Positions 1 through 49,023 of a DNA stretch of 49,023 nt are shown one piece after another. Under the pieces are notes generated by a model that was given only the letters and a program-made list of their open reading frames with translations, was not told where the DNA came from and made no database searches. The DNA is from Candidatus Micrarchaeota archaeon. GTDB taxonomy: Archaea > Micrarchaeota > Micrarchaeia > Anstonellales > JAGGVH01. Position 1 is the first letter of the stretch, and each line of letters begins with the position of its first letter. The DNA is taken from assembly GCA_021158105.1 (NCBI GenBank), contig JAGGVH010000016.1, positions 1 through 49,023 on the forward strand. Direction: 5' to 3'. The translations under genes were made by a program, and so were the position numbers.

Positions 1-1
1 G

Positions 2-214
2 AATACTGTGCCGTATGATGACAAGTCACCGTTTATCACATCAGGGATACGTCTGGGCACGCCAGTAGTGACCACGCGAGGGATGAAAGAAAACGAAATG
101 AGACTGATTGCTGAATGGATTAACAAAGTTATAAACTCAAAAGGCGCAGACTCTGAAAACATAAAGAAGGAAGTTGAAGAGTTTGCAGGGAAATGGCCGT
201 TGTTTGTTGTATGA
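2..214 (+). CDS. glyA: Serine hydroxymethyltransferase, C-terminal fragment (5' end outside window)
   Basis: [26 protein letters not shown] is the conserved SHMT C-terminal signature; the frame is open from the window edge. Confidence 0.93.
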
Positions 215-216
215 AT

Positions 217-765
217 CTAACTTTTTCCACCTGGTTTGTAATATTCTATAAGGTCACGCAAAGTCCACGGTTTGCAATCCTTTTTGTCAAACCCGAGAAG
301 TTGAGCATATTTATAAACCACAGCACTTGATCCTGCCTCAATCTCAAGAAATGTTGGGATATAATCATACTGCCCTTCATACTTATCAATCTCAAAGTGT
401 ACACCATTTAAAACATAACTCGTTCTGTGCTTTTTTATATTCAACCATACTGACAAACCTAACAATTCCAATATCTTTTTTGTAACGTTAAAACTTGAAA
501 CTTTTATTTCATACTCCTCCCTTACTTTAACATGTTCATCTCTTTTTAAGATAGAATGCTTAAGAGTAAGGAATGCCTTGTTACCTATTGTCCTCAATCT
601 TAGAATCTTACCATTTTTCCTTAATGAATTGTCCTTATAATCAAAATATAACGCATTAACATCATCATCAATGATTTTTTTTGCGTTTAGCAATTTCAGT
701 TTGTTCTCAATATCTTTTTTATTGACATTTAATATCTTAGCTTCAATCTCAATATTATCCTGCAT
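217..765 (-). CDS. CYTH-domain protein (class IV adenylate cyclase/triphosphatase family)
   Basis: N-terminal ExExK (IEIEAK), LRLR, LTLK, REEYE, KKHRTSY and FLEIE motifs. Confidence 0.88.
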   Translation of the reverse strand: MQDNIEIEAKILNVNKKDIENKLKLLNAKKIIDDDVNALYFDYKDNSLRKNGKILRLRTIGNKAFLTLKHSILKRDEHVKVREEYEIKVSSFNVTKKILELLGLSVWLNIKKHRTSYVLNGVHFEIDKYEGQYDYIPTFLEIEAGSSAVVYKYAQLLGFDKKDCKPWTLRDLIEYYKPGGKS

Positions 766-867
766 AAAAGTAGTAAGACAAAAAGATTAATAAATATATA
801 CAACACCAAACTACTATCGAAGAATATCTTTTAATAAATTCAAAAAATTATCTAAAAATAATATTAA

Positions 868-1494
868 TTAATCAATCCTTTTCACACTAAAATAAAACGG
901 ACTAAAATTAACTTCTACATACAACCCTAATTTGATAGATGGAACCTTAAAAATATGAGTAAGACCAATTTTAGTATAACCTATCTGTTCATGAATATGT
1001 CCACAAAATACTGCAAACGGCTGTTTGTTTTCAATGCTCTCACGAAGTGCAACAGACCCTGCATGATCACCGCGCGGAGTTGCATCAAATATATTATACG
1101 GTGGAAAATGACTCAATAATATAGTATCATAAGTTATATTCATCTTTTCCAATTGTTTTTTAATCTCATCCTCAGTCTTTTCATAAACAGTATTGAACGG
1201 CGTGATCGGCGACCCGCCAATGCCTTTCACATCCCATGACTTAAACGTCTTTTTCTTATTTTCAACATTAAACTCTTCCATTATATCCCTAACATCTAAA
1301 GGATCATTATTGCCCGGGACATAATAAAGAGGTATGTTCTTATGCTTAAAAAGATTAACAAACTTCTGTGTGAACACTTTATCATACGACAAATCACCCA
1401 AAAAGAATACTGAATCATAATGATGATTGTCTAATAGATTATCTAATTTTTGAAGGATATTGCTACTGTGCAAATCAGATAAACACAAAATCAT
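868..1494 (-). CDS. Calcineurin-like metallophosphoesterase (Icc-related)
   Basis: DLH, GD, GNND, SHFPP and CGHIHE motifs. Confidence 0.9.
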   Translation of the reverse strand: MILCLSDLHSSNILQKLDNLLDNHHYDSVFFLGDLSYDKVFTQKFVNLFKHKNIPLYYVPGNNDPLDVRDIMEEFNVENKKKTFKSWDVKGIGGSPITPFNTVYEKTEDEIKKQLEKMNITYDTILLSHFPPYNIFDATPRGDHAGSVALRESIENKQPFAVFCGHIHEQIGYTKIGLTHIFKVPSIKLGLYVEVNFSPFYFSVKRID

Positions 1495-1523
1495 GATACC
1501 GCCCTAAATTTGTGTTGCTGTCT

Positions 1524-2411
1524 TTACCTTTTCCGTTTATGTGAAGAACGTTTAACTCCCAAACTCTTCTTTCCATGGTTATTACGTTTAGATTTTCTGA
1601 AGTTTTGTTTTTTCTTGTGTTTCACAGGAAGGTGCGATATCTCATCCAACCTTTCCTTAATATCTTTCTTAAGAAAACTTGACAAATCTTTATGTGTAAA
1701 CCAGTCTGCACGTGCTGCTATAGACAATTGGTTAGCATACAACCTGCTGACCCTCCCGCTAATATTCTTTGGAGCCTTTGCAATCTCTGGAATTTGAAAT
1801 ATGACACCGTGTTTTGGCGGGTTACTTCCAGTCCTCAAATGTTTAAACAACGCCTTTTCTGCACCAAACACCTGTATAGTACTCGACGGTAACATAGCAA
1901 GCTTTTCCATACCACCGGCATGTCTTAAAAGTTGCGCAACCACTATTGGTGGAGCGATCGAACACATGTTAGGTGCAATCTTCTTAGTATTAGATTCTAT
2001 AAACTTCTCAAGTTCATTCTTAACATTGATGAGTGAAACTAAATTCTCAGCAATCCTTTTTATCATTTTAAGACTATCCCTATCAGGTTCTGCACCGATT
2101 CGATTCTTCAATGCTTTCTGAACAATTTCTGTTTTCTTCTCAGACAACTGGCCATTATACTCATGCTTAAAATCATATTCAACAATGAATTGTGCATATT
2201 CAGATATACTGAGAATGTCTTTAAGTTCTGGAAAGTAATAGTCATACCATGCAAATATCCGTTCATACAACCTGTTAATCATATCATTATACTCTTCGAG
2301 CATGCTGACCGCCTGAATTATTGAATAATCCGGCAACATTAATTCCTGTTTTGTTTTTATCTTAGCCTTCTTAATACTTTCCATTATAAGTTGCTTTTTA
2401 GACTTTGCCAT
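1524..2411 (-). CDS. nop5: Box C/D RNP protein Nop5 (Nop56/58)
   Basis: WYDYYFPEL, LAMLPSSTIQVFGAEKALFKHL, PPKHGVIFQ, IAARAD. Start placed at ATG 2411 (MAKSKK) because the longer ORF overlaps the divergent gene. Confidence 0.9.
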   Translation of the reverse strand: MAKSKKQLIMESIKKAKIKTKQELMLPDYSIIQAVSMLEEYNDMINRLYERIFAWYDYYFPELKDILSISEYAQFIVEYDFKHEYNGQLSEKKTEIVQKALKNRIGAEPDRDSLKMIKRIAENLVSLINVKNELEKFIESNTKKIAPNMCSIAPPIVVAQLLRHAGGMEKLAMLPSSTIQVFGAEKALFKHLRTGSNPPKHGVIFQIPEIAKAPKNISGRVSRLYANQLSIAARADWFTHKDLSSFLKKDIKERLDEISHLPVKHKKKQNFRKSKRNNHGKKSLGVKRSSHKRKR

Positions 2412-2463
2412 GATATGGAATTGTTTAGGAACATTTTTATATCTAACGTTTGGAATATAATAC

Positions 2464-3159
2464 ATGAACAACTTAACACAGGTAGCAAGCATGTTTGCAT
2501 CAAACGACATATTTCTTTTGTTCGTAATGATAAAGTTATTGATAGGGATATTAGCAGTGGGATACATGTTTAACTTTTATTTGTCATGGTGGAAAACAAA
2601 AAAGAAGTTGTCAGTAATATCATTCTACGCTTTAAACAAAATAGTAAAAAAAGCAAAACTTTTAACCTTAGGGTTATTGTTTCTAGTGGTGTCATTCTTC
2701 TTAGAGTTTTTATTAGTCGTAGGGATATTAGGTCCAGAGTTATACATTTGGATTGGCATCGCGCAAGTCATCTCAATCGTATTCATAGGATATGCATTTT
2801 ATGAAATGATGAGGAAAGACCTCCCCAGTGCTGTGATGATCGAAAAGAATGTGAATTCTTTACCCATTACATCAATGCCGTCACAAGCCATACGCGAGAT
2901 TAATAAGAAAGAAGGGATCTATGATGAAGAATATATCAAACGAAAACTGTCGCAGATACCTGTCCCCGAAAAAATATTAAAAAAGTTTAAACATAAAAAA
3001 GTTAAGAGTAAAAAAACAAAAAAGAAAATTAAAAAGACTACAAAACATAAAACTAAAACCAAACCTAAATCACCTGTAAAAAACAAAACTAAAAAGTCTA
3101 AAGTAAAAAATAAAAAACAAAACAAAAAAAGTAAAACACATAAACAGCATAAACGGTGA
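2464..3159 (+). CDS. Membrane protein (about 3 TM helices) with a long Lys-rich C-terminal tail
   Basis: Three hydrophobic segments followed by a ~60-aa K/T/S-rich tail. Confidence 0.7.
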   Translation: MNNLTQVASMFASNDIFLLFVMIKLLIGILAVGYMFNFYLSWWKTKKKLSVISFYALNKIVKKAKLLTLGLLFLVVSFFLEFLLVVGILGPELYIWIGIAQVISIVFIGYAFYEMMRKDLPSAVMIEKNVNSLPITSMPSQAIREINKKEGIYDEEYIKRKLSQIPVPEKILKKFKHKKVKSKKTKKKIKKTTKHKTKTKPKSPVKNKTKKSKVKNKKQNKKSKTHKQHKR

Positions 3160-3163
3160 TAAT

Positions 3164-3577
3164 ATGGGGATAATAGATAACATAAAATCAATGTTTGGAA
3201 TTAAACAAAAAAAATACAATTTACCTTACTTAATAAAAACCAAAGTTCATCCACTCAGGTTAAAAGCAAAACAGAATGATACTATTACACTTGAAGTTGT
3301 TGTTAAGAATGTAAGCGATGAAAAAAAATTGACATCAGTAACACTTAAAACAAGCAGATGGATCGGAACTGATTTAACAGGACTGAAAAAGATTGAGAAA
3401 ATAAAACTCGGTTATATGGAACCAGGTGATACAAAGACTGTAAACTTTAATGTCCACAGCAACAGTTCAACACCTGCCGGCAACCATAAAGCTGCTGTTA
3501 TAGTTCAATCTCATTTTAAAGATTATAACCAAGTCATGAATGCAGTCAAAAAAATAATAGACATCAGGGCGGCTTAG
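3164..3577 (+). CDS. Hypothetical protein, Ig-like/CARDB-like beta-sandwich
   Basis: ITLEVVVKN..LGYMEPGDTKTVNFNV..TPAGNH pattern. Confidence 0.6.
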   Translation: MGIIDNIKSMFGIKQKKYNLPYLIKTKVHPLRLKAKQNDTITLEVVVKNVSDEKKLTSVTLKTSRWIGTDLTGLKKIEKIKLGYMEPGDTKTVNFNVHSNSSTPAGNHKAAVIVQSHFKDYNQVMNAVKKIIDIRAA

Positions 3578-3873
3578 TTTTTTGTATCGTTTCCTTCTTT
3601 AACTTCTGGTTTGGATTCTGCCCTCCTAAATATCTCAATAATATGAGTTGCAATCATCCCACCGTTCTCAGTCAATGAAACAACCTGATACTTTCGTTCT
3701 TTTTTTATGTCAACAATGCCCAAGTCCATAAGCTTATGAAGAATCTTGGTTGCATACACATATGTGCACCCGCTCGCACGCGCCAATGATGAAATGTTCA
3801 TTTCCTTCTCTTTAAGATTAACCAACATCTTTGCAACCTTAACCTTAAATATCAAATCAGTTATCTCGGCCAT
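3574..3873 (-). CDS. Winged-helix transcription regulator
   Basis: MNISSLARASGCTYVYATKILHKLMDLGIV..VSLTENG (MarR/ArsR-like wHTH). Confidence 0.8.
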   Translation of the reverse strand: MAEITDLIFKVKVAKMLVNLKEKEMNISSLARASGCTYVYATKILHKLMDLGIVDIKKERKYQVVSLTENGGMIATHIIEIFRRAESKPEVKEGNDTKN

Positions 3874-4535
3874 AATACATAAATACTCATTCCATTTTTA
3901 TACTTTTCCTTTAACAATTTCAAAATTCCTGGGAGATGTCCTGCACCTATAACACATAACAATGTATCATTTGTCTCTAAAACCTTTTCAATATTTCTCA
4001 CCATGTATATGTTACGTTTTTCAATCATAACATTATACACAGTTGGAAGATGACGCTTAAACATTATGATCAAATCTTCAATTTCCTGCGGCGATAACCC
4101 ATACATCACGTCACCCTTCTTAAACATTGATGATATGTCAACCTTAATATGCTCTCTTGTGAACATTGCTCTGAACCATTCGGACAATGGAACTGACGAA
4201 AGGCCTTTCATAATAATGTTTATTGGTATGTCAATCAATGCAATCTTAATCTTCCTTTTTGACGCTTCGATTATTGCAGTTTTCATTTCCTCACCGGGTT
4301 TGATCCCTACGGCCCATCCGATAGATTGTTGGACATAATACAGTAATAGGTGTAAAGGGTTAAGTGTTGGGATGATGCTACGTTTCTGCGACATTAACGA
4401 ACGAAACCTATTATAACAAAGTTCCACACATACTACATCTGGAGATGCATCATTAATCCCATTTTTTACAGTATTGATTGACGCCTTTGACACGTGTGCC
4501 ACAGGTATAATATAAATTTTCTTCATAACATTCAC
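3861..4535 (-). CDS. TraB/PrgY family protein
   Basis: AHVS, PDVVCVELC..R, PGEEM..A, IALID, EKRNIYM, VIGAGHLPGI. Confidence 0.88.
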   Translation of the reverse strand: MNVMKKIYIIPVAHVSKASINTVKNGINDASPDVVCVELCYNRFRSLMSQKRSIIPTLNPLHLLLYYVQQSIGWAVGIKPGEEMKTAIIEASKRKIKIALIDIPINIIMKGLSSVPLSEWFRAMFTREHIKVDISSMFKKGDVMYGLSPQEIEDLIIMFKRHLPTVYNVMIEKRNIYMVRNIEKVLETNDTLLCVIGAGHLPGILKLLKEKYKNGMSIYVLWPR

Positions 4536-4607
4536 AAAATAGGTTTAAGGATAAAAGGTTAAAAATACAGTAGTCTTATACATATTAAGAAGTTGTTATG
4601 AGGTGGT

Positions 4608-5891
4608 ATGATGATAATAAAAGATATGAAAGGCATTGAAATATTAGACTCGCGTGGCAATCCCACTATTGAGATTGATATTACAATAAAAAGTAAAAAA
4701 ACTGTGACTGCAAGAGGAATAGCACCGTCAGGCGCATCACGCGGAGAATATGAAGCATGGGAATTAAGAGATGGTGGTAGAAGATATCTTGGCAAAGGAG
4801 TTTTAAAGGCAGTCAACAATGTTAAGTTAATTTTAAAACATACTAAGAATAAAAAATTTACACAGAAAACGTTTGATGAAAAACTATGCAATATTGCAGG
4901 GCCGAATAAAAAAAAGATTGGCGGCAATACTACTACTGCAGCATCACTGGCATTCCTCAATGCGTCTGCTAAACTCAAAGGCAAATGGGTTTATGAGTAC
5001 TTAGGCGGAAAAGTATTGCCGGTTCCGTTTATGAACATAATAAACGGCGGACGGCATGCAGGAAACCGTTTAGCAATCCAAGAATTTTTGATTGTGCCAT
5101 TCGGTGCAAAAACATTCAAGCAAGCAGTCCAATGGAACAGTGAAATATATCATACACTTGGAAAGTATTTGGTTGATATTTATGGACCGACAGCAAAAAA
5201 TGTAGGTGATGAAGGTGGTTATGCGCCCCCTATGGAAAACACTGAACAAGCATTGTCAGCGATATACTGGGCAATTGAAGAGTTGGGGTATAATGGAAAG
5301 GTTGGTATGGCTATCGACGCAGCAGCATCAGAATTTTATGATAAGATGTATAACATTGACGGTGCATCGATGACTCCTCCTGAACTCTTAGAATATTATG
5401 AACAACTCATTGCAGAATATCCCATTGTCAGCATCGAAGACCCGTTTGAACAGAATGATTATAGGATGTTCAGTGAACTTAGAAAAACATTCAGCAACAC
5501 TAATGTCCAAATTATAGCAGATGACCTGACAGTTACCAATCTGTCACGAGTCAAACGGGCGATTGATGAAGGGTCAATGGACACTTTACTTCTCAAAGTT
5601 AACCAGATCGGGACAGTGTATGAAGCATATGAAGCATTCAAATATTGTTTATCCCATGGTGTTAGGACAATGATATCCCACCGCAGCGGCGAAACAGAAG
5701 ATACTACGATAGCCGACCTCGCAGTGGGCCTTGAAACTGGACAGATTAAGAGCGGGGCACCTGCAAGGGGCGAGAGGACTGCCAAGTATAACCAATTACT
5801 ACGAATTGAAGAAAGACTAGGGAAAAAGGCCAAGTATGCAGGTAAAGACTTTAGAAAATACGGGAGAAAGATTAGAATGTTTGAGAGATAA
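4608..5891 (+). CDS. eno: Enolase
   Basis: DSRGNPT, PSGAS, GDEGG, LLKVNQIG, SHRSGETED, RTAKYNQLLRIEE. Confidence 0.98.
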   Translation: MMIIKDMKGIEILDSRGNPTIEIDITIKSKKTVTARGIAPSGASRGEYEAWELRDGGRRYLGKGVLKAVNNVKLILKHTKNKKFTQKTFDEKLCNIAGPNKKKIGGNTTTAASLAFLNASAKLKGKWVYEYLGGKVLPVPFMNIINGGRHAGNRLAIQEFLIVPFGAKTFKQAVQWNSEIYHTLGKYLVDIYGPTAKNVGDEGGYAPPMENTEQALSAIYWAIEELGYNGKVGMAIDAAASEFYDKMYNIDGASMTPPELLEYYEQLIAEYPIVSIEDPFEQNDYRMFSELRKTFSNTNVQIIADDLTVTNLSRVKRAIDEGSMDTLLLKVNQIGTVYEAYEAFKYCLSHGVRTMISHRSGETEDTTIADLAVGLETGQIKSGAPARGERTAKYNQLLRIEERLGKKAKYAGKDFRKYGRKIRMFER

Positions 5892-6133
5892 AATTAAGAA
5901 ACTACAATGATAACACAACATTTTTAAATATTTATACTTAAATTAATATGGCTAAAATTTAATACTTTTAATAGCATGATAGAGGGTTAGAATTAACTAA
6001 TATCATGTAAAGTTAAAAGATATATAAAGTGGAAAGTTTGATAAAACTTGTATATATTTTAGACATTGGTATAAACTATAAGATTATGAAAGTTGTAAAA
6101 GTATGATAGTAAAAAGGTTAGGAGGTGGTGAAT

Positions 6134-7774
6134 ATGACAAACATTGAAAATCAACAAATGGCAATGATGCCTGAAGGTTCTAAGAGGATATTGGGAAGAG
6201 ATGCACAACGATTAAACATCTTAATAGGTTATGCAGTCGCAAACACTATCAAGACAACATTGGGACCAAAAGGCATGGACAAAATGTTAGTTAGCGACTT
6301 GGGTGACATTGTAATCACAAATGACGGTGCAACCATACTTGAAGAAATGAACGTTGAACATCCCGCTGCTAAGATTATGGTTGAGATTGCAAAGACACAA
6401 GACAAAGAAGTCGGTGACGGCACAACAACATCAGTAGTAATCGCAGGCTATCTGTTAAAGAATGCCGGTGACCTTTTAGACCAAAATATTCATGCGTCAA
6501 CAATCATCAAAGGTTATAACTTGGCTGCAAAGAAGACTGATGAACTTCTCAAAGATTTAAGCTATAAAATTTCAATCAATGACAAAGAAAAACTTATTAA
6601 AATTGCATCAATCTCAATGGATTCTAAATCAATAGGTCTTGGAGAATCAAAAAGGTATTTAGCTGAATTAGTTGTTGATGCAATAACAGCAGTTGCAGAA
6701 GAAAAAAATGATCATTACATCATTGACACTGACCTGATAAAGATTGAAAAGAAAGAGGGCGGTGCAATCAAGGATACAAGATACATTAAAGGTGTAGTGA
6801 TCGACAAAGAGATTGTACACACTGGCATGCCTAAGAACATTAAAGATGCTAAGATTGCATTGTTAGAATGCCCATTAGAAATTGAAAAGACAGAAACTGA
6901 TGCAAAGATACAGATTACATCCCCTGACCAGATGAAAGCATTCCTTGACCAAGAAGAGAAGATGCTAAGAAACATGGTTAATAAAATAAAAGAATCTGGT
7001 GCAAACACAGTATTTTGCCAAAAAGGCATTGATGAACTTGCACAGCATTTTCTTGCAAAGGCAGGGATAGCAGCTGTTAGGAGAGTTAAAAAGTCTGACC
7101 TTGAAAAGTTATCACGTGCGACCAACGGCCGTATAATCTCAACATTGGATGACCTATCAGAAAAAGACTTGGGCAAGGCAGGCAAGGTTTATGAAGAGAA
7201 GGTGGCAGGAGAATCAATGGTGTTCATAGAAGGCTGTGAAAGTGCAAAAGCAGTTACATTATTTTTAAGAGCAGGCACAGAACATGTAGTAAACGAGGTG
7301 GAACGTGCAGTTGTTGATGCAATGGGTGCAGTTGCAAGCGCTATAGAGGATGGCAGTTATGTGACTGGTGGTGGCAGTATAGAGATTGAACTTGCCCAGA
7401 AACTCAGAGAGTATGCAATAAAGATTGGTGGCAGGGAACAATTAGCAATACAGGCATTTGCAGATTCTCTTGAAATCATTCCAAAGACCCTTGCAGAATC
7501 AACTGGTATGGATGCAATCGATACTTTAGTAACATTAAGGACAAATCACACAAAAGGCAATGTTTCTGACGGCATCAGTGTATACGATGCAAAGATTGAT
7601 GACATGGAAAAGCTCGGCGTCATTGAACCGACACGGGTCAAAAAACAAGCCGTGTCAAGCGCAACAGAAGCCGCCACGATGATGTTGAGGATTGATGACA
7701 TAATCGCATCAAAAGGTAAATCGACTGGTGGTGGTGCAGGCGCTGGCGGCATGCAAGGCATGGGTGGTATGTAA
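6134..7774 (+). CDS. ths: Thermosome (group II chaperonin) subunit
   Basis: [20 protein letters not shown]-rich tail; GGAGGTG RBS before ATG 6134. Confidence 0.98.
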
Positions 7775-8938
7775 TTGAAATCATACCCATTTTCTTTTAT
7801 TTTTTGCCATTATGGAGAATTATGGTTAAAAGGCAGTAATAGAACACTCTTTCTTAAGAAACTAAAAAACAATGTTAAAAAACAACTCAATGTCACTCCG
7901 ATTATAAACAGAGATATCATGATTGTCCCATACTCACAAGAGAATTATGAAAGATTAAAATATGTGTTTGGGATTGACGGTTATGGTGTAGGAACAGAAG
8001 TTAACAAAGACATCAATGAAATTGTTAAAACGTCTGTTGATATAATTAAAAACTCAAACATAACAACTGAATCAAGCATTGAAGTTTCAGTAACAAGGAA
8101 AGATAAATCTTATGAACTAACATCGCCCGAAGTAACACACCTTGTCTTAAATAGAATAATCAAGGAAGGTATAAATGTTAATAAAAAAAGCAATACAAAA
8201 TTAATGATTAAAATAGGTAAGAAAGTTAAGATATACATAATACAATTACACAAAATATATAACACACGGTTTATGAACGGTGCGGGTGGATTGCCCTTTG
8301 GCATAACTGGCAAAGTCGGTGTGATGTTATCAGGTGGGATTGACAGTCCAGTTGCTGCATGGATGATGATGAAAAGGGGATGCAAACCAGTGTTTATTCA
8401 TTTTCATTCTGTTGACAATTTCAATCCGTTCACTGGACAGGGTGGTAAGATTGGTGACATTCTGAAACAGCTTAAAAAATATTCTCCTGACACATTAACA
8501 TTGTATGCGATAAACTTTAAACCAATAACAAAACAAATTGTACAACATGTCCCGCCAAGTGACAGGTTAATAGTTTACAGAAGATATATGTATAGGTTAA
8601 GTGAACAATTATTGAAAGATGAAAATATTAATACACTTGTTTCTGGTGAATCATTAGCACAGGTTGCATCGCAAACATTAGAAAACTTATCAGTAATAGA
8701 TGAAACATTAGGATATCCATACCTAATTCTTCGTCCATTGATTGGCATGGACAAAAAAGAAATAATTGCATTATCAAAACATATTGGAATATTTGAACAT
8801 TCAATCAAACCATACGATGACACATGTTCAAAATTCTTGCCAAAACATCCTACATTACATGCAAACTTAGAACAAATCAAATCATATGAAAAAAGGATTG
8901 GTGACATTAACATAGATTATAAAAAATTTAAAATATAA
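7775..8938 (+). CDS. thiI: tRNA 4-thiouridine(8) synthase ThiI
   Basis: HYGELWLKG.NR, THUMP region, PP-loop SGGIDS, GESLAQVASQT, RPLIGMDK; TTG start abuts the thermosome stop. Confidence 0.93.
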   Translation: MKSYPFSFIFCHYGELWLKGSNRTLFLKKLKNNVKKQLNVTPIINRDIMIVPYSQENYERLKYVFGIDGYGVGTEVNKDINEIVKTSVDIIKNSNITTESSIEVSVTRKDKSYELTSPEVTHLVLNRIIKEGINVNKKSNTKLMIKIGKKVKIYIIQLHKIYNTRFMNGAGGLPFGITGKVGVMLSGGIDSPVAAWMMMKRGCKPVFIHFHSVDNFNPFTGQGGKIGDILKQLKKYSPDTLTLYAINFKPITKQIVQHVPPSDRLIVYRRYMYRLSEQLLKDENINTLVSGESLAQVASQTLENLSVIDETLGYPYLILRPLIGMDKKEIIALSKHIGIFEHSIKPYDDTCSKFLPKHPTLHANLEQIKSYEKRIGDINIDYKKFKI

Positions 8939-8980
8939 TACAAAAAACCTAATCTGGCTTGAAAACAGAAATACATACAA

Positions 8981-10282
8981 CTATGTCTTTGCTTGATAAG
9001 GTATATTATCCTTTTCAGTACCCACTTCAATGTTTTTATTTTCTTTGTCCATAATAAGTGCTTGGTAATGCCTTAACTGAATTACACGAGCATCCAATAC
9101 ATAATCAATAGATTGTTGTATATTACTTCTATTGAGTGCTCTCACAGAATTTACTAATTTTTCTCCTATTTCCCATATCATATGATTATATGTTTTATCA
9201 TGCAAATAAGGTGTTAACCAGTTATTTATCAGATTGATTAATTTTTTAACTTGCCAATATTTTGATGGTTGTATATTTTTAGAAGTTTTATTTTTCTCCA
9301 ACTTATACAATAAATCAATATATTCAATGACTATATTGTCTATATAATCATGAAGATAAACAAACTGCTCATAACTTGCCAATAGATTTTGTCTTCTTTT
9401 ATAAAGAGCAGGTTTAAGTAGTTCGATAATCTCAACATTTCTTTTAATAAACCTATCTCTAACTGCTATCACTTTCATCAAAGCAGCAGGCCAATTTCTC
9501 TCTTTTCTTTTTCTTATCCTCTCGGGGTCGTTTGATGATTTTATTAAATCTATTGCACCTATTTTATCAGTCAATGTAGATAAAAGTTGTTTAGATTCAA
9601 CCTTGAATTTATGCCTCTTTTTCCTTAATTTTTTAGCTATAATCAAAAGTTCATTAATAACTCGTCTTCTTTCTTCATCTGTTGAACCTTTGCCAAGCTG
9701 TGGCATATATCTTATAATATCATCTAAACAATCAATCAGCTCATTATTTTGTTTATATTCTGATACTAAAGAATCGATTGTATGTTGTGTTCCGCGTATT
9801 GCTTTTGGTAAAGAATCAAAAGTTATCTTACGTTCTACTTTTTCCCCATTCTTCCAATTACTTGTTGGAATAATTATTAATCCATTTTTGTCAATTGTTA
9901 TATTTGTTTCATTGAGCGGTTTAACATGACTAAACCTGTTTGTTAAAGGACCGATGATGGGCATTTCGTTTATAAAAATTTCTACAATGATTGCAACATA
10001 CTCCTTTTCGGTCATCATTTTTTTATAATTCCCATTAGCTATAAAATATTTTATTCTTTTCCACAGTTCTGCAAGCGTTTCATCACTCTCAATAAGCTTA
10101 GAAACCATCGCATTATTAGAAGCAGTACATGCATTTTTAGCAATCTGTTTACCATACCTTCTTCCAAACATTTTTTCCAGATTGATAAATTTTTTTCCAT
10201 AAGTGTCCCTTATGATGATCAATGCTGAACGTACCCAATTACGCGCTCTAAAATGAACATTATGAACATACTTCATATTCAT
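8981..10282 (-). CDS. Hypothetical protein (433 aa, basic, helical)
   Basis: Long ORF with an upstream TATA-like sequence; no recognisable motif. Confidence 0.7.
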   Translation of the reverse strand: MNMKYVHNVHFRARNWVRSALIIIRDTYGKKFINLEKMFGRRYGKQIAKNACTASNNAMVSKLIESDETLAELWKRIKYFIANGNYKKMMTEKEYVAIIVEIFINEMPIIGPLTNRFSHVKPLNETNITIDKNGLIIIPTSNWKNGEKVERKITFDSLPKAIRGTQHTIDSLVSEYKQNNELIDCLDDIIRYMPQLGKGSTDEERRRVINELLIIAKKLRKKRHKFKVESKQLLSTLTDKIGAIDLIKSSNDPERIRKRKERNWPAALMKVIAVRDRFIKRNVEIIELLKPALYKRRQNLLASYEQFVYLHDYIDNIVIEYIDLLYKLEKNKTSKNIQPSKYWQVKKLINLINNWLTPYLHDKTYNHMIWEIGEKLVNSVRALNRSNIQQSIDYVLDARVIQLRHYQALIMDKENKNIEVGTEKDNIPYQAKT

Positions 10283-10370
10283 ATAATAAATTTAATAAAA
10301 ATGATTTAAAAATATATGCAGTAATATAATGGGTTTAAAAAACAAAACCAAATTAAACAACTTATAATTA

Positions 10371-10488
10371 TGCGGCTGTCGGGATTTGAACCCGAATCAT
10401 AGGCTTACCTCTTTCTACTTTCAACCCTATCAGAAAAATCTTTTTCTATTGGAAGGCCTGCGTCCTAACCAGGTTAGACTACAGCCGC
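10371..10488 (-). tRNA. tRNA-Gly(TCC) with 44-nt intron at 37/38 (10406-10449)
   Basis: Acceptor GCGGCTG/CAGCCGC-A, D-arm GTCT..GGAC, anticodon loop CT-TCC-A|A, T-arm TCGGG-TTCAAAT-CCCGA, BHB central helix CTTC/GAGG; CCA not encoded. Confidence 0.93.
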
Positions 10489-10564
10489 ATAACAATGAAC
10501 ATAAATATAAAATAAAAAGTTTAAAAAGGTTTTTTATAATTCTATTCACATTCGTAAAATACAT

Positions 10565-11185
10565 TTACCTTGCAGCCCTTGCCATCCTTTCGATTTCATC
10601 TCTCTTCTTGACAGCATATGAATTCTGCAAGTCACCTTGGGCAGCATATATAATCTCATTAGCCAACGCCTCTGATAAAGAAATCTTTTTATTGAAACAC
10701 CTCATAAGCGATGCCAGTGCAATGTTCCTAAGTGCAAGGTCTAACCTCCTAGTAACAGAAATGTCAACTGCAACTTGATAAGACACACCACCGAACGACA
10801 CACGAGTCACATCCTCCCTAGGCGCAGAGTTTTGTATGGCATCAACGAGCACTTGAATAGGATTCTTTTTGGTTCTCTCATGAATGATGTCAAATGTCCG
10901 CATAACAATCTTTATAACCTTCTGCTTTTTGCCCTGGAGTTTACCATGTGTTCTTATAACTTTGCCCGAAATCTTGTCACCAGTACCGCCACGCATAAGT
11001 TTATTTATCAGTCTCTCAACAATGTTAACTTTATCCTTTCCAAATTGTTTTTTAACGTGCCTCCCAGCAGAATGTGGAGTATGGATAGGAGTAAGGGAAA
11101 TATGCGGTTTAAGTGAAATGTCACTAACTTCAATACCGTCAAATGAATATTTTCCAAACAAAAGAAAAGATTTTGACAAGTCCAT
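10565..11185 (-). CDS. rps7: 30S ribosomal protein uS7
   Basis: IVERLINKLM, NPIQVLVDAI.NSAPRED, KKRDEIERMARAAR. Confidence 0.97.
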   Translation of the reverse strand: MDLSKSFLLFGKYSFDGIEVSDISLKPHISLTPIHTPHSAGRHVKKQFGKDKVNIVERLINKLMRGGTGDKISGKVIRTHGKLQGKKQKVIKIVMRTFDIIHERTKKNPIQVLVDAIQNSAPREDVTRVSFGGVSYQVAVDISVTRRLDLALRNIALASLMRCFNKKISLSEALANEIIYAAQGDLQNSYAVKKRDEIERMARAAR

Positions 11186-11196
11186 GTTATCACCTT

Positions 11197-11625
11197 TTAC
11201 CTCTTAGGTTTTTCTTTCTTTTTCTTCCACAACAGTTTAAGGTCAATATTGTTAACTTTTTCAACTTTAAACCTGACTCCGGGGATTGAACCCATCTGTC
11301 CCCTCTGTGAACCGCCAAGACCAGACAATAATACTTCATCATGCTCATCAATATAATTGATTGCACTGTTTCCCGGTGCATGAGCAGTAACAACCTTCCC
11401 GTTCTTAACCAGCTGAACTTTGACACACTTTATCAGTCCTGAATGCGGCTGTTTTTGCTCAAGTGCACGTTTCTCTAAAACAATTCCTCTAACCATCGGC
11501 GCCTTCCCCGCAGGGTTATACTTAAAATTAAGGTTAAGTTTTCTCCGTTTCCATCTTTTTGATAACCATTTCTGTTTTTTTCTTCTCCTTAAAAGGTCTC
11601 TGCCTGCAAATTCACCATGACCCAT
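11197..11625 (-). CDS. rps12: 30S ribosomal protein uS12
   Basis: RGIVLEK..KQP.S...KCVKVQLVKNGK, IDEHDEV, IPGVRFKV; position in the cluster. Confidence 0.96.
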   Translation of the reverse strand: MGHGEFAGRDLLRRRKKQKWLSKRWKRRKLNLNFKYNPAGKAPMVRGIVLEKRALEQKQPHSGLIKCVKVQLVKNGKVVTAHAPGNSAINYIDEHDEVLLSGLGGSQRGQMGSIPGVRFKVEKVNNIDLKLLWKKKKEKPKR

Positions 11626-11694
11626 AATACCACCATATTAACATATTATTACACACTTTCACTTTCCACTGTTACACTTAATATAATATATCCA

Positions 11695-12111
11695 TTATTT
11701 TGTTATAAGTTTCAACTCTTTACCATACAATCTCTTTATTATGTCCCTATTTCTTTTAATGATTTCACCACCCTTACCAATTGCAAGCCCGCGATGTTTC
11801 AAATTAATAGTAACATGAACAGTGTCATCTTGTTCACTAACTGAGATTATTTGAATATTAGACATCAAATACTTTATAAATACTTCTATGTTTGGATTAT
11901 ACTCAACAATCCTAACATTCTTTTTAAATTTTTCTTTTAACCTTTTAATAGATGATGCATCACGCCCTATACTTTTACGCAGGAGCCCACGATTGACAAC
12001 GAATAACACATTATTATCTGTAATAACACAGTCCATAGGAGAAACATGTGTTATCCTTTCAAACAGGTTCATTGAACCCAATGTTGTGCTGTCGATAACT
12101 CTTTTTATCAA
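11695..12111 (-). CDS. nusA: Archaeal NusA (two KH domains)
   Basis: GLAIGKGG KH motif; located between L30e and S12. Confidence 0.9.
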   Translation of the reverse strand: MIKRVIDSTTLGSMNLFERITHVSPMDCVITDNNVLFVVNRGLLRKSIGRDASSIKRLKEKFKKNVRIVEYNPNIEVFIKYLMSNIQIISVSEQDDTVHVTINLKHRGLAIGKGGEIIKRNRDIIKRLYGKELKLITK

Positions 12112-12126
12112 AAAATCCCCTTTTAT

Positions 12127-12435
12127 CTATTTGAAAACGTCCAACACCTTTGAGTCGCCCTCATTCAATATTACCATAACTGAAATCGGATGCGGCCGGC
12201 CACATGTCTCACCCAACCGTATTGCAGAATTGGGGTATATGACCAACGGAATCTGTGCAAGTTCTGAATAATATGTTATATCATTCTTTATATCCTTTGG
12301 ACTATCATTAGACAAAATAATCAGTTTGCCTTCACCATTCATCACACTTCTTTTGCATTCATTAATTCCTATGACAACTTTACCAGTATTGTATGCCAAC
12401 CTAATATTCTTTTCAATCGTTCCGATATCTTTCAT
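12127..12435 (-). CDS. rpl30e: 50S ribosomal protein eL30
   Basis: TGKVVIG..LGETCGRPHPIS..GDS. Confidence 0.95.
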   Translation of the reverse strand: MKDIGTIEKNIRLAYNTGKVVIGINECKRSVMNGEGKLIILSNDSPKDIKNDITYYSELAQIPLVIYPNSAIRLGETCGRPHPISVMVILNEGDSKVLDVFK

Positions 12436-12456
12436 AAAAATCACCTACTCCATTTG

Positions 12457-13473
12457 TTAAAGTTTAACCTTTAATTTTACTCGCCCCGTACCCAACGGAA
12501 CTGTTTGACCAATCAGTATGTTCTCAGTCACGCCTTGTAACCTGTCAACTGTCCCAGTAACTGCCGCCTCAGTTATATGCCTGACAGTCTCTTCAAATGC
12601 TGCACGTGCAAACACACTGGGTTTGCCACCTGCTAACCCGTGCCGTCCGATTGATGTAATCTCACCATCAAAACACATTGCATCAGCAAGAAGCATAATA
12701 TGCCTCACATCAACATATAACCCTTGTGAATCCATAACATATTTAACCTGCTGTACCTGAACAGTTCTAGCAGCTTCAATACCCAATGTCTTCTCAACCT
12801 CTTTAACATCATTTGAAAATACCCTTGCGGTGTCAACACCTTCAACTTCTCTCACATCACTTATGTTTGACCCACTAGTAAAAATTATATATTCATCATT
12901 CTGCTGTATAACCATTGCTTTCTCAATACCCTTAACACCAGAAAGATGAAGCTTTGAAAGTTTAATGTAAACTTTTCTGATGTCAATCAATTTATTCTTA
13001 TTCCCAAACACAATTTTAATCTTATTATCTTTTGATGTAACCCTGACATCTTTCTCTTTAAAGAAACTTCTCACTTTTGATCGGATATTGTCCACACTAA
13101 TCCCATGATATTTAATCTCATCATTGTTTATAGTAATAACTATTGTTTTTTCACCAAGATCCTCTTTAACTTTTGCAACCTGATCCAATAATAAATATTC
13201 AATCCTGTGTGCAACTTCCATGGCTTTCTTCTCAGATTTTGCAAACTTTTTGTTGAGATGAATTTCCATTATTGGCTGTTTAGGTGTCTTGCGCGCATCA
13301 ACAAGTTCTATCAACCTTGGAAGGCCTGTCGGCACCTGTTCAGCCATGCCAGCATAATGGAACGCCCTCATAGTCATCTGGGTTCCAGGTTCACCAATAC
13401 TTTGCGCAGCAACAACACCTATTGGCTCATAAGGTGTTATCTTCCATTCATCCTTAATCTTTTTCTTAACCAT
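12457..13473 (-). CDS. rpoA2: RNA polymerase subunit A'' (Rpo1C)
   Basis: AAQSIGEPGTQMTM, GLPRLIE, LGIEAAR, ARAAFEET; start set at MVKKK after a GGTGGTG RBS. Confidence 0.97.
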   Translation of the reverse strand: MVKKKIKDEWKITPYEPIGVVAAQSIGEPGTQMTMRAFHYAGMAEQVPTGLPRLIELVDARKTPKQPIMEIHLNKKFAKSEKKAMEVAHRIEYLLLDQVAKVKEDLGEKTIVITINNDEIKYHGISVDNIRSKVRSFFKEKDVRVTSKDNKIKIVFGNKNKLIDIRKVYIKLSKLHLSGVKGIEKAMVIQQNDEYIIFTSGSNISDVREVEGVDTARVFSNDVKEVEKTLGIEAARTVQVQQVKYVMDSQGLYVDVRHIMLLADAMCFDGEITSIGRHGLAGGKPSVFARAAFEETVRHITEAAVTGTVDRLQGVTENILIGQTVPLGTGRVKLKVKL

Positions 13474-13484
13474 TAAAACCACCA

Positions 13485-16028
13485 TCACACATACTTATGA
13501 TACATTGAATATGTAGGATCAAGACCGTCACCACCATAAATAAACTGGATAATCTTACCAGACAACTCTCTTGCACTCAAATCATCACTAACATATATAT
13601 CCTGCAACGCATGTATCATCCTTCTTTGCATATATCCAGACCGTCCAGTCCTGAGTGCTTTTATAACCATCGAATCCCTACCACCCATACTTTGGAAGAA
13701 ATGCTCAACAGGTGTTAACCCTTCAAGGAAAGAACGCGGTATGAAACCTCTTGCCCTTGCACCAAGGTCACCCGGGAGAAAATGTGGCAATGTCCTGTTA
13801 TGGTACCCACGTGTCAACCTTTTACTTCTAACTGACTGCTGTCCAACCATTGCAGACATGTTAATTGTGTTAACTATTGAACCTCTTGCCTTGATCTTTG
13901 CAACGATCAATGCATTGTTATCAGGACCGAATGCATTCTCTATTATTTTCCCGCACAATTTTCTGGTCTTGCCATTTATTTCTAAGATTTTGTTTTCAAG
14001 CGTTTCCTTTAATGTCAATCCTGGTGCACGTTTTAATGTTTTATTCTTATACTTTAAAACTATTGCATCAATCTCTCTCTCAGCATTATTTATTATCTCC
14101 TTTATCTTCTTTTGTGTGGCATCATGCAATTCATATTCCCTGTACCCTAAAGAGAATCCCATAATCTTAAGAGTCGTTAGCCCTAACAATGTACTCCTAT
14201 TCACAAATTCCCTGCCAGCATCATACCCTTTCAAATAGGTCAACTGTTCACCGATTTCCCTATAACTTTTATTGTCAAGTGCACCTTGAACTAAAACACC
14301 ATTCTCAACTTTAACCTGTCCTTCTTCCTTATCAAGCGAATAAAAATCTGTCTTCTCAGAATAGTTTATTCCTTCAGGTATTAAGAGAGACATTAAAAGT
14401 TTACCTGAATATTTGTCACCAACATCAGGTTCGGGGAGGTGAGTAATCCCTGCAACAGATAATAAATAGGACGTTTCAACCTTGTCAAATACTGCATTAT
14501 ACGTAAGCTTAAAAGCTCCTGAAATGTGGTCCTCATTAGGTGCAATTATCATCCTACCATGACGAACAGACAACATCTGTTTGTGAGGCTCCATTAATTC
14601 TTTTGCTTCAACCTGTGCTTCAACACTCTGGATTATATGAAGATTCATCTCATCGCCATCAAAATCTGCATTGTATGGCGGGCACACTGCAGGGTTTATT
14701 CTTAATGTCTTGCCAGGCAACACTTTTGCAGTATGGCCCATTATAGACATCCTGTGAAGTGATGGTTGCCTGTTAAATAGTGTTATATCACCAGATATCA
14801 ATTGCCGTTCAACAACACACCCAGGAATAAGACCGTCAATAACTTCCTGTTTTGTATGTTCAGTGATCTTTACCCTGTGATTGTTTGGCATGATAACATA
14901 AACAGCCTTTGGATATTCATCTGATAAAATATACTTTTTAACTTCTTCAATGTTCCATGTCGTAACCTTGATAGGAACTGTTACCTCCTCTGCAATTGTC
15001 TGTGGAACACCTACCATGTTAATGTCAAGACGCGGGTCGGGTGATATAACAGTCCTAGCAGAAAAATTAACACGCTTACCTGAAAGGTTATACCTAAACC
15101 TTCCCTCCTTACCTTTCAATCGTTGTGCCAAAGTTTTTAATGCCCTACCTGACCTGTGACGGGCAGGAGGAGTGTTTGGGAGTTCATTATTGAAATATGT
15201 GCTCACATGATATTGCAACAGCTCCCATAAGTCTTCTATGATTAACTGCGGCGCGCCAGCATTGATGTTCATTTCCAACCTTTGATTAATCCTTATGATG
15301 TCAACAAGTTTGTGTGTCAAATCATCCTCAGACCGTTCGCCACTTTCCAAGGTTATCGACGGTCTAACGTTCACAGGCGGAACAGGCAGCACAGTTAACA
15401 CCATCCACTCCGGCCTCGCATGGATAGGATCAATCTTAAGCAATCTTAAATCATCATTTGATATGCCTTCTAACCATTCCCTAACTTCAGTGGGCAACAT
15501 TGCGACTTTATCTTTGTAAAAAGTTGTGGGTTTTAAAAGTGTAATCTCAGGTTGTTTAGCACCACAATGGGGGCATACATTACCTTTTAATTTCTTAGTT
15601 TTAAATTTCACAACAAGGTTTGAGGCTTCTTTCTCTTCATCTTCCATTGCTTCATACTCACTCAATTCAGCTTTTAACTTGTCAACATCTTTTTCATCTA
15701 ATATTACCCGATGACATTTTGGACATGTTGAACGTAGAAGATAAAGAATAATCTTTGAATACAAAGGATTTATGACCGGCCTAACAAGTTCAATCCTTCC
15801 AAAATGACCAGAACATGTTCCCATCCTGCCACCGCATGTCCTACACTTTAATCCCGGATCGATAACACCCATCCGAGTATCTATAAGGCCGTTCTCTATC
15901 GGATACCCATCATCATTGTACGTATCTGGAACTGTAACCTTAACTACACTCATCTTTCTAATCTCATCTGGAGATAATACTGTAAATCGCACGCCACCAA
16001 TCTTCTTATCAACTACCAAGTCAACCAT
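13485..16028 (-). CDS. rpoA1: RNA polymerase subunit A' (Rpo1N)
   Basis: Zn-clamp cysteines, GKRVNFSAR, NRQPSLH, catalytic NADFDGD. Confidence 0.98.
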   Translation of the reverse strand: MVDLVVDKKIGGVRFTVLSPDEIRKMSVVKVTVPDTYNDDGYPIENGLIDTRMGVIDPGLKCRTCGGRMGTCSGHFGRIELVRPVINPLYSKIILYLLRSTCPKCHRVILDEKDVDKLKAELSEYEAMEDEEKEASNLVVKFKTKKLKGNVCPHCGAKQPEITLLKPTTFYKDKVAMLPTEVREWLEGISNDDLRLLKIDPIHARPEWMVLTVLPVPPVNVRPSITLESGERSEDDLTHKLVDIIRINQRLEMNINAGAPQLIIEDLWELLQYHVSTYFNNELPNTPPARHRSGRALKTLAQRLKGKEGRFRYNLSGKRVNFSARTVISPDPRLDINMVGVPQTIAEEVTVPIKVTTWNIEEVKKYILSDEYPKAVYVIMPNNHRVKITEHTKQEVIDGLIPGCVVERQLISGDITLFNRQPSLHRMSIMGHTAKVLPGKTLRINPAVCPPYNADFDGDEMNLHIIQSVEAQVEAKELMEPHKQMLSVRHGRMIIAPNEDHISGAFKLTYNAVFDKVETSYLLSVAGITHLPEPDVGDKYSGKLLMSLLIPEGINYSEKTDFYSLDKEEGQVKVENGVLVQGALDNKSYREIGEQLTYLKGYDAGREFVNRSTLLGLTTLKIMGFSLGYREYELHDATQKKIKEIINNAEREIDAIVLKYKNKTLKRAPGLTLKETLENKILEINGKTRKLCGKIIENAFGPDNNALIVAKIKARGSIVNTINMSAMVGQQSVRSKRLTRGYHNRTLPHFLPGDLGARARGFIPRSFLEGLTPVEHFFQSMGGRDSMVIKALRTGRSGYMQRRMIHALQDIYVSDDLSARELSGKIIQFIYGGDGLDPTYSMYHKYV

Positions 16029-16046
16029 GACACCACCTTATTCAAA

Positions 16047-17855
16047 CTAAGCCTTATCCTCTAAAAGGATTTTGGGGTTTACACCAAGAGAGATTATCTC
16101 ATCAAGCAATAATTGGAACGCATAACTAATCTCAACTTTATAGAACTTGTTACTGTCACCACATATAGGACAAACTGTCTTATTCTTTGTGTAATCAAAA
16201 TACCCTATAGAGCCACAGCGGGCACATACCAACATCGTAGATTTATCACTCTCTTCAAGCAATCTTTCTTTTATAAGCATAGATGACCCATAACCTATCA
16301 AACAATCCCTTTCCATCTCACCAAAACGTAGTCCGCCACCTCTTGCACGACCTTCAGTGGGCTGCCTTGTTAATAACTGCACTGGACCCCTCGACCGTGC
16401 GTGAATCTTATTAGATACAAGATGATGCAACCTCTGATAATAAACAACTCCAACAAAAATCTTTGCTCTTAGTTTTCTTCCAGTTATAGGGTCAAACATT
16501 TCCTCTTCACAATACTCATCAAACCCATTATCCTTTAACATTTTCTTAAAATCATCAATGTTATCATTAACAAATGCACTACCATCTATCCTTTTACCGA
16601 CTATTGAACCTGCCTTGCCACCCATCATTTCAATGATATGGCCAAACGTCATCCTAGATGGGATAGCATGAGTATTAACAATCAAATCAGGAACGATGCC
16701 ATCCTTAGTAAAAGGCATGTCCTCCTGTGGCAAAATCATTCCTATAACTCCTTTCTGTCCAGAACGCGCTGCAAACTTGTCACCCAGTTCAGGAACCTTA
16801 ATATCTCTAAGCCTAACCTCAACCATGCGATTGCCACCCAACGAATCAGTAACCATGACTGAATCAACTATACCCACCTGGCCAGACTTAACAGTTACTG
16901 AACTTTCCCTCTTTTTCTCCTCAATTATACCAAAAACTGAAATCTCTTCTAAGAACCTTGGCGGCGAAGTTTTGCCTATGAGCACGTCGCCACCTTTAAC
17001 ATTAACTTCCGGCGAGATTATACCGTCACTTCCTAAATACCTGTATGCCTCTTCAGACCGATACCCCAATATTGTAGGTGGTGGTATTTCAAACTTGTCC
17101 TTCTGTCCACTGGGATACCTTTTTTCCTCAGCAGTTGAAGTCCTAAACATAACTACTCTTCCCATCCCCCTGTCCAATGCACCTTTATTGATTATGATGG
17201 CATCTTCTGTGTTGTATTCATATGACAACACTGCAACAACAAAATTCTGGCCAGCCGCGTGGTTGCCCATCTTAAGATTTTCATAAGTCCGCGTTGTGAC
17301 CAAGGGTAGCTGTGGGTAGTACATAATATATGACCGTGACAAATAATAATTTGTATAATTTGCAGAGTACAATCCTAAAGACTGTTTTGTTTGTGACGCC
17401 GCCATTGCATTTCTGGATGATAAGTTATGGTTTGGATAAGGTAAACTGCCACCAACTGTACCTAACACTGAAATCAGGTCAACCTCCAAATGTGTATGTT
17501 TCTCGTTAAGTTCATTTTCCCATTGTGCAATATAAGCCATCTCTTCCTCTTCTGCATCTAAATATTCTATAACACCCATGTTAACTAAATCTTCCCATCC
17601 TATTTCATTAGAATTTAATTTGTCTTTAAGTTCCTGAGTAAGCCGTGATTTCCCATTGTCAACTATAATGTATGGCCTTCTCGCTCTTCCTCTGTCTGTG
17701 TTAATATAAAACGAATTGAATGTCTTATTGTATGAAAAGTTTGCATGTTTTGTTATTTCACCTTTCCTCCTGCTGGCAACGAGTTGGTTATAAAGTTCTA
17801 AAGGATTATCATGATACCCAACCAAGCACCCATTAACATAAACTCCAGTATTCAT
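16047..17855 (-). CDS. rpoB1: RNA polymerase subunit B' (Rpo2C)
   Basis: GDKFAARSGQKG, PSRMT, GGLRFGEMERD, C-terminal Zn finger. Confidence 0.98.
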   Translation of the reverse strand: MNTGVYVNGCLVGYHDNPLELYNQLVASRRKGEITKHANFSYNKTFNSFYINTDRGRARRPYIIVDNGKSRLTQELKDKLNSNEIGWEDLVNMGVIEYLDAEEEEMAYIAQWENELNEKHTHLEVDLISVLGTVGGSLPYPNHNLSSRNAMAASQTKQSLGLYSANYTNYYLSRSYIMYYPQLPLVTTRTYENLKMGNHAAGQNFVVAVLSYEYNTEDAIIINKGALDRGMGRVVMFRTSTAEEKRYPSGQKDKFEIPPPTILGYRSEEAYRYLGSDGIISPEVNVKGGDVLIGKTSPPRFLEEISVFGIIEEKKRESSVTVKSGQVGIVDSVMVTDSLGGNRMVEVRLRDIKVPELGDKFAARSGQKGVIGMILPQEDMPFTKDGIVPDLIVNTHAIPSRMTFGHIIEMMGGKAGSIVGKRIDGSAFVNDNIDDFKKMLKDNGFDEYCEEEMFDPITGRKLRAKIFVGVVYYQRLHHLVSNKIHARSRGPVQLLTRQPTEGRARGGGLRFGEMERDCLIGYGSSMLIKERLLEESDKSTMLVCARCGSIGYFDYTKNKTVCPICGDSNKFYKVEISYAFQLLLDEIISLGVNPKILLEDKA

Positions 17856-17889
17856 ATTACCACCTTATCTATTTTTTGAGTTTATTCAA

Positions 17890-19365
17890 TTATATCATCT
17901 TAACATTATTTTCCTTTAATTTCTCGATAATTGCATTAACATGCTCCTGTTCATTCTGTTCACCAGGAGTGACCTCTGTTATCAGTGCTAAATTCTTAAC
18001 AAGTGCAATGTTTGGACCTTCTGGACTTTCAGTGGGACAAATCTTTCCCCAATGAGTCCCATGCAAATCCCTTGCCAAGAAATGGGGATGTTTTTTACTG
18101 AGCGGGGAAATTACCCTTCTAAGATGGGATAACATCGAAAGATAACTTGTCCTGTCAAGAAGTTGTGCAACACCAGTCTGCCCTGCCACCCAATTGCCTG
18201 TTGCAAGCGCAATACGAATCCTGTCACTCAATGCATCAGGCCTGACTAAGTTCTGAACGATTAATCTTCGCCCTCTTGCCTCAGCCCTACTAGCTTGATA
18301 TTGAATATCCCTAACCAAAAACTTAAACGCATACCTGAACAAATCCTCCATCAGAACACCTGATATCTTAACCCTCTTATTAGCATAATGATCCTTATCA
18401 TCAGGAGCCACCCGTTCTGTGCCAACAAGGTTGGCACGATATGCCATCTCAATCAAAAACTTTGCCTTTTTGATCCTATCCTCTTTCTGTTTGCTGATAT
18501 GCGGGAGAAGATAAGTGTCCAACAACAATTCTGCACGCAATAATTGCTCTGCTTCATCACGATTGGGCATTACTCTCTTTCCCAAATATTTTAATGCATC
18601 ATCATTTGTCTTTGTTTTGTCCTCATCAAAATTAATAAGAAAATCGTTCTTTAACATTAAGTCATCAGGAAGATTTTCTAAGATTGCTTTATTATTCTTT
18701 AATCCTAATGCTTTCAATACAATAGTAAGATAAAGTTCAGTAGGTGAACTTGGGAATTCAAGCTTAAAAATACCATTGTTCTTACGTTCAACAACACATC
18801 TCGCTCTAAAACCATCTTTTGTTGAAAATATCTTTGAAATGACTATGGATTTTGTACCCTCTTTAGTAGTTATTAACCTATTTGGTGCAAGGTCTTCAAT
18901 GCCAACCAAAACCTTTTCACTTCCATTAATTATAAAATAACCACCAGGGTCATCAGGGTCTTCACCAGCATCGATCAATTCTTCAGAACTCATGTTTTCA
19001 AGATAACATAACTTTGATTTTAACATGACAGGCAATTCGCCTATGTAAACCTCTGAAACCATTGACTCTATACCGTGCATGACAGAAATGACTTCTAAGA
19101 AAATCGGTGCAGAATATGTTATCCCTCGTAAGCGAGCCTCGTTTGGCAAGATTTCTCTTCGAGAACCGTCAGCTTCAATGATCATCGGCTTTTCAAGCCT
19201 TACCTTTCCCAAACGTATGCTGTAACCTTCAATGTTGGTAGGTATGACGCCTACGTTGTCTATTATGCTCTGCATACCGTTGTCTATAAACCTGTTGTAA
19301 GATTCTAAATGTTGCCTAACAAAAGAATGTTCCCTAAAATACGCTTCCAATTCATTCTTAATCAT
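17890..19365 (-). CDS. rpoB2: RNA polymerase subunit B'' (Rpo2N)
   Basis: DPGGYFIINGSEKV, DDKDHYANKR, LSHLRR, GKICPTESPEG; ATG 19365 follows a GAGGGGTG RBS. Confidence 0.98.
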   Translation of the reverse strand: MIKNELEAYFREHSFVRQHLESYNRFIDNGMQSIIDNVGVIPTNIEGYSIRLGKVRLEKPMIIEADGSRREILPNEARLRGITYSAPIFLEVISVMHGIESMVSEVYIGELPVMLKSKLCYLENMSSEELIDAGEDPDDPGGYFIINGSEKVLVGIEDLAPNRLITTKEGTKSIVISKIFSTKDGFRARCVVERKNNGIFKLEFPSSPTELYLTIVLKALGLKNNKAILENLPDDLMLKNDFLINFDEDKTKTNDDALKYLGKRVMPNRDEAEQLLRAELLLDTYLLPHISKQKEDRIKKAKFLIEMAYRANLVGTERVAPDDKDHYANKRVKISGVLMEDLFRYAFKFLVRDIQYQASRAEARGRRLIVQNLVRPDALSDRIRIALATGNWVAGQTGVAQLLDRTSYLSMLSHLRRVISPLSKKHPHFLARDLHGTHWGKICPTESPEGPNIALVKNLALITEVTPGEQNEQEHVNAIIEKLKENNVKMI

Positions 19366-19457
19366 ATGACACCCCTCAAATATAATACTTTTCAATTACC
19401 ATACCTTTATTGCATTCTTCAACATAACCTCTAACTGATTAAAAGGTCAACTGAGAA

Positions 19458-19709
19458 TTATTCAACCACACGATAATAATCATATTCGCCAGTGAAATCC
19501 TTACGGTGAATCTTAATGATCATCCCTTTTGTAACTTTAAAACTGTGCTTGCGCATCATTATCTTTAAACCCATATCGTTCTTCTTAATCTTTGGAAGGT
19601 TTTGTTTTGTGGTGTTAAATTTCTTAAGAAGTTCTTCTTCCTCCTCTTTGCTTAGAGGCAAATGTTCTGGAATAAGCTCATGGTCAGAATATTTAATCTC
19701 ATCCTTCAA
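19458..19709 (-). CDS. rpoH: RNA polymerase subunit H (Rpo5)
   Basis: HELIPEH..LPKI..YYRVV; first gene of the rpo cluster. Confidence 0.93.
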   Translation of the reverse strand: MKDEIKYSDHELIPEHLPLSKEEEEELLKKFNTTKQNLPKIKKNDMGLKIMMRKHSFKVTKGMIIKIHRKDFTGEYDYYRVVE

Positions 19710-19888
19710 TATATCACCACCTGTGCACAGGTATTGCAGGGTTTTAAAATTATAAAAGCATATACTTTAAATAACGAAAAGTTTATAAATGGTTTGGAAT
19801 ATGTGTAAGCTCTTCCATTATCCTGTTGTCCACCATATTCAATCTAATAAACTTTGATCAGCAATAACCTTTAACTTTTAAATTTAGA

Positions 19889-20494
19889 TTAATATTCTAT
19901 GTATACTTTTGTCTCATACTTCTCTTCAACCTTTCTCTTAAACTCGTTCGGATCTGCTTCAATACCATCAAACGTGTTGTAATGTATTGGGATAACAACC
20001 TTGGGTTTGATATGACCGACAGCTTCAACTGCATCATTAATGTTCATTGTATAAGTCCCACCTATAGGAAGAAGTGCAATGTCAATATTTTTTAAATCTT
20101 TCATCTCAGGTATAACATCTGTATCACCTGCATGATATATTCTTGCATTATCAATGTTAACAATAACACCTGTGCCCATTCCTTTCGGGTGAAACTTTTT
20201 ATCAATATTATAAGCATGGACAAACTCCAGCTTCACACCATTAATCTCTTTGATGTCACCTGGGGAAACATTAACCTGTGCATATTTACAGTCCGCCCCC
20301 ACAGTAACTGTATCATTCTTTAATATCTTTTTAGGGTCTGCACAATGGTCATAATGCTTATGAGTAAATATTACTATGTCAGCCTTTTCAGGATTATCAG
20401 GTAATACATAAGGATCTATATAAATCGTCTTTGAACCCTTTATCATTACAGACGCATGACCAAAAACTTTAACTTCAATGTTTCCATATTTCAT
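19889..20494 (-). CDS. Metallo-beta-lactamase-fold hydrolase (UPF0173/UlaG-like)
   Basis: GHAS, IDPY, THKHYDH, YHAGDT, LPIGG, PIHY. Confidence 0.92.
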   Translation of the reverse strand: MKYGNIEVKVFGHASVMIKGSKTIYIDPYVLPDNPEKADIVIFTHKHYDHCADPKKILKNDTVTVGADCKYAQVNVSPGDIKEINGVKLEFVHAYNIDKKFHPKGMGTGVIVNIDNARIYHAGDTDVIPEMKDLKNIDIALLPIGGTYTMNINDAVEAVGHIKPKVVIPIHYNTFDGIEADPNEFKRKVEEKYETKVYIEY

Positions 20495-20540
20495 ATTATC
20501 ACCTTTTCATTATTCATATTAACACACCTTCAAAATCTAA

Positions 20541-21500
20541 TCAACTGGTTAGAACATTCTTTGGTGATGAATTTATCATCTTAACATTGACAACTACACA
20601 ACCGTTATCAGAATACACTTCAAACAGTCCTGTCTCAGTTTCTGGGTTTATCAACCATTCAGGAATTCTGTCAAGTATCATATAATCTATCTTGTTATTG
20701 CGCATAAACGAACGAATATTGTTAGGTTCAACTACTCCATCAAATGCAACATACGGAACATTATAATATTCCGCAAGCATAGAATAATTCTTTTGTATTC
20801 CTATATTGTATCCTTCCTGCTCCTGCTCTGAAAGGTTTAATACTGTCCAAACAAAACATTCTGTCATGTTTGATAAGAACAAACCGCGTGTAGTGTTGAA
20901 AAGTGAGAGGTTGATTGTTTTGTTTGTGGCACACCATTCCTTAAACTTGTGAATGTTTTTGTTTTCGCAATCACTAAAATTTTCCTTTTCATAGACACTG
21001 ATATAACATTTCTCTATGTTGTCATTGTTTGATGAACCGGCTGAATATAAATCACATGCATTGATATTCCCAAAGTAAACGCCGTTATAAAGATAACATT
21101 TATTCTTGACCGTGGTATTATTAATCTTTGAACATGAATCAATGTTGTTATCTGCCGTTGCAATTTTATAATAACAATCGTCAGGCAATGAAGTAAAAGA
21201 GCAGACTTCAGAATTATTGAGTTTTACCCCGCAAGCAATAAAACAGTCGTCCTTTTTAGTATCATTCTCAAACGACCCGCAATCGCCAACAGTATATATA
21301 GAATAATCTTCAAATGTAATACCAACCTTTTTTGTCAAGATCATTTGTTCATCAGAATATGTTTTATAACTTGTTGTGTTCCACAATTCCGGGCCGACCA
21401 CTACACTCTTACCTGTTGCAATTTTATGATTGTTCCCCACACACCCAAAAAATAGTATTGAAGAAAATAATATTATTAATAAAATATTATTCTTTAACAT
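20541..21500 (-). CDS. Putative surface lipoprotein with Cys-pair repeats
   Basis: Signal peptide ending FFGC; about four repeats of C(Y/F)x~13C; many N-x-S/T sequons. Confidence 0.7.
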   Translation of the reverse strand: MLKNNILLIILFSSILFFGCVGNNHKIATGKSVVVGPELWNTTSYKTYSDEQMILTKKVGITFEDYSIYTVGDCGSFENDTKKDDCFIACGVKLNNSEVCSFTSLPDDCYYKIATADNNIDSCSKINNTTVKNKCYLYNGVYFGNINACDLYSAGSSNNDNIEKCYISVYEKENFSDCENKNIHKFKEWCATNKTINLSLFNTTRGLFLSNMTECFVWTVLNLSEQEQEGYNIGIQKNYSMLAEYYNVPYVAFDGVVEPNNIRSFMRNNKIDYMILDRIPEWLINPETETGLFEVYSDNGCVVVNVKMINSSPKNVLTS

Positions 21501-21777
21501 CTGGAACCACCCGCCTCCATGAACCTCCAATATAATGCCATAATTGTTTTGTTGTTGAATCATAGACAAGTGATGTTTTGTTTGCAACCTCTATCGGCCT
21601 GTCAATCTCAATGAAAATCTTATTCATCGTCCATTTAATCTTATCCTTAAAAGGATTACGTTCTATGATATAAACCTTGCCCCTTTCCTTTTTAATTCTT
21701 TCACACCAGTCAATAATCATATTTATATCCTTTTGTGAAACCAATGTACCACCATACCATAACCTTACAGAAAACAA
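21487..21777 (-). CDS. Small hypothetical protein (start uncertain)
   Basis: ORF fills the gap in a tightly packed minus-strand run. Confidence 0.6.
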   Translation of the reverse strand: MFSVRLWYGGTLVSQKDINMIIDWCERIKKERGKVYIIERNPFKDKIKWTMNKIFIEIDRPIEVANKTSLVYDSTTKQLWHYIGGSWRRVVPDVKE

Positions 21778-21786
21778 AGTATAAAA

Positions 21787-22248
21787 TTACCTTTTCTTGG
21801 TTTTTGTTCTACGCTTTGTAGTTTGTTTAGAACTCTTTCTCTTCTTCACAGACATCTTAGATTTTGACCGCTGTTTAACCTTTACCTTTTTAACAGGCTT
21901 AGCCTTACTCTTAACTCCCCTATCAGAACTAACTATGGTTTTTGTGGTTTTAGGAGCAATACTGACTTTAGGGGTTAAGACAACAGGCTTATCTTTGATT
22001 TTAGTGAATGTGTCAACAATCTTTTTCCTCTTTTTATATTTATCAATGAAAAGCAGTATTATCCCAAGCGGAACAGTGATTATCGTTATAATTATAAATG
22101 ATATAAAAACAAGCCAAACAATATCATTGGACACAGTAACGTTAAACATTCCACTCTGTATGATTAAACATCCAAATGCTCCAACAAATGAAAAAAATCC
22201 TATCACCAGCAAAACCAATCCAGCCATTTTCATAGTTATCACCATCAT
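21787..22248 (-). CDS. Membrane protein (2 TM) with Lys/Arg-rich tail
   Basis: Two hydrophobic helices followed by a basic low-complexity C-terminus. Confidence 0.7.
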   Translation of the reverse strand: MMVITMKMAGLVLLVIGFFSFVGAFGCLIIQSGMFNVTVSNDIVWLVFISFIIITIITVPLGIILLFIDKYKKRKKIVDTFTKIKDKPVVLTPKVSIAPKTTKTIVSSDRGVKSKAKPVKKVKVKQRSKSKMSVKKRKSSKQTTKRRTKTKKR

Positions 22249-22310
22249 TATTCAATCATAAACAATATAAATATTGGTGTCAGACTCACATTTTTCTACT
22301 TTTGCTATAT

Positions 22311-22470
22311 TGGACCCGCCGGGATTTGAACCCGGAACCTCTGCCTTTTTCAATATAGTTTACAATCCTTACTTCATAAAGAATGTTTCTTTTTGGGATG
22401 AAACACTTTTTCTTTACAAAGAAAAAGGGTTTCATGCGAAGGCAGCACGCTACCGTTGCGCCACGGGCCC
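22311..22470 (-). tRNA. tRNA-Ala(CGC) with 88-nt intron at 37/38 (22347-22434)
   Basis: Acceptor GGGCCCG/CGGGTCC-A with G3:U70 Ala determinant, anticodon stem CTGCC/GGCAG, loop TT-CGC-A|A, T-loop TTCAAAT, BHB helix TTCG/TGAA. Confidence 0.94.
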
Positions 22471-22546
22471 TATAAAGATTGCTAACATATTTTAGATAGT
22501 TTAATTTATATTGATTACTAAAAACCAAAAAAGAAGAATAAAAAAA

Positions 22547-23251
22547 TTAAATCAATTTTTCAAGGTCTTTCTGTTTCTTCTTAGCAACTACCCTTACTGT
22601 ATCCTTTGTACCAAGGCCGATCGCTATTGCACCACCTAATCCTATTGCTATCGCAATCGCTGCAAAGAATGCGTTGACTGCAGTCATGAATGTGGATTCT
22701 AAAATGATAGTGTTAGCACCTGGCAAAACCAATGGTAATGCCATTACCACACCGATGTAAACTATCACAACTTCCACCAATGTACCTATAGGTTTAGCAA
22801 ACGGCGTAACCCTGCTGGCCTTAATCCTGTCAGTTATATAATCACCAACCAACATTGCAATCACTAAGATTGTTAATCCTTTGACTAAGTCAGGTATGTA
22901 ATTTATTATACCTTGTATATTTGCTGTTAGGAACAAAAATCCTGACATCTGTGCTGCCCATCCAAGAAAGAGCATGAAAATCCATAACTCTAATATGAAC
23001 TTTATTATCCCTGTTAATGTCCAGCCAAGCAATGCATCGTGTAAACCGTGTTGTTTCATGAAAGGCTCAAGTTTAATCTTTCCTGCAGCATACTTCCACA
23101 GCCAACCAGTAATCTTTGCAATTATATAACCGATGATTGCAACTAATATGAAGAAGAATATTGATATTAAACTGTTGACAAAATTAGTTGCAATCATACT
23201 GTAATCAATCTGGTTAAACTGTGTCATCATCGGACCAATTACATCAGTCAT
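22547..23251 (-). CDS. Multi-TM protein, CmpX/MscS-associated TM-helix family
   Basis: IIGYIIAK, INYIPDLV..LV, AIGLGGAIAIGLGTKD pattern. Confidence 0.75.
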   Translation of the reverse strand: MTDVIGPMMTQFNQIDYSMIATNFVNSLISIFFFILVAIIGYIIAKITGWLWKYAAGKIKLEPFMKQHGLHDALLGWTLTGIIKFILELWIFMLFLGWAAQMSGFLFLTANIQGIINYIPDLVKGLTILVIAMLVGDYITDRIKASRVTPFAKPIGTLVEVVIVYIGVVMALPLVLPGANTIILESTFMTAVNAFFAAIAIAIGLGGAIAIGLGTKDTVRVVAKKKQKDLEKLI

Positions 23252-23469
23252 TCACCCACCTCCTAAGATGTTTGGTAACATTTACAACATTTTTTTATAT
23301 AAGAAGTATTAATTAAACATTTAAAAAACTTTGGTTTCTGTTATCAACGAAGTTTATCATTGAATTATCATTGAAACTTTTTTTTTACTATTTAATAAAA
23401 ATTAAATAGTTTTAAAAAGTTAACTAATTAAAATATATTTAATAGCATCTAAAGTTATGAGGTGAGGAT

Positions 23470-24597
23470 ATGAAAATTAGAACTGCAATTGTTGGGGTGG
23501 GGAACTGTTTTGCAGGATTATACCAGGGAATTGAATATTATAAAAAAATGGATACTGAAAGGATTGGATTAATGCATGAGAACATTGGACCGTATTCATG
23601 GAAAGACATTGAATTTGTATTAGCATATGATGTGTCAAAGAATAAAGTCGGTAAACCATTACATGAAGCTGTGTACGCTAAACCAAACTATGTTAAGATT
23701 GTAGATTCAATGCCAGAAAACGGTGTGATAGTTCAAGAAGCACCCGTGCTTGACGGTGTGGGGAAATGGGTCAAGGACATGTTTGAACCTATGGAAAATA
23801 CTGCACCAATTGAAGTATTAAGAGAAAAGATTATTAATGAAATCAAAGAAAACAACATTGACGTTCTCATAAACTATCTTCCAGTTGGAAGCCAGAAGGC
23901 AGTAGAATTCTGGGCAGATGTCGCTCTTGAGAGCGGGACTGCATTTGTTAATTGTATGCCGATATTTATCGCAAGCAATCCTGAATGGGAAAACAAATTT
24001 AGAGAAAAGAATATACCTATAATAGGCGATGATATAAAGTCACAGGTGGGCGCAACCATCATCCACCGCGTGCTCGCAAAACTGTTTGAGGACAGGGGCG
24101 CGATACTTGACAGGTCTTACCAGTTAAACTTTGGGGGCAATACTGATTTCCTTAATATGCTTGAAAGAGAACGGTTGAAATCTAAAAAGATTAGCAAAAC
24201 CGAATCTGTAAAAAGCCAATTGAAAAAACATCCTATAAAGGATGAAAACATCCACATCGGCCCAAGCGATTATGTCCCATTCATGAAGAATAACAAAGTC
24301 GCATACATTAGATTAGAAGGGAGGATGTGGGCAGACGTGCCGTTCAACATTGAACTTAGGTTGGATGTTGATGATAAGCCTAACAGTGCCGGTGTTGCAG
24401 TGGACGCGATAAGATTGGCAAAACTTGCGAAGGATAGGAACATTGGCGGTGCATTGTTAGGACCGTCAGCATATTTGATGAAACATCCTCCTGTTCAATA
24501 CCCAGACCCTGAAGCAAAACAAATGACTGAAGAATTTATAAAAGGCGAACACCAAACCCACCAAAACCAAACAGAGGAAACAAGTGAAACTGTATGA
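23470..24597 (+). CDS. ino1: myo-Inositol-3-phosphate synthase
   Basis: GVGNC, NYLPVGS, GDDIKSQVGAT, QLNFGGNTDFLNM, SKKISKT, DKPNSAG. Confidence 0.96.
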   Translation: MKIRTAIVGVGNCFAGLYQGIEYYKKMDTERIGLMHENIGPYSWKDIEFVLAYDVSKNKVGKPLHEAVYAKPNYVKIVDSMPENGVIVQEAPVLDGVGKWVKDMFEPMENTAPIEVLREKIINEIKENNIDVLINYLPVGSQKAVEFWADVALESGTAFVNCMPIFIASNPEWENKFREKNIPIIGDDIKSQVGATIIHRVLAKLFEDRGAILDRSYQLNFGGNTDFLNMLERERLKSKKISKTESVKSQLKKHPIKDENIHIGPSDYVPFMKNNKVAYIRLEGRMWADVPFNIELRLDVDDKPNSAGVAVDAIRLAKLAKDRNIGGALLGPSAYLMKHPPVQYPDPEAKQMTEEFIKGEHQTHQNQTEETSETV

Positions 24598-25202
24598 TAA
24601 AACAACAATTTTCTAAAGAACAAAAATGGTTAGGTGGCATATTAAAAAAATTGCCAATGTCACCTAATCAGATTACTTTACTTTCAATATTGTTTGCACT
24701 GATTGCAGGAGGATTAATCATTTTTCACCAGTTTGTGTATGGTGCGATATTTTTTCTGGTTGCAGGTGTAATGGATGTGATTGACGGAGCAGTGGCACGT
24801 GCAAAAGACCAAACTACTAAATTTGGCGGCTTCTTAGATGGAGTATCAGACAGGTTTGTAGAAGCAATCTTTCTTTTTTCATTAATGTTTTATGACCTTC
24901 CAACAGTCTTTATCAATCCCCAAGTTTGGCTGGCAGGATTGATATTCATCGGAACATGCATGCCTTCTTTTGTAAGGGCATACGGAGAACATAAACATGT
25001 GATAGACCATAACACTGCAAACAAATTGGGGGGGATATTTGAAAGGAGCGAAAGAATTATCACTATCTTTTTAGGGATTGTGATAGGATTCTTTATTTCA
25101 TGGCAATGGTTTATTTATATTATAATATTATCCATAATATTATCATTAATCACAGTCATCCAACGAATATATATAATTTATAAAGAAACAAAGACTACAT
25201 AA
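24594..25202 (+). CDS. CDP-alcohol phosphatidyltransferase (probable archaetidylinositol-phosphate synthase)
   Basis: PNQIT, DxxDGxxAR, GxxxDxxxDR; overlaps the ino1 stop (ATGA). Confidence 0.9.
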   Translation: MIKQQFSKEQKWLGGILKKLPMSPNQITLLSILFALIAGGLIIFHQFVYGAIFFLVAGVMDVIDGAVARAKDQTTKFGGFLDGVSDRFVEAIFLFSLMFYDLPTVFINPQVWLAGLIFIGTCMPSFVRAYGEHKHVIDHNTANKLGGIFERSERIITIFLGIVIGFFISWQWFIYIIILSIILSLITVIQRIYIIYKETKTT

Positions 25203-25233
25203 TTCCAAGATTCAAAAGGTTAAAGGAGATAGC

Positions 25234-25902
25234 ATGATAAAAGCAGTAATATTTGATTATGATGGAGTGATCGGAGATACTGAGCAGTGGCAGTATCAAA
25301 CATGGAATGAGACGCTTAAACCATACAACATATCCATATCAAAAGAAGAATATATTAAAAAATTATGCGGTCGGCAGGGTGAAGACATTGACAAGGAAAT
25401 CATCAACAAATTCAAACTTAACATCCCATACGGTGCATTAGTCAAAAAGAAAGAAAAACTTATTTTAGAATGGTTCAGAACCAAACCAATCCCCCTTATG
25501 CCCAACGTGAAAAAGATAATCAAAAAGATAAAAGATATGCAGTTGTTGATAGGGATTGCATCATCTGTCCCAACCAATGAATTAAAGATAAAAATCAAAA
25601 AGCTTGGGCTGACTTTTGATGCAATGACTTCTAAAGAAGAAGTCAAACACAGCAAACCCGACCCAGAGATTTATACATTGACTGCAAAAAAATTAAATGT
25701 GGCGCCCATAGAATGTGTGGTGTTTGAGGACAGTTCACCAGGGGTGGTTGCCGCAAAACGGGCGGGCATGTTTGTCATAGCAATACCTACTGAGTGGAGC
25801 GCAAAACAAGATTTCTCAATGGCTGATGCCAATGTTAGAAATTTAAGTGAAGGTCTGGACATTTTAAAAAAATTAATTGATAAAACAAAGCTTAAAATTT
25901 GA
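25234..25902 (+). CDS. HAD-superfamily phosphatase (beta-PGM/Gph-like)
   Basis: FDYDGV.DTE, SS, KPDPEIY, FEDS..G. Confidence 0.92.
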   Translation: MIKAVIFDYDGVIGDTEQWQYQTWNETLKPYNISISKEEYIKKLCGRQGEDIDKEIINKFKLNIPYGALVKKKEKLILEWFRTKPIPLMPNVKKIIKKIKDMQLLIGIASSVPTNELKIKIKKLGLTFDAMTSKEEVKHSKPDPEIYTLTAKKLNVAPIECVVFEDSSPGVVAAKRAGMFVIAIPTEWSAKQDFSMADANVRNLSEGLDILKKLIDKTKLKI

Positions 25903-25907
25903 ACCCA

Positions 25908-26867
25908 TTAGATATGAATCTTTGATAATATCTTTTTAAAATGTAACATCTTTTCAACAGCCTTTCTGCTCCAATCAATCAGATGGATTTTGTCTTCATC
26001 TGTCAATTCAATTATCTGTTTTTCACAAGGTATACTGAGGCGAACCCTTGCAGCCACAGGAAGTTCTTCCCACACCATTTCGCCATCCACATCATCGTAA
26101 ACAACTTTTTCAATGTCTGTTTTATATTTTTCAAGTTCGTGAAGAATAGCATGATTTTTGTCAGGGGATTGGGTGGTGTGGATTATAAGATCTATTGAAT
26201 ACTTTTTTATTGTTGGATTAAAACCAATAGAATAAAAAATATTAGACCGTCCAGAATTGAACATCATAACATGTTGTCCAACCGCAGGTTTAATATGGAC
26301 ATGAAGCGGTGCGAGAGCATCAGACAACAATGAAAAATAGTTTTCATAAGCAATCTTTTTTTCAGTTTTTTGTTTTTCAGTCAGAGTAAACTCAGGTCTT
26401 CTTACAACATTATAATCAAAAGCATACGGAGAATCATTAATTTGATATATTCTGAACTCAACAGCAAAAATGTTTAGTTGTATTATATCCAATGCTGTTA
26501 TATGTTCTTCATTGAATTTCTCTGCAATCCATACAGCAAACCGTGCATCTTCTGCTGCCGAATATGTAACAATTTTCCCAAGGTGATCATGATTTGAAGT
26601 TCCAAACTGCACTTCTATGATTATCTTATCACCAGTTTCCTGTATTGTACCAGTTATATCCTCATAATACCGTCCGGAAAATTTTTGGTGTTCAGTGTCT
26701 ATTATCGTTAATCCTATAGATTCTGATAGGGCGTTCAACATTCCAAACTCATTTTCACTTATATAACTAGTCAGCTCCCTTTCATCATCAAAAACTGTTT
26801 TCGGTTTAATTCTTTTCAATGAAACAAGATTGGTTGTTATTCTGTTTGTTGTATTTTTAGGTTTCAT
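25908..26867 (-). CDS. DUF4268-type protein with N-terminal PD-(D/E)xK-like domain
   Basis: DI..IIIEVQ..SNHDHLGKIVTY..A..AVWIA..F.EEH. Confidence 0.75.
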   Translation of the reverse strand: MKPKNTTNRITTNLVSLKRIKPKTVFDDERELTSYISENEFGMLNALSESIGLTIIDTEHQKFSGRYYEDITGTIQETGDKIIIEVQFGTSNHDHLGKIVTYSAAEDARFAVWIAEKFNEEHITALDIIQLNIFAVEFRIYQINDSPYAFDYNVVRRPEFTLTEKQKTEKKIAYENYFSLLSDALAPLHVHIKPAVGQHVMMFNSGRSNIFYSIGFNPTIKKYSIDLIIHTTQSPDKNHAILHELEKYKTDIEKVVYDDVDGEMVWEELPVAARVRLSIPCEKQIIELTDEDKIHLIDWSRKAVEKMLHFKKILSKIHI

Positions 26868-26922
26868 GATGTTTTTGTACTGCAATCAGTTTATAAACAT
26901 TTCTCCATAATTAACAACCACT

Positions 26923-28167
26923 ATGGTTACAATGATACAACGTAAAATACAAGTTGATAAAATCAGAACTGAGGTTAAAGAGGAAATTGACAAAATAAAG
27001 TATGACAAAGAAAATTTATTATTCTTTATTAATGATCAAAAAAGGATAATAAACGTTGCAATCAAAAAACATATCTCCCCTGAAAGAGTAAAAGAACTTG
27101 AAGACCATCTTGAAAATCTTAAGAAAAGAAAGAAATATGTTGATAAAATAGACACTAACGAATTTTACAAGATAAGATTAAACAAAGAATTGAGGACACA
27201 GGCAATAAAGAATGTTATGGAGATTAAACTCCCTGAACCGCCAATGGAGAAATGGATGGAAATATTGTTTACTAATGAAGAATATGAATCTGTTAAGCAC
27301 AGGACAAAGGTTAACAATAATATTATTGATAAACTTGACATGATGTATAGAATAATAGAAAATATCAAATGTTCAAAAGAATGTGCTGCAAAGATGGCAA
27401 GAGCACATTTTGAACACAATGTCCCAGAAAAATTCTTAACCTATTTACACCTCAACATAAGTCCAATTGAGTGGAAGGAAGCATTCAAGACATTCTGCGA
27501 ACTTGGAGAGTATGCAGTGTGGGCAACACCTGAAGATTGGACAATATTTGGAAAAGGATTGGTTGAAGAAGTTGAGAAAAGAAAACAACATCCGTCAGAA
27601 GAAACAAGAATGTTCTTAGAAAAATATCACATATCAAAAACGTCTGCATTTGCAATCATAAGATTCTTAACAGAAAAAAATATTAACATCCCGAAAAATA
27701 AAGAAGATACAAATAAAATTATCAAGAAGTATGGACAACAAATAATAAACAGTAAATTCATTTTCACAAACAAAAAGGCGTTCTCAAGAATGATGAATAC
27801 TGCTTTCAAAAAAATCTTTAGAGGGCCGCATCTTAAAATCTCAACATCTGTCAAAAATGAAATAAAAGATTATATTGACCCGGAAAGGGTTGAAAAAATA
27901 TTAAACTGTTTTATGAACGGTTACCCCAAAACCAAAAACAACCCAATACATATCACCGATATCAAGGATGCTGTTAAACTGCCAAAAGGTAGTGTAGAAA
28001 AAGTATTAAACTTCTTGAACCATATTGGAATCGTCAGACAATTCTATTCAAAAGATGGTGTTGCAAACAGATATTTTCTAATTTTGGATAGGAATGCAAT
28101 AGATAAGGAATGGCATAACCTTTATGATGAGATTGAAAGGTTTATTAAAGTTACGAACGAGAATTAA
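26923..28167 (+). CDS. Hypothetical protein with C-terminal wHTH-like segment
   Basis: IHITDIKDAVKLPKGSVEKVLNFLNHIGIV near the C-terminus; the rest is helical and charged. Confidence 0.65.
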   Translation: MVTMIQRKIQVDKIRTEVKEEIDKIKYDKENLLFFINDQKRIINVAIKKHISPERVKELEDHLENLKKRKKYVDKIDTNEFYKIRLNKELRTQAIKNVMEIKLPEPPMEKWMEILFTNEEYESVKHRTKVNNNIIDKLDMMYRIIENIKCSKECAAKMARAHFEHNVPEKFLTYLHLNISPIEWKEAFKTFCELGEYAVWATPEDWTIFGKGLVEEVEKRKQHPSEETRMFLEKYHISKTSAFAIIRFLTEKNINIPKNKEDTNKIIKKYGQQIINSKFIFTNKKAFSRMMNTAFKKIFRGPHLKISTSVKNEIKDYIDPERVEKILNCFMNGYPKTKNNPIHITDIKDAVKLPKGSVEKVLNFLNHIGIVRQFYSKDGVANRYFLILDRNAIDKEWHNLYDEIERFIKVTNEN

Positions 28168-28211
28168 TAACTTTGTAGAATTATAAATTTGTAAATTCTT
28201 TGGTTGATATT

Positions 28212-29966
28212 ATGAGTATAAGAATAGCAGTCATTGATAGAAAGAAATGTGTTAAGGATAAATGCGGATACCTGTGCCAAAAATTTTGCCCCGGAGTGTT
28301 GATGGGGGAAGATACTATAACAATCGATGATAAGGGATACCCAGTAATCTCTGAACTGTTGTGTACAGGGTGTGGAATCTGTGTTAAAAAATGTCCTGTC
28401 GATGCAATAACAATCGTAAACCTTCCGATCGAAGGAAAAGAACCAACCTATCAGTACAATGTAAATGCCTTTAGATTGTACGGGATACCTCTGCCCAGTG
28501 AAGGTGTCACGGGATTTGTGGGCAAGAATGGGATTGGAAAGTCCACATCAATGAAGATATTAACAGGCATGCTAAAACCGAACTTTGGGGAATATGACAA
28601 AGAATGGGATTGGAAAGAAATATTAGATAAAATGAACAATATTGAACGTGCGTACTTTAGCAAGATAGCTGATAAAAAGGTTGAAGTGTCTTATAAACCA
28701 CAACACGTTGACATGTTTTTGAGGCCATTCAAGGGCACTGTAGAAGAATTGTTCAGAAAGGTCAACCCCAAAAGGATAGATGTTAATGAAGCTGTTGAGA
28801 TGTTTGAACTTAAACCTATTATGAAACGTAAACTTACTGAGTTGTCAGGAGGTGAACTGCAAAAGATTGCAATCGCAGCAGCATACATAAAAGATGCAGA
28901 ATTTTATTTCTTTGATGAGCCAGCATCATACTTGGATGTTGAACAAAGATTACTTGTTGCAAAGATGATTAAACAGCTTGCAGATGAAAAAAGAGTTATA
29001 GTGATTGAACATGACCTTGCACTGTTTGATTATTTAGCAGATTATGTCTATGTTTTTTACGGACTTGAAAATACTTATGGTGTTGTGTCAGGCATAAAAT
29101 CTGTGAGGAATGGGATCAATGAATACCTGAACGGTTATCTTAAAGATGAAAATGTCAGGTTTAGGGATCATGAAATAATATTCAGCCAAAAAGCTGAGGA
29201 AGAAGGCGAAGGGGAAGTAATGTTGAAATATCCAAAATTCGAAAAGAAATTCAGTAATTTTACATTCTCATCACAGCCAGGAGAAGTTCACAAGGGCGAA
29301 ATAATAGGAATACTCGGGAGGAATGCAATCGGCAAATCATTATTTGTTAAGATGTTGGCAGGGATCGTTAAACCTGACAACATTGAATGGGAAAACACAC
29401 TCAAGGTCTCTTACAAACCACAGTATGTAAAAGCAGAAGAAGACATATTAGTAAACCAGTTGTTTTCAAACGAAAAACTTAATCAGTTCATATTCAACGA
29501 ATCTGTGAGAAAACTAGGGATAAGCAAACTGATGGACAAACCATTGACTTCGTTGTCTGGGGGCGAACTTCAAAGGATAGCAATAACATTGGCATTGTCG
29601 CGTGAAGCTGACATTTATCTGTTTGACGAGCCGTCAGCGTTCCTTGACATTGAACAGAGGTTAGAGTTTGCATCGCTTCTTCATTCTGTGATATCAAATT
29701 CTGACAAGGTATGTTTTGTTGTTGACCATGACTTAGTATTGATTGAACTGCTGGCAAAAAAGGTTATGCTGTTCTCAGGAAAAAGTTCAATCAACGGCAT
29801 GACGTCACAACCTGTTAAAAAGTATGATGGGATGAACCTCTTCCTTAAAAAGATGGGGGTTACGATGCGCAGGGATGCTGACACATTAAGACCGCGAATT
29901 AACAAGCCGGGTTCTGTAAAGGACAGGGAACAGAAAGAAAAAGGAAACTATTATGAAGTTATATAA
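28212..29966 (+). CDS. rli: ABCE1/RLI ribosome recycling ATPase
   Basis: N-terminal Fe-S cysteines (CTGCGICVKKCP), two Walker A motifs, two LSGGELQ signatures, RPRINK.GS.KD. Confidence 0.97.
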   Translation: MSIRIAVIDRKKCVKDKCGYLCQKFCPGVLMGEDTITIDDKGYPVISELLCTGCGICVKKCPVDAITIVNLPIEGKEPTYQYNVNAFRLYGIPLPSEGVTGFVGKNGIGKSTSMKILTGMLKPNFGEYDKEWDWKEILDKMNNIERAYFSKIADKKVEVSYKPQHVDMFLRPFKGTVEELFRKVNPKRIDVNEAVEMFELKPIMKRKLTELSGGELQKIAIAAAYIKDAEFYFFDEPASYLDVEQRLLVAKMIKQLADEKRVIVIEHDLALFDYLADYVYVFYGLENTYGVVSGIKSVRNGINEYLNGYLKDENVRFRDHEIIFSQKAEEEGEGEVMLKYPKFEKKFSNFTFSSQPGEVHKGEIIGILGRNAIGKSLFVKMLAGIVKPDNIEWENTLKVSYKPQYVKAEEDILVNQLFSNEKLNQFIFNESVRKLGISKLMDKPLTSLSGGELQRIAITLALSREADIYLFDEPSAFLDIEQRLEFASLLHSVISNSDKVCFVVDHDLVLIELLAKKVMLFSGKSSINGMTSQPVKKYDGMNLFLKKMGVTMRRDADTLRPRINKPGSVKDREQKEKGNYYEVI

Positions 29967-29967
29967 A

Positions 29968-31311
29968 TCATTCTTGTTTGCAAACAGAATATCCCACTAC
30001 CTTAACACCATTACTACAATGGACTGGCAGTTTATAGGTTATGGTTAGGGTTTTATCATAAACATTTTCATGGTTTAATGTTATCCAAGGAGTGCAATGG
30101 GTGTTATCCGGAAAGATATAATTATAATCCGGATACCATGTATCAAGATAAATCATCAGCTTACTGCATTCATCAGTCAAAAATTGTGAAGATACCCCTA
30201 ATATATAACCCCCAATCATAAAAAATAATGCAAAAAATAATGCAAAAAATATGATTGATTTATTGTTGACAAATGATGTTGCAAGCGGGAAAAGAAAAAT
30301 TAATGAGATAAACCTTGTGATATCCCCCATCATCCAATGTATTAATATTATGTGGGCAGTTGACAGATGTAACAATCCCCATCCCCTAATGGGTATAATA
30401 TTGTCAAACAATGCAAGAACAATGAGCACTGCGACCAGTAGGATGTACCACTTGGTTTTCATCTCACCTGTGAACGAAAGTAGTATTATCAAGATGACCA
30501 ACGGGTCAAGATACCTAAGATGAGAAGAGGATGATGAGATTAAAATATAAACGATAAGTAGGATTAAATAAGGTTTTAGAATTGTTTTGTTAGGTAGCAA
30601 GAAAACTAAGCCGAACGTGCCGATGGTCAGATAAGGTATGATCTTCATAAGGTTTTCAGGGTTGATATTTGGAGTGTTGCGAAAAAATATCACAGTCAAA
30701 AGTATTAACAATGCTATCAATCCTATCAAAACCATTTTCATGTTTACAGTTTTTTTGTTTATGATGTCTAAGAAAATCAAGATGATAAATGTTAAGAATA
30801 ATGTTGCACCCATAACCTTTGTCAGTGTGGCAAACAATGAAACCAATATAAACAATCCCAAGTTGATGTTAGACTGGTCTGTCCACCATCTTATAAGTAA
30901 AACAAACCCTAACATAAACAAAGGAATGAACAGGTTTTCAGCCATTACCAATGTTGGATAAAACAAAACTGAAGGCAGTAAAATTGAAAATAACATTATT
31001 AAAAACTGGTTAGTCTTATCCTTTGTATATTGAGAGATTAAGTATGCAGGAAACACTAACAAACTCATCATAAAAGCATTAATGTATCCTATAACACCTT
31101 CACCCAGCATTGCCCATAAACTGATAAACAAAGGATACATGGGCCGTGTCCAAAAGAAGTTGTCAGGTGAAAAGGTGGTTAAGGACTTGGCAGATAACAT
31201 GTATAAAGGAGAATCAGGCTGGACATAACCAATACCTGTGAAAAGGATTAATATGGAATGAACAAATAATGATATGAGAAACCAGTATACAACTTTCTCC
31301 AATTTTACCAC
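29968..31311 (-). CDS. Polytopic membrane protein, probable GT-C (PMT/ArnT-like) glycosyltransferase
   Basis: TM1 followed by PDS.LY, RPMYP, AENLF, A.LTK, RYL.P; about 11 TM segments. Confidence 0.7.
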   Translation of the reverse strand: MVKLEKVVYWFLISLFVHSILILFTGIGYVQPDSPLYMLSAKSLTTFSPDNFFWTRPMYPLFISLWAMLGEGVIGYINAFMMSLLVFPAYLISQYTKDKTNQFLIMLFSILLPSVLFYPTLVMAENLFIPLFMLGFVLLIRWWTDQSNINLGLFILVSLFATLTKVMGATLFLTFIILIFLDIINKKTVNMKMVLIGLIALLILLTVIFFRNTPNINPENLMKIIPYLTIGTFGLVFLLPNKTILKPYLILLIVYILISSSSSHLRYLDPLVILIILLSFTGEMKTKWYILLVAVLIVLALFDNIIPIRGWGLLHLSTAHIILIHWMMGDITRFISLIFLFPLATSFVNNKSIIFFALFFALFFMIGGYILGVSSQFLTDECSKLMIYLDTWYPDYNYIFPDNTHCTPWITLNHENVYDKTLTITYKLPVHCSNGVKVVGYSVCKQE

Positions 31312-31779
31312 TCATTCTTGAACAGTGCCTGTTATTGGAACATCCGGCTTATATTCAAACTGCTGGCCAACAACTGAATATGTAAACCCTATGTTAAAAG
31401 AATATGGCTCGCCGGGATTAAAATTCTTATTCATGTTAATCTTGATTATCTTTTTCTCACTAGGATTAAGTTGTGATGACACTGTAAAACTGTCACTGTT
31501 TAGCCAGACATTATCGATCGTTATCGGGGCAGCCTTATTGTTCTTTATATTCAAAACTAATGTGCCGTCTGAATACAAAGAATGTGAACGAATGCCAATG
31601 TCTGAATAATACCAAAAATCTCTATGTCCTGATGATGACATCTGCGAAACCAGTGAAGGAATATTTGTAAAGAATATCGCTGAAGTTAATATTACAACCA
31701 GTACTATTGCCAGCATTAACAAGTATTCAGTTGCAGCCTGACCTTTTCTTTGTGCTTTTATGATATTGATAACTTTCAT
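31312..31779 (-). CDS. Class III signal peptide (type IV pilin-like) protein
   Basis: RKG|QAATEYLLMLAIVLVVIL (cleavage site, +5 Glu, hydrophobic stretch). Confidence 0.85.
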   Translation of the reverse strand: MKVINIIKAQRKGQAATEYLLMLAIVLVVILTSAIFFTNIPSLVSQMSSSGHRDFWYYSDIGIRSHSLYSDGTLVLNIKNNKAAPITIDNVWLNSDSFTVSSQLNPSEKKIIKINMNKNFNPGEPYSFNIGFTYSVVGQQFEYKPDVPITGTVQE

Positions 31780-31863
31780 GATGATAATAAAAAGGTAAGG
31801 TATTTAAGCGTTATCACTTTTGCTGAACAATACTATTCGTTTTCATAATAAAGGATTAAATTA

Positions 31864-31932
31864 AAAGTTTAGTTTAAAGTTTTACGCAAAACTTCAAAGT
31901 TTAGTTTGAAATTATGCAATTATTTATAAAGG
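31864..31932 (+). repeat. Repeat A, copy 1 (69 bp; includes the TATA box of ATPase 1)
   Basis: 65/69 identical to 33225-33293; half-sites AAACTTCAAA/TTTGAAGTTT. Confidence 0.95.
31923..31930 (+). promoter_or_regulatory. Probable TATA box (TTTATAAA) for leaderless ATPase 1 transcript
   Basis: About 24 bp upstream of ATG 31954; no RBS. Confidence 0.6.
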
Positions 31933-31953
31933 TTTTGGAATTTAATATAGTAT

Positions 31954-33216
31954 ATGGACATTATTGAAATTGAAAACCAAAATCCTTGGTGGAATGATGA
32001 GGAATGGTTCAAAAAAGACCAAAAACTTATAACGGTTGAGAGGTCTGCTGTCAGTCTTGAATGGAAGCCATTTAAACTGGCAGAAGGAATTTATATTGTG
32101 TACGGCCCCAGACAAGTAGGAAAAACAACATGGGTTAAACAGGAAATTAAAAAACTTACTGATAAAAAAAAATATAATATATTATACCTCGCATGTGATG
32201 GAATCCTTTCAAATAAGGAATTTAAAAAAACACTCATAGAAATCTTAAAATATAAAAATTTTAAATATATATTTCTTGACGAGGTAACATTCATTGAAAA
32301 TTGGGAACAAATAATAAAATATCTTGCTGATTTAGGTAAATTTGAAGGGAAAACTGTGGTATTGACAGGATCATCATCACTCAATGTACTTAGAAAATCA
32401 GAGAGGCTGACTGGAAGACTAACAAAACAAAAACGATTTTATCCTTTAACATTTAGAGAATTTGTTAATGCAAAGATTAACACATCACCAACCAATGAAC
32501 AGTTATTTTATTTATTTAGGAGATATCTAATTCATGGAGGAATTTTAAAAGTTATTAACGAATATGAAAAAAATGGGTTTGTATCCTCTGACACTGTAAA
32601 TGATTATAGTGGAGCAATAGACGGAGAACTTTCAAAGATAAGGCATTCATCACGAATATTTAATTATATTCTCTCGCGTATCATAAAAACAATGACAAAC
32701 ACAATTTCATGGTCATCTATAGCAGGATCAGAAATTTCACAACCAACTGTATCTGATTATATTGAAATAGGAAAACAGCTTATGTTTATTGAATATATTG
32801 AAAATCTAAATTCATATGACAAGTCTTTCACAAAAAACAAAAAAATTTATTTTGTCGATCCTTTTATGTTTTGGGTTTCGCTCCATAGGATAAAAAGAAT
32901 TGGGGATGTTGGATTGGATAGTATTTTACCATATGAAAGCAAACTTGTGGAAAATGCTGTCTTTTCAAATCTTTTAATATATATTGATAAAAAAATTAAC
33001 CGTTCTATGTTTAATATACGTGATCACTTATTTTATATCAAAGATAGAACTGGGGAGATTGATTTCTACATAAATAAAAAGAAGATTGAAGTAAAATGGA
33101 CTAATAATTTTATTAAAAAACCAGACATTTTATACTTAACAAAAAGCAGTTTAAGCAGGAATGAAATACCTGTATATCAATTTTTATATGATATCGAAAA
33201 ATATGTAGGGTTATGA
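31954..33216 (+). CDS. AAA_14/DUF4143 ATPase (paralog 1)
   Basis: QNPWW, Walker A GPRQVGKTT, Walker B FLDEV, TGSS, LTGR, PLTFREF, GG, KKIYFVD, EN, EIDF..IEVK. Confidence 0.92.
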   Translation: MDIIEIENQNPWWNDEEWFKKDQKLITVERSAVSLEWKPFKLAEGIYIVYGPRQVGKTTWVKQEIKKLTDKKKYNILYLACDGILSNKEFKKTLIEILKYKNFKYIFLDEVTFIENWEQIIKYLADLGKFEGKTVVLTGSSSLNVLRKSERLTGRLTKQKRFYPLTFREFVNAKINTSPTNEQLFYLFRRYLIHGGILKVINEYEKNGFVSSDTVNDYSGAIDGELSKIRHSSRIFNYILSRIIKTMTNTISWSSIAGSEISQPTVSDYIEIGKQLMFIEYIENLNSYDKSFTKNKKIYFVDPFMFWVSLHRIKRIGDVGLDSILPYESKLVENAVFSNLLIYIDKKINRSMFNIRDHLFYIKDRTGEIDFYINKKKIEVKWTNNFIKKPDILYLTKSSLSRNEIPVYQFLYDIEKYVGL

Positions 33217-33224
33217 AAAATCTC

Positions 33225-33293
33225 AAAGTTTAGTTTGAAGTTTTACGCAAAACTTTAAAGTTAAGTTTGAAATTGTGCAATTATTTATAAAGG
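33225..33293 (+). repeat. Repeat A, copy 2 (8 bp after the ATPase 1 stop)
   Basis: Direct repeat of 31864-31932 with 4 mismatches. Confidence 0.95.
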
Positions 33294-33316
33294 CTCCGGT
33301 TCTGGACAGATAAAAA

Positions 33317-33374
33317 TATTTCTTTCTGTTCATAGAAAGAAAATTGGTAAATTCTTTCTATTGGTAGAAAGAAA
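33317..33374 (+). repeat. Repeat B, copy 1 (58 bp, abuts the ATPase 2 stop)
   Basis: Identical to 34671-34728; half-sites TTTCTTTCT/AGAAAGAAA. Confidence 0.97.
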
Positions 33375-34634
33375 TTATTTTAACAGCCATTTCCAAACGG
33401 GCAAAACTTGAATCTCTCTACCACCTATCTTGATCGTATCCTCAGTGTCATATGTAATAATTTCATTTGAATGTTTGAACATCTTTGATGCTTCTAAAAT
33501 TCCTTTAACTTCTCTGTCATAATTGTCTTGATTTAAAGTGTATGTAACCTGAATAGATTTGTTTGATGTTATAAAATCACATTCAAACCCATTCTTATAA
33601 TAATTAATCATCTTTTCTCTTCTGCGTAGTTCCAAATAAACTATATTCTCCAACATTCTTCCTATATCTTTATCAGGCACATAATAATTTATGAAGGCAT
33701 GGTCCATCACATAATTCTTTTTTGAATATGAAAGCTCTTTTTTCCCTTTATGTCTTGGGGTTATTAAATCTAAGAAATAAACCTCTTTTAGCATACCAAC
33801 ATAACTATGAATAACTGATGTGCTTGATTTATAATTTAAACTTTTTGCAAAATTATGAAACTTATTCATAGAAAATTCTTGAGAATAATTTTTTATTATA
33901 TACTTCATTAACAAATCCATTAAATCTCTATTCTTTATATTATACCTTTCAATTATATCCCTGTAGAATATCGTTTTAAAATAATCATCAATTATGCCCA
34001 ACCGGTTTTCTAAAACAATTTCTGGAAATCCACTCAACCTAACATAATCGTCAAACATTTTTTTTACCTTATGCTGCAATTTTCCATATTCCCAATTCTC
34101 TTTAAGTTTAACTCCTCTAAAAACTAAAAATTCTTTAAATGAAAGAGGAAACAACTCTATAGAATACGCCCTGCCTCTTAAAGATGTTGCAATCTCTCTA
34201 CTAAGTAGATTTGAGTTTGAGCCAGTGATATAAACAGTATATCTTTGCTCCTGTAATCTCCTTATGAATTTGTCCCATCCTCTAATGTTTTGTATTTCAT
34301 CAAAAAAAAGTATTGGTTTTTTGTCTGGATATAATTCATTATATCCTTCTAATATATAATTCAACTGTTCCTTCCTTATGTCTGAAATCCTTTCATTTTC
34401 AAAGTTTATGTATAAAAAATCTGTTATATCTTTACCAACTTTCATCTTTTCATTCATTATTTGATAGAGCAGATATGTTTTTCCAGCTCTTCTCGGACCA
34501 ACAACTGTTATAATTTTATTTATTTTCTTAAACTTGGGTATTTTAACATCTCTTTTGTAAAAATCAGGTATTCCAGTATCATGAAACTCCATTATGATTT
34601 CTTTTATGAACCTTTTTAACTCATAATTTTCCAT
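33375..34634 (-). CDS. AAA_14/DUF4143 ATPase (paralog 2)
   Basis: GPRRAGKT, YINFE, FFDEIQ, TGSNS, LRGR, PLSFKEF, GFPE, RDIIERY, LEN.V..EL, ECDF..IQVT; start MENYE at 34634. Confidence 0.93.
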   Translation of the reverse strand: MENYELKRFIKEIIMEFHDTGIPDFYKRDVKIPKFKKINKIITVVGPRRAGKTYLLYQIMNEKMKVGKDITDFLYINFENERISDIRKEQLNYILEGYNELYPDKKPILFFDEIQNIRGWDKFIRRLQEQRYTVYITGSNSNLLSREIATSLRGRAYSIELFPLSFKEFLVFRGVKLKENWEYGKLQHKVKKMFDDYVRLSGFPEIVLENRLGIIDDYFKTIFYRDIIERYNIKNRDLMDLLMKYIIKNYSQEFSMNKFHNFAKSLNYKSSTSVIHSYVGMLKEVYFLDLITPRHKGKKELSYSKKNYVMDHAFINYYVPDKDIGRMLENIVYLELRRREKMINYYKNGFECDFITSNKSIQVTYTLNQDNYDREVKGILEASKMFKHSNEIITYDTEDTIKIGGREIQVLPVWKWLLK

Positions 34635-34670
34635 ACTATTATCTACTAAATAAACATTTTTAAACCTTTC

Positions 34671-34728
34671 TATTTCTTTCTGTTCATAGAAAGAAAATTG
34701 GTAAATTCTTTCTATTGGTAGAAAGAAA
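34671..34728 (+). repeat. Repeat B, copy 2 (upstream of the ATPase 2 promoter)
   Basis: 58/58 identical to 33317-33374. Confidence 0.97.
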
Positions 34729-34730
34729 GT

Positions 34731-34782
34731 TGTTTTCTGTAAAAAACAAAAATGTATGTTTTTGTTCTTTTGAAAAAACAAT
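34731..34782 (+). repeat. Repeat C, copy 1 (52 bp, abuts the ATPase 3 stop)
   Basis: 51/52 identical to 36050-36101; half-sites TTTTTGTTTT/AAAACAAAAA. Confidence 0.96.
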
Positions 34783-36020
34783 TATAGGATTGAATAAAAT
34801 ATATAAAACGGAAGTTTATACACCCCATCTTTTTCAGAAATATCCAATCCTTTATAAACAATTATTTTCTTGAACTTAGTTTTTATGTTATTAAACTGCT
34901 GGAACCCTTTTTTCTTTGAACCTATTTCAATTAGATAATCTTTCCAAACAAAATCAATATTATCTAAAAAATAAACATTTGTAAAATTAGATGCAAATAT
35001 ATCTTCAGTCATATTCCCAACAGTTTCTGACTCTGGGATCAACATCATATCAGCATACTCCTTTCTTATAGATGGGACAATAAAATAATATTTCCATTCC
35101 TTTCTTGCAGAAGATTTACCCATTTTGTAAGGCAATACCCTTTTTATGATTTCACCTCTCTCAAGAAGATTAAGCATACTACCCACCATACTCTTTGAAA
35201 CTCCAAGATCATTAGACAATACTGTATAATTAATCTTATTAGAAGCTGATAATAAGAGAATCATCCTTTCAAATTTATTCAGAGTGTATGTTTCCAGATT
35301 TCTTGACTTTGCAATGTCTGAATATATTACTTTTTCAACAAGGTCTTTTAATGTTTTAGGAGAATTATCAAACAGGTATGGTAGATTATTATTTATATAA
35401 TCATCAACAATATTTAATAAATTTGACACTTTATCATGAATATAGATATCATATCTCATTGCACTTCTCAATAAATCTTCACCTGGATTAAACCTTTCAA
35501 GTTTTACACCAGTCCTAATAAATATATATTCTCTAAATAACAAGGGGGGCAGGTGAACATAATTTGCACGTCTTGCAAGTTTTTGTTTGGATTCCTTAAT
35601 ATTTAAAGATGATGAACCAGTAATATAAAATTTCATTTTAGTATATTTATCATATGCAACTTTTATTTCATCCCACCAGTTAGGATAAGCATTGATTTCA
35701 TCTATAAACACTATTGCATCATCACCAAATAGATATTGAACCGCTTTTAAAACACTAAGTAAAGGTAACTTAACAGTGGATATCTCCTCCCCATGAATAT
35801 AAACTCGTTTACTTTCGTCAGATTCATTATATTTTTGGAACATGATAGTTGTTTTACCACTGCCACGTATACCATACATAATATTTAAACGTTTATTAAA
35901 CATATCATAAAAAAATCTTTTTTTATATTCAACATAATCTTTAGACGTCTTTTCATATCCAATCTTAGAATATTTAACAAATTCAACTGCATCAATAGAA
36001 TTTACTCCAAAATTATTCAT
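34782..36020 (-). CDS. AAA_14/DUF4143 ATPase (paralog 3)
   Basis: GIRGSGKTT, FIDEI, TGSSS, LARR, PLLFREY, wHTH LSNDLGVSKSMV, KYYF, IDF..IEIG; start MNNFG at 36020. Confidence 0.92.
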   Translation of the reverse strand: MNNFGVNSIDAVEFVKYSKIGYEKTSKDYVEYKKRFFYDMFNKRLNIMYGIRGSGKTTIMFQKYNESDESKRVYIHGEEISTVKLPLLSVLKAVQYLFGDDAIVFIDEINAYPNWWDEIKVAYDKYTKMKFYITGSSSLNIKESKQKLARRANYVHLPPLLFREYIFIRTGVKLERFNPGEDLLRSAMRYDIYIHDKVSNLLNIVDDYINNNLPYLFDNSPKTLKDLVEKVIYSDIAKSRNLETYTLNKFERMILLLSASNKINYTVLSNDLGVSKSMVGSMLNLLERGEIIKRVLPYKMGKSSARKEWKYYFIVPSIRKEYADMMLIPESETVGNMTEDIFASNFTNVYFLDNIDFVWKDYLIEIGSKKKGFQQFNNIKTKFKKIIVYKGLDISEKDGVYKLPFYIFYSIL

Positions 36021-36049
36021 GTTTATTATATATACATATATATTTATAA

Positions 36050-36101
36050 TGTTTTCTGTAAAAAACAAAAATGTATGATTTTGTTCTTTTGAAAAAACAA
36101 T
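36050..36101 (+). repeat. Repeat C, copy 2 (adjoins the ATPase 3 TATA box)
   Basis: Direct repeat of 34731-34782 with 1 mismatch. Confidence 0.96.
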
Positions 36102-36428
36102 GCTTTTAGATATCACCAATCTTGCTTGAAAAGAATTCTACTATTTGTCCACTATAACCATTATAATAAGATCCTTCCATAATAGGATTATACATTTTTT
36201 AGTTAAAAATTGTGATTAAACATTTGATGTTTAGGTTAAATGTTAACTGTTAAGGATAAGAGTTAGAGTGGTTAACTGATAGTTTTTATAAAACATTTTC
36301 AACAGTCAACCCCCATAAAACCCATAATAACCTTTTTAAAACTATATGATATAATATACTTGAATATTTAAATGAATGTTTGAAAATAAAAAGTAAAAAG
36401 TTTGATGTTTGAACGGAGGTGTCAGAAG

Positions 36429-36806
36429 ATGAAGATAAACATGTTGTTTGCAATGATGTTCATTGCATTGTTAATGATGAATGTGTGGAGTGATCTTGGT
36501 GATGGTGCCTTGGTTGATGATGATGATGGTGGTGATGGTGATGATATTACATTTGGTAGTCTTAGAAATGTGCTTTGTGAAGTTAAAAAGGGAATTGAAG
36601 AATTATTAGGACCGATCGCATTCCTGCTTGTTGTAATGGCAGCAGTGATTTATGCTGGTGGACAACTCGGTGATGCACAACTCAGGGCAAAGGCGCAGGG
36701 TTGGGCAGTCGGTGCACTCGTTGGTGCTATCATAGCGTTTGTTTTATATGCAGTAGGACCAACTATTATAACAAAGATGTTTGGCGCTACTGATTGTCCT
36801 CCATAA
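36429..36806 (+). CDS. TrbC/VirB2-like pilin, paralog 1
   Basis: Signal peptide, acidic linker, TM-(GGQLGDAQLRAKAQGW)-TM hairpin; GGAGGTG RBS. Confidence 0.65.
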   Translation: MKINMLFAMMFIALLMMNVWSDLGDGALVDDDDGGDGDDITFGSLRNVLCEVKKGIEELLGPIAFLLVVMAAVIYAGGQLGDAQLRAKAQGWAVGALVGAIIAFVLYAVGPTIITKMFGATDCPP

Positions 36807-36816
36807 GGTGAACATC

Positions 36817-37170
36817 ATGAAACCTCTTTTTTCTTTTATTTTGTTTTCAATGCTTCTTACCGGTTTTATCTTTGCATATGAAGATGAAGACAGTGGCATG
36901 ACCAAACTCACAGACGTGTTATGTAAAGTTGAAGCTCAACTTATTACTCTTCTCGGACCGATCGCATTCCTATTAGTTGTCATGGCGGCAGTCGTATACG
37001 GTGGAAGCCAGTTAGGTGATGCACAACTCAGGGCAAAGGGCCAAGGTTGGGCAGTCATGGCAATTGTCGGTGCAGTCATAGCATTCGTTATAATGATGTT
37101 CGGCCCTTGGCTGGTTGAAACCATGTTCGGCGGAAAATGTGAAGGGGGAGAATGGGTAGTAACTGAATAA
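36817..37170 (+). CDS. TrbC/VirB2-like pilin, paralog 2
   Basis: Shares LLGPIAFLLVVMAAV.Y.G.QLGDAQLRAK.QGWAV with paralog 1; AGGTGA RBS. Confidence 0.65.
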   Translation: MKPLFSFILFSMLLTGFIFAYEDEDSGMTKLTDVLCKVEAQLITLLGPIAFLLVVMAAVVYGGSQLGDAQLRAKGQGWAVMAIVGAVIAFVIMMFGPWLVETMFGGKCEGGEWVVTE

Positions 37171-37226
37171 TGCCATTTTCTAAAATTTTCGAAACATTTA
37201 TAAATAATCTAAAATAAAATAGAAAC

Positions 37227-37814
37227 ATGAGAAAGAAAGAATTTGTATATCTATACCTCTCAAACAATTATATTAAAGGTAAAATTAAATTTACACAGAA
37301 AGAAATAGCTGAAAAACTCAACATTTCTTTAAGCACAGTCAACAATGCTCTTCGCCCATTAGTAAAAATGAATTCTATTAAAGTTGGGCACATGGGATTA
37401 GAAATAATTGACTTTGAAAAGATAATGGTTTACTGGGCGACAATAAGAAACATTAACAAAGATATAATCTACAAGACATTCTGTCCATACAGACCATTAA
37501 GGATTGAATCGAGTTTGCCTTCAGATGTTATATTCACTGGATATTCAGGATATAGGATCTTAACAGGTGACGCACCAGCAGACTATGGTGAGATTTATGT
37601 TTATTCAAACAATCCAAAAGAAATCGAAAAAAGATTTCCAAAAAAGAAAGGACCCACCAATTTAATAGTGCTTGCATACGATGAACACTTAGAAATGTTC
37701 AAACAAAAAAACTGTGCACCTTTGCCCTTAATCTTTGTTGACATTTGGAACCTGCCGCAGTGGTATGGCAAAGATTTTCTTGATAAGATAAAAAATAAAC
37801 TTTTTAACAGGTGA
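37227..37814 (+). CDS. wHTH-containing AbiEi-like antitoxin/regulator
   Basis: FTQKEIAEKLNISLSTVNNAL HTH; C-terminal TGYSGY..IYVY..PLPLIFVDIW pattern; 4 bp upstream of an NTase gene. Confidence 0.65.
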   Translation: MRKKEFVYLYLSNNYIKGKIKFTQKEIAEKLNISLSTVNNALRPLVKMNSIKVGHMGLEIIDFEKIMVYWATIRNINKDIIYKTFCPYRPLRIESSLPSDVIFTGYSGYRILTGDAPADYGEIYVYSNNPKEIEKRFPKKKGPTNLIVLAYDEHLEMFKQKNCAPLPLIFVDIWNLPQWYGKDFLDKIKNKLFNR

Positions 37815-37818
37815 TTAG

Positions 37819-38448
37819 ATGAAGGAATACTGGCCAGAGCACGTTACACAAAAAAGTTGGGAAAGATTAACAAGATTAACAAAAGAGTTTGATTTTATAC
37901 TGATAGGTGGCTGGGCAGTTTATCTATACACTGGATTGCACAAATCAAAAGACATTGACATTCTCATCAATCTTGAGACATTATACTCTTTAAAAAGCAT
38001 GTATGACTTAAAGAAAAATGAACATCTTAAAAAATATGAGATTGAAGACAATGAGTTTGACATTGACATCTATGTCCCACATTTCTCACAACTTGCAATA
38101 CCTGTTGAAGATATCATTAACATGGACAACCCGATAATCAAAGGAATAAAGACTGTAACACCTGAGGTATTATTGACCTTAAAACAATCTGCATTTATTG
38201 ACCGCCACAGCTCAGTAAAAGGCGGTAAGGATGCTATTGACATAATAACACTGTTGATGTATACTGATGTTGACTTTGAAAGATATATCACTCTTCTTAA
38301 CAAATACAAACATAAAAATTATCTTAACAATCTGTTGCAAATCATACAATCTTTTAATGATATTGAATACACTGGAATGGACTTTATAAAATATAACCAT
38401 TGGAAGAAAGATATAATTAAAAAGATAAAAGCAAGCAAATCACTTTGA
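37819..38448 (+). CDS. Nucleotidyltransferase, AbiEii-like (putative type IV TA toxin)
   Basis: LIGGWAV..SKDID, DIDI, LLTLK, KDAID motifs of the pol-beta superfamily. Confidence 0.75.
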   Translation: MKEYWPEHVTQKSWERLTRLTKEFDFILIGGWAVYLYTGLHKSKDIDILINLETLYSLKSMYDLKKNEHLKKYEIEDNEFDIDIYVPHFSQLAIPVEDIINMDNPIIKGIKTVTPEVLLTLKQSAFIDRHSSVKGGKDAIDIITLLMYTDVDFERYITLLNKYKHKNYLNNLLQIIQSFNDIEYTGMDFIKYNHWKKDIIKKIKASKSL

Positions 38449-38472
38449 ACAGCCTGCAACCAAAAATGATTA

Positions 38473-41037
38473 CTATTTATACCTTAAAAACGCCCCTATC
38501 CCAAAAAACATATTCTTAAACTGTGCACCTTCAGTAGTATTAGTAGAAATAAAATGATATTCAATGTTATGCCTATTAGCAAGATTAACAAGGTAATCAA
38601 TCAAAGGCATAGTTTCACTGTTAGGTTTAACTTTATCACCGGGCTTGATTATCCTGACATCCTCTTCACCATCATCGCCCTTAACAATCTCAACTGTATA
38701 ATCCAAATCTTCTGATATCAAAACAGAATCGGCTTTATAACTCTTTATCGCATCAATCACAGGCTTGAGACCATAAACTGCAAGCCCGCCGGTTACTGCA
38801 TCACCAATGAACCGCGACACCATCTTACGCTCCTGCATAGCCTCTTGTTCCATTATTATATCTTCACCTTTTCGTATGATTTCATTAATCCCTGCCTCAT
38901 CAGTATACCCAACATCTATAAGAGGTTTTAAAACCTTTATTTGATAATTAAACGGTTTCATCTTAATAAAATTCTCCTTGGCAGGACCGGGCCCGCCGAT
39001 CAAAACACCTTTAACCTGGTTTGGCATAAAATATCTATCCATGTACTCCCCTATCCGCTTATAATAATTTTCAATCTCCTCAGTAATCAAACGTTGATAT
39101 CGTGCTGCACTGTTATGAACAACAAAACTGTTTGCTATAAAATTTTTATATTCAGGAATAGTCAAATCATAAACTTCTTTTTCTATTCCTAACTTATCAA
39201 TGCTCGCTACTACTGCAGGAATAAGATCTGATGAAACTAAAACAGACATCTCATCCACAATTTCTTTATATCTCTTATAATTTGAGTCGCCCTTAAATGC
39301 TGATAACTGCTTTCTGAACACTGGCAAAACCTTTGCCTTAAACCTTTTACTGCCAATGCCCCTCTTTCCACTGAAAAACATGTTTAACCCGTCAAAATCC
39401 CTTGTTTTCATACCCATCTTATGTGCCTGTTTTAAAACATACCTGCCGTCCACTGGAACCTGCCTGATAACTTGTGTTACAGTTTCAGCTTTACATATCT
39501 TTTTACATCTTTCTTGTTTTGAAGACAAACTAAAACCTATTTCATTAGTAAAAATCTTAACAGATTCTAAATCAGATATGATCAACCCCCACTGCCTCTT
39601 TTTCTGGTTTTTATCAGTATGTTTCTCATAAACAGTTGATATGATCCCAAAACGTAATAACAACATTTGCAACTTTCGTATCAATTTTTCGGTAGTCATA
39701 GCAATTTCTATTTTTGTGTTTGCAATATATCCTTCCGCATCAAATAAACCCCTTATAAAAGCACTACAAACATTATTATCAGATTTCATTACAATCTCGG
39801 GTATATCTCTATTATCACTCTTTTCAAATACTGTTTTACTTATCTGTTTCAACATCCGTCCAAAATTCCTACCATAAACCCTTAATTCAAGATATGTCTT
39901 TTTTGCAAAGCTTCCTTTTTGTTTAGTCTTGTCGACCGTTCTTACTTTCGTATCGACTCCAAAAGTTTTTGAGATAAGTTTTGAATATAAGTCAACCAAT
40001 TCCTTTTTTGATTCATACAAAACCACTTTATCCCCATCAAAAGAACCATCACCTGTGAGATAACCTATAACCTGTGCGACATCACTGTTAAAATATCTAG
40101 GAAATTTGGGCAGTTTTGCTCCTTGTCTTCGCACCAGGCCAATCTTCAATGGAACCTCAACACCTTTGTGTGGTATGCATCTTACAGACAAAACCTTATC
40201 GCCTTTTTTAAGGTCTTTTGCCAACCTTTCCCCAATCCCATTCTCAGTGATTACAAAGAATCTATGTCCAGCAGTCGCCCTTATCTCCATTGTAGGATAT
40301 TTTGTTTTTATCAAGAATATTGACCTGTTCAAATTTTTAGTAACTACGGGGCAGATATAATCTTTAACTGAATAATCCTTAAAACTTGAAACTTTAAGAT
40401 AATCGTTCGGAAGAAGGTTTTTTATCTCAGTTATCACACCATCAGACTTTTGCACCAGCGTACCAGGATGCAAACATTGCCCACCGACGTGCACTTTAGC
40501 ATGTGCTGTTGAATTGACCTCTTTAAGCTTTTCAACTTCAGTACCTTTCAAGTAGGCCAGTGTAGCCTGCCTACCGTCCATCGCCAAAATTCCATAAACG
40601 TCAGTGTGTGATATCATACGTTCTAAAGGTTCAAGAAAGAATTTTGAATCACACCTATAAATCTGAACAGATAACGGTACCGGCGGCAGGATCGAAAACA
40701 GTTTAATGTCAACTTTTGCAGGGTTATCTGACACATTACCACAGAACACTGCAATACCGTTTTCAGGTGTCCGTCCAAGATTTTTAAGAAAACCTATAAC
40801 TTTCTCAAGTGCATCGCCCACATTAGTCCGTGTAGTCTTAGATTTAATATTGGTTGACTGGCTCCGCTCACTCCTTAATTTATTTGTTACTTCATGAAGT
40901 TGATACCCTGCAGGTATATAAACCGATATGAGCTGTGTACCACTACCCTTAAGTTTTCTTAAATAATCCAATTTACGTTTCAATTCAAACTTCTGATCCT
41001 TTGTAATGACCACTGGAACATCATCTGAAGCTGCCAT
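38473..41037 (-). CDS. prf1: Peptide chain release factor aRF1, intein-containing (about 399-aa extein)
   Basis: GTQLISVYIP, NIKS, YRCDSKF, GGQ|intein|SAARY, GGPGPAK, T.EG.QF..FGIGAFLRY. Confidence 0.96.
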   Translation of the reverse strand: MAASDDVPVVITKDQKFELKRKLDYLRKLKGSGTQLISVYIPAGYQLHEVTNKLRSERSQSTNIKSKTTRTNVGDALEKVIGFLKNLGRTPENGIAVFCGNVSDNPAKVDIKLFSILPPVPLSVQIYRCDSKFFLEPLERMISHTDVYGILAMDGRQATLAYLKGTEVEKLKEVNSTAHAKVHVGGQCLHPGTLVQKSDGVITEIKNLLPNDYLKVSSFKDYSVKDYICPVVTKNLNRSIFLIKTKYPTMEIRATAGHRFFVITENGIGERLAKDLKKGDKVLSVRCIPHKGVEVPLKIGLVRRQGAKLPKFPRYFNSDVAQVIGYLTGDGSFDGDKVVLYESKKELVDLYSKLISKTFGVDTKVRTVDKTKQKGSFAKKTYLELRVYGRNFGRMLKQISKTVFEKSDNRDIPEIVMKSDNNVCSAFIRGLFDAEGYIANTKIEIAMTTEKLIRKLQMLLLRFGIISTVYEKHTDKNQKKRQWGLIISDLESVKIFTNEIGFSLSSKQERCKKICKAETVTQVIRQVPVDGRYVLKQAHKMGMKTRDFDGLNMFFSGKRGIGSKRFKAKVLPVFRKQLSAFKGDSNYKRYKEIVDEMSVLVSSDLIPAVVASIDKLGIEKEVYDLTIPEYKNFIANSFVVHNSAARYQRLITEEIENYYKRIGEYMDRYFMPNQVKGVLIGGPGPAKENFIKMKPFNYQIKVLKPLIDVGYTDEAGINEIIRKGEDIIMEQEAMQERKMVSRFIGDAVTGGLAVYGLKPVIDAIKSYKADSVLISEDLDYTVEIVKGDDGEEDVRIIKPGDKVKPNSETMPLIDYLVNLANRHNIEYHFISTNTTEGAQFKNMFFGIGAFLRYK
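39112..40476 (-). mobile_element. Intein (455 aa) with LAGLIDADG homing endonuclease, in aRF1
   Basis: Block A CLHPGT, block B ATAGHRF, LAGLIDADG motifs IGYLTGDGS and FIRGLFDAEG, block F VYDLTI, block G NFIAN..VVHN followed by Ser. Confidence 0.96.
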
Positions 41038-41194
41038 AATATAAGTTTAATTCAATATTTTTATAAACCGTGCAGGCATACATAGAAATATACAGACCAC
41101 TCAAACAAATTTCATAATGTTTATAAAACTTCGTATATAAAAGAAACCTATTCTTCTTATAGAAGTGTGATATTGATTTAAAGAGGTGTATTTG

Positions 41195-43384
41195 ATGGCA
41201 AAGAAAGAAAACATTGTTGAAATGGTTGAAAGATTGATGGGCAACCGGGAAAACATCAGAAACATTGCTATTGTTGCACACGTTGACCATGGCAAGACAA
41301 CACTGTCAGATTCATTAGTCGCACGAGCAGGACTAATGTCTAAGGAATTGGCAGGTGAACAAAGAGTTTTGGACTATGACGAACAAGAACAAGCAAGGGG
41401 AATAACTATTAAATCAGCAAACATTTCTCTTGCATTTCCATATCAGGGCAAAGATTATTTAATAAATCTGATTGACACGCCAGGGCATGTCGACTTTGGA
41501 GGCCATGTCACAAGAGCAATGCGCGCCGTTGACGGAGTCATAGTGGTCATAGATGCAGTTGAAGGTGTAATGCCCCAGACTGAAACAGTGCTACGGCAGG
41601 CTATAAAAGAACGTGCCAAGCCTGTCATTTTCATTAACAAGGTTGACCGTTTGATAAGTGAAATGAGGCTCACACCCGAAGATATGCAGAAACGGTTAAT
41701 AAAAATAGTATTACAAGTCAACAAACTGATAGGACAGTATGCACCAAAAGAATTCAAAGATGCATGGAAGGTTTCTGTTGAAAACGGAACGATATCATTC
41801 GGTTCAGCATTTCACAAGTGGGCAGTGTCGGCAAATTCAATGAAACGCACAGGGTTAGGTTTCAAAGACATAATAGAACTTACACAATCTGAAAGAGTAA
41901 AAGAATTGCAAGAAAAAACACCTGTCGACGAAATCATACTAGAAATGGCTATCCATCATCTGCCCAACCCGCTCACTGCACAGAAATACAGAATACCACA
42001 CCTGTGGAAAGGTGACATTGAATCACAGAACGGTAAGGATATGATTGAATGCAACCCGGACGGTAAACCGATAGGTGTTTGTTTTGGCGTGATGAACGAT
42101 CCACATGCAGGTGAAGTTGCACTTGTCAGGTTATTCTCAGGCACTGTAAAAAAAGGTGACCAGTTATACTTAGCATCAACGATGAGTTATGAGAAGATTC
42201 AACAGTTAGGGATATACATGGGCAAAGAAAGAGTAGTATGCAACGAATTAACGGCGGGCAACATTGCGGGCATTGTCGGACTGAAAGATGTGTACGTAGG
42301 AGAAACAATATCATCAGAACCTGTTGAACCGTTTGAAGAAATCAAACATTACTCAGAACCTGTGATAACCAAATCAATTGAAGCCAAGAACAGCAAAGAC
42401 TTGTCAAAACTTATCCAGGCGCTTCGTGCAATCTCAAAAGAAGACCCAACAATCAGGGTCAAGATCAACCAAGAAACAGGTGAACATTTGATTTCAGGCA
42501 TGGGAGAACTTCACTTAGAAATCATTGAATATAAACTTAAGAACGAAAAAAAGATTGACATCGTGACTTCTCCGCCGATTGTTGTTTACAGGGAAACGAT
42601 TCACAAAAAAGGGCCTGAAGTAGAAGGCAAATCGCCGAACAAGCATACTAAACTATTATTCTCCGTTGAACCATTAGAACCAGAATTTATCAAGGCAATC
42701 GATGAGGGCAAAGTTAGCGAGGGCAAGGCAAAAGGCAAAGCTTCAATCGAAGAATACATTGCAGGCGGTTTACAGAGGGATGAGGCAAAGAGAACCATTG
42801 AAGTCTTCAATAAGAACGTTCTGATTGATGCTACAAGGGGCGTACAATACTTAAACGAAATCATGGAACTTGTAAGGCAAGGGTTTGAAGAGGCAATGAG
42901 CAAGGGACCATTGGCACAGGAAAAAGTTGTCGGTGTCAAGGTCAAGATATTAGACGGTACAATTCACGAAGACCCAGTCCACCGCGGTCCTGCACAGATA
43001 TTGCCGACTGTTAGAAATCCGATCTATTCATCATTATTACAAGCAGGAGTAATAATACAGGAACCTAAGCAGAAAGTATTAATTCAGGTCCCACAGGAAT
43101 TCTCAGGTGCGGTTATTAATTTAGTAAACGGCAAGAGGGGGCAATTACTCAACATGGAGCAGGAAGGTGAAGTTGCAACATTGCATTTCAAAATACCTGT
43201 TGCAGAAATGTTTGGTTTTTCAAGTGACCTGAGAAGTACAACACAGGGCAAAGCTATATGGTATCAGGAATATGCAGGATATGAAGACATACCACGCGAC
43301 TTACAAAAGAACATTGTCCATCAAATCAGAAAGAGGAAAGGATTAAAACCTGAACCACCAGAACCCAAAGATTTTGTAAGTTAA
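41195..43384 (+). CDS. fusA: Translation elongation factor aEF-2
   Basis: AHVDHGKTT, RGITI, DTPGH, NKVD, GMGELHLE, diphthamide loop HEDPVHRGPAQ; GAGGTG RBS. Confidence 0.98.
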   Translation: MAKKENIVEMVERLMGNRENIRNIAIVAHVDHGKTTLSDSLVARAGLMSKELAGEQRVLDYDEQEQARGITIKSANISLAFPYQGKDYLINLIDTPGHVDFGGHVTRAMRAVDGVIVVIDAVEGVMPQTETVLRQAIKERAKPVIFINKVDRLISEMRLTPEDMQKRLIKIVLQVNKLIGQYAPKEFKDAWKVSVENGTISFGSAFHKWAVSANSMKRTGLGFKDIIELTQSERVKELQEKTPVDEIILEMAIHHLPNPLTAQKYRIPHLWKGDIESQNGKDMIECNPDGKPIGVCFGVMNDPHAGEVALVRLFSGTVKKGDQLYLASTMSYEKIQQLGIYMGKERVVCNELTAGNIAGIVGLKDVYVGETISSEPVEPFEEIKHYSEPVITKSIEAKNSKDLSKLIQALRAISKEDPTIRVKINQETGEHLISGMGELHLEIIEYKLKNEKKIDIVTSPPIVVYRETIHKKGPEVEGKSPNKHTKLLFSVEPLEPEFIKAIDEGKVSEGKAKGKASIEEYIAGGLQRDEAKRTIEVFNKNVLIDATRGVQYLNEIMELVRQGFEEAMSKGPLAQEKVVGVKVKILDGTIHEDPVHRGPAQILPTVRNPIYSSLLQAGVIIQEPKQKVLIQVPQEFSGAVINLVNGKRGQLLNMEQEGEVATLHFKIPVAEMFGFSSDLRSTTQGKAIWYQEYAGYEDIPRDLQKNIVHQIRKRKGLKPEPPEPKDFVS

Positions 43385-43405
43385 ACCAAACCATAATTTT
43401 ATTTT

Positions 43406-44095
43406 TTAACTTTGGAATTCTTCCTCAATCTCAGGTTTAGGTGGCGAACGATAAAATATCATCTTAACCCCGGCCTTTAGTATCAGATATAACATTATCA
43501 ATACTGTGATAAGCAAAATCGTCCTGTAAACATCATACGATTCTGATACAACAGTTATCTCACCATCATCATCTGCAACTGATATCAGGTCAAACGTTGC
43601 AACATTATCTTTAAACGATTTGGCATACTGTGCAGACGATATACTATACGGAAAAATGATTTTATAGATAAATGTTGCATTCTTAAGCTTAAGGTCTCTT
43701 ATAAAGTTAGATGACGAACTAATCTGTGACCCCCCTGGTATGACTGGATAAATCTGCGGCAACGTATTAACAATAACTGTTGACTTTCTAAGTATGAGCC
43801 AGTCAAAACCATTAGTATAATTATAAAACCTGCCGTTCTGGAAATCTCGTTCATAAACAACAGTCATCCCATCAACATAGCATTGGTTCTTGCATGAATC
43901 ATTAAGCTGTTTGATAAATTCCTCTTTAGTAATAGAACTATTGTCATACAAACTAGAATAATCTATAAACAGTTTGACATGTGACGACCCGTCAACATTG
44001 ATTTCCTGTTGTAAAGTATAGTCAACTGCAAAAATTAATGAACTGGACAATGATAACAAAAACAATATTAATAACACTCTTATCATGCCCATCAC
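43406..44095 (-). CDS. Secreted protein with C-terminal membrane anchor
   Basis: N-terminal signal peptide (LIFA|V), C-terminal TM segment. Confidence 0.7.
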   Translation of the reverse strand: MMGMIRVLLILFLLSLSSSLIFAVDYTLQQEINVDGSSHVKLFIDYSSLYDNSSITKEEFIKQLNDSCKNQCYVDGMTVVYERDFQNGRFYNYTNGFDWLILRKSTVIVNTLPQIYPVIPGGSQISSSSNFIRDLKLKNATFIYKIIFPYSISSAQYAKSFKDNVATFDLISVADDDGEITVVSESYDVYRTILLITVLIMLYLILKAGVKMIFYRSPPKPEIEEEFQS

Positions 44096-44118
44096 ATCAC
44101 CACAAATTTCAATATATG

Positions 44119-45048
44119 TTAATATTTATAAACATTTGTGTATCTTGATGACTGGCTCCTTGCAACTTCTAAAAGTTTAAGCAGCACGATTAGTGATGCG
44201 ACCCCTACAATGATTTCCTTAGCATAAATGTTCTGGAATGCAACTGCTAAATAATTGAAGATGCTATGGAATATGATTGCAGCAATCAACCCATTCCTCG
44301 GCGATGAAAACAACTTCTTCTCAAACCCCAGTATGGTCATCATGACAAACAACCCGTGCGCTGTAGCAGTTATGTATGTCCTGTTAAGTATGATGCTGAC
44401 CCACGCACCCACACCGAGAGACAACGGACTTGCGATGACTGAGAAATAGATCAAGTTCTCAATAAAACTAAACCCTGCACCGATCGCAAACGCGGTGGTT
44501 ATTATTGATGGATAACCTTTAATCAACAACCCCTTGTTTTTGAATAATAAAACTGATAAATATTTTAACACCTCTTCAACCACTGGAGTGATTATTATCA
44601 CCATCAGAAAGTTTAATGGTAACAATACATATATACTCTGGTTGACAAGAAATGATAATATGCATGCCATTGCACCAATAGTTACCAGTTTGCCCACTCC
44701 CCTGAATATGTCATTGTTCATAAAAGCAAAGATTAATGATGAAAACAATAACGTAAAAACAGGAAACAGTGATGACAACAGTGAGATGATAAAAAGTTTA
44801 ATCCACATGTCATTAACACCTGGCAAAGTCATTAAATAATACGCCACACCAAATACCACAATTAAAATAGATAAAAGGCCCACCCATCTAAAATCCTTAA
44901 ACGGGCGGTTAACTTTAAACTTATCTTTAAGGACAAGTTTTACAATGGTTATGGTTGTCAGTAGATAAAAGAATATCAGCATGACCATTTCAATGAACGC
45001 CAACACCTGATCAATGTCCTGCCCGATGTTTCCAGCCTGGTTATACAT
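44119..45048 (-). CDS. PrsW-family intramembrane protease
   Basis: PVVEEVLK, GAGFSFIEN..Y, AHG, FHSIFN. Confidence 0.88.
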   Translation of the reverse strand: MYNQAGNIGQDIDQVLAFIEMVMLIFFYLLTTITIVKLVLKDKFKVNRPFKDFRWVGLLSILIVVFGVAYYLMTLPGVNDMWIKLFIISLLSSLFPVFTLLFSSLIFAFMNNDIFRGVGKLVTIGAMACILSFLVNQSIYVLLPLNFLMVIIITPVVEEVLKYLSVLLFKNKGLLIKGYPSIITTAFAIGAGFSFIENLIYFSVIASPLSLGVGAWVSIILNRTYITATAHGLFVMMTILGFEKKLFSSPRNGLIAAIIFHSIFNYLAVAFQNIYAKEIIVGVASLIVLLKLLEVARSQSSRYTNVYKY

Positions 45049-45059
45049 TGCAACACCTT

Positions 45060-45434
45060 CTATTTCCATACATAATATCTAACCTTTTTAAAAGGAAACC
45101 CTGGCACCCTGCGCGTGATTGAGACGACATTCGTACCCTTATGATAATGTGATGATGGGCAAGTGTTATACAGTTCAATGCCCTCGCCGTCATACTCTGC
45201 ACTGATACAATATCCACTGTCTTTTGTTAAACTGCTCATCACATCTTTTGCATCCTCAGTAACATCATAACTCCCTGTAACTTTATAAATCGTCTCAGCA
45301 AAATCGTTCGCAATCTGATACTCATACAACGTCGTATCAACTTTATAGGTGTTGGCAGTCAAAAGCAAAAAGCCTATCAACACAGACGCAAACATTAAAG
45401 AAAACACACTTTCCCAACTCATCATCCTAACCAC
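45060..45434 (-). CDS. Pilin-like protein (atypical class III signal)
   Basis: R|MMSWE followed by a hydrophobic helix; lies in the pilin cluster. Confidence 0.55.
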   Translation of the reverse strand: MVRMMSWESVFSLMFASVLIGFLLLTANTYKVDTTLYEYQIANDFAETIYKVTGSYDVTEDAKDVMSSLTKDSGYCISAEYDGEGIELYNTCPSSHYHKGTNVVSITRRVPGFPFKKVRYYVWK

Positions 45435-45447
45435 TCACACATGGACA

Positions 45448-45897
45448 TTAATCATCCACACACACTATCAACTTGGCAATAGACCTATTCATCACGCCAT
45501 ACCGCGTAATACACACCCTGTCATCATCAAAATCAAGATCGCACTGGATGTCACCGAGTTTGCCAGAACATAATGTAACATTTTTGTATTTCAACTTTGA
45601 AATCACTTTATCATACTCATTCTTATCCAATATCTTATGATCATTAAAACTACAATCATCATATGACCCAAACTTTATCAGATGGTCTGCAATTTCCAAT
45701 GCCCAGTTGTATTTTGAAACTGTCTTCATCCTAACCTCTGTCCTGTATGTAACATTAACCAATACAGTTATACATAAATAAAGTATCATTACAATGCCAA
45801 GCATGAAAATCATTAGATCAAACGAAATCATGCCGACCATACCTTTCAAACTTTGCTTTTTATTATTACCACGGCTCACGCTCTCCACCTTGCCCAT
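45448..45897 (-). CDS. Pilin-like protein (class III-type signal; start uncertain)
   Basis: KG..G|MISFDLMIFMLGIVMIL; later A..IADHL motif. Confidence 0.6.
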   Translation of the reverse strand: MGKVESVSRGNNKKQSLKGMVGMISFDLMIFMLGIVMILYLCITVLVNVTYRTEVRMKTVSKYNWALEIADHLIKFGSYDDCSFNDHKILDKNEYDKVISKLKYKNVTLCSGKLGDIQCDLDFDDDRVCITRYGVMNRSIAKLIVCVDD

Positions 45898-46237
45898 TAT
45901 CATACAACACCTTGGAATTAATAATCGGTACTGTAGCACTATTATACGAAACATTAGTAACAAGTTCGTTCCCAAACACTGGAGTCGTCCCCGGATACTT
46001 GTTTACTTTCTTGCCACCATAGTACAAATCAGAATATTTGGCCTTGAAATCATAATGTTCTGACAGGTAAACACTGTCATACCATGCATACATTGCATCC
46101 CTTGTGCGGTTTGCTGAATGAACGATGTTGCTCAACATGTCGTGCGACGCTGACAATATCATCAGTATTATGGTTAGCGCAACAAACGTAGCATACAACA
46201 TTTCAAGGGACAGTTGGCCTCTCGTCATATCTCCCAT
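45866..46237 (-). CDS. Class III signal peptide pilin-like protein
   Basis: RG|QLSLEMLYATFVALTIIL. Confidence 0.75.
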   Translation of the reverse strand: MGDMTRGQLSLEMLYATFVALTIILMILSASHDMLSNIVHSANRTRDAMYAWYDSVYLSEHYDFKAKYSDLYYGGKKVNKYPGTTPVFGNELVTNVSYNSATVPIINSKVLYDNGQGGEREPW

Positions 46238-46255
46238 TTACCCACCAATTTGCTA

Positions 46256-47293
46256 TTACTTTGTATACAAAGATATTATATCATTCACACTCAAAAGTCT
46301 GCCTACCACTGTGGAATTATCATCATTTCCAAACTCATGAAACACTTGGTCCCATGTAACATCACCATTACTGCCTATAACCTTTGAAAATGTAAACTCC
46401 TTGTTTACTGGAACATAACCCCCACTCATTGAACCCGTTTTTTTATCATACACAATAACACCAAACGGTTTGTCAAACGTTACGTTCGCAGAATATACTG
46501 TACTTTCGTCAGGACTGGTTTCCAATAACGGCTTATTATACCCTTCCCCAGAGAGTGATTTAATATTAATGTTGCTATCACACGACGACGTCCATGTGAG
46601 TTTTCTAAAATCAAACCCAGTCAATATAAACGGTTTACAATCTCTAATATTGACAGCATTGTAAACTGTATCAAAGTTTACATTGCCACTTAACATACTG
46701 CGCATTGAACCTAATGATGACATACAACCTTTAAAATCATCAGAATCATTTGTGCACACATAAACAACTGTATAATCGTTATCACCCAACCGTGCAATCT
46801 CATCAGCAAACAACATTAATGTGACCCCGCGTTTTAGGTCAGGTTTTATGTCAGGAACTACTGAGTAATTCATGACTGCATGGTGGTCTTCATCAACAGT
46901 GCACATCGCATTCTCGCAAGGGTCAAAAGGCAAAGAATCTAACAATGGACAGACTGTCCCAGTTATAACACCAGACGTGCCGCCTGTTAACACGCCAAGC
47001 CCTGCCTGGACAGCAGGATCGCATGCACAGTCCTTAACACAATACGTCGTCCTTAAAACCCACATAATATACCCGACCCACATCCCCTGTTCAACTATAC
47101 TGCCAAGGTTATGCTTGGCATCGAGCGTTTCATAATACATCTTCTCAGACAACAATGCTCTTGAATACTCTTGGGCATGATACATTTGTGAATATGTATA
47201 AAGAGCAAGCATGACTGCTGATGAAAACACCATCACTAAGACAAAAGAAAGAAAACCTTTCCTGTTGGATAACATCCCTTTTATGTGCCCCAC
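46256..47293 (-). CDS. Large Cys-rich pilin-like/adhesin protein
   Basis: RKG|FLSFVLVMV signal; multiple cysteines. Confidence 0.65.
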   Translation of the reverse strand: MGHIKGMLSNRKGFLSFVLVMVFSSAVMLALYTYSQMYHAQEYSRALLSEKMYYETLDAKHNLGSIVEQGMWVGYIMWVLRTTYCVKDCACDPAVQAGLGVLTGGTSGVITGTVCPLLDSLPFDPCENAMCTVDEDHHAVMNYSVVPDIKPDLKRGVTLMLFADEIARLGDNDYTVVYVCTNDSDDFKGCMSSLGSMRSMLSGNVNFDTVYNAVNIRDCKPFILTGFDFRKLTWTSSCDSNINIKSLSGEGYNKPLLETSPDESTVYSANVTFDKPFGVIVYDKKTGSMSGGYVPVNKEFTFSKVIGSNGDVTWDQVFHEFGNDDNSTVVGRLLSVNDIISLYTK

Positions 47294-47376
47294 ACAACAA
47301 GATAACCAGAAAAGAGTTAAATATTTAACGCAAGAACTATGATTAAAAGCATCAAATCATAAAAATTATAAACCGT

Positions 47377-47850
47377 TTAATGCAATTGGATCTCCTTTGC
47401 AATATTATACTGGTTGAACGTTATAAATTTCACACCTTTCTTAGGTATGTTGGCATAATCAGTCTTATTCCTTATAGCCATAAGATATTTCTGGATAGTG
47501 TTATAATCCTTTGTCTTCTTAACAATAATGTCAAAATAACCTCCTTTCTGCACTAGATTGACAATCAACGGTTCAGTTATTGGAAGATTAAACTGTTTAC
47601 AAAATTTAAGAAAATCTCTTGCCATGATACCGCTCATTGCAATGGGCTTTCCCCCTTTCCTGATTTCTATGTCCAAGTAAATCAGTTTCATAAGGTCAAC
47701 ACTGGGGTCGCCATAAAACTGCAAATAACTTAATGTCTCCTTATTGCGTATTGGCCGGATAATAATTTCAATTTTTGATCCTTTTTTTATGGGCTCCATT
47801 ACATTTAACAACATAGAATTAAAATTTTCTATTGCCCCGTAATTATCCAT
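47377..47850 (-). CDS. Hypothetical protein
   Basis: 157-aa ORF overlapping the upstream stop codon. Confidence 0.65.
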   Translation of the reverse strand: MDNYGAIENFNSMLLNVMEPIKKGSKIEIIIRPIRNKETLSYLQFYGDPSVDLMKLIYLDIEIRKGGKPIAMSGIMARDFLKFCKQFNLPITEPLIVNLVQKGGYFDIIVKKTKDYNTIQKYLMAIRNKTDYANIPKKGVKFITFNQYNIAKEIQLH

Positions 47851-48685
47851 ACGTTTCCCTCACATAATTATGAACCCTAAACATTAAAATCCTTTCTTTA
47901 CTGTTGTCATACACCTTCTGCCCTAATTCTTCTAATGATTCTGTTGGGTATTTTGCATAATATGCTTTCAAACCATACAGATACGCCATTTTTGCACTGT
48001 CCCAGTCATACGTTGGAACACCGCAAATGTTCCACCTAGAAATCAAAGGATTAATACCAAGATTCCTCTCAGCCGAATGGACGAATGTCACTGCATCAAC
48101 ATAATCTTTAAACTCATATGATGTATTAAAATGATATGTTGTGTTAACAATCATGTTAATCCTTTTTGTAGTATTAGCATAATCAACCATTGCATCGAGA
48201 AACTCCCAACGCAGTGCCAACATTACTGGCCTGCAATTGATTTCGCTGTGGAAACATACATTCCTGCACGACTGCTCATCATAACACCATGACTTGTAAA
48301 GCCCTAAAAATTTGATACATTTATCATAATATGTATCATTTGCCATAGAAGATTTAAACTTGTTAAACTGCTCTAACGACTCATTTAAAAGCGAAGATGC
48401 ATTGTCAGAAGTTAGCCCATAATAACAAACCAATACCTTTTTTATAACATTCTTGTCAGTTATAATTTCAGGCGTATCATACTTACCACTAGTTATTATC
48501 ATGTGGGGCTCATTGGAAATAGAAACTACATAATATTGTTCACCACAGTTAACATTTGACAACGAATAATACTGCTCGTTACCTATATGATGATACACAA
48601 AATGTTCTATCTGAAACATGTCAAGTGGATGCACTAGAACTGTTGACATTAAAATGAATAGGATAATCATATGATTGTTAGCCAT
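47843..48685 (-). CDS. Secreted Cys-rich hypothetical protein
   Basis: N-terminal hydrophobic signal; C..LG...C.D..SC..VC....C cluster. Confidence 0.7.
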   Translation of the reverse strand: MANNHMIILFILMSTVLVHPLDMFQIEHFVYHHIGNEQYYSLSNVNCGEQYYVVSISNEPHMIITSGKYDTPEIITDKNVIKKVLVCYYGLTSDNASSLLNESLEQFNKFKSSMANDTYYDKCIKFLGLYKSWCYDEQSCRNVCFHSEINCRPVMLALRWEFLDAMVDYANTTKRINMIVNTTYHFNTSYEFKDYVDAVTFVHSAERNLGINPLISRWNICGVPTYDWDSAKMAYLYGLKAYYAKYPTESLEELGQKVYDNSKERILMFRVHNYVRETYG

Positions 48686-48890
48686 GACATATAATAATTT
48701 TTCAATATTTAAAAATATATAGGTAAACTATAAAGTAACCCGCGAAAAATTTCATACAAAATATATAATAAGTTAAAGGCACCTTGTGAGGTGAACGAAA
48801 CCGAACAGAGCAGAGTTGGAAACTGAAGTTTGAGTCAAAACGAGCAAAGCAGAACTGTTTATCCGCTGTTAGTTTCAATAAGCGAGTGGG

Positions 48891-49022
48891 CTAAATATAC
48901 ACTTCAATGAAATCTCCTTTCATTCCAGAAGCAAGATATTTAATTCCATTAATCTTAAATTGTTTTTTGGAAAGTTTATGATTATGTCCTCCAATAATAA
49001 TTTTAGGTTTTATTCTTTCAAT
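48891..49022 (-). CDS. Metallophosphoesterase, C-terminal fragment (5' end outside window; not in the ORF track)
   Basis: Manual translation IERIKPKIIIGGHNHKLSKKQFKINGIKYLASGMKGDFIEVYI* contains the terminal GHxH motif. Confidence 0.7.
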   Translation of the reverse strand: MERIKPKIIIGGHNHKLSKKQFKINGIKYLASGMKGDFIEVYI

Positions 49023-49023
49023 A

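Follow-up and report, generated by a model that had tools for sequence, protein, structure and literature searches.

The window, the whole stretch of 49,023 nucleotides analysed from a contig of a Candidatus Micrarchaeota archaeon, contains three ATPase genes (g1 to g3) in the interval between a class-III-signal-peptide gene and two T4SS-pilin-like genes, each bracketed by two copies of its own direct repeat (A, B and C, respectively; Table 1). The original prediction had one copy of each repeat by the promoter and the other at the stop codon, forming units of 1361, 1354 and 1319 bp, and every repeat coordinate, unit length and identity it gave was confirmed, with the second copy starting 8 nt after the g1 stop codon and overlapping those of g2 and g3. 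The 58/58 match it reported for repeat B is a real core, which sits within the fuller extent tabulated. Each unit encodes the ATPase gene alone, the gaps between adjoining modules are 0-23 nt, and repeats B and C abut with a 5-nt overlap at 34731-34735. With the TATA-like boxes read by eye, the upstream copy reaches as far as the box in g1 and stops just 5' of it in g2 and g3; the g2 box lies between the upstream copy of repeat B and the gene. Each of the three repeats has exactly two occurrences in the 961,869-base genome. As predicted, neither a transposase nor an integrase was found among the 30 window ORFs scanned with Pfam, all of them outside 43406-48685, and the one Phage_integrase match in the whole genome is on contig C21, outside the modules.

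Table 1. Features of the three-module locus and its neighbours, in window coordinates.
Feature	Position	Strand	Remarks
Class-III-signal-peptide gene	31312-31779	-	left neighbour
Interval between the class-III-signal-peptide gene and the two T4SS-pilin-like genes	31780..36401	.	4.6 kb
Repeat A, g1-upstream copy	31864..31932	+	putative two-site operator, internal period 32; includes TATA-like box
TATA-like box TTTATAAAGG	31923-31932		inside repeat A upstream copy; read by eye
g1, AAA_14 + DUF4143 ATPase	31954..33216	+	420 aa; PADLOC PDC-S01 family (Pfam, PADLOC HMM)
Repeat A, downstream copy	33225..33293	+	65/69; same TATA-like box; starts 8 nt past g1 stop
Repeat B, g2-downstream copy	33317..33381	-	overlaps g2 stop codon; two dyad sites TTTCTTTCT-N5-AGAAAGAAA
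g2, AAA_14 + DUF4143 ATPase	33375..34634	-	419 aa (Pfam, PADLOC HMM)
g2 putative TATA-like box TTTAAAAA (- strand letters)	34657..34664	-	23-30 nt before ATG; by eye
Repeat B, g2-upstream (putative operator) copy	34671..34735	-	62/65; 58/58 core
Repeat C, g3-downstream copy	34731..34782	-	touches g3 stop codon
g3, AAA_14 + DUF4143 ATPase	34782..36020	-	412 aa (Pfam, PADLOC HMM)
g3 putative TATA-like box TTATAAATAT (- strand letters)	36040..36049	-	20-29 nt before ATG; by eye
Repeat C, g3-upstream (putative operator) copy	36050..36101	-	51/52
Two T4SS-pilin-like genes	36402-37170	+	right neighbours

The three proteins matched AAA_14 with 90.7-132.5 bits (gathering cut-off 27) and DUF4143 with 34.1-45.6 bits (gathering cut-off 28.1), these being the only Pfam domains found in each 1.3-kb unit, and a Pfam match to Cdc6/Orc was absent from all three. 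The PDC-S01 profile HMM matched g2 most strongly (E-value 3e-104), followed by g1 (5e-28) and g3 (8e-27). Across 14 aligned sequences, G51/K52, D112/E113, E329 and D353 were invariant, and IEVK is part of the consensus without being invariant; we take G51/K52 and D112/E113 to be Walker A and B, and the E...D...E-x-K series to be residues of the PD-(D/E)xK type. The predicted product combines AAA+ ATPase, winged-helix and C-terminal PD-(D/E)xK-type domains. PMC12988326 gives PDC-S01 the same architecture of ATPase plus PD-(D/E)xK, and describes the family as abundant, patchily distributed, enriched in Archaea and transferred between domains, with an antiviral role still to be validated. A representative tested in E. 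coli B fell outside the four of eight candidates that were protective, according to a second report (bioRxiv 10.1101/2024.09.26.614923). In the literature we searched, PDC-S01 was nowhere described as having flanking repeats or an operator, nor as a gene that is itself mobile, in agreement with the original prediction that no such system had been described.

In the PDB, the family profile was closest to 2fna (E 1e-9) and 2qen (E 3e-4), both archaeal ATPase proteins of PF01637, to which their depositors assign no function and for which cognate DNA sites are not described. The short repeat-flanked genes of the present genome, which are of the ATPase_2 type, also match PF01637; they match the MCM_C winged helix as well, and carry no nuclease domain. 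Family genes have a foreign character: their mean GC content is 30.6%, compared with 36.9% for other ORFs (p = 1e-13), and they number from 0 to 36 per ~1-Mb genome within the order. The orthologues occupy non-syntenic contexts; that of g1 in genome G011, which is 62% identical, is repeat-flanked too. All paralogues are on long branches, with no genome having two close copies, and each repeat is present only twice, hence there is no sign of recent IS-like transposition within genomes.

The repeat (R) is the gene's own putative two-site operator, positioned beside the TATA box and copied whole near the stop codon. Firstly, repeats A, B and C are each built from two sub-sites of period 32 and end at or just before the TATA-like box, with the ATG 20-30 nt downstream of the box. 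Secondly, this internal period was exactly 32 in all ten operator-type repeats of AAA_14/DUF4143 genes in the source genome, and 31-34 in 17/23 repeats across the order; a strong period of 31-34 was present in 11/23 repeats, against 5/2000 random genome windows. Thirdly, the R motif is retained with the protein lineage (in the pairs g3/L085, C22/L081, C36/L027 and C42/L083), and the g3 orthologue in G011 has the same operator motif, in its case upstream only. Such paired, in-phase promoter sites, conserved alongside the protein, would be typical of an autoregulatory operator. A spacing of 32 bp represents three helical turns, and the sites are usually dyad-symmetric, with the long inverted repeat pairs at the window locus (I1 and I2) reflecting these internal dyads.

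These properties could be explained through regulation only, with the 3' copy acting as a second operator that enables an oligomeric ATPase to loop the gene, or to block read-through or convergent transcription. The genes would then have spread by ordinary horizontal transfer, and the likeness of the copies would result from gene conversion and co-evolution with the protein. Such an explanation accommodates two sites in helical phase beside a TATA box, a motif conserved among orthologues, the paired upstream sites that persist in paralogues without a 3' copy, and the sharing of the layout by nuclease-less ATPase_2-type genes. However, the two copies of R, the second of which starts between -11 and +22 nt relative to the stop codon, are 93-100% identical, and the two sites within a repeat 56-94%; the spacer and loop positions that differ between sites 1 and 2 are identical between the copies. 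Regulation alone is weakened as an explanation by this pattern, because selection for binding does not by itself predict identity in spacers and loops. In the orthologues L034 and L050, the copies are 94% alike within a genome and 78-87% alike between genomes, and the species-specific changes are common to both copies. As the whole of R is found on both sides of the gene, it can be regarded as an element-borne terminal direct repeat, in an LTR-like layout.

The repeat-bracketed layout proposed for the window was borne out, and it extends well beyond what was originally recognised. An unbiased direct-repeat scan of the 0.96-Mb genome identified 37 pairs, of which the units of 1.07-1.7 kb hold 16 modules: 12 AAA_14/DUF4143 genes, and 4/4 of the short ATPase_2-type genes. 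Of the ~20 intergenic units of 1-1.7 kb that are bracketed by repeats, 16 contain an ATPase of one of these two related families. In a flank test, direct repeats scoring at least 45 were found around 11/25 testable family ORFs, and repeats scoring at least 30 around 1/531 control ORFs of 200-700 aa (Fisher p = 5e-16, calculated with 11/23 after leaving out the weak family matches C1 and C46:71544). The 3' copy is absent in 12/24 full-length paralogues of the genome, and likewise in most G017 and G010 paralogues.

Recurrence elsewhere was assessed in several samples. Among relatives of the same order, flanking repeats were present in 7/26 of a first set, and in 8/48 of a second set (one of these eight being a coding-paralogue artefact) against 0/48 controls, with near-complete assemblies of 5-7 contigs (G024 and G011) among the positives. 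Using a score of at least 20 across wider taxa, repeats were detected around 17/75 family genes and 3/87 controls on genome contigs, and around 14/79 and 1/54, respectively, on metagenome contigs. The repeat-gene-repeat anatomy is limited to this gene family, and is recurrent in many genomes. Beyond the order, the scoring fraction of family genes is only about 10-20%, the repeats being in many cases heterogeneous host sequence, for example terminator hairpins or the ends of neighbouring, possibly paralogous, genes. No clear repeat was found in the 3/3 plasmid copies inspected, one from an Acinetobacter plasmid, and two close Flavobacteriales orthologues shared coding sequence only, with no defined element ends.

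It is extremely improbable that the repeats are assembly artefacts, or chance matches in AT-rich DNA. The source genome is a metagenome bin of 50 contigs in which family genes are frequent at contig ends, and the repeat B core is identical at 58/58 positions, both of which might raise such a suspicion. However, most pairs are imperfect copies, every repeat is unique to its gene, the control rate was as low as 1/531, the motif is common to orthologous modules, the layout was found in independent genomes assembled into 5-7 contigs, and a contig from another study spans the junction between the downstream copy of repeat A and repeat B (A2/B1).

Comparisons with related genomes show that gain or loss affects R-gene-R as a whole, with no R remaining at the empty site. 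Both genomes of the same genus lack the three-module block at the syntenic position (G001:C6 and G002:C134), where the empty sites are too diverged for base-by-base alignment; the orthologues of the flanking genes are adjacent in these genomes, with ~120 nt between their start codons in G001. Module C20a (R-gene-R, 1172 bp) is precisely missing from G002:C12, where the same two flanking genes are ~105 nt apart with no R motif between them. Similarly, C35a is precisely missing, without R, from G001:C30, where the convergent flanking genes abut, and the C11a region extends over 3.8 kb in the source genome; in G001 and G002 it measures 416 and 951 bp, respectively. These congeners are ~70% DNA-identical, such that absence alone does not polarise insertion against loss. 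The gain or loss of entire units with R-free empty sites runs counter to an explanation through regulation only, which would also leave the abutment of modules within 0-23 nt unexplained.

A family member is also able to insert with a long target-site duplication. At C20b, a 69-nt sequence that is single in G001 is duplicated around the gene in the source genome, and is a target-site duplication of the transposon type, although far above the 2-15 bp usual for DNA transposons. This duplication covers exactly the complete divergent promoter region. Elsewhere, the 21-nt repeat bracketing C22 is the 3' end of a tRNA-Ser, and C11b has nested duplications of ~177 nt and 51 nt, with duplication lengths in the family ranging from 21 to ~177 nt. 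These true target duplications likewise disfavour regulation as the sole explanation, which we consider unlikely overall. The proposal that the repeats resemble attL and attR is partly supported. The part of it that stands is that these are discrete, gene-specific insertion cassettes; the part that changes is the nature of the operator-type repeats, which are the element's own rather than a duplicated target. An empty site with a single repeat copy was expected for such modules, but those of C20a and C35a carry zero R; a single copy in a relative is seen at C20b, with its one 69-nt copy in G001.

Not every cassette between long repeats contains an ATPase. Examples are an MNT-HEPN pair with a target duplication of 51 nt, a ParE-like pair between copies of R, and a 202-aa ORF with a repeat of 38 nt. 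As these ATPase-free cassettes are repeat-bracketed, the inserting activity may be the host's, or act in trans. One version of this idea is that host repair or replication inserts any small selfish or defence cassette with long duplications, the ATPase being merely the commonest passenger, and R-gene-R arising from circular or tandem donors. It would account for these other bracketed units, for a 4.2-kb segment flanked at a tRNA-Leu by a 38-nt repeat, and for the wide spread of duplication lengths, and the promoter-spanning duplication at C20b could then represent survivorship of insertions that spared both neighbours. Yet ATPases of two related families predominate among the bracketed units, their repeat is the gene's own putative operator with a fixed 32-bp architecture, not a target, and in bacteria and other archaea, too, such repeats are more frequent around family genes than around their neighbours. 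Hence capture driven by the host seems improbable to us.

The repeat-gene-repeat layout suggests mobility of these common 'defence candidate' genes, and the explanation we favour, at roughly even chances, is that they are autoregulated single-gene insertion cassettes of the form R-gene-R, with element-borne terminal direct repeats. The product would bind R through its winged helix, controlling its own promoter. The second R could derive from a circular or head-to-tail intermediate holding one R, through terminal redundancy, or alternatively the copies may be homogenised by recombination. Recombination between the copies would release a ~1.3-kb circle with one R, and either the ATPase-nuclease that the cassette encodes or a trans-acting paralogue might contribute to the cutting and joining steps. 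Points against this explanation are the lack of close copies within any genome, the paralogues without a 3' copy, the same end repeats around nuclease-less ATPase_2-type genes, the ATPase-free cassettes, and the scarcity of clear repeats outside the order and on plasmids. If these genes are such cassettes, then their abundance in variable 'defence islands' would partly reflect selfish spread.

A more ambitious possibility, which we advance tentatively and regard as doubtful, is that PDC-S01-type genes constitute a new class of minimal mobile element. Their product would recognise its own operator at both ends, excise the cassette either as a circle with one R or as a linear form with terminal redundancy, and insert it via staggered cuts tens to >100 nt apart. 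The protein would then have left two kinds of footprint, the operator 'LTRs' and the long target duplications, and the nuclease-less short ATPases and toxin-antitoxin cassettes would be mobilised in trans. Were this correct, selfish spread would largely account for these genes ranking fourth among the most common 'defence systems'.

A further idea is that of integrated mini-replicons, with an ORC-like initiator ATPase, R as an iteron origin, and each module a captured ~1.3-kb plasmid-like replicon. The combination of AAA+ with a winged helix, including the MCM_C match in the short forms, would suit an initiator, as would iteron-like direct sites at a fixed spacing, and one gene with one set of sites would be a minimal replicon. 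This is nevertheless very unlikely: besides the missing Cdc6/Orc domain, the sites are direct, inverted ones framing an AT-rich unwinding element are absent, and the position of R is that of an upstream promoter element. Furthermore, terminal overlap was found in 0/15 short metagenome contigs tested, and a single relative was found among the viral contigs searched. An Orc1/Cdc6 origin module was rejected for the same lack of a Cdc6 match, and for sites that are direct and upstream of the TATA box.

By HMM, g1-g3 are members of the PDC-S01, or AAA_14 + DUF4143 (COG1373), candidate single-gene defence ATPases, and their organisation overlaps with that of several mobile systems. Integron cassettes are single-gene units in abutting arrays, with a partly palindromic site of ~50-140 bp and the potential to form one-site circles, and the present modules are also one-gene, abutting, and equipped with a site each. 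However, integron cassettes have one attC, are mostly promoterless, and depend on IntI and attI, whereas these modules have a full site on both sides, corresponding to a promoter-proximal operator, and every cassette encodes one kind of protein. They do not qualify as integron gene cassettes: no integron integrase lies nearby, with no recombinase found among the 30 window ORFs scanned, and the gene has its own TATA-like box and two full repeat copies. The Xer-dependent pdif modules of Acinetobacter plasmids, and other IMEX, similarly array tiny one- or two-gene modules, including toxin-antitoxin systems, between recombination sites. As pdif is one conserved type of 28-bp Xer site, in inverted orientation and acted on by host XerC/D, this assignment was rejected on account of the present repeats being direct and module-specific.

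Elements of archaea and bacteria that target tRNA genes using tyrosine recombinases share direct repeats of tens of nucleotides, as in the tRNA-Ser repeat of C22 and the target sequence of C20b. They differ in that the 1.3-kb inserts contain no recombinase, with one in the genome, and in that the repeat of the window modules is assigned to the element rather than the target, on the basis of the C20a and C35a empty sites; the lack of an own recombinase, and those R-free sites, led us to reject an att-site integrative element for the operator-type modules. A DNA transposon or IS was also rejected, as there is no known transposase, the ends are direct rather than inverted, and near-identical copies are absent. 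The TnsA and TnsC proteins of Tn7-type elements, which serve DNA mobility, resemble the product in pairing a DNA-binding AAA+ ATPase with a nuclease of the restriction fold (PD-(D/E)xK), and the family profile matches TnsC chains weakly (E 5e-5), at the level of generic AAA+ similarity. In contrast to Tn7, the modules lack a DDE transposase and terminal inverted repeats, and their duplications are 21 to ~177 nt rather than 5 bp. Finally, the resemblance to LTR elements is one of layout only, given repeats of 40-70 bp, a prokaryotic host, no reverse transcriptase, and a presumed origin at the DNA level. Nevertheless, both have element-borne direct repeats at each end that contain promoter elements, and that are near-identical within an element yet diverged between related ones.

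The original prediction, that each of three neighbouring AAA_14/DUF4143 ATPase genes (g1, g2 and g3) is bracketed by its own direct repeat (A, B and C, respectively), was borne out by a repeat search that recovered the coordinates, identities and unit lengths of all three pairs. Each of the three genes exceeds the Pfam gathering scores for both AAA_14 and DUF4143, and each is matched by the PADLOC models for PDC-S01, the candidate defence family that combines these domains, with g2 at E 3e-104. The neighbouring modules abut, with a gap of 23 nt separating the right copy of repeat A from the left copy of B, and an overlap of 5 nt between the right copy of B and the left copy of C.

Coordinates of the three repeat pairs and of the ATPase genes that they bracket
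Feature	Position	Orientation or strand	Details
Repeat A	31864-31932 / 33225-33293	direct	65/69, 94%; spacing 1361
Repeat B	33317-33381 / 34671-34735	direct	65 nt, 95%; holds 58/58 core; spacing 1354
Repeat C	34731-34782 / 36050-36101	direct	51/52; spacing 1319
g1	31954-33216	+	ORF list and sequence reading
g2	33375-34634	-	ORF list and sequence reading
g3	34782-36020	-	ORF list and sequence reading

The claim that the window encodes no transposase or integrase was likewise upheld, with none found among the 30 ORFs scanned with Pfam, and the whole genome contains a single Phage_integrase-family match, on contig C21. The surrounding gene content is that of a core archaeal chromosome, including RNA polymerase subunits, ribosomal protein S7, the thermosome, enolase, Nop56/58, ABCE1, aEF-2 and an intein-containing aRF1 gene (38473-41037, minus strand; eRF1 domains 1-3), the intein of which carries LAGLIDADG homing-endonuclease domains. 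The window's other low-GC stretch (GC 0.30) holds a 433-aa ORF with no Pfam match (8981-10282, minus strand). A decayed fourth module at 36102-36400 was considered but found no support: a short ORF there (36104-36196, minus strand; pair I3 of the inverted repeats) resembles g1 over its NDYSGAIDGE segment, yet matches the family HMM only at E 0.21. Seven public DNA runs were found, from four hydrothermal-vent metagenome studies, but no RNA run, and contigs from X1, X2, X5 and X6 were compared; these short metagenome-assembly (Logan) contigs cover the window at a depth of ~1-8, and the sides of the joints listed in them extend at most 24 nt, save for a 44-nt skip at 36360-36405, outside the modules.

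Read in the direction of its gene, every repeat is made up of a pair of related sub-sites, with internal dyad symmetry in most; repeat B, for instance, contains TTTCTTTCTA-N4-TAGAAAGAA twice. TATA-like boxes, identified by eye, lie directly past the repeat in g2 and g3, and within its last 10 nt in g1, 20-31 nt upstream of the ATG. Relative to the last base of the stop codon, the second copy starts at some point from 11 nt upstream to 22 nt downstream. All ten operator-type repeats that flank AAA_14/DUF4143 genes here have an internal period of exactly 32; across the order it is 31-34 in 17 of 23 repeats, with a strong 30-34 period in 11 of these 23, as against 5 of 2000 random windows. The repeat edges match the outer edges of the two sites to within 0-9 nt. 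Paired sites are also present upstream of the TATA box in paralogues without a 3' copy (for example on C36, C25, C23, C42, C22 and C46), and the motif is kept in orthologues at 54-65% protein identity from other families of the order (g3/L085, C22/L081, C36/L027 and C42/L083). Because the paired sites adjoin the TATA box, paralogues keep such pairs and orthologues retain the motif, the upstream copy appears to be the gene's own cis-control region, and the 3' copy a block duplicate of it; the gene's protein presumably binds this repeat. The idea of a cassette therein stands in outline, but the proposed att sites do not, as the repeats look like operators carried by the element.

This observation is confirmed and generalised beyond the three window modules. 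The genome (961,869 bases in 50 contigs, 88.8% complete, with the window as its contig C43) contains 25 DUF4143 matches, and 24 full-length family ORFs plus contig-end fragments. In a flank test comparing positions -350 to +150 of the ORF start with -40 to +350 of the stop, by ungapped seed-and-extend alignment (9-10-mer seeds, +1/-2 scoring), 11 of the 25 testable family ORFs scored at least 45, and two more had repeats of 20-21 nt, compared with a score of at least 30 in just one of 531 control ORFs, which were mechanically defined and 200-700 aa in length. That sole control (C36:16233-16879) encodes 202 aa, including a D...EVK motif that looks restriction-fold-like by eye, and lies between the copies of a 38-nt direct repeat that defines a 609-nt unit. 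Start codons called automatically were incorrect in some cases, which hid g2 and C26 from part of the analysis; an unbiased blastn scan for every pair of direct repeats separated by 200-8000 nt does not depend on them. It returned 37 pairs, among which 1.07-1.7 kb units were counted after removing pairs inside coding paralogues. Twelve AAA_14/DUF4143 genes are bracketed (C11a, C11b, C14, C2, C20b, C25, C26, C35, C39, g1, g2 and g3), as are all four of the related ATPase_2-type short genes (C37, C20a, C42c and C46b; ~340-370 aa, with ATPase_2, AAA_14 and MCM_C winged-helix matches), making 16 distinct repeat-flanked modules in 0.96 Mb, ten of them with period-32 pairs. Each repeat occurs in two copies in the genome, and no more. 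Family genes have a mean GC of 30.6%, against 36.9% in the rest of the genome. The ends of contigs C25, C36, C5, C6, C48, C30 and C3 carry family genes or fragments; assembly therefore seems to break at the modules, and the copy numbers given are minimum values.

Several module sites were compared with the two same-genus genomes, G001 and G002. At the window block, the orthologue of the class-III-signal-peptide gene (31312-31779) adjoins the orthologues of two pilin-like genes (36402-37170) in both congeners (G001, C6; G002, C134), the gap between start codons being ~120 nt in G001 versus 4.6 kb here. The insertion site is framed by a trio, syntenic in both genomes, in which two tandem paralogous small membrane proteins on the plus strand, with a weak T4SS_pilin match, lie opposite an archaeal pilin-like gene on the minus strand. 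Just past these bordering genes, the plus-strand stretch 37227-38448 encodes a protein with a winged helix (HTH_24) and then one that weakly matches DUF6036 (nucleotidyltransferase); the two may be a small toxin-antitoxin-like pair. At C20a (C20:24603-25774; 39-nt repeat copies), the flanking ferredoxin and KaiC/RadA-like genes are ~105 nt apart in G002:C12, with the repeat motif absent from the spacer. Where C35a, a 1.43-kb module with an AAA_14/DUF4143 gene between 60-nt repeats, would lie in G001:C30, the convergent flanking genes abut, their ORFs ending at locus positions 279 and 276, and the module is absent with no remnant. The C11a interval, which spans 3.8 kb here, measures only 416 bp in G001 and 951 bp in G002. 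As the congeners are only ~70% identical at the DNA level, these four comparisons do not by themselves polarise gain and loss.

Three further modules bear insertion signatures. Firstly, the 69-nt repeat of C20b corresponds to the promoter region shared by a divergent pair of host genes, and G001:C17 has exactly one copy between the same gene starts; at C20b, then, ~69 nt of target sequence has been truly duplicated around an insert of 1375 bp containing only the ATPase gene. Secondly, C22 is bracketed by a 21-nt repeat, and its right copy forms the 3' end of a tRNA-Ser(cga) gene with an intron, detected by Rfam and aragorn -i. Thirdly, C11b (C11:40450-43385, L269) has ~177 nt duplicated on both sides of the module, outside an inner 36-nt operator repeat, with the left ~177-nt copy later split by an MNT (NTP_transf_2 + HTH)/HEPN gene pair that has its own 51-nt duplication. 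The expectation of empty sites with a single repeat copy in related genomes was realised in part: modules are absent from congeners at C20a and C35a, and G001 has a single copy of the C20b target, but no operator is present at the empty C20a and C35a sites. General targeting of tRNAs was rejected, as across the other loci a tRNA is found at a distance of 400 nt or less from only three family genes, and the tRNA call beside the C39 module is doubtful. ARAGORN without the intron option found no tRNA in the window; with it, 23 tRNAs were identified in the genome, with introns of 28-180 nt in all eight of those listed, across 10 contigs. The larger congener segments at the sites of C20a, C46b and C37 are no evidence of hot spots, as their genes are of ordinary host types (deoxyhypusine synthase, an epimerase and an aminotransferase among them).

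The two copies of a repeat are 93-100% identical, while sub-sites 1 and 2 within one repeat are 56-94% identical, indicating the unit was duplicated or homogenised as a block, rather than shaped by selection for binding alone. In the orthologous modules L034 (G006) and L050 (G003), DNA homology runs from outer repeat edge to outer repeat edge (794-2139 versus 795-2141, 73.6%); copies within a genome are 94% alike, against 78-87% in the four comparisons between genomes, and substitutions are common to both copies of one genome. Repeats flank both g1 and the orthologue in G011, the proteins being 62% identical, at 65/69 and 75/78 around a shared core, whereas only one member of the g3/L085 and C42/L083 orthologue pairs has a 3' copy. 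The gene neighbourhoods of orthologues differ. Near-identical family copies are absent from every genome examined, which argues against bursts like those of insertion sequences, and the dynamics look more like those of a diverse cassette pool traded between genomes.

Across 40 relatives in the order, there are 0-36 family matches per ~1-Mb genome. Flanking repeats were found at 7/26 loci in a first set and 8/48 in a second, against 0/48 controls, with related genomes being non-independent samples, and with the eight including one case of coding paralogy (L087) and one repeat inside the last 41 nt of the gene (L070). Their distribution is uneven, with several in G030, 2/~27 in G017 and 0/8 in G010. 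Outside the order, loci from bacteria and archaea were retrieved with the g2 protein, to which they are 35-46% identical; no relatives above 46% identity were found by this search of contig collections. A score of at least 20 was reached by 17/75 family genes in genome contigs (controls, 3/87) and 14/79 in metagenome contigs (1/54), and a score of at least 30 by 8/75 (1/87) and 8/79 (1/54), respectively. These distant repeats are mostly host sequence: the initial 15-20 codons of glycosyltransferase genes (L117 and L129), a permease gene's 3' end (L193), terminator hairpins (L126, L197 and L202), and stretches of 38/38 nt (L127) and 81 nt (L153). Those of L111, L199 and L195 are possibly tandem paralogous host genes, rather than insertion duplications. 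The two genes of L066, together with L087 and L108, were rejected as C-terminal coding similarity of tandem paralogues, and L135, from an uncultured Bacteroidetes MAG, as a (CTGAAAC)n microsatellite extending ~80 nt each side of the gene. Long palindromic repeats of the element type occur in two metagenome loci, L236 and L249. The exact 34-nt core of repeat B had no match in the metagenome contig collection, and no overlap between contig ends was seen in 15 short metagenome contigs of 1.3-2.5 kb. Homologues occur in 252 plasmid records, 174 of them from Acinetobacter, and none of the three plasmid copies inspected had a clear flanking repeat.

The simplest account of these data would be that the repeat-gene-repeat unit is an insertion cassette, the ends of which are copies of its own operator; as a whole, this reading has about an even chance of being correct. 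The absence of the operator from empty sites, the block-identical copies, and the coincidence of repeat edges with site edges together favour a terminally redundant inserting form. Such a form might derive from a one-repeat circle or a concatemer; ongoing recombination between copies may act beside or instead of it, and either route would permit excision as a ~1.3-kb circle. The obvious candidate for the agent would be the cassette's own ATPase-nuclease, yet this boldest version, in which the ATPase is itself the mobilising enzyme, is rather doubtful. A host or trans-acting mechanism that moves the cassettes is kept in play by the nuclease-less ATPase_2-type genes that share the layout, and by the ATPase-free cassettes that are also repeat-bracketed, namely the MNT-HEPN pair, a ParE-like pair and the 202-aa ORF. 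One locus combines cassette types: at C42:5352-7712 (L276), a 70-100-nt repeat in three copies brackets two different cassettes, an ATPase_2-type gene and a ParE/Gp49-like toxin with a small upstream ORF. A 4.2-kb segment of four ORFs (C11:22949-27177) is bracketed by a 38-nt repeat (92%); as a tRNA-Leu gene with an intron shares its 5' part with the left copy, the segment may be a conventional integrated element.

In one source (PMC12988326), PDC-S01 is described as the fourth most common defence across prokaryotes, validation pending, and as especially abundant in Archaea. In a cold-seep preprint (bioRxiv 10.1101/2024.09.26.614923), a PDC-S01 representative was among eight candidates tried in E. 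coli B, and was not one of the four that were protective. DUF4143 is a PD-(D/E)xK family of unknown function (PMC3424549). Searched against the PDB, the family profile is closest to 2fna and 2qen, a pair of archaeal ATPases that are themselves uncharacterised, and its TnsC matches are weak and generic. On the genomic evidence, many PDC-S01 members turn out to be probable discrete one-gene insertions, with their own putative operator at both ends and no recombinase in the unit, and the target duplications of such insertions are sometimes very long. The family thereby gains its first cis-element, and hence concrete targets for assay, while the modules are predicted to be a ready set of orthogonal protein-operator pairs. 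An undescribed route of DNA mobility is raised as a possibility, and genome surveys may be counting selfish cassettes among their "defence systems". In agreement with the earlier statement that no such system was known, the openly searchable literature yielded no account of PDC-S01, DUF4143, COG1373 or AAA_14 genes with flanking repeats, with operators or as mobile units. Integron cassettes, att-flanked integrative elements, LTRs and pdif modules are each partly alike in layout, but the repeat-gene-repeat unit lacks a defining feature of every one of them. Hence this architecture is rated as lying outside the described classes both of mobile elements and of defence-gene organisation.

Follow-up and report, generated by a model that had tools for sequence, protein, structure and literature searches.

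The stretch of DNA analysed here, a window of 49,023 nucleotides from a Candidatus Micrarchaeota archaeon, carries three repeats (A, B and C) with half-site (arm) sequences that are mutually unrelated and a geometry that is held in common, and the question raised by this locus is what such arrays are for. The layout of 10-6-10-6-10-6-10 claimed for all three in a preliminary description was recovered, with a shift of 0 being the best register within ±3 bases for 6/6 arrays, as was the spacing of 32 bp between palindromes in A, B and C. Opposed half-sites agreed at 8-9 of 10 bases for the inner pair (h2/h3) and at 7-10 of 10 for the outer pair (h1/h4), and since all four half-sites alternate in orientation, the whole 58 bp forms a palindrome. 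A template score was calculated as the palindromy of both pairs plus the direct similarity of like half-sites (maximum 40), giving 29 and 30 for A1 and A2, 36 and 35 for B1 and B2, and 28 and 27 for C1 and C2, compared with a mean of 10.9 (sd 3.0) for the 49-kb window as a whole, in which the 11 positions scoring at least 28 were confined to five clusters (A1, A2, B1, B2 and C1). A fixed-template scan, as earlier proposed, was run on the genome (0.96 Mb) and gave 27 positions at or above 28, against 0 in three dinucleotide-model shuffles (shuffle maximum 27). High scorers were found to cluster at genes of a single family: of 12 clusters scoring at least 29, 11 touched a PF13635 gene and the twelfth (C40:6267) precedes a gene start truncated by the contig end. 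At least 14 different arrays were counted in this one genome.

A point not stressed in the preliminary description is that each of A, B and C occurs in two copies, which form a direct repeat on either side of a single gene. Its sequences were located at the positions given, but the span began at B1 and so omitted A1 (from 31857), A2 (from 33218) and C2 (from 36046). Array A1 (31857..31914) lies 5' of gene 1 (31954..33216, plus strand, 420 aa), whose TATA-box-like TTTATAAA (31923..31930, plus strand) is inside the A repeat, 24 bp 5' of the ATG, and array A2 (33218..33275) begins 2 bp past the gene 1 stop codon. The A1 copy of the direct repeat spans 31864-31932, and the A2-side copy (33225-33293) is 94% identical to it and holds a second TATA-like box. 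Gene 2 (33375..34637, minus strand, 419-420 aa) has array B1 (33318..33375) at its 3' end, the final base of which overlaps the stop codon, and the promoter-proximal array B2 (34672..34729), identical to B1 at 58/58 positions over the repeat, next to a TATA-box-like TTTAAAAA read on the minus strand (34657..34664). Gene 3 (34782..36020, minus strand, 412 aa) is likewise bracketed by C1 (34727..34784), which overlaps its stop codon and, by 3 bp, array B2, and by the promoter-proximal C2 (36046..36103), with a TATA-box-like TTATAAATAT, again a minus-strand reading, at 36040..36049; the C1/C2 repeat is 52 bp long with 1 mismatch. The arrays were placed from the sequence and the template score, and the three boxes are putative promoter elements. 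In each cassette, one array copy abuts an archaeal TATA box and a second copy, 94-100% identical, lies at the stop codon. An assembly artefact was rejected as the source of these repeats, which are internal to the contig, show 0-4 differences between copies and are seen again in other assemblies.

The bracketed genes were assigned using Pfam, PADLOC and alignment. An N-terminal AAA_14 P-loop domain was matched at 98.9, 132.5 and 90.7 bits in genes 1-3 (Pfam cut-off 27) and a C-terminal DUF4143 domain, of the PD-(D/E)xK clan, at 39.5, 45.6 and 34.1 bits (Pfam cut-off 28.1). Walker A GPRxxGKT and DE(I/V) motifs align in the three proteins, and PADLOC PDC-S01 models match all of them, gene 2 at full length (E 4.5e-104). 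On their sequences, the three adjacent genes are members of family COG1373, the PADLOC candidate PDC-S01 (AAA_14+DUF4143). The catalytic motif varies in the alignment, being intact in gene 1 (EIDF...IEVKW), nuclease-like in gene 2 (ECDF...IQVT) and IDF...IEIGSKKK in gene 3. Within the gene 2 clade Q is kept in 90%, with Q and T/C replacing the catalytic E and K, and as this clade lacks the canonical E-x-K, a nuclease-based step cannot be general. The consulted portion of a 2026 survey (PMC12988326) treats PDC-S01 as a fusion of an ATPase with a PD-(D/E)xK domain and ranks it as the fourth most common prokaryotic defence candidate; it counts about 10,000 copies in archaea and 29,000 in bacteria, and reports enrichment in Archaea and transfer between domains. 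According to the available part of another report, the one PDC-S01 representative tested in E. coli fell outside the 4/8 candidates reported as protective against T7, T5 or T4 (bioRxiv 10.1101/2024.09.26.614923). The likeness of genes 1-3 to PDC-S01 consists of the Pfam pair and the model matches, and an anti-phage role is a candidate function only. In the consulted parts of the literature on DUF4143, COG1373 and PDC-S01, no mention was found of cognate arrays, promoter operators or flanking repeats.

A structural model of the gene 2 protein (pLDDT 92.6) has a winged helix-turn-helix (wHTH) spanning roughly residues 237-312, C-terminal to the AAA+ module and its lid. The top structural matches were 2fna, an AAA+ ATPase from an archaeon, and 2qby, an Orc1/Cdc6-origin DNA complex, with 1fnn and ORC subunits also high; the Foldseek probability was 1.0 to 2qby and 1fnn, at TM-scores of only 0.29-0.33. 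As modelled, the protein resembles an Orc1/Cdc6-like AAA+ module joined to a winged helix and a nuclease-like domain. No Cdc6 family was present among the Pfam matches of the three proteins, phmmer gave no PDB sequence match and no NCBIfam family was matched. Haloarchaea have initiator-specific origins, in origin-initiator pairs, and a similar pairing is seen here, each protein having inverted repeats of its own beside its gene. Each cassette could be pictured as an integrated mini-replicon, in which an Orc1/Cdc6-like initiator would act on arrays serving as origin repeats and the two origin copies would permit replicative release; the solved folds closest to the model include Orc1/Cdc6 on origin DNA, and the repeated ends look like those of a circle copied slightly beyond unit length. 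However, the family is without Cdc6 sequence membership and has an extra C-terminal nuclease-like domain, the arrays lie exactly at promoters and stop codons, and neither an AT-rich unwinding element between them nor a helicase is present. The family also reaches dozens of copies per genome, and twenty-five origins per ~1 Mb would be implausible; its relatives are rare in a viral contig collection (just 8 loci), and no circular form was seen in the contigs compared. A replicon is therefore considered very improbable.

The arrays occupy a consistent position relative to the predicted promoters, stopping 4-64 bp 5' of the ATG and, in most cassettes, at or within the TATA-like box. The 16-bp periodicity that the preliminary description expected at other loci of the family was borne out as a period of 32-34 bp. 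Upstream self-similarity in this genome had its best period at 32-33 bp, at 17/24 or more, in 12/23 paralogues, a level reached at any period by 5% of 300 random 150-mers used as a control. A period of 32-34 was also found in 10/26 genes, sampled from 26 further genomes within the order, and in 25/71 distant bacterial and archaeal relatives, the latter selected by protein alone. Oligomeric regulators are known to use regularly spaced operator arrays, such as Lrp-type sites about three helical turns apart, and the tandem palindromes here, 32-33 bp apart and directly 5' of the core promoter, are comparable. Unlike the Lrp type, the putative reader is an ATPase with a nuclease-like domain and not a small regulator, each paralogue has a private site, and a second copy of the array lies at the gene's 3' end.

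The half-sites were found to vary together with the adjacent protein. A gene 1 orthologue from another taxonomic family has the same half-sites and central spacer, while its outer spacers differ, and identity summed over 9 loci was 279/360 for half-sites versus 94/162 for spacers. When metagenomes were searched by DNA alone with three B half-sites, 19 loci were recovered, 7 of which carry a gene 2 orthologue (52-61% aa) starting about 30 bp downstream of the site; no paralogue in the genome itself exceeds 39% identity to gene 2. The H2-H3 segment of the wHTH was 64% identical in six B-site orthologues (57% overall) and 21% identical in seven paralogues with other sites (33% overall), and the recognition helix YKSSTSV(I/V)H was retained in B-type orthologues only. 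In these comparisons half-site sequence follows the adjacent protein, and the recognition helix is conserved only among orthologues sharing a site. The earlier proposal that one protein architecture goes with different site sequences is upheld to this extent, as AAA_14+DUF4143 is encoded by all three genes and the half-sites track the neighbouring protein type across genomes; its likening of the arrays to Xer/dif-type core sites is not.

If the arrays were core sites of a tyrosine recombinase of XerA type, the cassettes would be moved by the host Xer, and the inverted arms around a 6-bp spacer, in modules without a recombinase of their own, have prompted this comparison. Family homologues are also frequent on plasmids of Acinetobacter, the source of 167 of the 214 plasmid records with a homologue, and Xer-exploiting elements and the pdif modules of such plasmids are analogues. 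The Xer/dif sites of one recombinase, however, have a common arm consensus, whereas the arms of A, B and C are unrelated and co-vary with the adjacent ATPase. The genome holds a single tyrosine recombinase gene (PF00589), on another contig and far from the cassettes, to set against its 14 or more arrays, the arms are 10 bp long and in tandem pairs instead of a single 11-6-11 site, and the one Acinetobacter plasmid homologue inspected (n=1) had no flanking direct or inverted repeat. Movement by Xer is accordingly rated as highly unlikely. A related comparison is with integron cassettes, in which a promoterless ORF has attC at its 3' end alone and lies next to an IntI integrase and attI. In common with attC and Xer modules, the arrays are cassette-specific, imperfect palindromes of ~58 bp, conserved in geometry but not in sequence, in abutting single-gene cassettes; they differ from attC in that the two ends carry the same array, every gene has a TATA-like box of its own and there is no integron integrase, and from both in that arm sequence co-varies with the encoded protein and the lone Xer-type gene lies elsewhere.

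The palindromic character of the whole 58 bp would equally suit arrays that work as folded single strands, either as hairpins or cruciforms in the manner of integron attC and IS200/IS605 ends or as RNA terminators, and single-strand folding is good, with z-scores of -3.7, -6.1 and -2.7 relative to shuffles. In orthologous arrays, however, it is the arm sequence itself and not merely the pairing that is kept, the B arms showing no compensatory changes, and the promoter copies, being upstream of the TATA box, fall outside the transcript. No Rfam family was matched, and a search confined to PF00589, which returned 1 match, gave neither an integron integrase nor a TnpA-like gene. Action as a folded strand is regarded as extremely improbable.

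The second array copy, at the stop codon, is part of a wider pattern in the genome. Flanking repeats were detected at 13/25 family loci versus 3/339 other ORFs, and those three all encode PF01637/AAA_14 + wHTH ATPases without a nuclease domain. The repeats of 52-69 bp in the window surround single ATPase genes and enclose no further ORF belonging to a known mobility family. Their boundaries vary, starting at -15 to +22 from the stop and ending at scattered positions around the TATA box, and at A2 a well-formed outer half-site lies beyond the exact repeat. Precise cutting at array edges was considered and rejected, the boundaries being at no fixed offset from the half-sites. Elsewhere, a downstream copy was found for 5/26 genes of the order and for 0/13 genes in five further loci; it is not general in the family and may be neither required nor typical.

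Both arrays could be regulatory, with an ATPase oligomer bridging the promoter and 3' arrays so as to loop or insulate the gene and block read-in and read-out, the copies being matched by gene conversion under selection and no mobility being involved beyond gene gain and loss. The outer half-site of A2 bears on this directly, because its place outside the repeat means that the 3' array could be kept for function (looping, roadblock) and need not be a scar. Boundaries unfixed relative to the half-sites, mismatches that gather at the repeat edges, the pattern expected of conversion tracts, and the same arrangement around the related ATPases lacking a nuclease domain are all favourable to it. The upstream array nevertheless stands alone in most family members elsewhere, spacers and extra flanking bases, a copy of the TATA box included, are duplicated with the half-sites, congeners lack the cassettes and host-derived repeats bracket other family genes. 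A purely regulatory bridge, which is compatible with cognate operators on mobile cassettes and not exclusive of them, is judged to be rather unlikely.

Support for cassette-like behaviour of the units was found in their distribution. Copy number of the family in the order ranges from 0 to 36 per ~1-Mb genome, with 25 copies here and 2-3 in two congeners, and since paralogues within the genome are just 25-42% identical, they are not recent local duplicates. In both congeners (G001 and G002) the flanking genes are adjacent, with neither cassette nor array between them, and the locus of a cassette in G011 is likewise empty in G019, without an array; as these empty sites are from other species (~70% nucleotide identity), exact junctions cannot be drawn. 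A solitary B-like array was found in a genome without a B-type gene. Insertion into a pre-existing solitary array was rejected for the loci compared, as the empty sites (G001/G002; G019) contain no array, even though one stands alone in another genome. The repeat around one cassette is a 21-bp copy of a tRNA 3' end, and 26-90-bp repeats flank 14/65 distant relatives, exceeding the highest value among 400 mismatched-pair controls; several of the latter repeats are duplicated host gene ends. Single-gene units of 1.37-1.55 kb occur between such duplicated gene ends or a tRNA end in unrelated genomes. A search of metagenome contigs with the exact 32-base left flank gave 0 matches.

The available part of a study of restriction-modification units with long target duplication describes direct repeats of >30 bp and no transposase or integrase (Furuta et al. 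2010, PMC2853133). The cassettes resemble these units in having direct repeats of this class (52-69 bp here) with no mobility gene inside, and the 26-90-bp repeats of duplicated host gene ends at distant relatives fit the description. The window repeat differs in being the gene's own putative operator, which travels with it across genomes and is not target DNA; consistent with this, the repeat was absent as a single-copy sequence from the empty sites in G001, G002 and (for the G011 cassette) G019, which is a weak, between-species comparison.

A protein acting on its own arrays, with its nuclease-like domain or with host enzymes, might also excise, circularise or insert the unit, making each cassette a self-mobilising single-gene element. 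In the 13 listed cassettes the array is always inside the repeats and no part of the gene ever is, and the absence of an integrase or transposase from cassettes in a genome with one tyrosine recombinase, the single-gene units in unrelated genomes, the solitary array and the patchy copy number are all in keeping with such an element. Variable boundaries, replacement of the catalytic E and K in the gene 2 clade and the three flanked genes without any nuclease domain argue against it, and host recombination between 50-70-bp repeats could suffice without the protein. Seven DNA runs containing the organism were identified (4 studies, none recorded as RNA), four of which were compared, and no contig bridging the repeat, the empty site or a circle junction was present in the low-depth Logan contigs of 200-1000 bp from these four, which also leaves the locus without a joint across the repeat. 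Self-mobilisation is regarded as clearly unlikely. Two joints present in Logan contigs were not trusted, the shorter side being just 23-24 letters, and in some runs depth was lower over the cassettes than over the flanks, figures which cannot be ranked.

The best reading, at a probability of roughly 60%, is that the arrays are cognate operators of autoregulated, cassette-like, horizontally moving COG1373/PDC-S01 genes. A, B and C would be the private recognition arrays of three adjacent proteins, in each of which an AAA+ ATPase is joined to a winged helix and a PD-(D/E)xK-like domain, and the winged helices of a pair of dimers, or of some larger oligomer, would read the four alternating half-sites, 16 bp apart; at 32 bp, or about three helical turns, the palindromes would present the same face of the DNA. 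The copy abutting the TATA box would be the operator, so that each encoded protein may bind its own array and each gene control itself without cross-talk with its ~25 paralogues. The second copy, at the stop codon, would close a unit of ~1.3 kb (array-promoter-gene-array) that may act as an accessory, horizontally moving cassette, and we infer that this copy arose from cassette movement or serves it, beyond regulation alone. The matched flanking sites identify the genes as self-contained and probably mobile units. It is tentatively suggested, as a doubtful extension, that COG1373/PDC-S01 genes are minimal selfish elements instead of defence genes, in which the ATPase-wHTH(-nuclease) protein on its private 58-bp end arrays throttles the promoter and also directs how the 1.3-kb unit is excised, copied or inserted; with sites and recognition helices diversified, cassettes in the same cell would then not interfere, with the result that no two cassettes in a genome are alike.

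With cognate operators as the working assignment, each protein is given a predicted, specific DNA partner that is open to gel shift or footprinting, and a family-wide rule of two sites 32-34 bp apart at the promoter can be stated. The flanking data suggest that many copies are single-gene cassettes with long bracketing repeats, and if this is true, the enrichment of the family in variable islands reads differently. The matched sets of sites and recognition helices would form a natural series on the divergence of winged-helix specificity and a possible source of orthogonal regulator-operator pairs. As to how the protein would sit on the array, adjacent half-sites at 16 bp fall on opposite helix faces, an arrangement that is unusual for a simple HTH dimer and counts against this assignment.

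Three adjacent genes of one family lie within positions 31850-36110 of the window, namely gene 1 (31954-33216, forward strand), gene 2 (33375-34637, reverse strand) and gene 3 (34782-36020, reverse strand), all of which encode AAA_14 + DUF4143 ATPases whose scores for both domains exceed the Pfam cut-offs. The family is COG1373, carried as the defence candidate PDC-S01 in PADLOC. A repeat search found arrays A, B and C to be present twice each, as a direct repeat on both sides of one gene: A at 31864-31932 and 33225-33293 (94% identical) around gene 1, B at 33317-33381 and 34671-34735 (core identical at 58/58 positions) around gene 2, and C at 34731-34782 and 36050-36101 (98% identical) around gene 3, with start-to-start spacings of 1361, 1354 and 1319 bp, respectively. 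As each array is paired around a single gene, the region singled out in the preliminary description spans B1, gene 2, B2 and C1, and misses A1, A2 and C2.

The arrays had been parsed in that description as four 10-bp half-sites (h1-h4) separated by 6-bp spacers. A 10-6-10-6-10-6-10 template was scored for the palindromy of both pairs plus the direct similarity of like half-sites (maximum 40); the six array copies scored 27-36, and in all six the register originally proposed was the best within ±3 bases. Across the window the template score had a mean of 10.9 (sd 3.0), with positions of at least 28 seen only within A1, A2, B1, B2 and C1. The whole 0.96-Mb genome contained 27 such positions and three dinucleotide-model shuffles none (maximum 27). 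The 32-bp distance between the two palindromes was likewise recovered in each of A, B and C and, since the inner pair h2/h3 is palindromic too, the 58 bp form a palindrome as a whole. The four-half-site geometry is real and far beyond chance.

Absence of the periodicity from other family loci had been named beforehand as evidence against this reading, and the periodicity was found in paralogues of the same genome, in the order and among distant relatives. The genome holds at least 25 PF13635 (DUF4143) matches, plus gene 1; 11 of its 12 best template clusters touch a PF13635 gene, and the twelfth is located just upstream of a gene start lost at a contig end. The best upstream self-similarity had a period of 32-33 bp and at least 17/24 matches in 12 of the 23 paralogues with usable upstream sequence, a level of matching reached by 5% of 300 random 150-mers, at scattered periods. 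At the same threshold, a period of 32-34 bp was seen in 10 of 26 family genes sampled across 26 further genomes of the order, and a period of 32-34 bp in 25/71 relatives from very diverse Bacteria and Archaea that had been selected solely by likeness of the protein (35-46% identity). The two units are, in some subfamilies, direct repeats that lack obvious palindromes within them. Extension of the array observation to the whole family was thus confirmed.

In the upstream regions inspected, the array stops at, or immediately before, an archaeal TATA-like box, which itself lies approximately 22-30 bp before the ATG, a distance suggesting short or no leaders. Because the array abuts this box, it sits where an operator adjoining the core promoter would, and the arrays are likely to regulate the adjacent promoter. 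Two complete tandem arrays (four palindromes) occur upstream of some family genes (loci L011, L012 and L016 of genomes G011 and G019, and positions 6189-6324 of contig C40 of the present genome), with 25-50 bp between the arrays and a TATA-like box after each.

Several comparative results point to the adjacent protein as the probable reader of the array. The arrays are wholly different among paralogues, and the neighbouring gene is the only thing that changes with the array. The arrays of a gene 1 orthologue from a different taxonomic family (69% nucleotide identity) share the half-sites and the central spacer but differ in the outer spacers and, summed over nine loci whose arrays are A-, B- or C-like, identity to the window copy was 279/360 for half-sites and 94/162 for spacers. 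A search of metagenome contigs with three B half-sites alone returned 19 loci, seven of which carried a gene 2 orthologue (52-61% amino acid identity) about 30 bp after the site, against an identity of at most 39% between gene 2 and the paralogues of its own genome; the other 12 had no gene 2 orthologue within the stretch examined, two of them with only distant family members. The gene 2 protein was modelled with high confidence (pLDDT 92.6): besides an AAA+ core and a lid, it has a winged helix (about residues 237-312) and a PD-(D/E)xK-like domain. Its best structural matches were the archaeal AAA+ ATPase 2fna and Orc1/Cdc6 on origin DNA, the latter alike in architecture, although the gene 2 protein is not a member of that group by sequence. 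Identity within the winged-helix H2-H3 segment was 64% among six B-site orthologues and 21% among seven other-site paralogues (57% and 33%, respectively, over the whole protein), and the helix YKSSTSV(I/V)H was specific to the B group. The earlier proposal that one protein architecture reads many orthogonal sites is therefore well supported by comparative evidence, namely the co-variation of half-sites with protein and the putative recognition helix. It was also conceivable that the arrays act as folded single strands, as they fold well in that form; the arm sequences themselves, however, are conserved without compensatory changes, which favours protein recognition of duplex DNA. At one locus (L004, contig C10 of genome G003), an array at 1463-1520 upstream of a gene 2 orthologue has B-like outer and C-like inner half-sites, and is possibly a hybrid operator; the same gene has a pure B-like array after its stop codon.

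For the second copy at the stop codon, the 150-450 bp preceding each family gene were compared with the 160-290 bp or so that follow it. A direct repeat scoring at least 18 was obtained for 13 of 25 testable family rows; in ten it consisted of the operator array (46-69 bp, 0-4 mismatches) and in one more of a single 36-bp palindrome, and the downstream repeats of these eleven start between -15 and +22 bp relative to the stop codon's end. When 339 other ORFs of the genome (250-600 amino acids) were put through this comparison, three were positive. All three encode PF01637/AAA_14 ATPases that have an MCM-type winged helix at the C terminus but lack a nuclease domain, so the rate for unrelated genes was 0/336. 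These shorter ATPases (L080-L082; contigs C42:5425-6441, C37:3541-4590 and C20:24667-25752) have palindrome-bearing direct repeats of 37-67 bp, and in one of them the palindrome arms stand on either side of the TATA-like box. Elsewhere, a 3' copy accompanied 5/26 family genes of the same-order sample and none of 13 genes at five additional loci in three other genomes; it is no general feature of the family. Relative to the half-sites and the TATA box, the repeats do not begin and end at constant positions, an argument against exact cleavage at the edges of the array. A good outer half-site of A2 lies beyond the exact repeat, a hint that the 3' array may have been selected for a function.

The nuclease motif is canonical in gene 1, but reads Q-x-T/C in the clade of gene 2 and E-x-G in the group of gene 3, and the domain is absent from the three flanked relatives, so that the nuclease is not the common cause of the repeats.

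The cassettes are accessory. Family copies number from 0 to 36 per genome among 61 genomes of the order, with 25 here and 2-3 in two congeners, and within-genome paralogues are only 25-42% identical, so that the expansion is not a recent local duplication. In both congeners the genes flanking the three cassettes are direct neighbours, and the short intergenic region at the empty site contained no A, B or C half-sites; these empty sites belong to other species, with a nucleotide identity of about 70%, for which reason exact junctions cannot be drawn. Likewise, the spot of an A-type cassette in genome G011 is occupied in its congener G019 by an unrelated gene with no array. A solitary B-like array (L013, 1645-1705; contig C5 of genome G036), 46/58 identical to that of the window, lies intergenically between unrelated genes; the genome concerned is 88% complete, and its closest relative of gene 2 has 37% identity. 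In the present genome, one family gene (L047, contig C22:29707-31098) is bracketed by a 21-bp direct repeat corresponding to the 3' end of a tRNA gene with an intron; only these two copies of the 21-bp sequence exist in the genome, and no integrase is nearby. In a broad sample, flank repeats of 26-90 bp were found at 14/65 loci, above the maximum of 400 mismatched-pair controls; several were a duplicated host-gene end with one copy left intact, and the repeat-to-repeat distance of 1.43-1.55 kb corresponds to one gene. Contigs of public runs with the locus were all short and of low depth, and none bridged a repeat.

Two tandem small genes at 36402-37170 of the window encode hydrophobic proteins; a 138-bp repeat common to the two (36609-36746 and 36955-37092) is 78% identical, and both congeners likewise have two copies directly beside the empty site. 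The L047 family gene has an upstream array of 33-bp period, and in G003 a different neighbour stands beside the tRNA in question. At L053 (contig C39:600-806 of the present genome), a tRNA gene is apparently split by an intron of about 130 nt that contains a 32-bp-period tandem palindrome (template score 30/40), with arms unrelated to the array of the neighbouring cassette; that family cassette, which has its own flanking repeat, starts about 20 bp past the tRNA 3' end.

Most likely, each protein binds its own array via its winged helices, presumably as two dimers or a higher oligomer on palindromes three helical turns apart, and the protein, bound to the copy next to the promoter, would control transcription of its own gene. 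Separate specificities would keep the many paralogues from cross-regulation, and the second copy would turn the gene into a closed unit. The near identity of the two copies, which covers the spacers and, in A, the TATA box, together with the absence of the unit from congeners and the solitary array elsewhere, fits a cassette that comes and goes as an array-gene-array unit. Such a unit would most obviously be lost by recombination between its two array copies, possibly also giving a circular form. The encoded protein may take part in movement, or the 3' array may serve looping or insulation; that the cassette is a new type of single-gene mobile element has a minority chance.

The preliminary description had also likened the arms to Xer/dif-type sites. 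This reading was not supported, and both it and an integron analogy fail on defining features: the arms have no common consensus, and the single tyrosine recombinase of the genome is on another contig. The long host-derived repeats of the distant relatives resemble what the available part of PMC2853133 calls, in restriction-modification units, 'insertion with long target duplication'; the window repeats are unlike these in that they constitute the operator of the gene itself and do not occur at the empty sites. As for the family, the portions available of a 2012 survey give its function as unknown (PMC3424549), and those of a 2026 survey describe PDC-S01 only as an abundant ATPase-nuclease defence candidate (PMC12988326). 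In a partial text, one PDC-S01 representative tested in E. coli was not among the 4/8 candidates reported as protective (bioRxiv 10.1101/2024.09.26.614923). No mention of DNA arrays or flanking repeats was found in the excerpts of the DUF4143, COG1373 and PDC-S01 literature. The arrays and cassettes appear akin to known operator-regulator pairs and repeat-flanked defence-type gene units, of which they would be a new variant. In a plasmid collection, 167 of the 214 records with a gene 2 homologue were from Acinetobacter, and the single homologue inspected was without a flanking repeat. In the present genome, many family genes are found at a contig end or run across one (C6, C30, C36, C3, C25, C39, C23, C2 and C40); one seems to be divided between the ends of C36 and C6, both pieces having the same array. 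The pattern suggests that the assembly breaks at variable or repeated cassettes.

Follow-up and report, generated by a model that had tools for sequence, protein, structure and literature searches.

The window analysed here, 49,023 nucleotides of a Candidatus Micrarchaeota archaeon genome (assembly GCA_021158105.1, contig JAGGVH010000016.1), carries on its minus strand a gene of 854 codons plus stop (38473..41037) for a precursor of the release factor aRF1, identified by TIGR03676, eRF1_1/2/3, and Foldseek matches to the aRF1 structures 4af1 and 3agk. The N-extein (residues 1-187; 40477..41037, minus strand) comprises the aRF1 N domain, with NIKS and YRCDSKF, and the start of the M domain, and was assigned from the junction position, TIGR03676, and the translation, which has HVGGQ as its last residues. 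It is followed by a class-1 intein of 455 amino acids with a nested LAGLIDADG homing endonuclease (residues 188-642; 39112..40476, minus strand), delimited by its junctions and by Pfam, NCBIfam, PDB sequence, and Foldseek matches. The C-extein (residues 643-854 and the stop; 38473..39111, minus strand) begins SAARYQRL and supplies the remaining M domain and the C domain, as matched by aRF1 model positions 174-402, eRF1_2, and eRF1_3. Read from the translation, the splice junctions are GGQ/C between residues 187 and 188 and HN/S between residues 642 and 643. Removal of the intein in silico gives a 399-amino-acid aRF1 reading ...HVGGQSAARYQRL, and restoration of GGQSAARY, as the original prediction proposed, thereby held at the level of sequence.

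In NCBIfam, the precursor scored 359.7 bits against TIGR03676 (E = 1.7e-107; cut-off 234.7), with the best stretch at residues 15-188 corresponding to model positions 1-174. In Pfam, eRF1_1, eRF1_2 (residues 642-728), and eRF1_3 (residues 734-854) were all matched, such that the N, M, and C domains are covered. A profile search of the genome split the aRF1 model in two, with positions 1-174 at 40474-40995 and positions 174-402 at 38476-39111, and the two halves abut exactly where the insert sits. HVGGQ, STNIKSK, and YRCDSKF are all present in the translation; NIKS and YxCxxxF are stop-codon motifs of aRF1, and GGQ is its catalytic motif. Contigs from four public runs of a single study span both intein junctions, and no joint that omits the intein was found among these low-depth contigs, which drop rare variants. 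An assembly chimera is therefore unlikely. The runs that contain the window's sequence are labelled hydrothermal vent metagenome, and there is no RNA run among them.

Conserved splicing and endonuclease residues

The full-length homing intein predicted directly behind GGQ was confirmed by its junctions, Pfam and NCBIfam matches, structure model, Foldseek matches, and residue conservation. Cys188 (40474..40476, minus strand, as are all features below), which is intein residue 1 and the nucleophile that would act first at the N-terminal junction, is Cys in 69/69 aligned aRF1 inteins. The block B motif T255-A-G-H258 (TxxH; 40264..40275) has its His in 69/69 and its Thr in 50/69 sequences, with Ser in the other 19/69, and the block F Asp is likewise kept in 69/69. 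At the C-terminal splice junction (39109..39117), His641, Asn642, and the +1 nucleophile Ser643 are each found in 69/69 sequences. The two LAGLIDADG motifs also proposed in the original prediction are VIGYLTGDG (40045..40071), with catalytic Asp330 (Asp in 66/69), and IRGLFDAEG (39730..39756), with catalytic Glu435 (Glu in 67/69). The intein of the window thus retains every splicing residue as well as the two endonuclease acids.

Profile matches agree with this anatomy: Intein_splicing PF14890 (E = 8.7e-20; 71.5 bits, cut-off 35.8), intein_Nterm at residues 188-262, intein_Cterm TIGR01443 at residues 621-643 (E = 3.9e-8), and LAGLIDADG_3 PF14528 in two stretches (E = 2.8e-28), the best at residues 424-501. 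The insert has the first-residue nucleophile, TxxH, His-Asn followed by Ser, HINT profile and fold, and in-frame position of a class-1 intein, and the two acidic residues and the fold nested inside the splicing domain of a two-motif LAGLIDADG endonuclease. The AlphaFold model of the whole precursor has a mean pLDDT of 90.1.

The intein could instead be a fixed, immobile element that splices of necessity, has an inactive endonuclease, and is retained because imprecise loss would ruin the GGQ loop. Its GC content is 34.6% compared to 35.1% for the window, so there is no compositional trace of recent arrival, and this resemblance to the host is consistent with immobility. However, both LAGLIDADG acids and their surrounding motifs are intact and conserved, and the block means of pLDDT across the endonuclease region mostly approach or exceed 90, which argues against this reading.

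Gene copy number and the predicted dependence of termination on splicing

The genome of this tiny, symbiotic archaeon (0.96 Mb, 88.8% complete) yielded one aRF1 in the profile search, and its only further match to the aRF1 profile is a 342-amino-acid Pelota-like gene. No second aRF1 was found by this search in the 88.8%-complete genome, although unassembled DNA might carry one. Because only one aRF1 was found, termination would have to depend on intein splicing, as the original prediction had argued. Its companion remark, that methylation of the GGQ glutamine also relies on splicing, is made plausible by an Mtq2-type methyltransferase gene in the genome. The same genome contains a second intein, in RtcB, and is thus an intein host. 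It is extremely improbable that the insert fails to splice and that the gene is a pseudogene, with another factor handling termination. The incompleteness of the genome and the altered catalytic loops in the aRF1s of some DPANN relatives leave some room for such an arrangement, but the 854-codon frame is open, the splicing residues are all intact, the two exteins together score like a complete aRF1, and the search offered no replacement.

Given which residues are conserved and how class-1 inteins are known to react, we infer the following sequence of events. The 854-amino-acid precursor would be translated first, and the loop should be excluded from the peptidyl-transferase centre by the 455 amino acids inserted at the M-domain tip. 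Cys188 would then attack the Gln187 carbonyl in an N-S acyl shift, the N-extein would pass to the Ser643 hydroxyl, the intein would be freed by cyclisation of Asn642, and an O-N shift would leave a mature 399-amino-acid aRF1 in which a normal peptide bond joins GGQ to S. This spliced form would be the only one open to Mtq2-type methylation and able to work on the ribosome. The released intein probably cleaves aRF1 alleles that lack it, at the strongly conserved DNA encoding GGQ/S, and repair would copy the intein in, completing homing.

The original prediction also raised the idea of a conditional switch, in which temperature, redox, or another signal gates splicing and thereby post-translationally tunes the amount of active, methylatable aRF1 and the efficiency of termination. 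Other archaeal inteins are known to splice conditionally, the insert interrupts the catalytic loop of the single aRF1 detected, such that a change in splicing rate would alter termination capacity, and the vent-labelled runs point to a variable habitat. However, the flanking extein residues (...KVHVGGQ / SAARYQ...) contain no Cys, and none of the five internal Cys residues is conserved (at most 27/69 sequences). A disulfide trap of Cys1 was rejected on the same 69-sequence alignment, which offers no suitable conserved Cys. Given also the selfish type of distribution described below, the switch gained no support, and we regard it as quite improbable. Also very improbable is a broader proposal, that the intein is more than a parasite: a splicing gate that sets the level of active, Mtq2-methylatable release factor under changing vent conditions and has long been retained at the catalytic loop in genome-reduced DPANN archaea under several phylum labels, even where the catalytic Gln has been replaced.

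Replacement of that Gln was a separate observation. Among 79 DPANN genomes, 33 encode an aRF1 with GGM or GGW, usually as GGxSQ, in place of GGQ, and most of these 33 bear the label Aenigmatarchaeota. A match to an Mtq2-type glutamine methyltransferase above cut-off was found in 0/33 of the GGM/GGW genomes compared to 35/46 GGQ genomes. The intein was considered as the cause of the Gln-to-Met/Trp change at position -1 and rejected, since 22/33 of these aRF1s have no intein. Passages of PMC6144793 call GGQ universally conserved and place Mtq2 orthologues in all archaea, and our literature searches found no paper describing an altered GGQ in DPANN aRF1. This side observation may outweigh the intein in significance. 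It concerns whole DPANN lineages whose sole aRF1 reads GGM or GGW and in which no Mtq2-type match above cut-off was found.

Distribution of inteins at the aRF1 junction

An intein fills the junction in 119 of the 120 top-ranked database matches. The presumed rarity of insertions at GGQ/S therefore failed when aRF1 homologues were checked: the site is common in related archaea. The proposed mechanism of splicing and homing is textbook. Other DPANN aRF1 inteins (P0002, P0004, and P0011; L009, L018, and L062) share the host, the GGx/C...HN/S junction, and the HINT plus LAGLIDADG build. In 49/69 aligned aRF1 inteins, but not in that of the window, about 63-74 additional residues separate the N-terminal splicing lobe from the endonuclease; many DPANN matches are annotated with PF01381 HTH_3 in the source database, and some inteins at this junction are mini-inteins of 130-220 amino acids.

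Presence is patchy. Among 401 sampled genomes of the phylum, 343 have an uninterrupted aRF1 match above cut-off, and about 27 combine a half-gene aRF1 match with a homologous intein in a frame of 760-990 amino acids. Neither of the two same-genus genomes searched contains the intein: the G001 allele reads HVGGQSAARF with no intein and shares 75% identity with the extein of the window, and G002 is likewise uninterrupted at the site. This within-genus variation argues against an immobile intein. It also argues against a regulatory role, together with the absence of the element from most of the phylum, as a useful regulator should persist. Likewise, the sharing of one site by mini-inteins, full inteins, and HTH-bearing inteins is expected of a decaying and re-invading selfish element rather than of a switch.

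The closest intein, in the aRF1 homologue P0002, is 61% identical to the intein of the window, compared to 54% identity between the exteins, whereas other hosts with exteins 50-57% identical have inteins only 31-40% identical. Tree paths gave the same picture: the path to P0002 is 0.86 for the intein, compared to a median of 2.70, and 1.19 for the extein, compared to a median of 1.54. P0002 is the nearest intein-bearing host in the extein tree as well (98 SH-aLRT). The closest intein among the 401 phylum genomes is 40% identical. These nearest-homologue identities, 61% in the database and 40% in the phylum, imply that no very recent transfer is visible, and they count in favour of an immobile intein; the greater closeness to P0002 of the intein than of the extein counts against one. 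No recent transfer would be needed for part of the pattern if the intein was inherited vertically, was lost in G001 and G002, and evolves slowly. Weighing these points, we consider a fixed, immobile intein unlikely. Judged from the sequences, patchy presence with an intein closer than its extein to P0002 is what a selfish, mobile element would leave.

Thus, we conclude, with a probability of roughly 0.85, that the only detected aRF1 carries at its Gln187/Ser junction a true class-1 intein encoding a LAGLIDADG endonuclease of the two-motif type and that this intein should be regarded as a selfish homing element placed where the DNA is most conserved, not as a regulator. Its anatomy, conserved residues, fold, single host gene, and patchy distribution were observed, and its splicing, cleavage, and homing are inferred. 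The same-genus intein-less allele could be used directly as the substrate of a homing assay.

Relation to known inteins

The original prediction described a release factor as an uncommon intein host. This description is apt for the printed record but not for the databases. Our literature searches found no paper describing a natural aRF1 or eRF1 intein, and hundreds of examples exist in public data. No release factor appears as an intein host in the main text and two of the three supplementary files of PMC4760082; the remaining file might list one. PMC5871332 was considered as a report of a release-factor intein and rejected, as it mentions an intein and a peptide chain release factor separately. 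The list of intein hosts thus gains a translation termination factor, interrupted at its catalytic loop. In source databases such precursors are named "helix-turn-helix domain-containing protein" or "LAGLIDADG family homing endonuclease", and as a result, surveys of DPANN gene content could wrongly count aRF1 as absent.

The best Foldseek matches of the precursor model were the TliVMA intein 7qss (E = 1.3e-25), PI-PfuI 1dq3, PI-PkoII 2cw7, and aRF1 4af1, and PI-SceI entries and I-DmoI 5a0w were also returned. The best PDB sequence matches of the intein were 7qsu/7qss (E about 1e-11), 1dq3 (E = 5.3e-9), and 2cw7 (E = 1.9e-6). The closest solved relatives are the V-ATPase A-subunit inteins of Thermococcales (TliVMA and PhoVMA; 7qss, 7qsu, and 7qst), with sequence E-values of 7e-12 to 5e-8, and TliVMA 7qss is also closest by fold, with a TM (target) of 0.74. 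These inteins are likewise class-1 and contain a nested two-motif LAGLIDADG endonuclease; by contrast, their host is an ATPase rather than a translation factor, and identity is 17-18% over the Foldseek alignment. PI-PfuI, the 454-amino-acid ribonucleotide reductase intein of Pyrococcus furiosus, and PI-PkoII are likewise intein endonucleases from archaea and fall into the size class of the aRF1 intein (Foldseek E = 2.1e-21 and 6.9e-18, respectively). Their hosts function in replication and nucleotide metabolism, and their additional DNA-binding domains are not evident in the aRF1 intein. The archaeal aIF2/IF-2 inteins (NF011418), of which the survey of Novikova et al. (2016; PMC4760082) gives aIF2 as a translation-factor host with 15 cases, also reside in a core translation factor, and the endonuclease region of the aRF1 intein matches NF011418 (E = 1.2e-17). 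In that case, however, the host is a GTPase, whereas here the intein interrupts the catalytic loop of a release factor.

Structure of the intein in the aRF1 gene

The aRF1 precursor of the window (P0001) is encoded by one long ORF (38473..41037, reverse strand; 854 aa), whose translation reads GGQ followed by CLHPGT from residue 188 and FVVHN followed by SAARY from residue 643. These junctions place the intein at residues 188-642 (window 39112..40476, reverse strand; 455 aa), and its removal in silico leaves a 399-aa protein reading ...AKVHVGGQSAARYQRL... Besides eRF1_1, eRF1_2, and eRF1_3 domains, Pfam detected Intein_splicing (E 8.7e-20) and LAGLIDADG_3 in the precursor, the latter in two stretches (E 2.8e-28). 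NCBIfam matched the aRF1 model TIGR03676 (359.7 bits versus a cut-off of 234.7), intein_Nterm (188-262), and intein_Cterm (621-643), and many "intein-containing" models, among them those of DnaB, RNR, RpoA'', IF-2, V-ATPase A, and RFC, were matched by their intein parts. In a profile search of the genome, the aRF1 model aligned in two halves (1-174 and 174-402), which meet at the insert. An AlphaFold2 model of the precursor, built from a 69-sequence alignment (mean pLDDT 90.1; pTM 0.65), was compared with the PDB by Foldseek, which matched the exteins to aRF1 (4af1 and 3agk) and many eRF1 chains, and the insert to the TliVMA intein (7qss; top hit, E 1.3e-25, TM on target 0.74), PI-PfuI (1dq3), PI-PkoII (2cw7), PhoVMA (7qst), and PI-SceI entries. 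The original observation of a full-length intein directly after the GGQ of aRF1 was thus confirmed to the exact coordinates.

In an alignment of 69 intein-bearing aRF1 precursors (A2), Cys1, the block-B His, the block-F Asp, the terminal His-Asn, and the +1 Ser are invariant, and the two LAGLIDADG acids are retained in 66 and 67 of the 69 sequences. The copy in the window is complete for these key residues (C188, T255xxH258, D330, E435, D624, H641, N642, and S643). An extra 63-74 residues separate the N-terminal splicing lobe from the endonuclease in 49 of the 69 inteins, at a position between precursor residues 285 and 325, and are absent from the intein of the window; PF01381 HTH_3 is annotated by the source database in many matching aRF1 precursors. 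We conclude that the insert is a genuine homing intein and probably an active one. The same genome (G000) contains a second intein on contig C30, in a 937-aa ORF (locus L098, 1049..3862, reverse strand) that we take from its sequence to be RtcB-like, with junctions DIN/CLTGD and IVSN/CGVR.

Distribution and signs of mobility of the GGQ/S insertion

A search of a 5.8-billion-protein collection, confined to lengths of 469-1495 aa, returned 241 matches at E ≤ 1e-5. Among the best 120 of these 241, an intein of 152 to 577 aa occupies the junction between the third GGx residue and Ser (GGx/C...HN/S) in 119, the exception (P0088) being without its N-terminal part; source labels include Micrarchaeota, Diapherotrites, Aenigmarchaeota, Nanoarchaeota, and "DPANN group". 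This frequency argues against the original view of a release factor as an uncommon intein host. Within the phylum of the window, 343 of 401 sampled genomes encode an uninterrupted aRF1 scoring over the cut-off (including G031 and G199, which are flagged as unpublished), and 44 match the intein at E ≤ 1e-20, a count that includes inteins in other, longer host frames. An estimated 27 of the 401, counting G000, combine a half-gene aRF1 match with a homologue of the intein in a frame of 760-990 aa, as judged from the two result tables read together.

Mini-inteins of 130-145 aa fill the same GGx/S junction in genomes labelled Aenigmatarchaeota or Woesearchaeota (L011-L014, L039, L041, L048, L050, L056, L057, L059, L063, L068, L070, and L081). 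Three aRF1s of 1448-1463 aa (P0080, P0086, and P0112) have two inteins each, the additional one splitting R/C of the YxCxxxF stop-codon-recognition motif (LYR/CLAPET...FLVHN/CDDHF). Intein-bearing precursors are named "helix-turn-helix domain-containing protein" or "LAGLIDADG family homing endonuclease" by their sources, names that could conceal aRF1 in gene-content surveys. Full-text literature searches, which covered journals outside subscription-only access, found no paper reporting inteins in aRF1 or in eRF1. The main text and two of the three supplementary files of the intein survey of Novikova et al. (2016; PMC4760082) name no release factor, and core translation proteins hold few inteins according to this survey.

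Close relatives lack the intein. The aRF1 of G001, a genome of the same genus, is uninterrupted (397 aa; HVGGQSAARF) and 75% identical to the extein of the window (297/395 residues), and the empty-site DNA resembles the flanks of the intein. The site is also uninterrupted (HVGGQSANRY) in a second congeneric genome, G002, where the gene is broken over the ends of contigs C90 and C134 (L005 and L006). The overlap of the model ranges on these contigs (1-192 and 167-402) implies that the assembly breaks near the insertion site, possibly because strains vary at this point. The nearest intein, in P0002, is 61% identical, with an extein 54% identical; other hosts with exteins 50-57% identical have inteins just 31-40% identical. 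Quick maximum-likelihood trees were built from 51 intein-bearing sequences; in the extein tree, which also contains intein-less G001, the window groups with G001 (SH-aLRT 100) and P0002 joins next (98). The path between P0001 and P0002 is 1.19 for exteins (median 1.54) and 0.86 for inteins (median 2.70), so that the two inteins are far more alike than would be predicted from the overall ratio of intein to extein rates. This closeness agrees with transfer, or with gain and loss, since the divergence of the hosts; vertical descent, with later loss from G001 and G002, is also possible. The intein and the window are similar in GC content (34.6% and 35.1%). Four sequencing runs of a single study, labelled hydrothermal vent metagenome, contain the occupied allele in contigs that bridge both junctions, and no intein-skipping joint was found among these contigs.

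Translation termination and the GGQ glutamine

The window is contig C43 of G000 (961,869 bases; 50 contigs; 88.8% complete), and Micrarchaeota is the label on its closest named protein matches. No second aRF1 was found in this 88.8%-complete genome with the aRF1 model, whose only other match is weak (E 1.2e-18) and falls on contig C2, in an ORF of 342 aa resembling Pelota; consequently, as far as this incomplete genome shows, termination must rest on spliced aRF1, as had been proposed from the sequence. TIGR00537 (hemK_rel_arch) matches a gene on contig C46 (169 bits versus a cut-off of 87), which is taken to be an Mtq2-type glutamine methyltransferase, and also scores over the cut-off in four archaeal control genomes. 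In Haloferax volcanii, the Gln of the aRF1 GGQ motif is methylated by Mtq2 (PMC6144793), so it is plausible, as originally remarked, that this Gln could be methylated in G000 only after splicing. EF-2 (41186..43384, forward strand) adjoins the aRF1 gene in divergent orientation, and the window also contains an ABCE1-like gene (28200..29966, forward strand) with two 4Fe-4S motifs and ABC ATPase domains; ABCE1 partners aRF1 in ribosome recycling. A group of three adjacent paralogues encoding AAA_14 + DUF4143 ATPases is located at 31954..33216 (forward strand), 33375..34781, and 34782..36119 (both reverse strand).

Of the 119 intein-bearing proteins among the best 120 of 241, 101 have Q directly before the intein, 12 have M, 3 have W, 2 have F, and 1 has S. 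We collected 79 DPANN loci (L008-L086) from one-genome-per-species contigs with an alignment of non-Q proteins as query, which biases the sample towards non-Q aRF1; 46 read GGQ and 33 read GGM or GGW. The non-Q genomes are mostly labelled Aenigmatarchaeota, and some Woesearchaeota (for example, L016, L019, L020, L027, and L079; proteins P0064, P0083, and P0073). The absence of an intein from 22 of the 33 implies that the change from GGQ is independent of the intein. GGxSQ is present in 31 of the 33 (exceptions: L033, GGWSAN; L071, GGMSSG) and is given by Burroughs and Aravind (2019; PMC6514570) as the motif for catalysis in Vms1-like release factors; hence, one possible reading is that the catalytic Gln is shifted by two residues. 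In eight non-Q genomes examined, one a complete 742-kb chromosome, the GGM/GGW gene is the only full aRF1 match. Of the 46 GGQ genomes, 35 (including G477, flagged as unpublished) have a TIGR00537 match over the cut-off, compared to none of the 33 non-Q genomes, which come closest at 85.3 and 73.8 bits. On the extein tree, no fewer than three changes are required to explain the non-Q state (one GGM clade, of 19, and two GGW clades, of 11 and 3, the larger enclosing one GGQ row), and all three independent contrasts pair it with a missing methyltransferase match (median p 0.25, three being too few for a test). Literature searches of the same full-text scope, outside subscription-only journals, found no paper on an altered GGQ in DPANN aRF1, and these aRF1s without an Mtq2-type match may merit separate follow-up.

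Probable splicing pathway and relation to known inteins

Intein homing elements usually sit at the most conserved codons of essential genes. The intein of the window most likely works by standard class-1 protein splicing, in which an N-S shift at Gln187-Cys188 would be followed by transfer to Ser643, Asn642 cyclisation, and finally an O-N shift; the freed LAGLIDADG enzyme would then home to empty GGQ/S sites. The further suggestion that the intein acts as a conditional, regulatory switch is unsupported: the exteins have no cysteine near the junctions, conservation of any second intein cysteine extends to no more than 27 of 69 aligned sequences, and the intein is missing from close relatives. 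The occupant of the aRF1 GGQ/S site, which is common in sequence data and was not found in print, is an element of a well-known kind. In sequence-only comparison, its closest solved relatives are the V-ATPase inteins TliVMA and PhoVMA (E about 1e-11) and PI-PfuI (E 5e-9).
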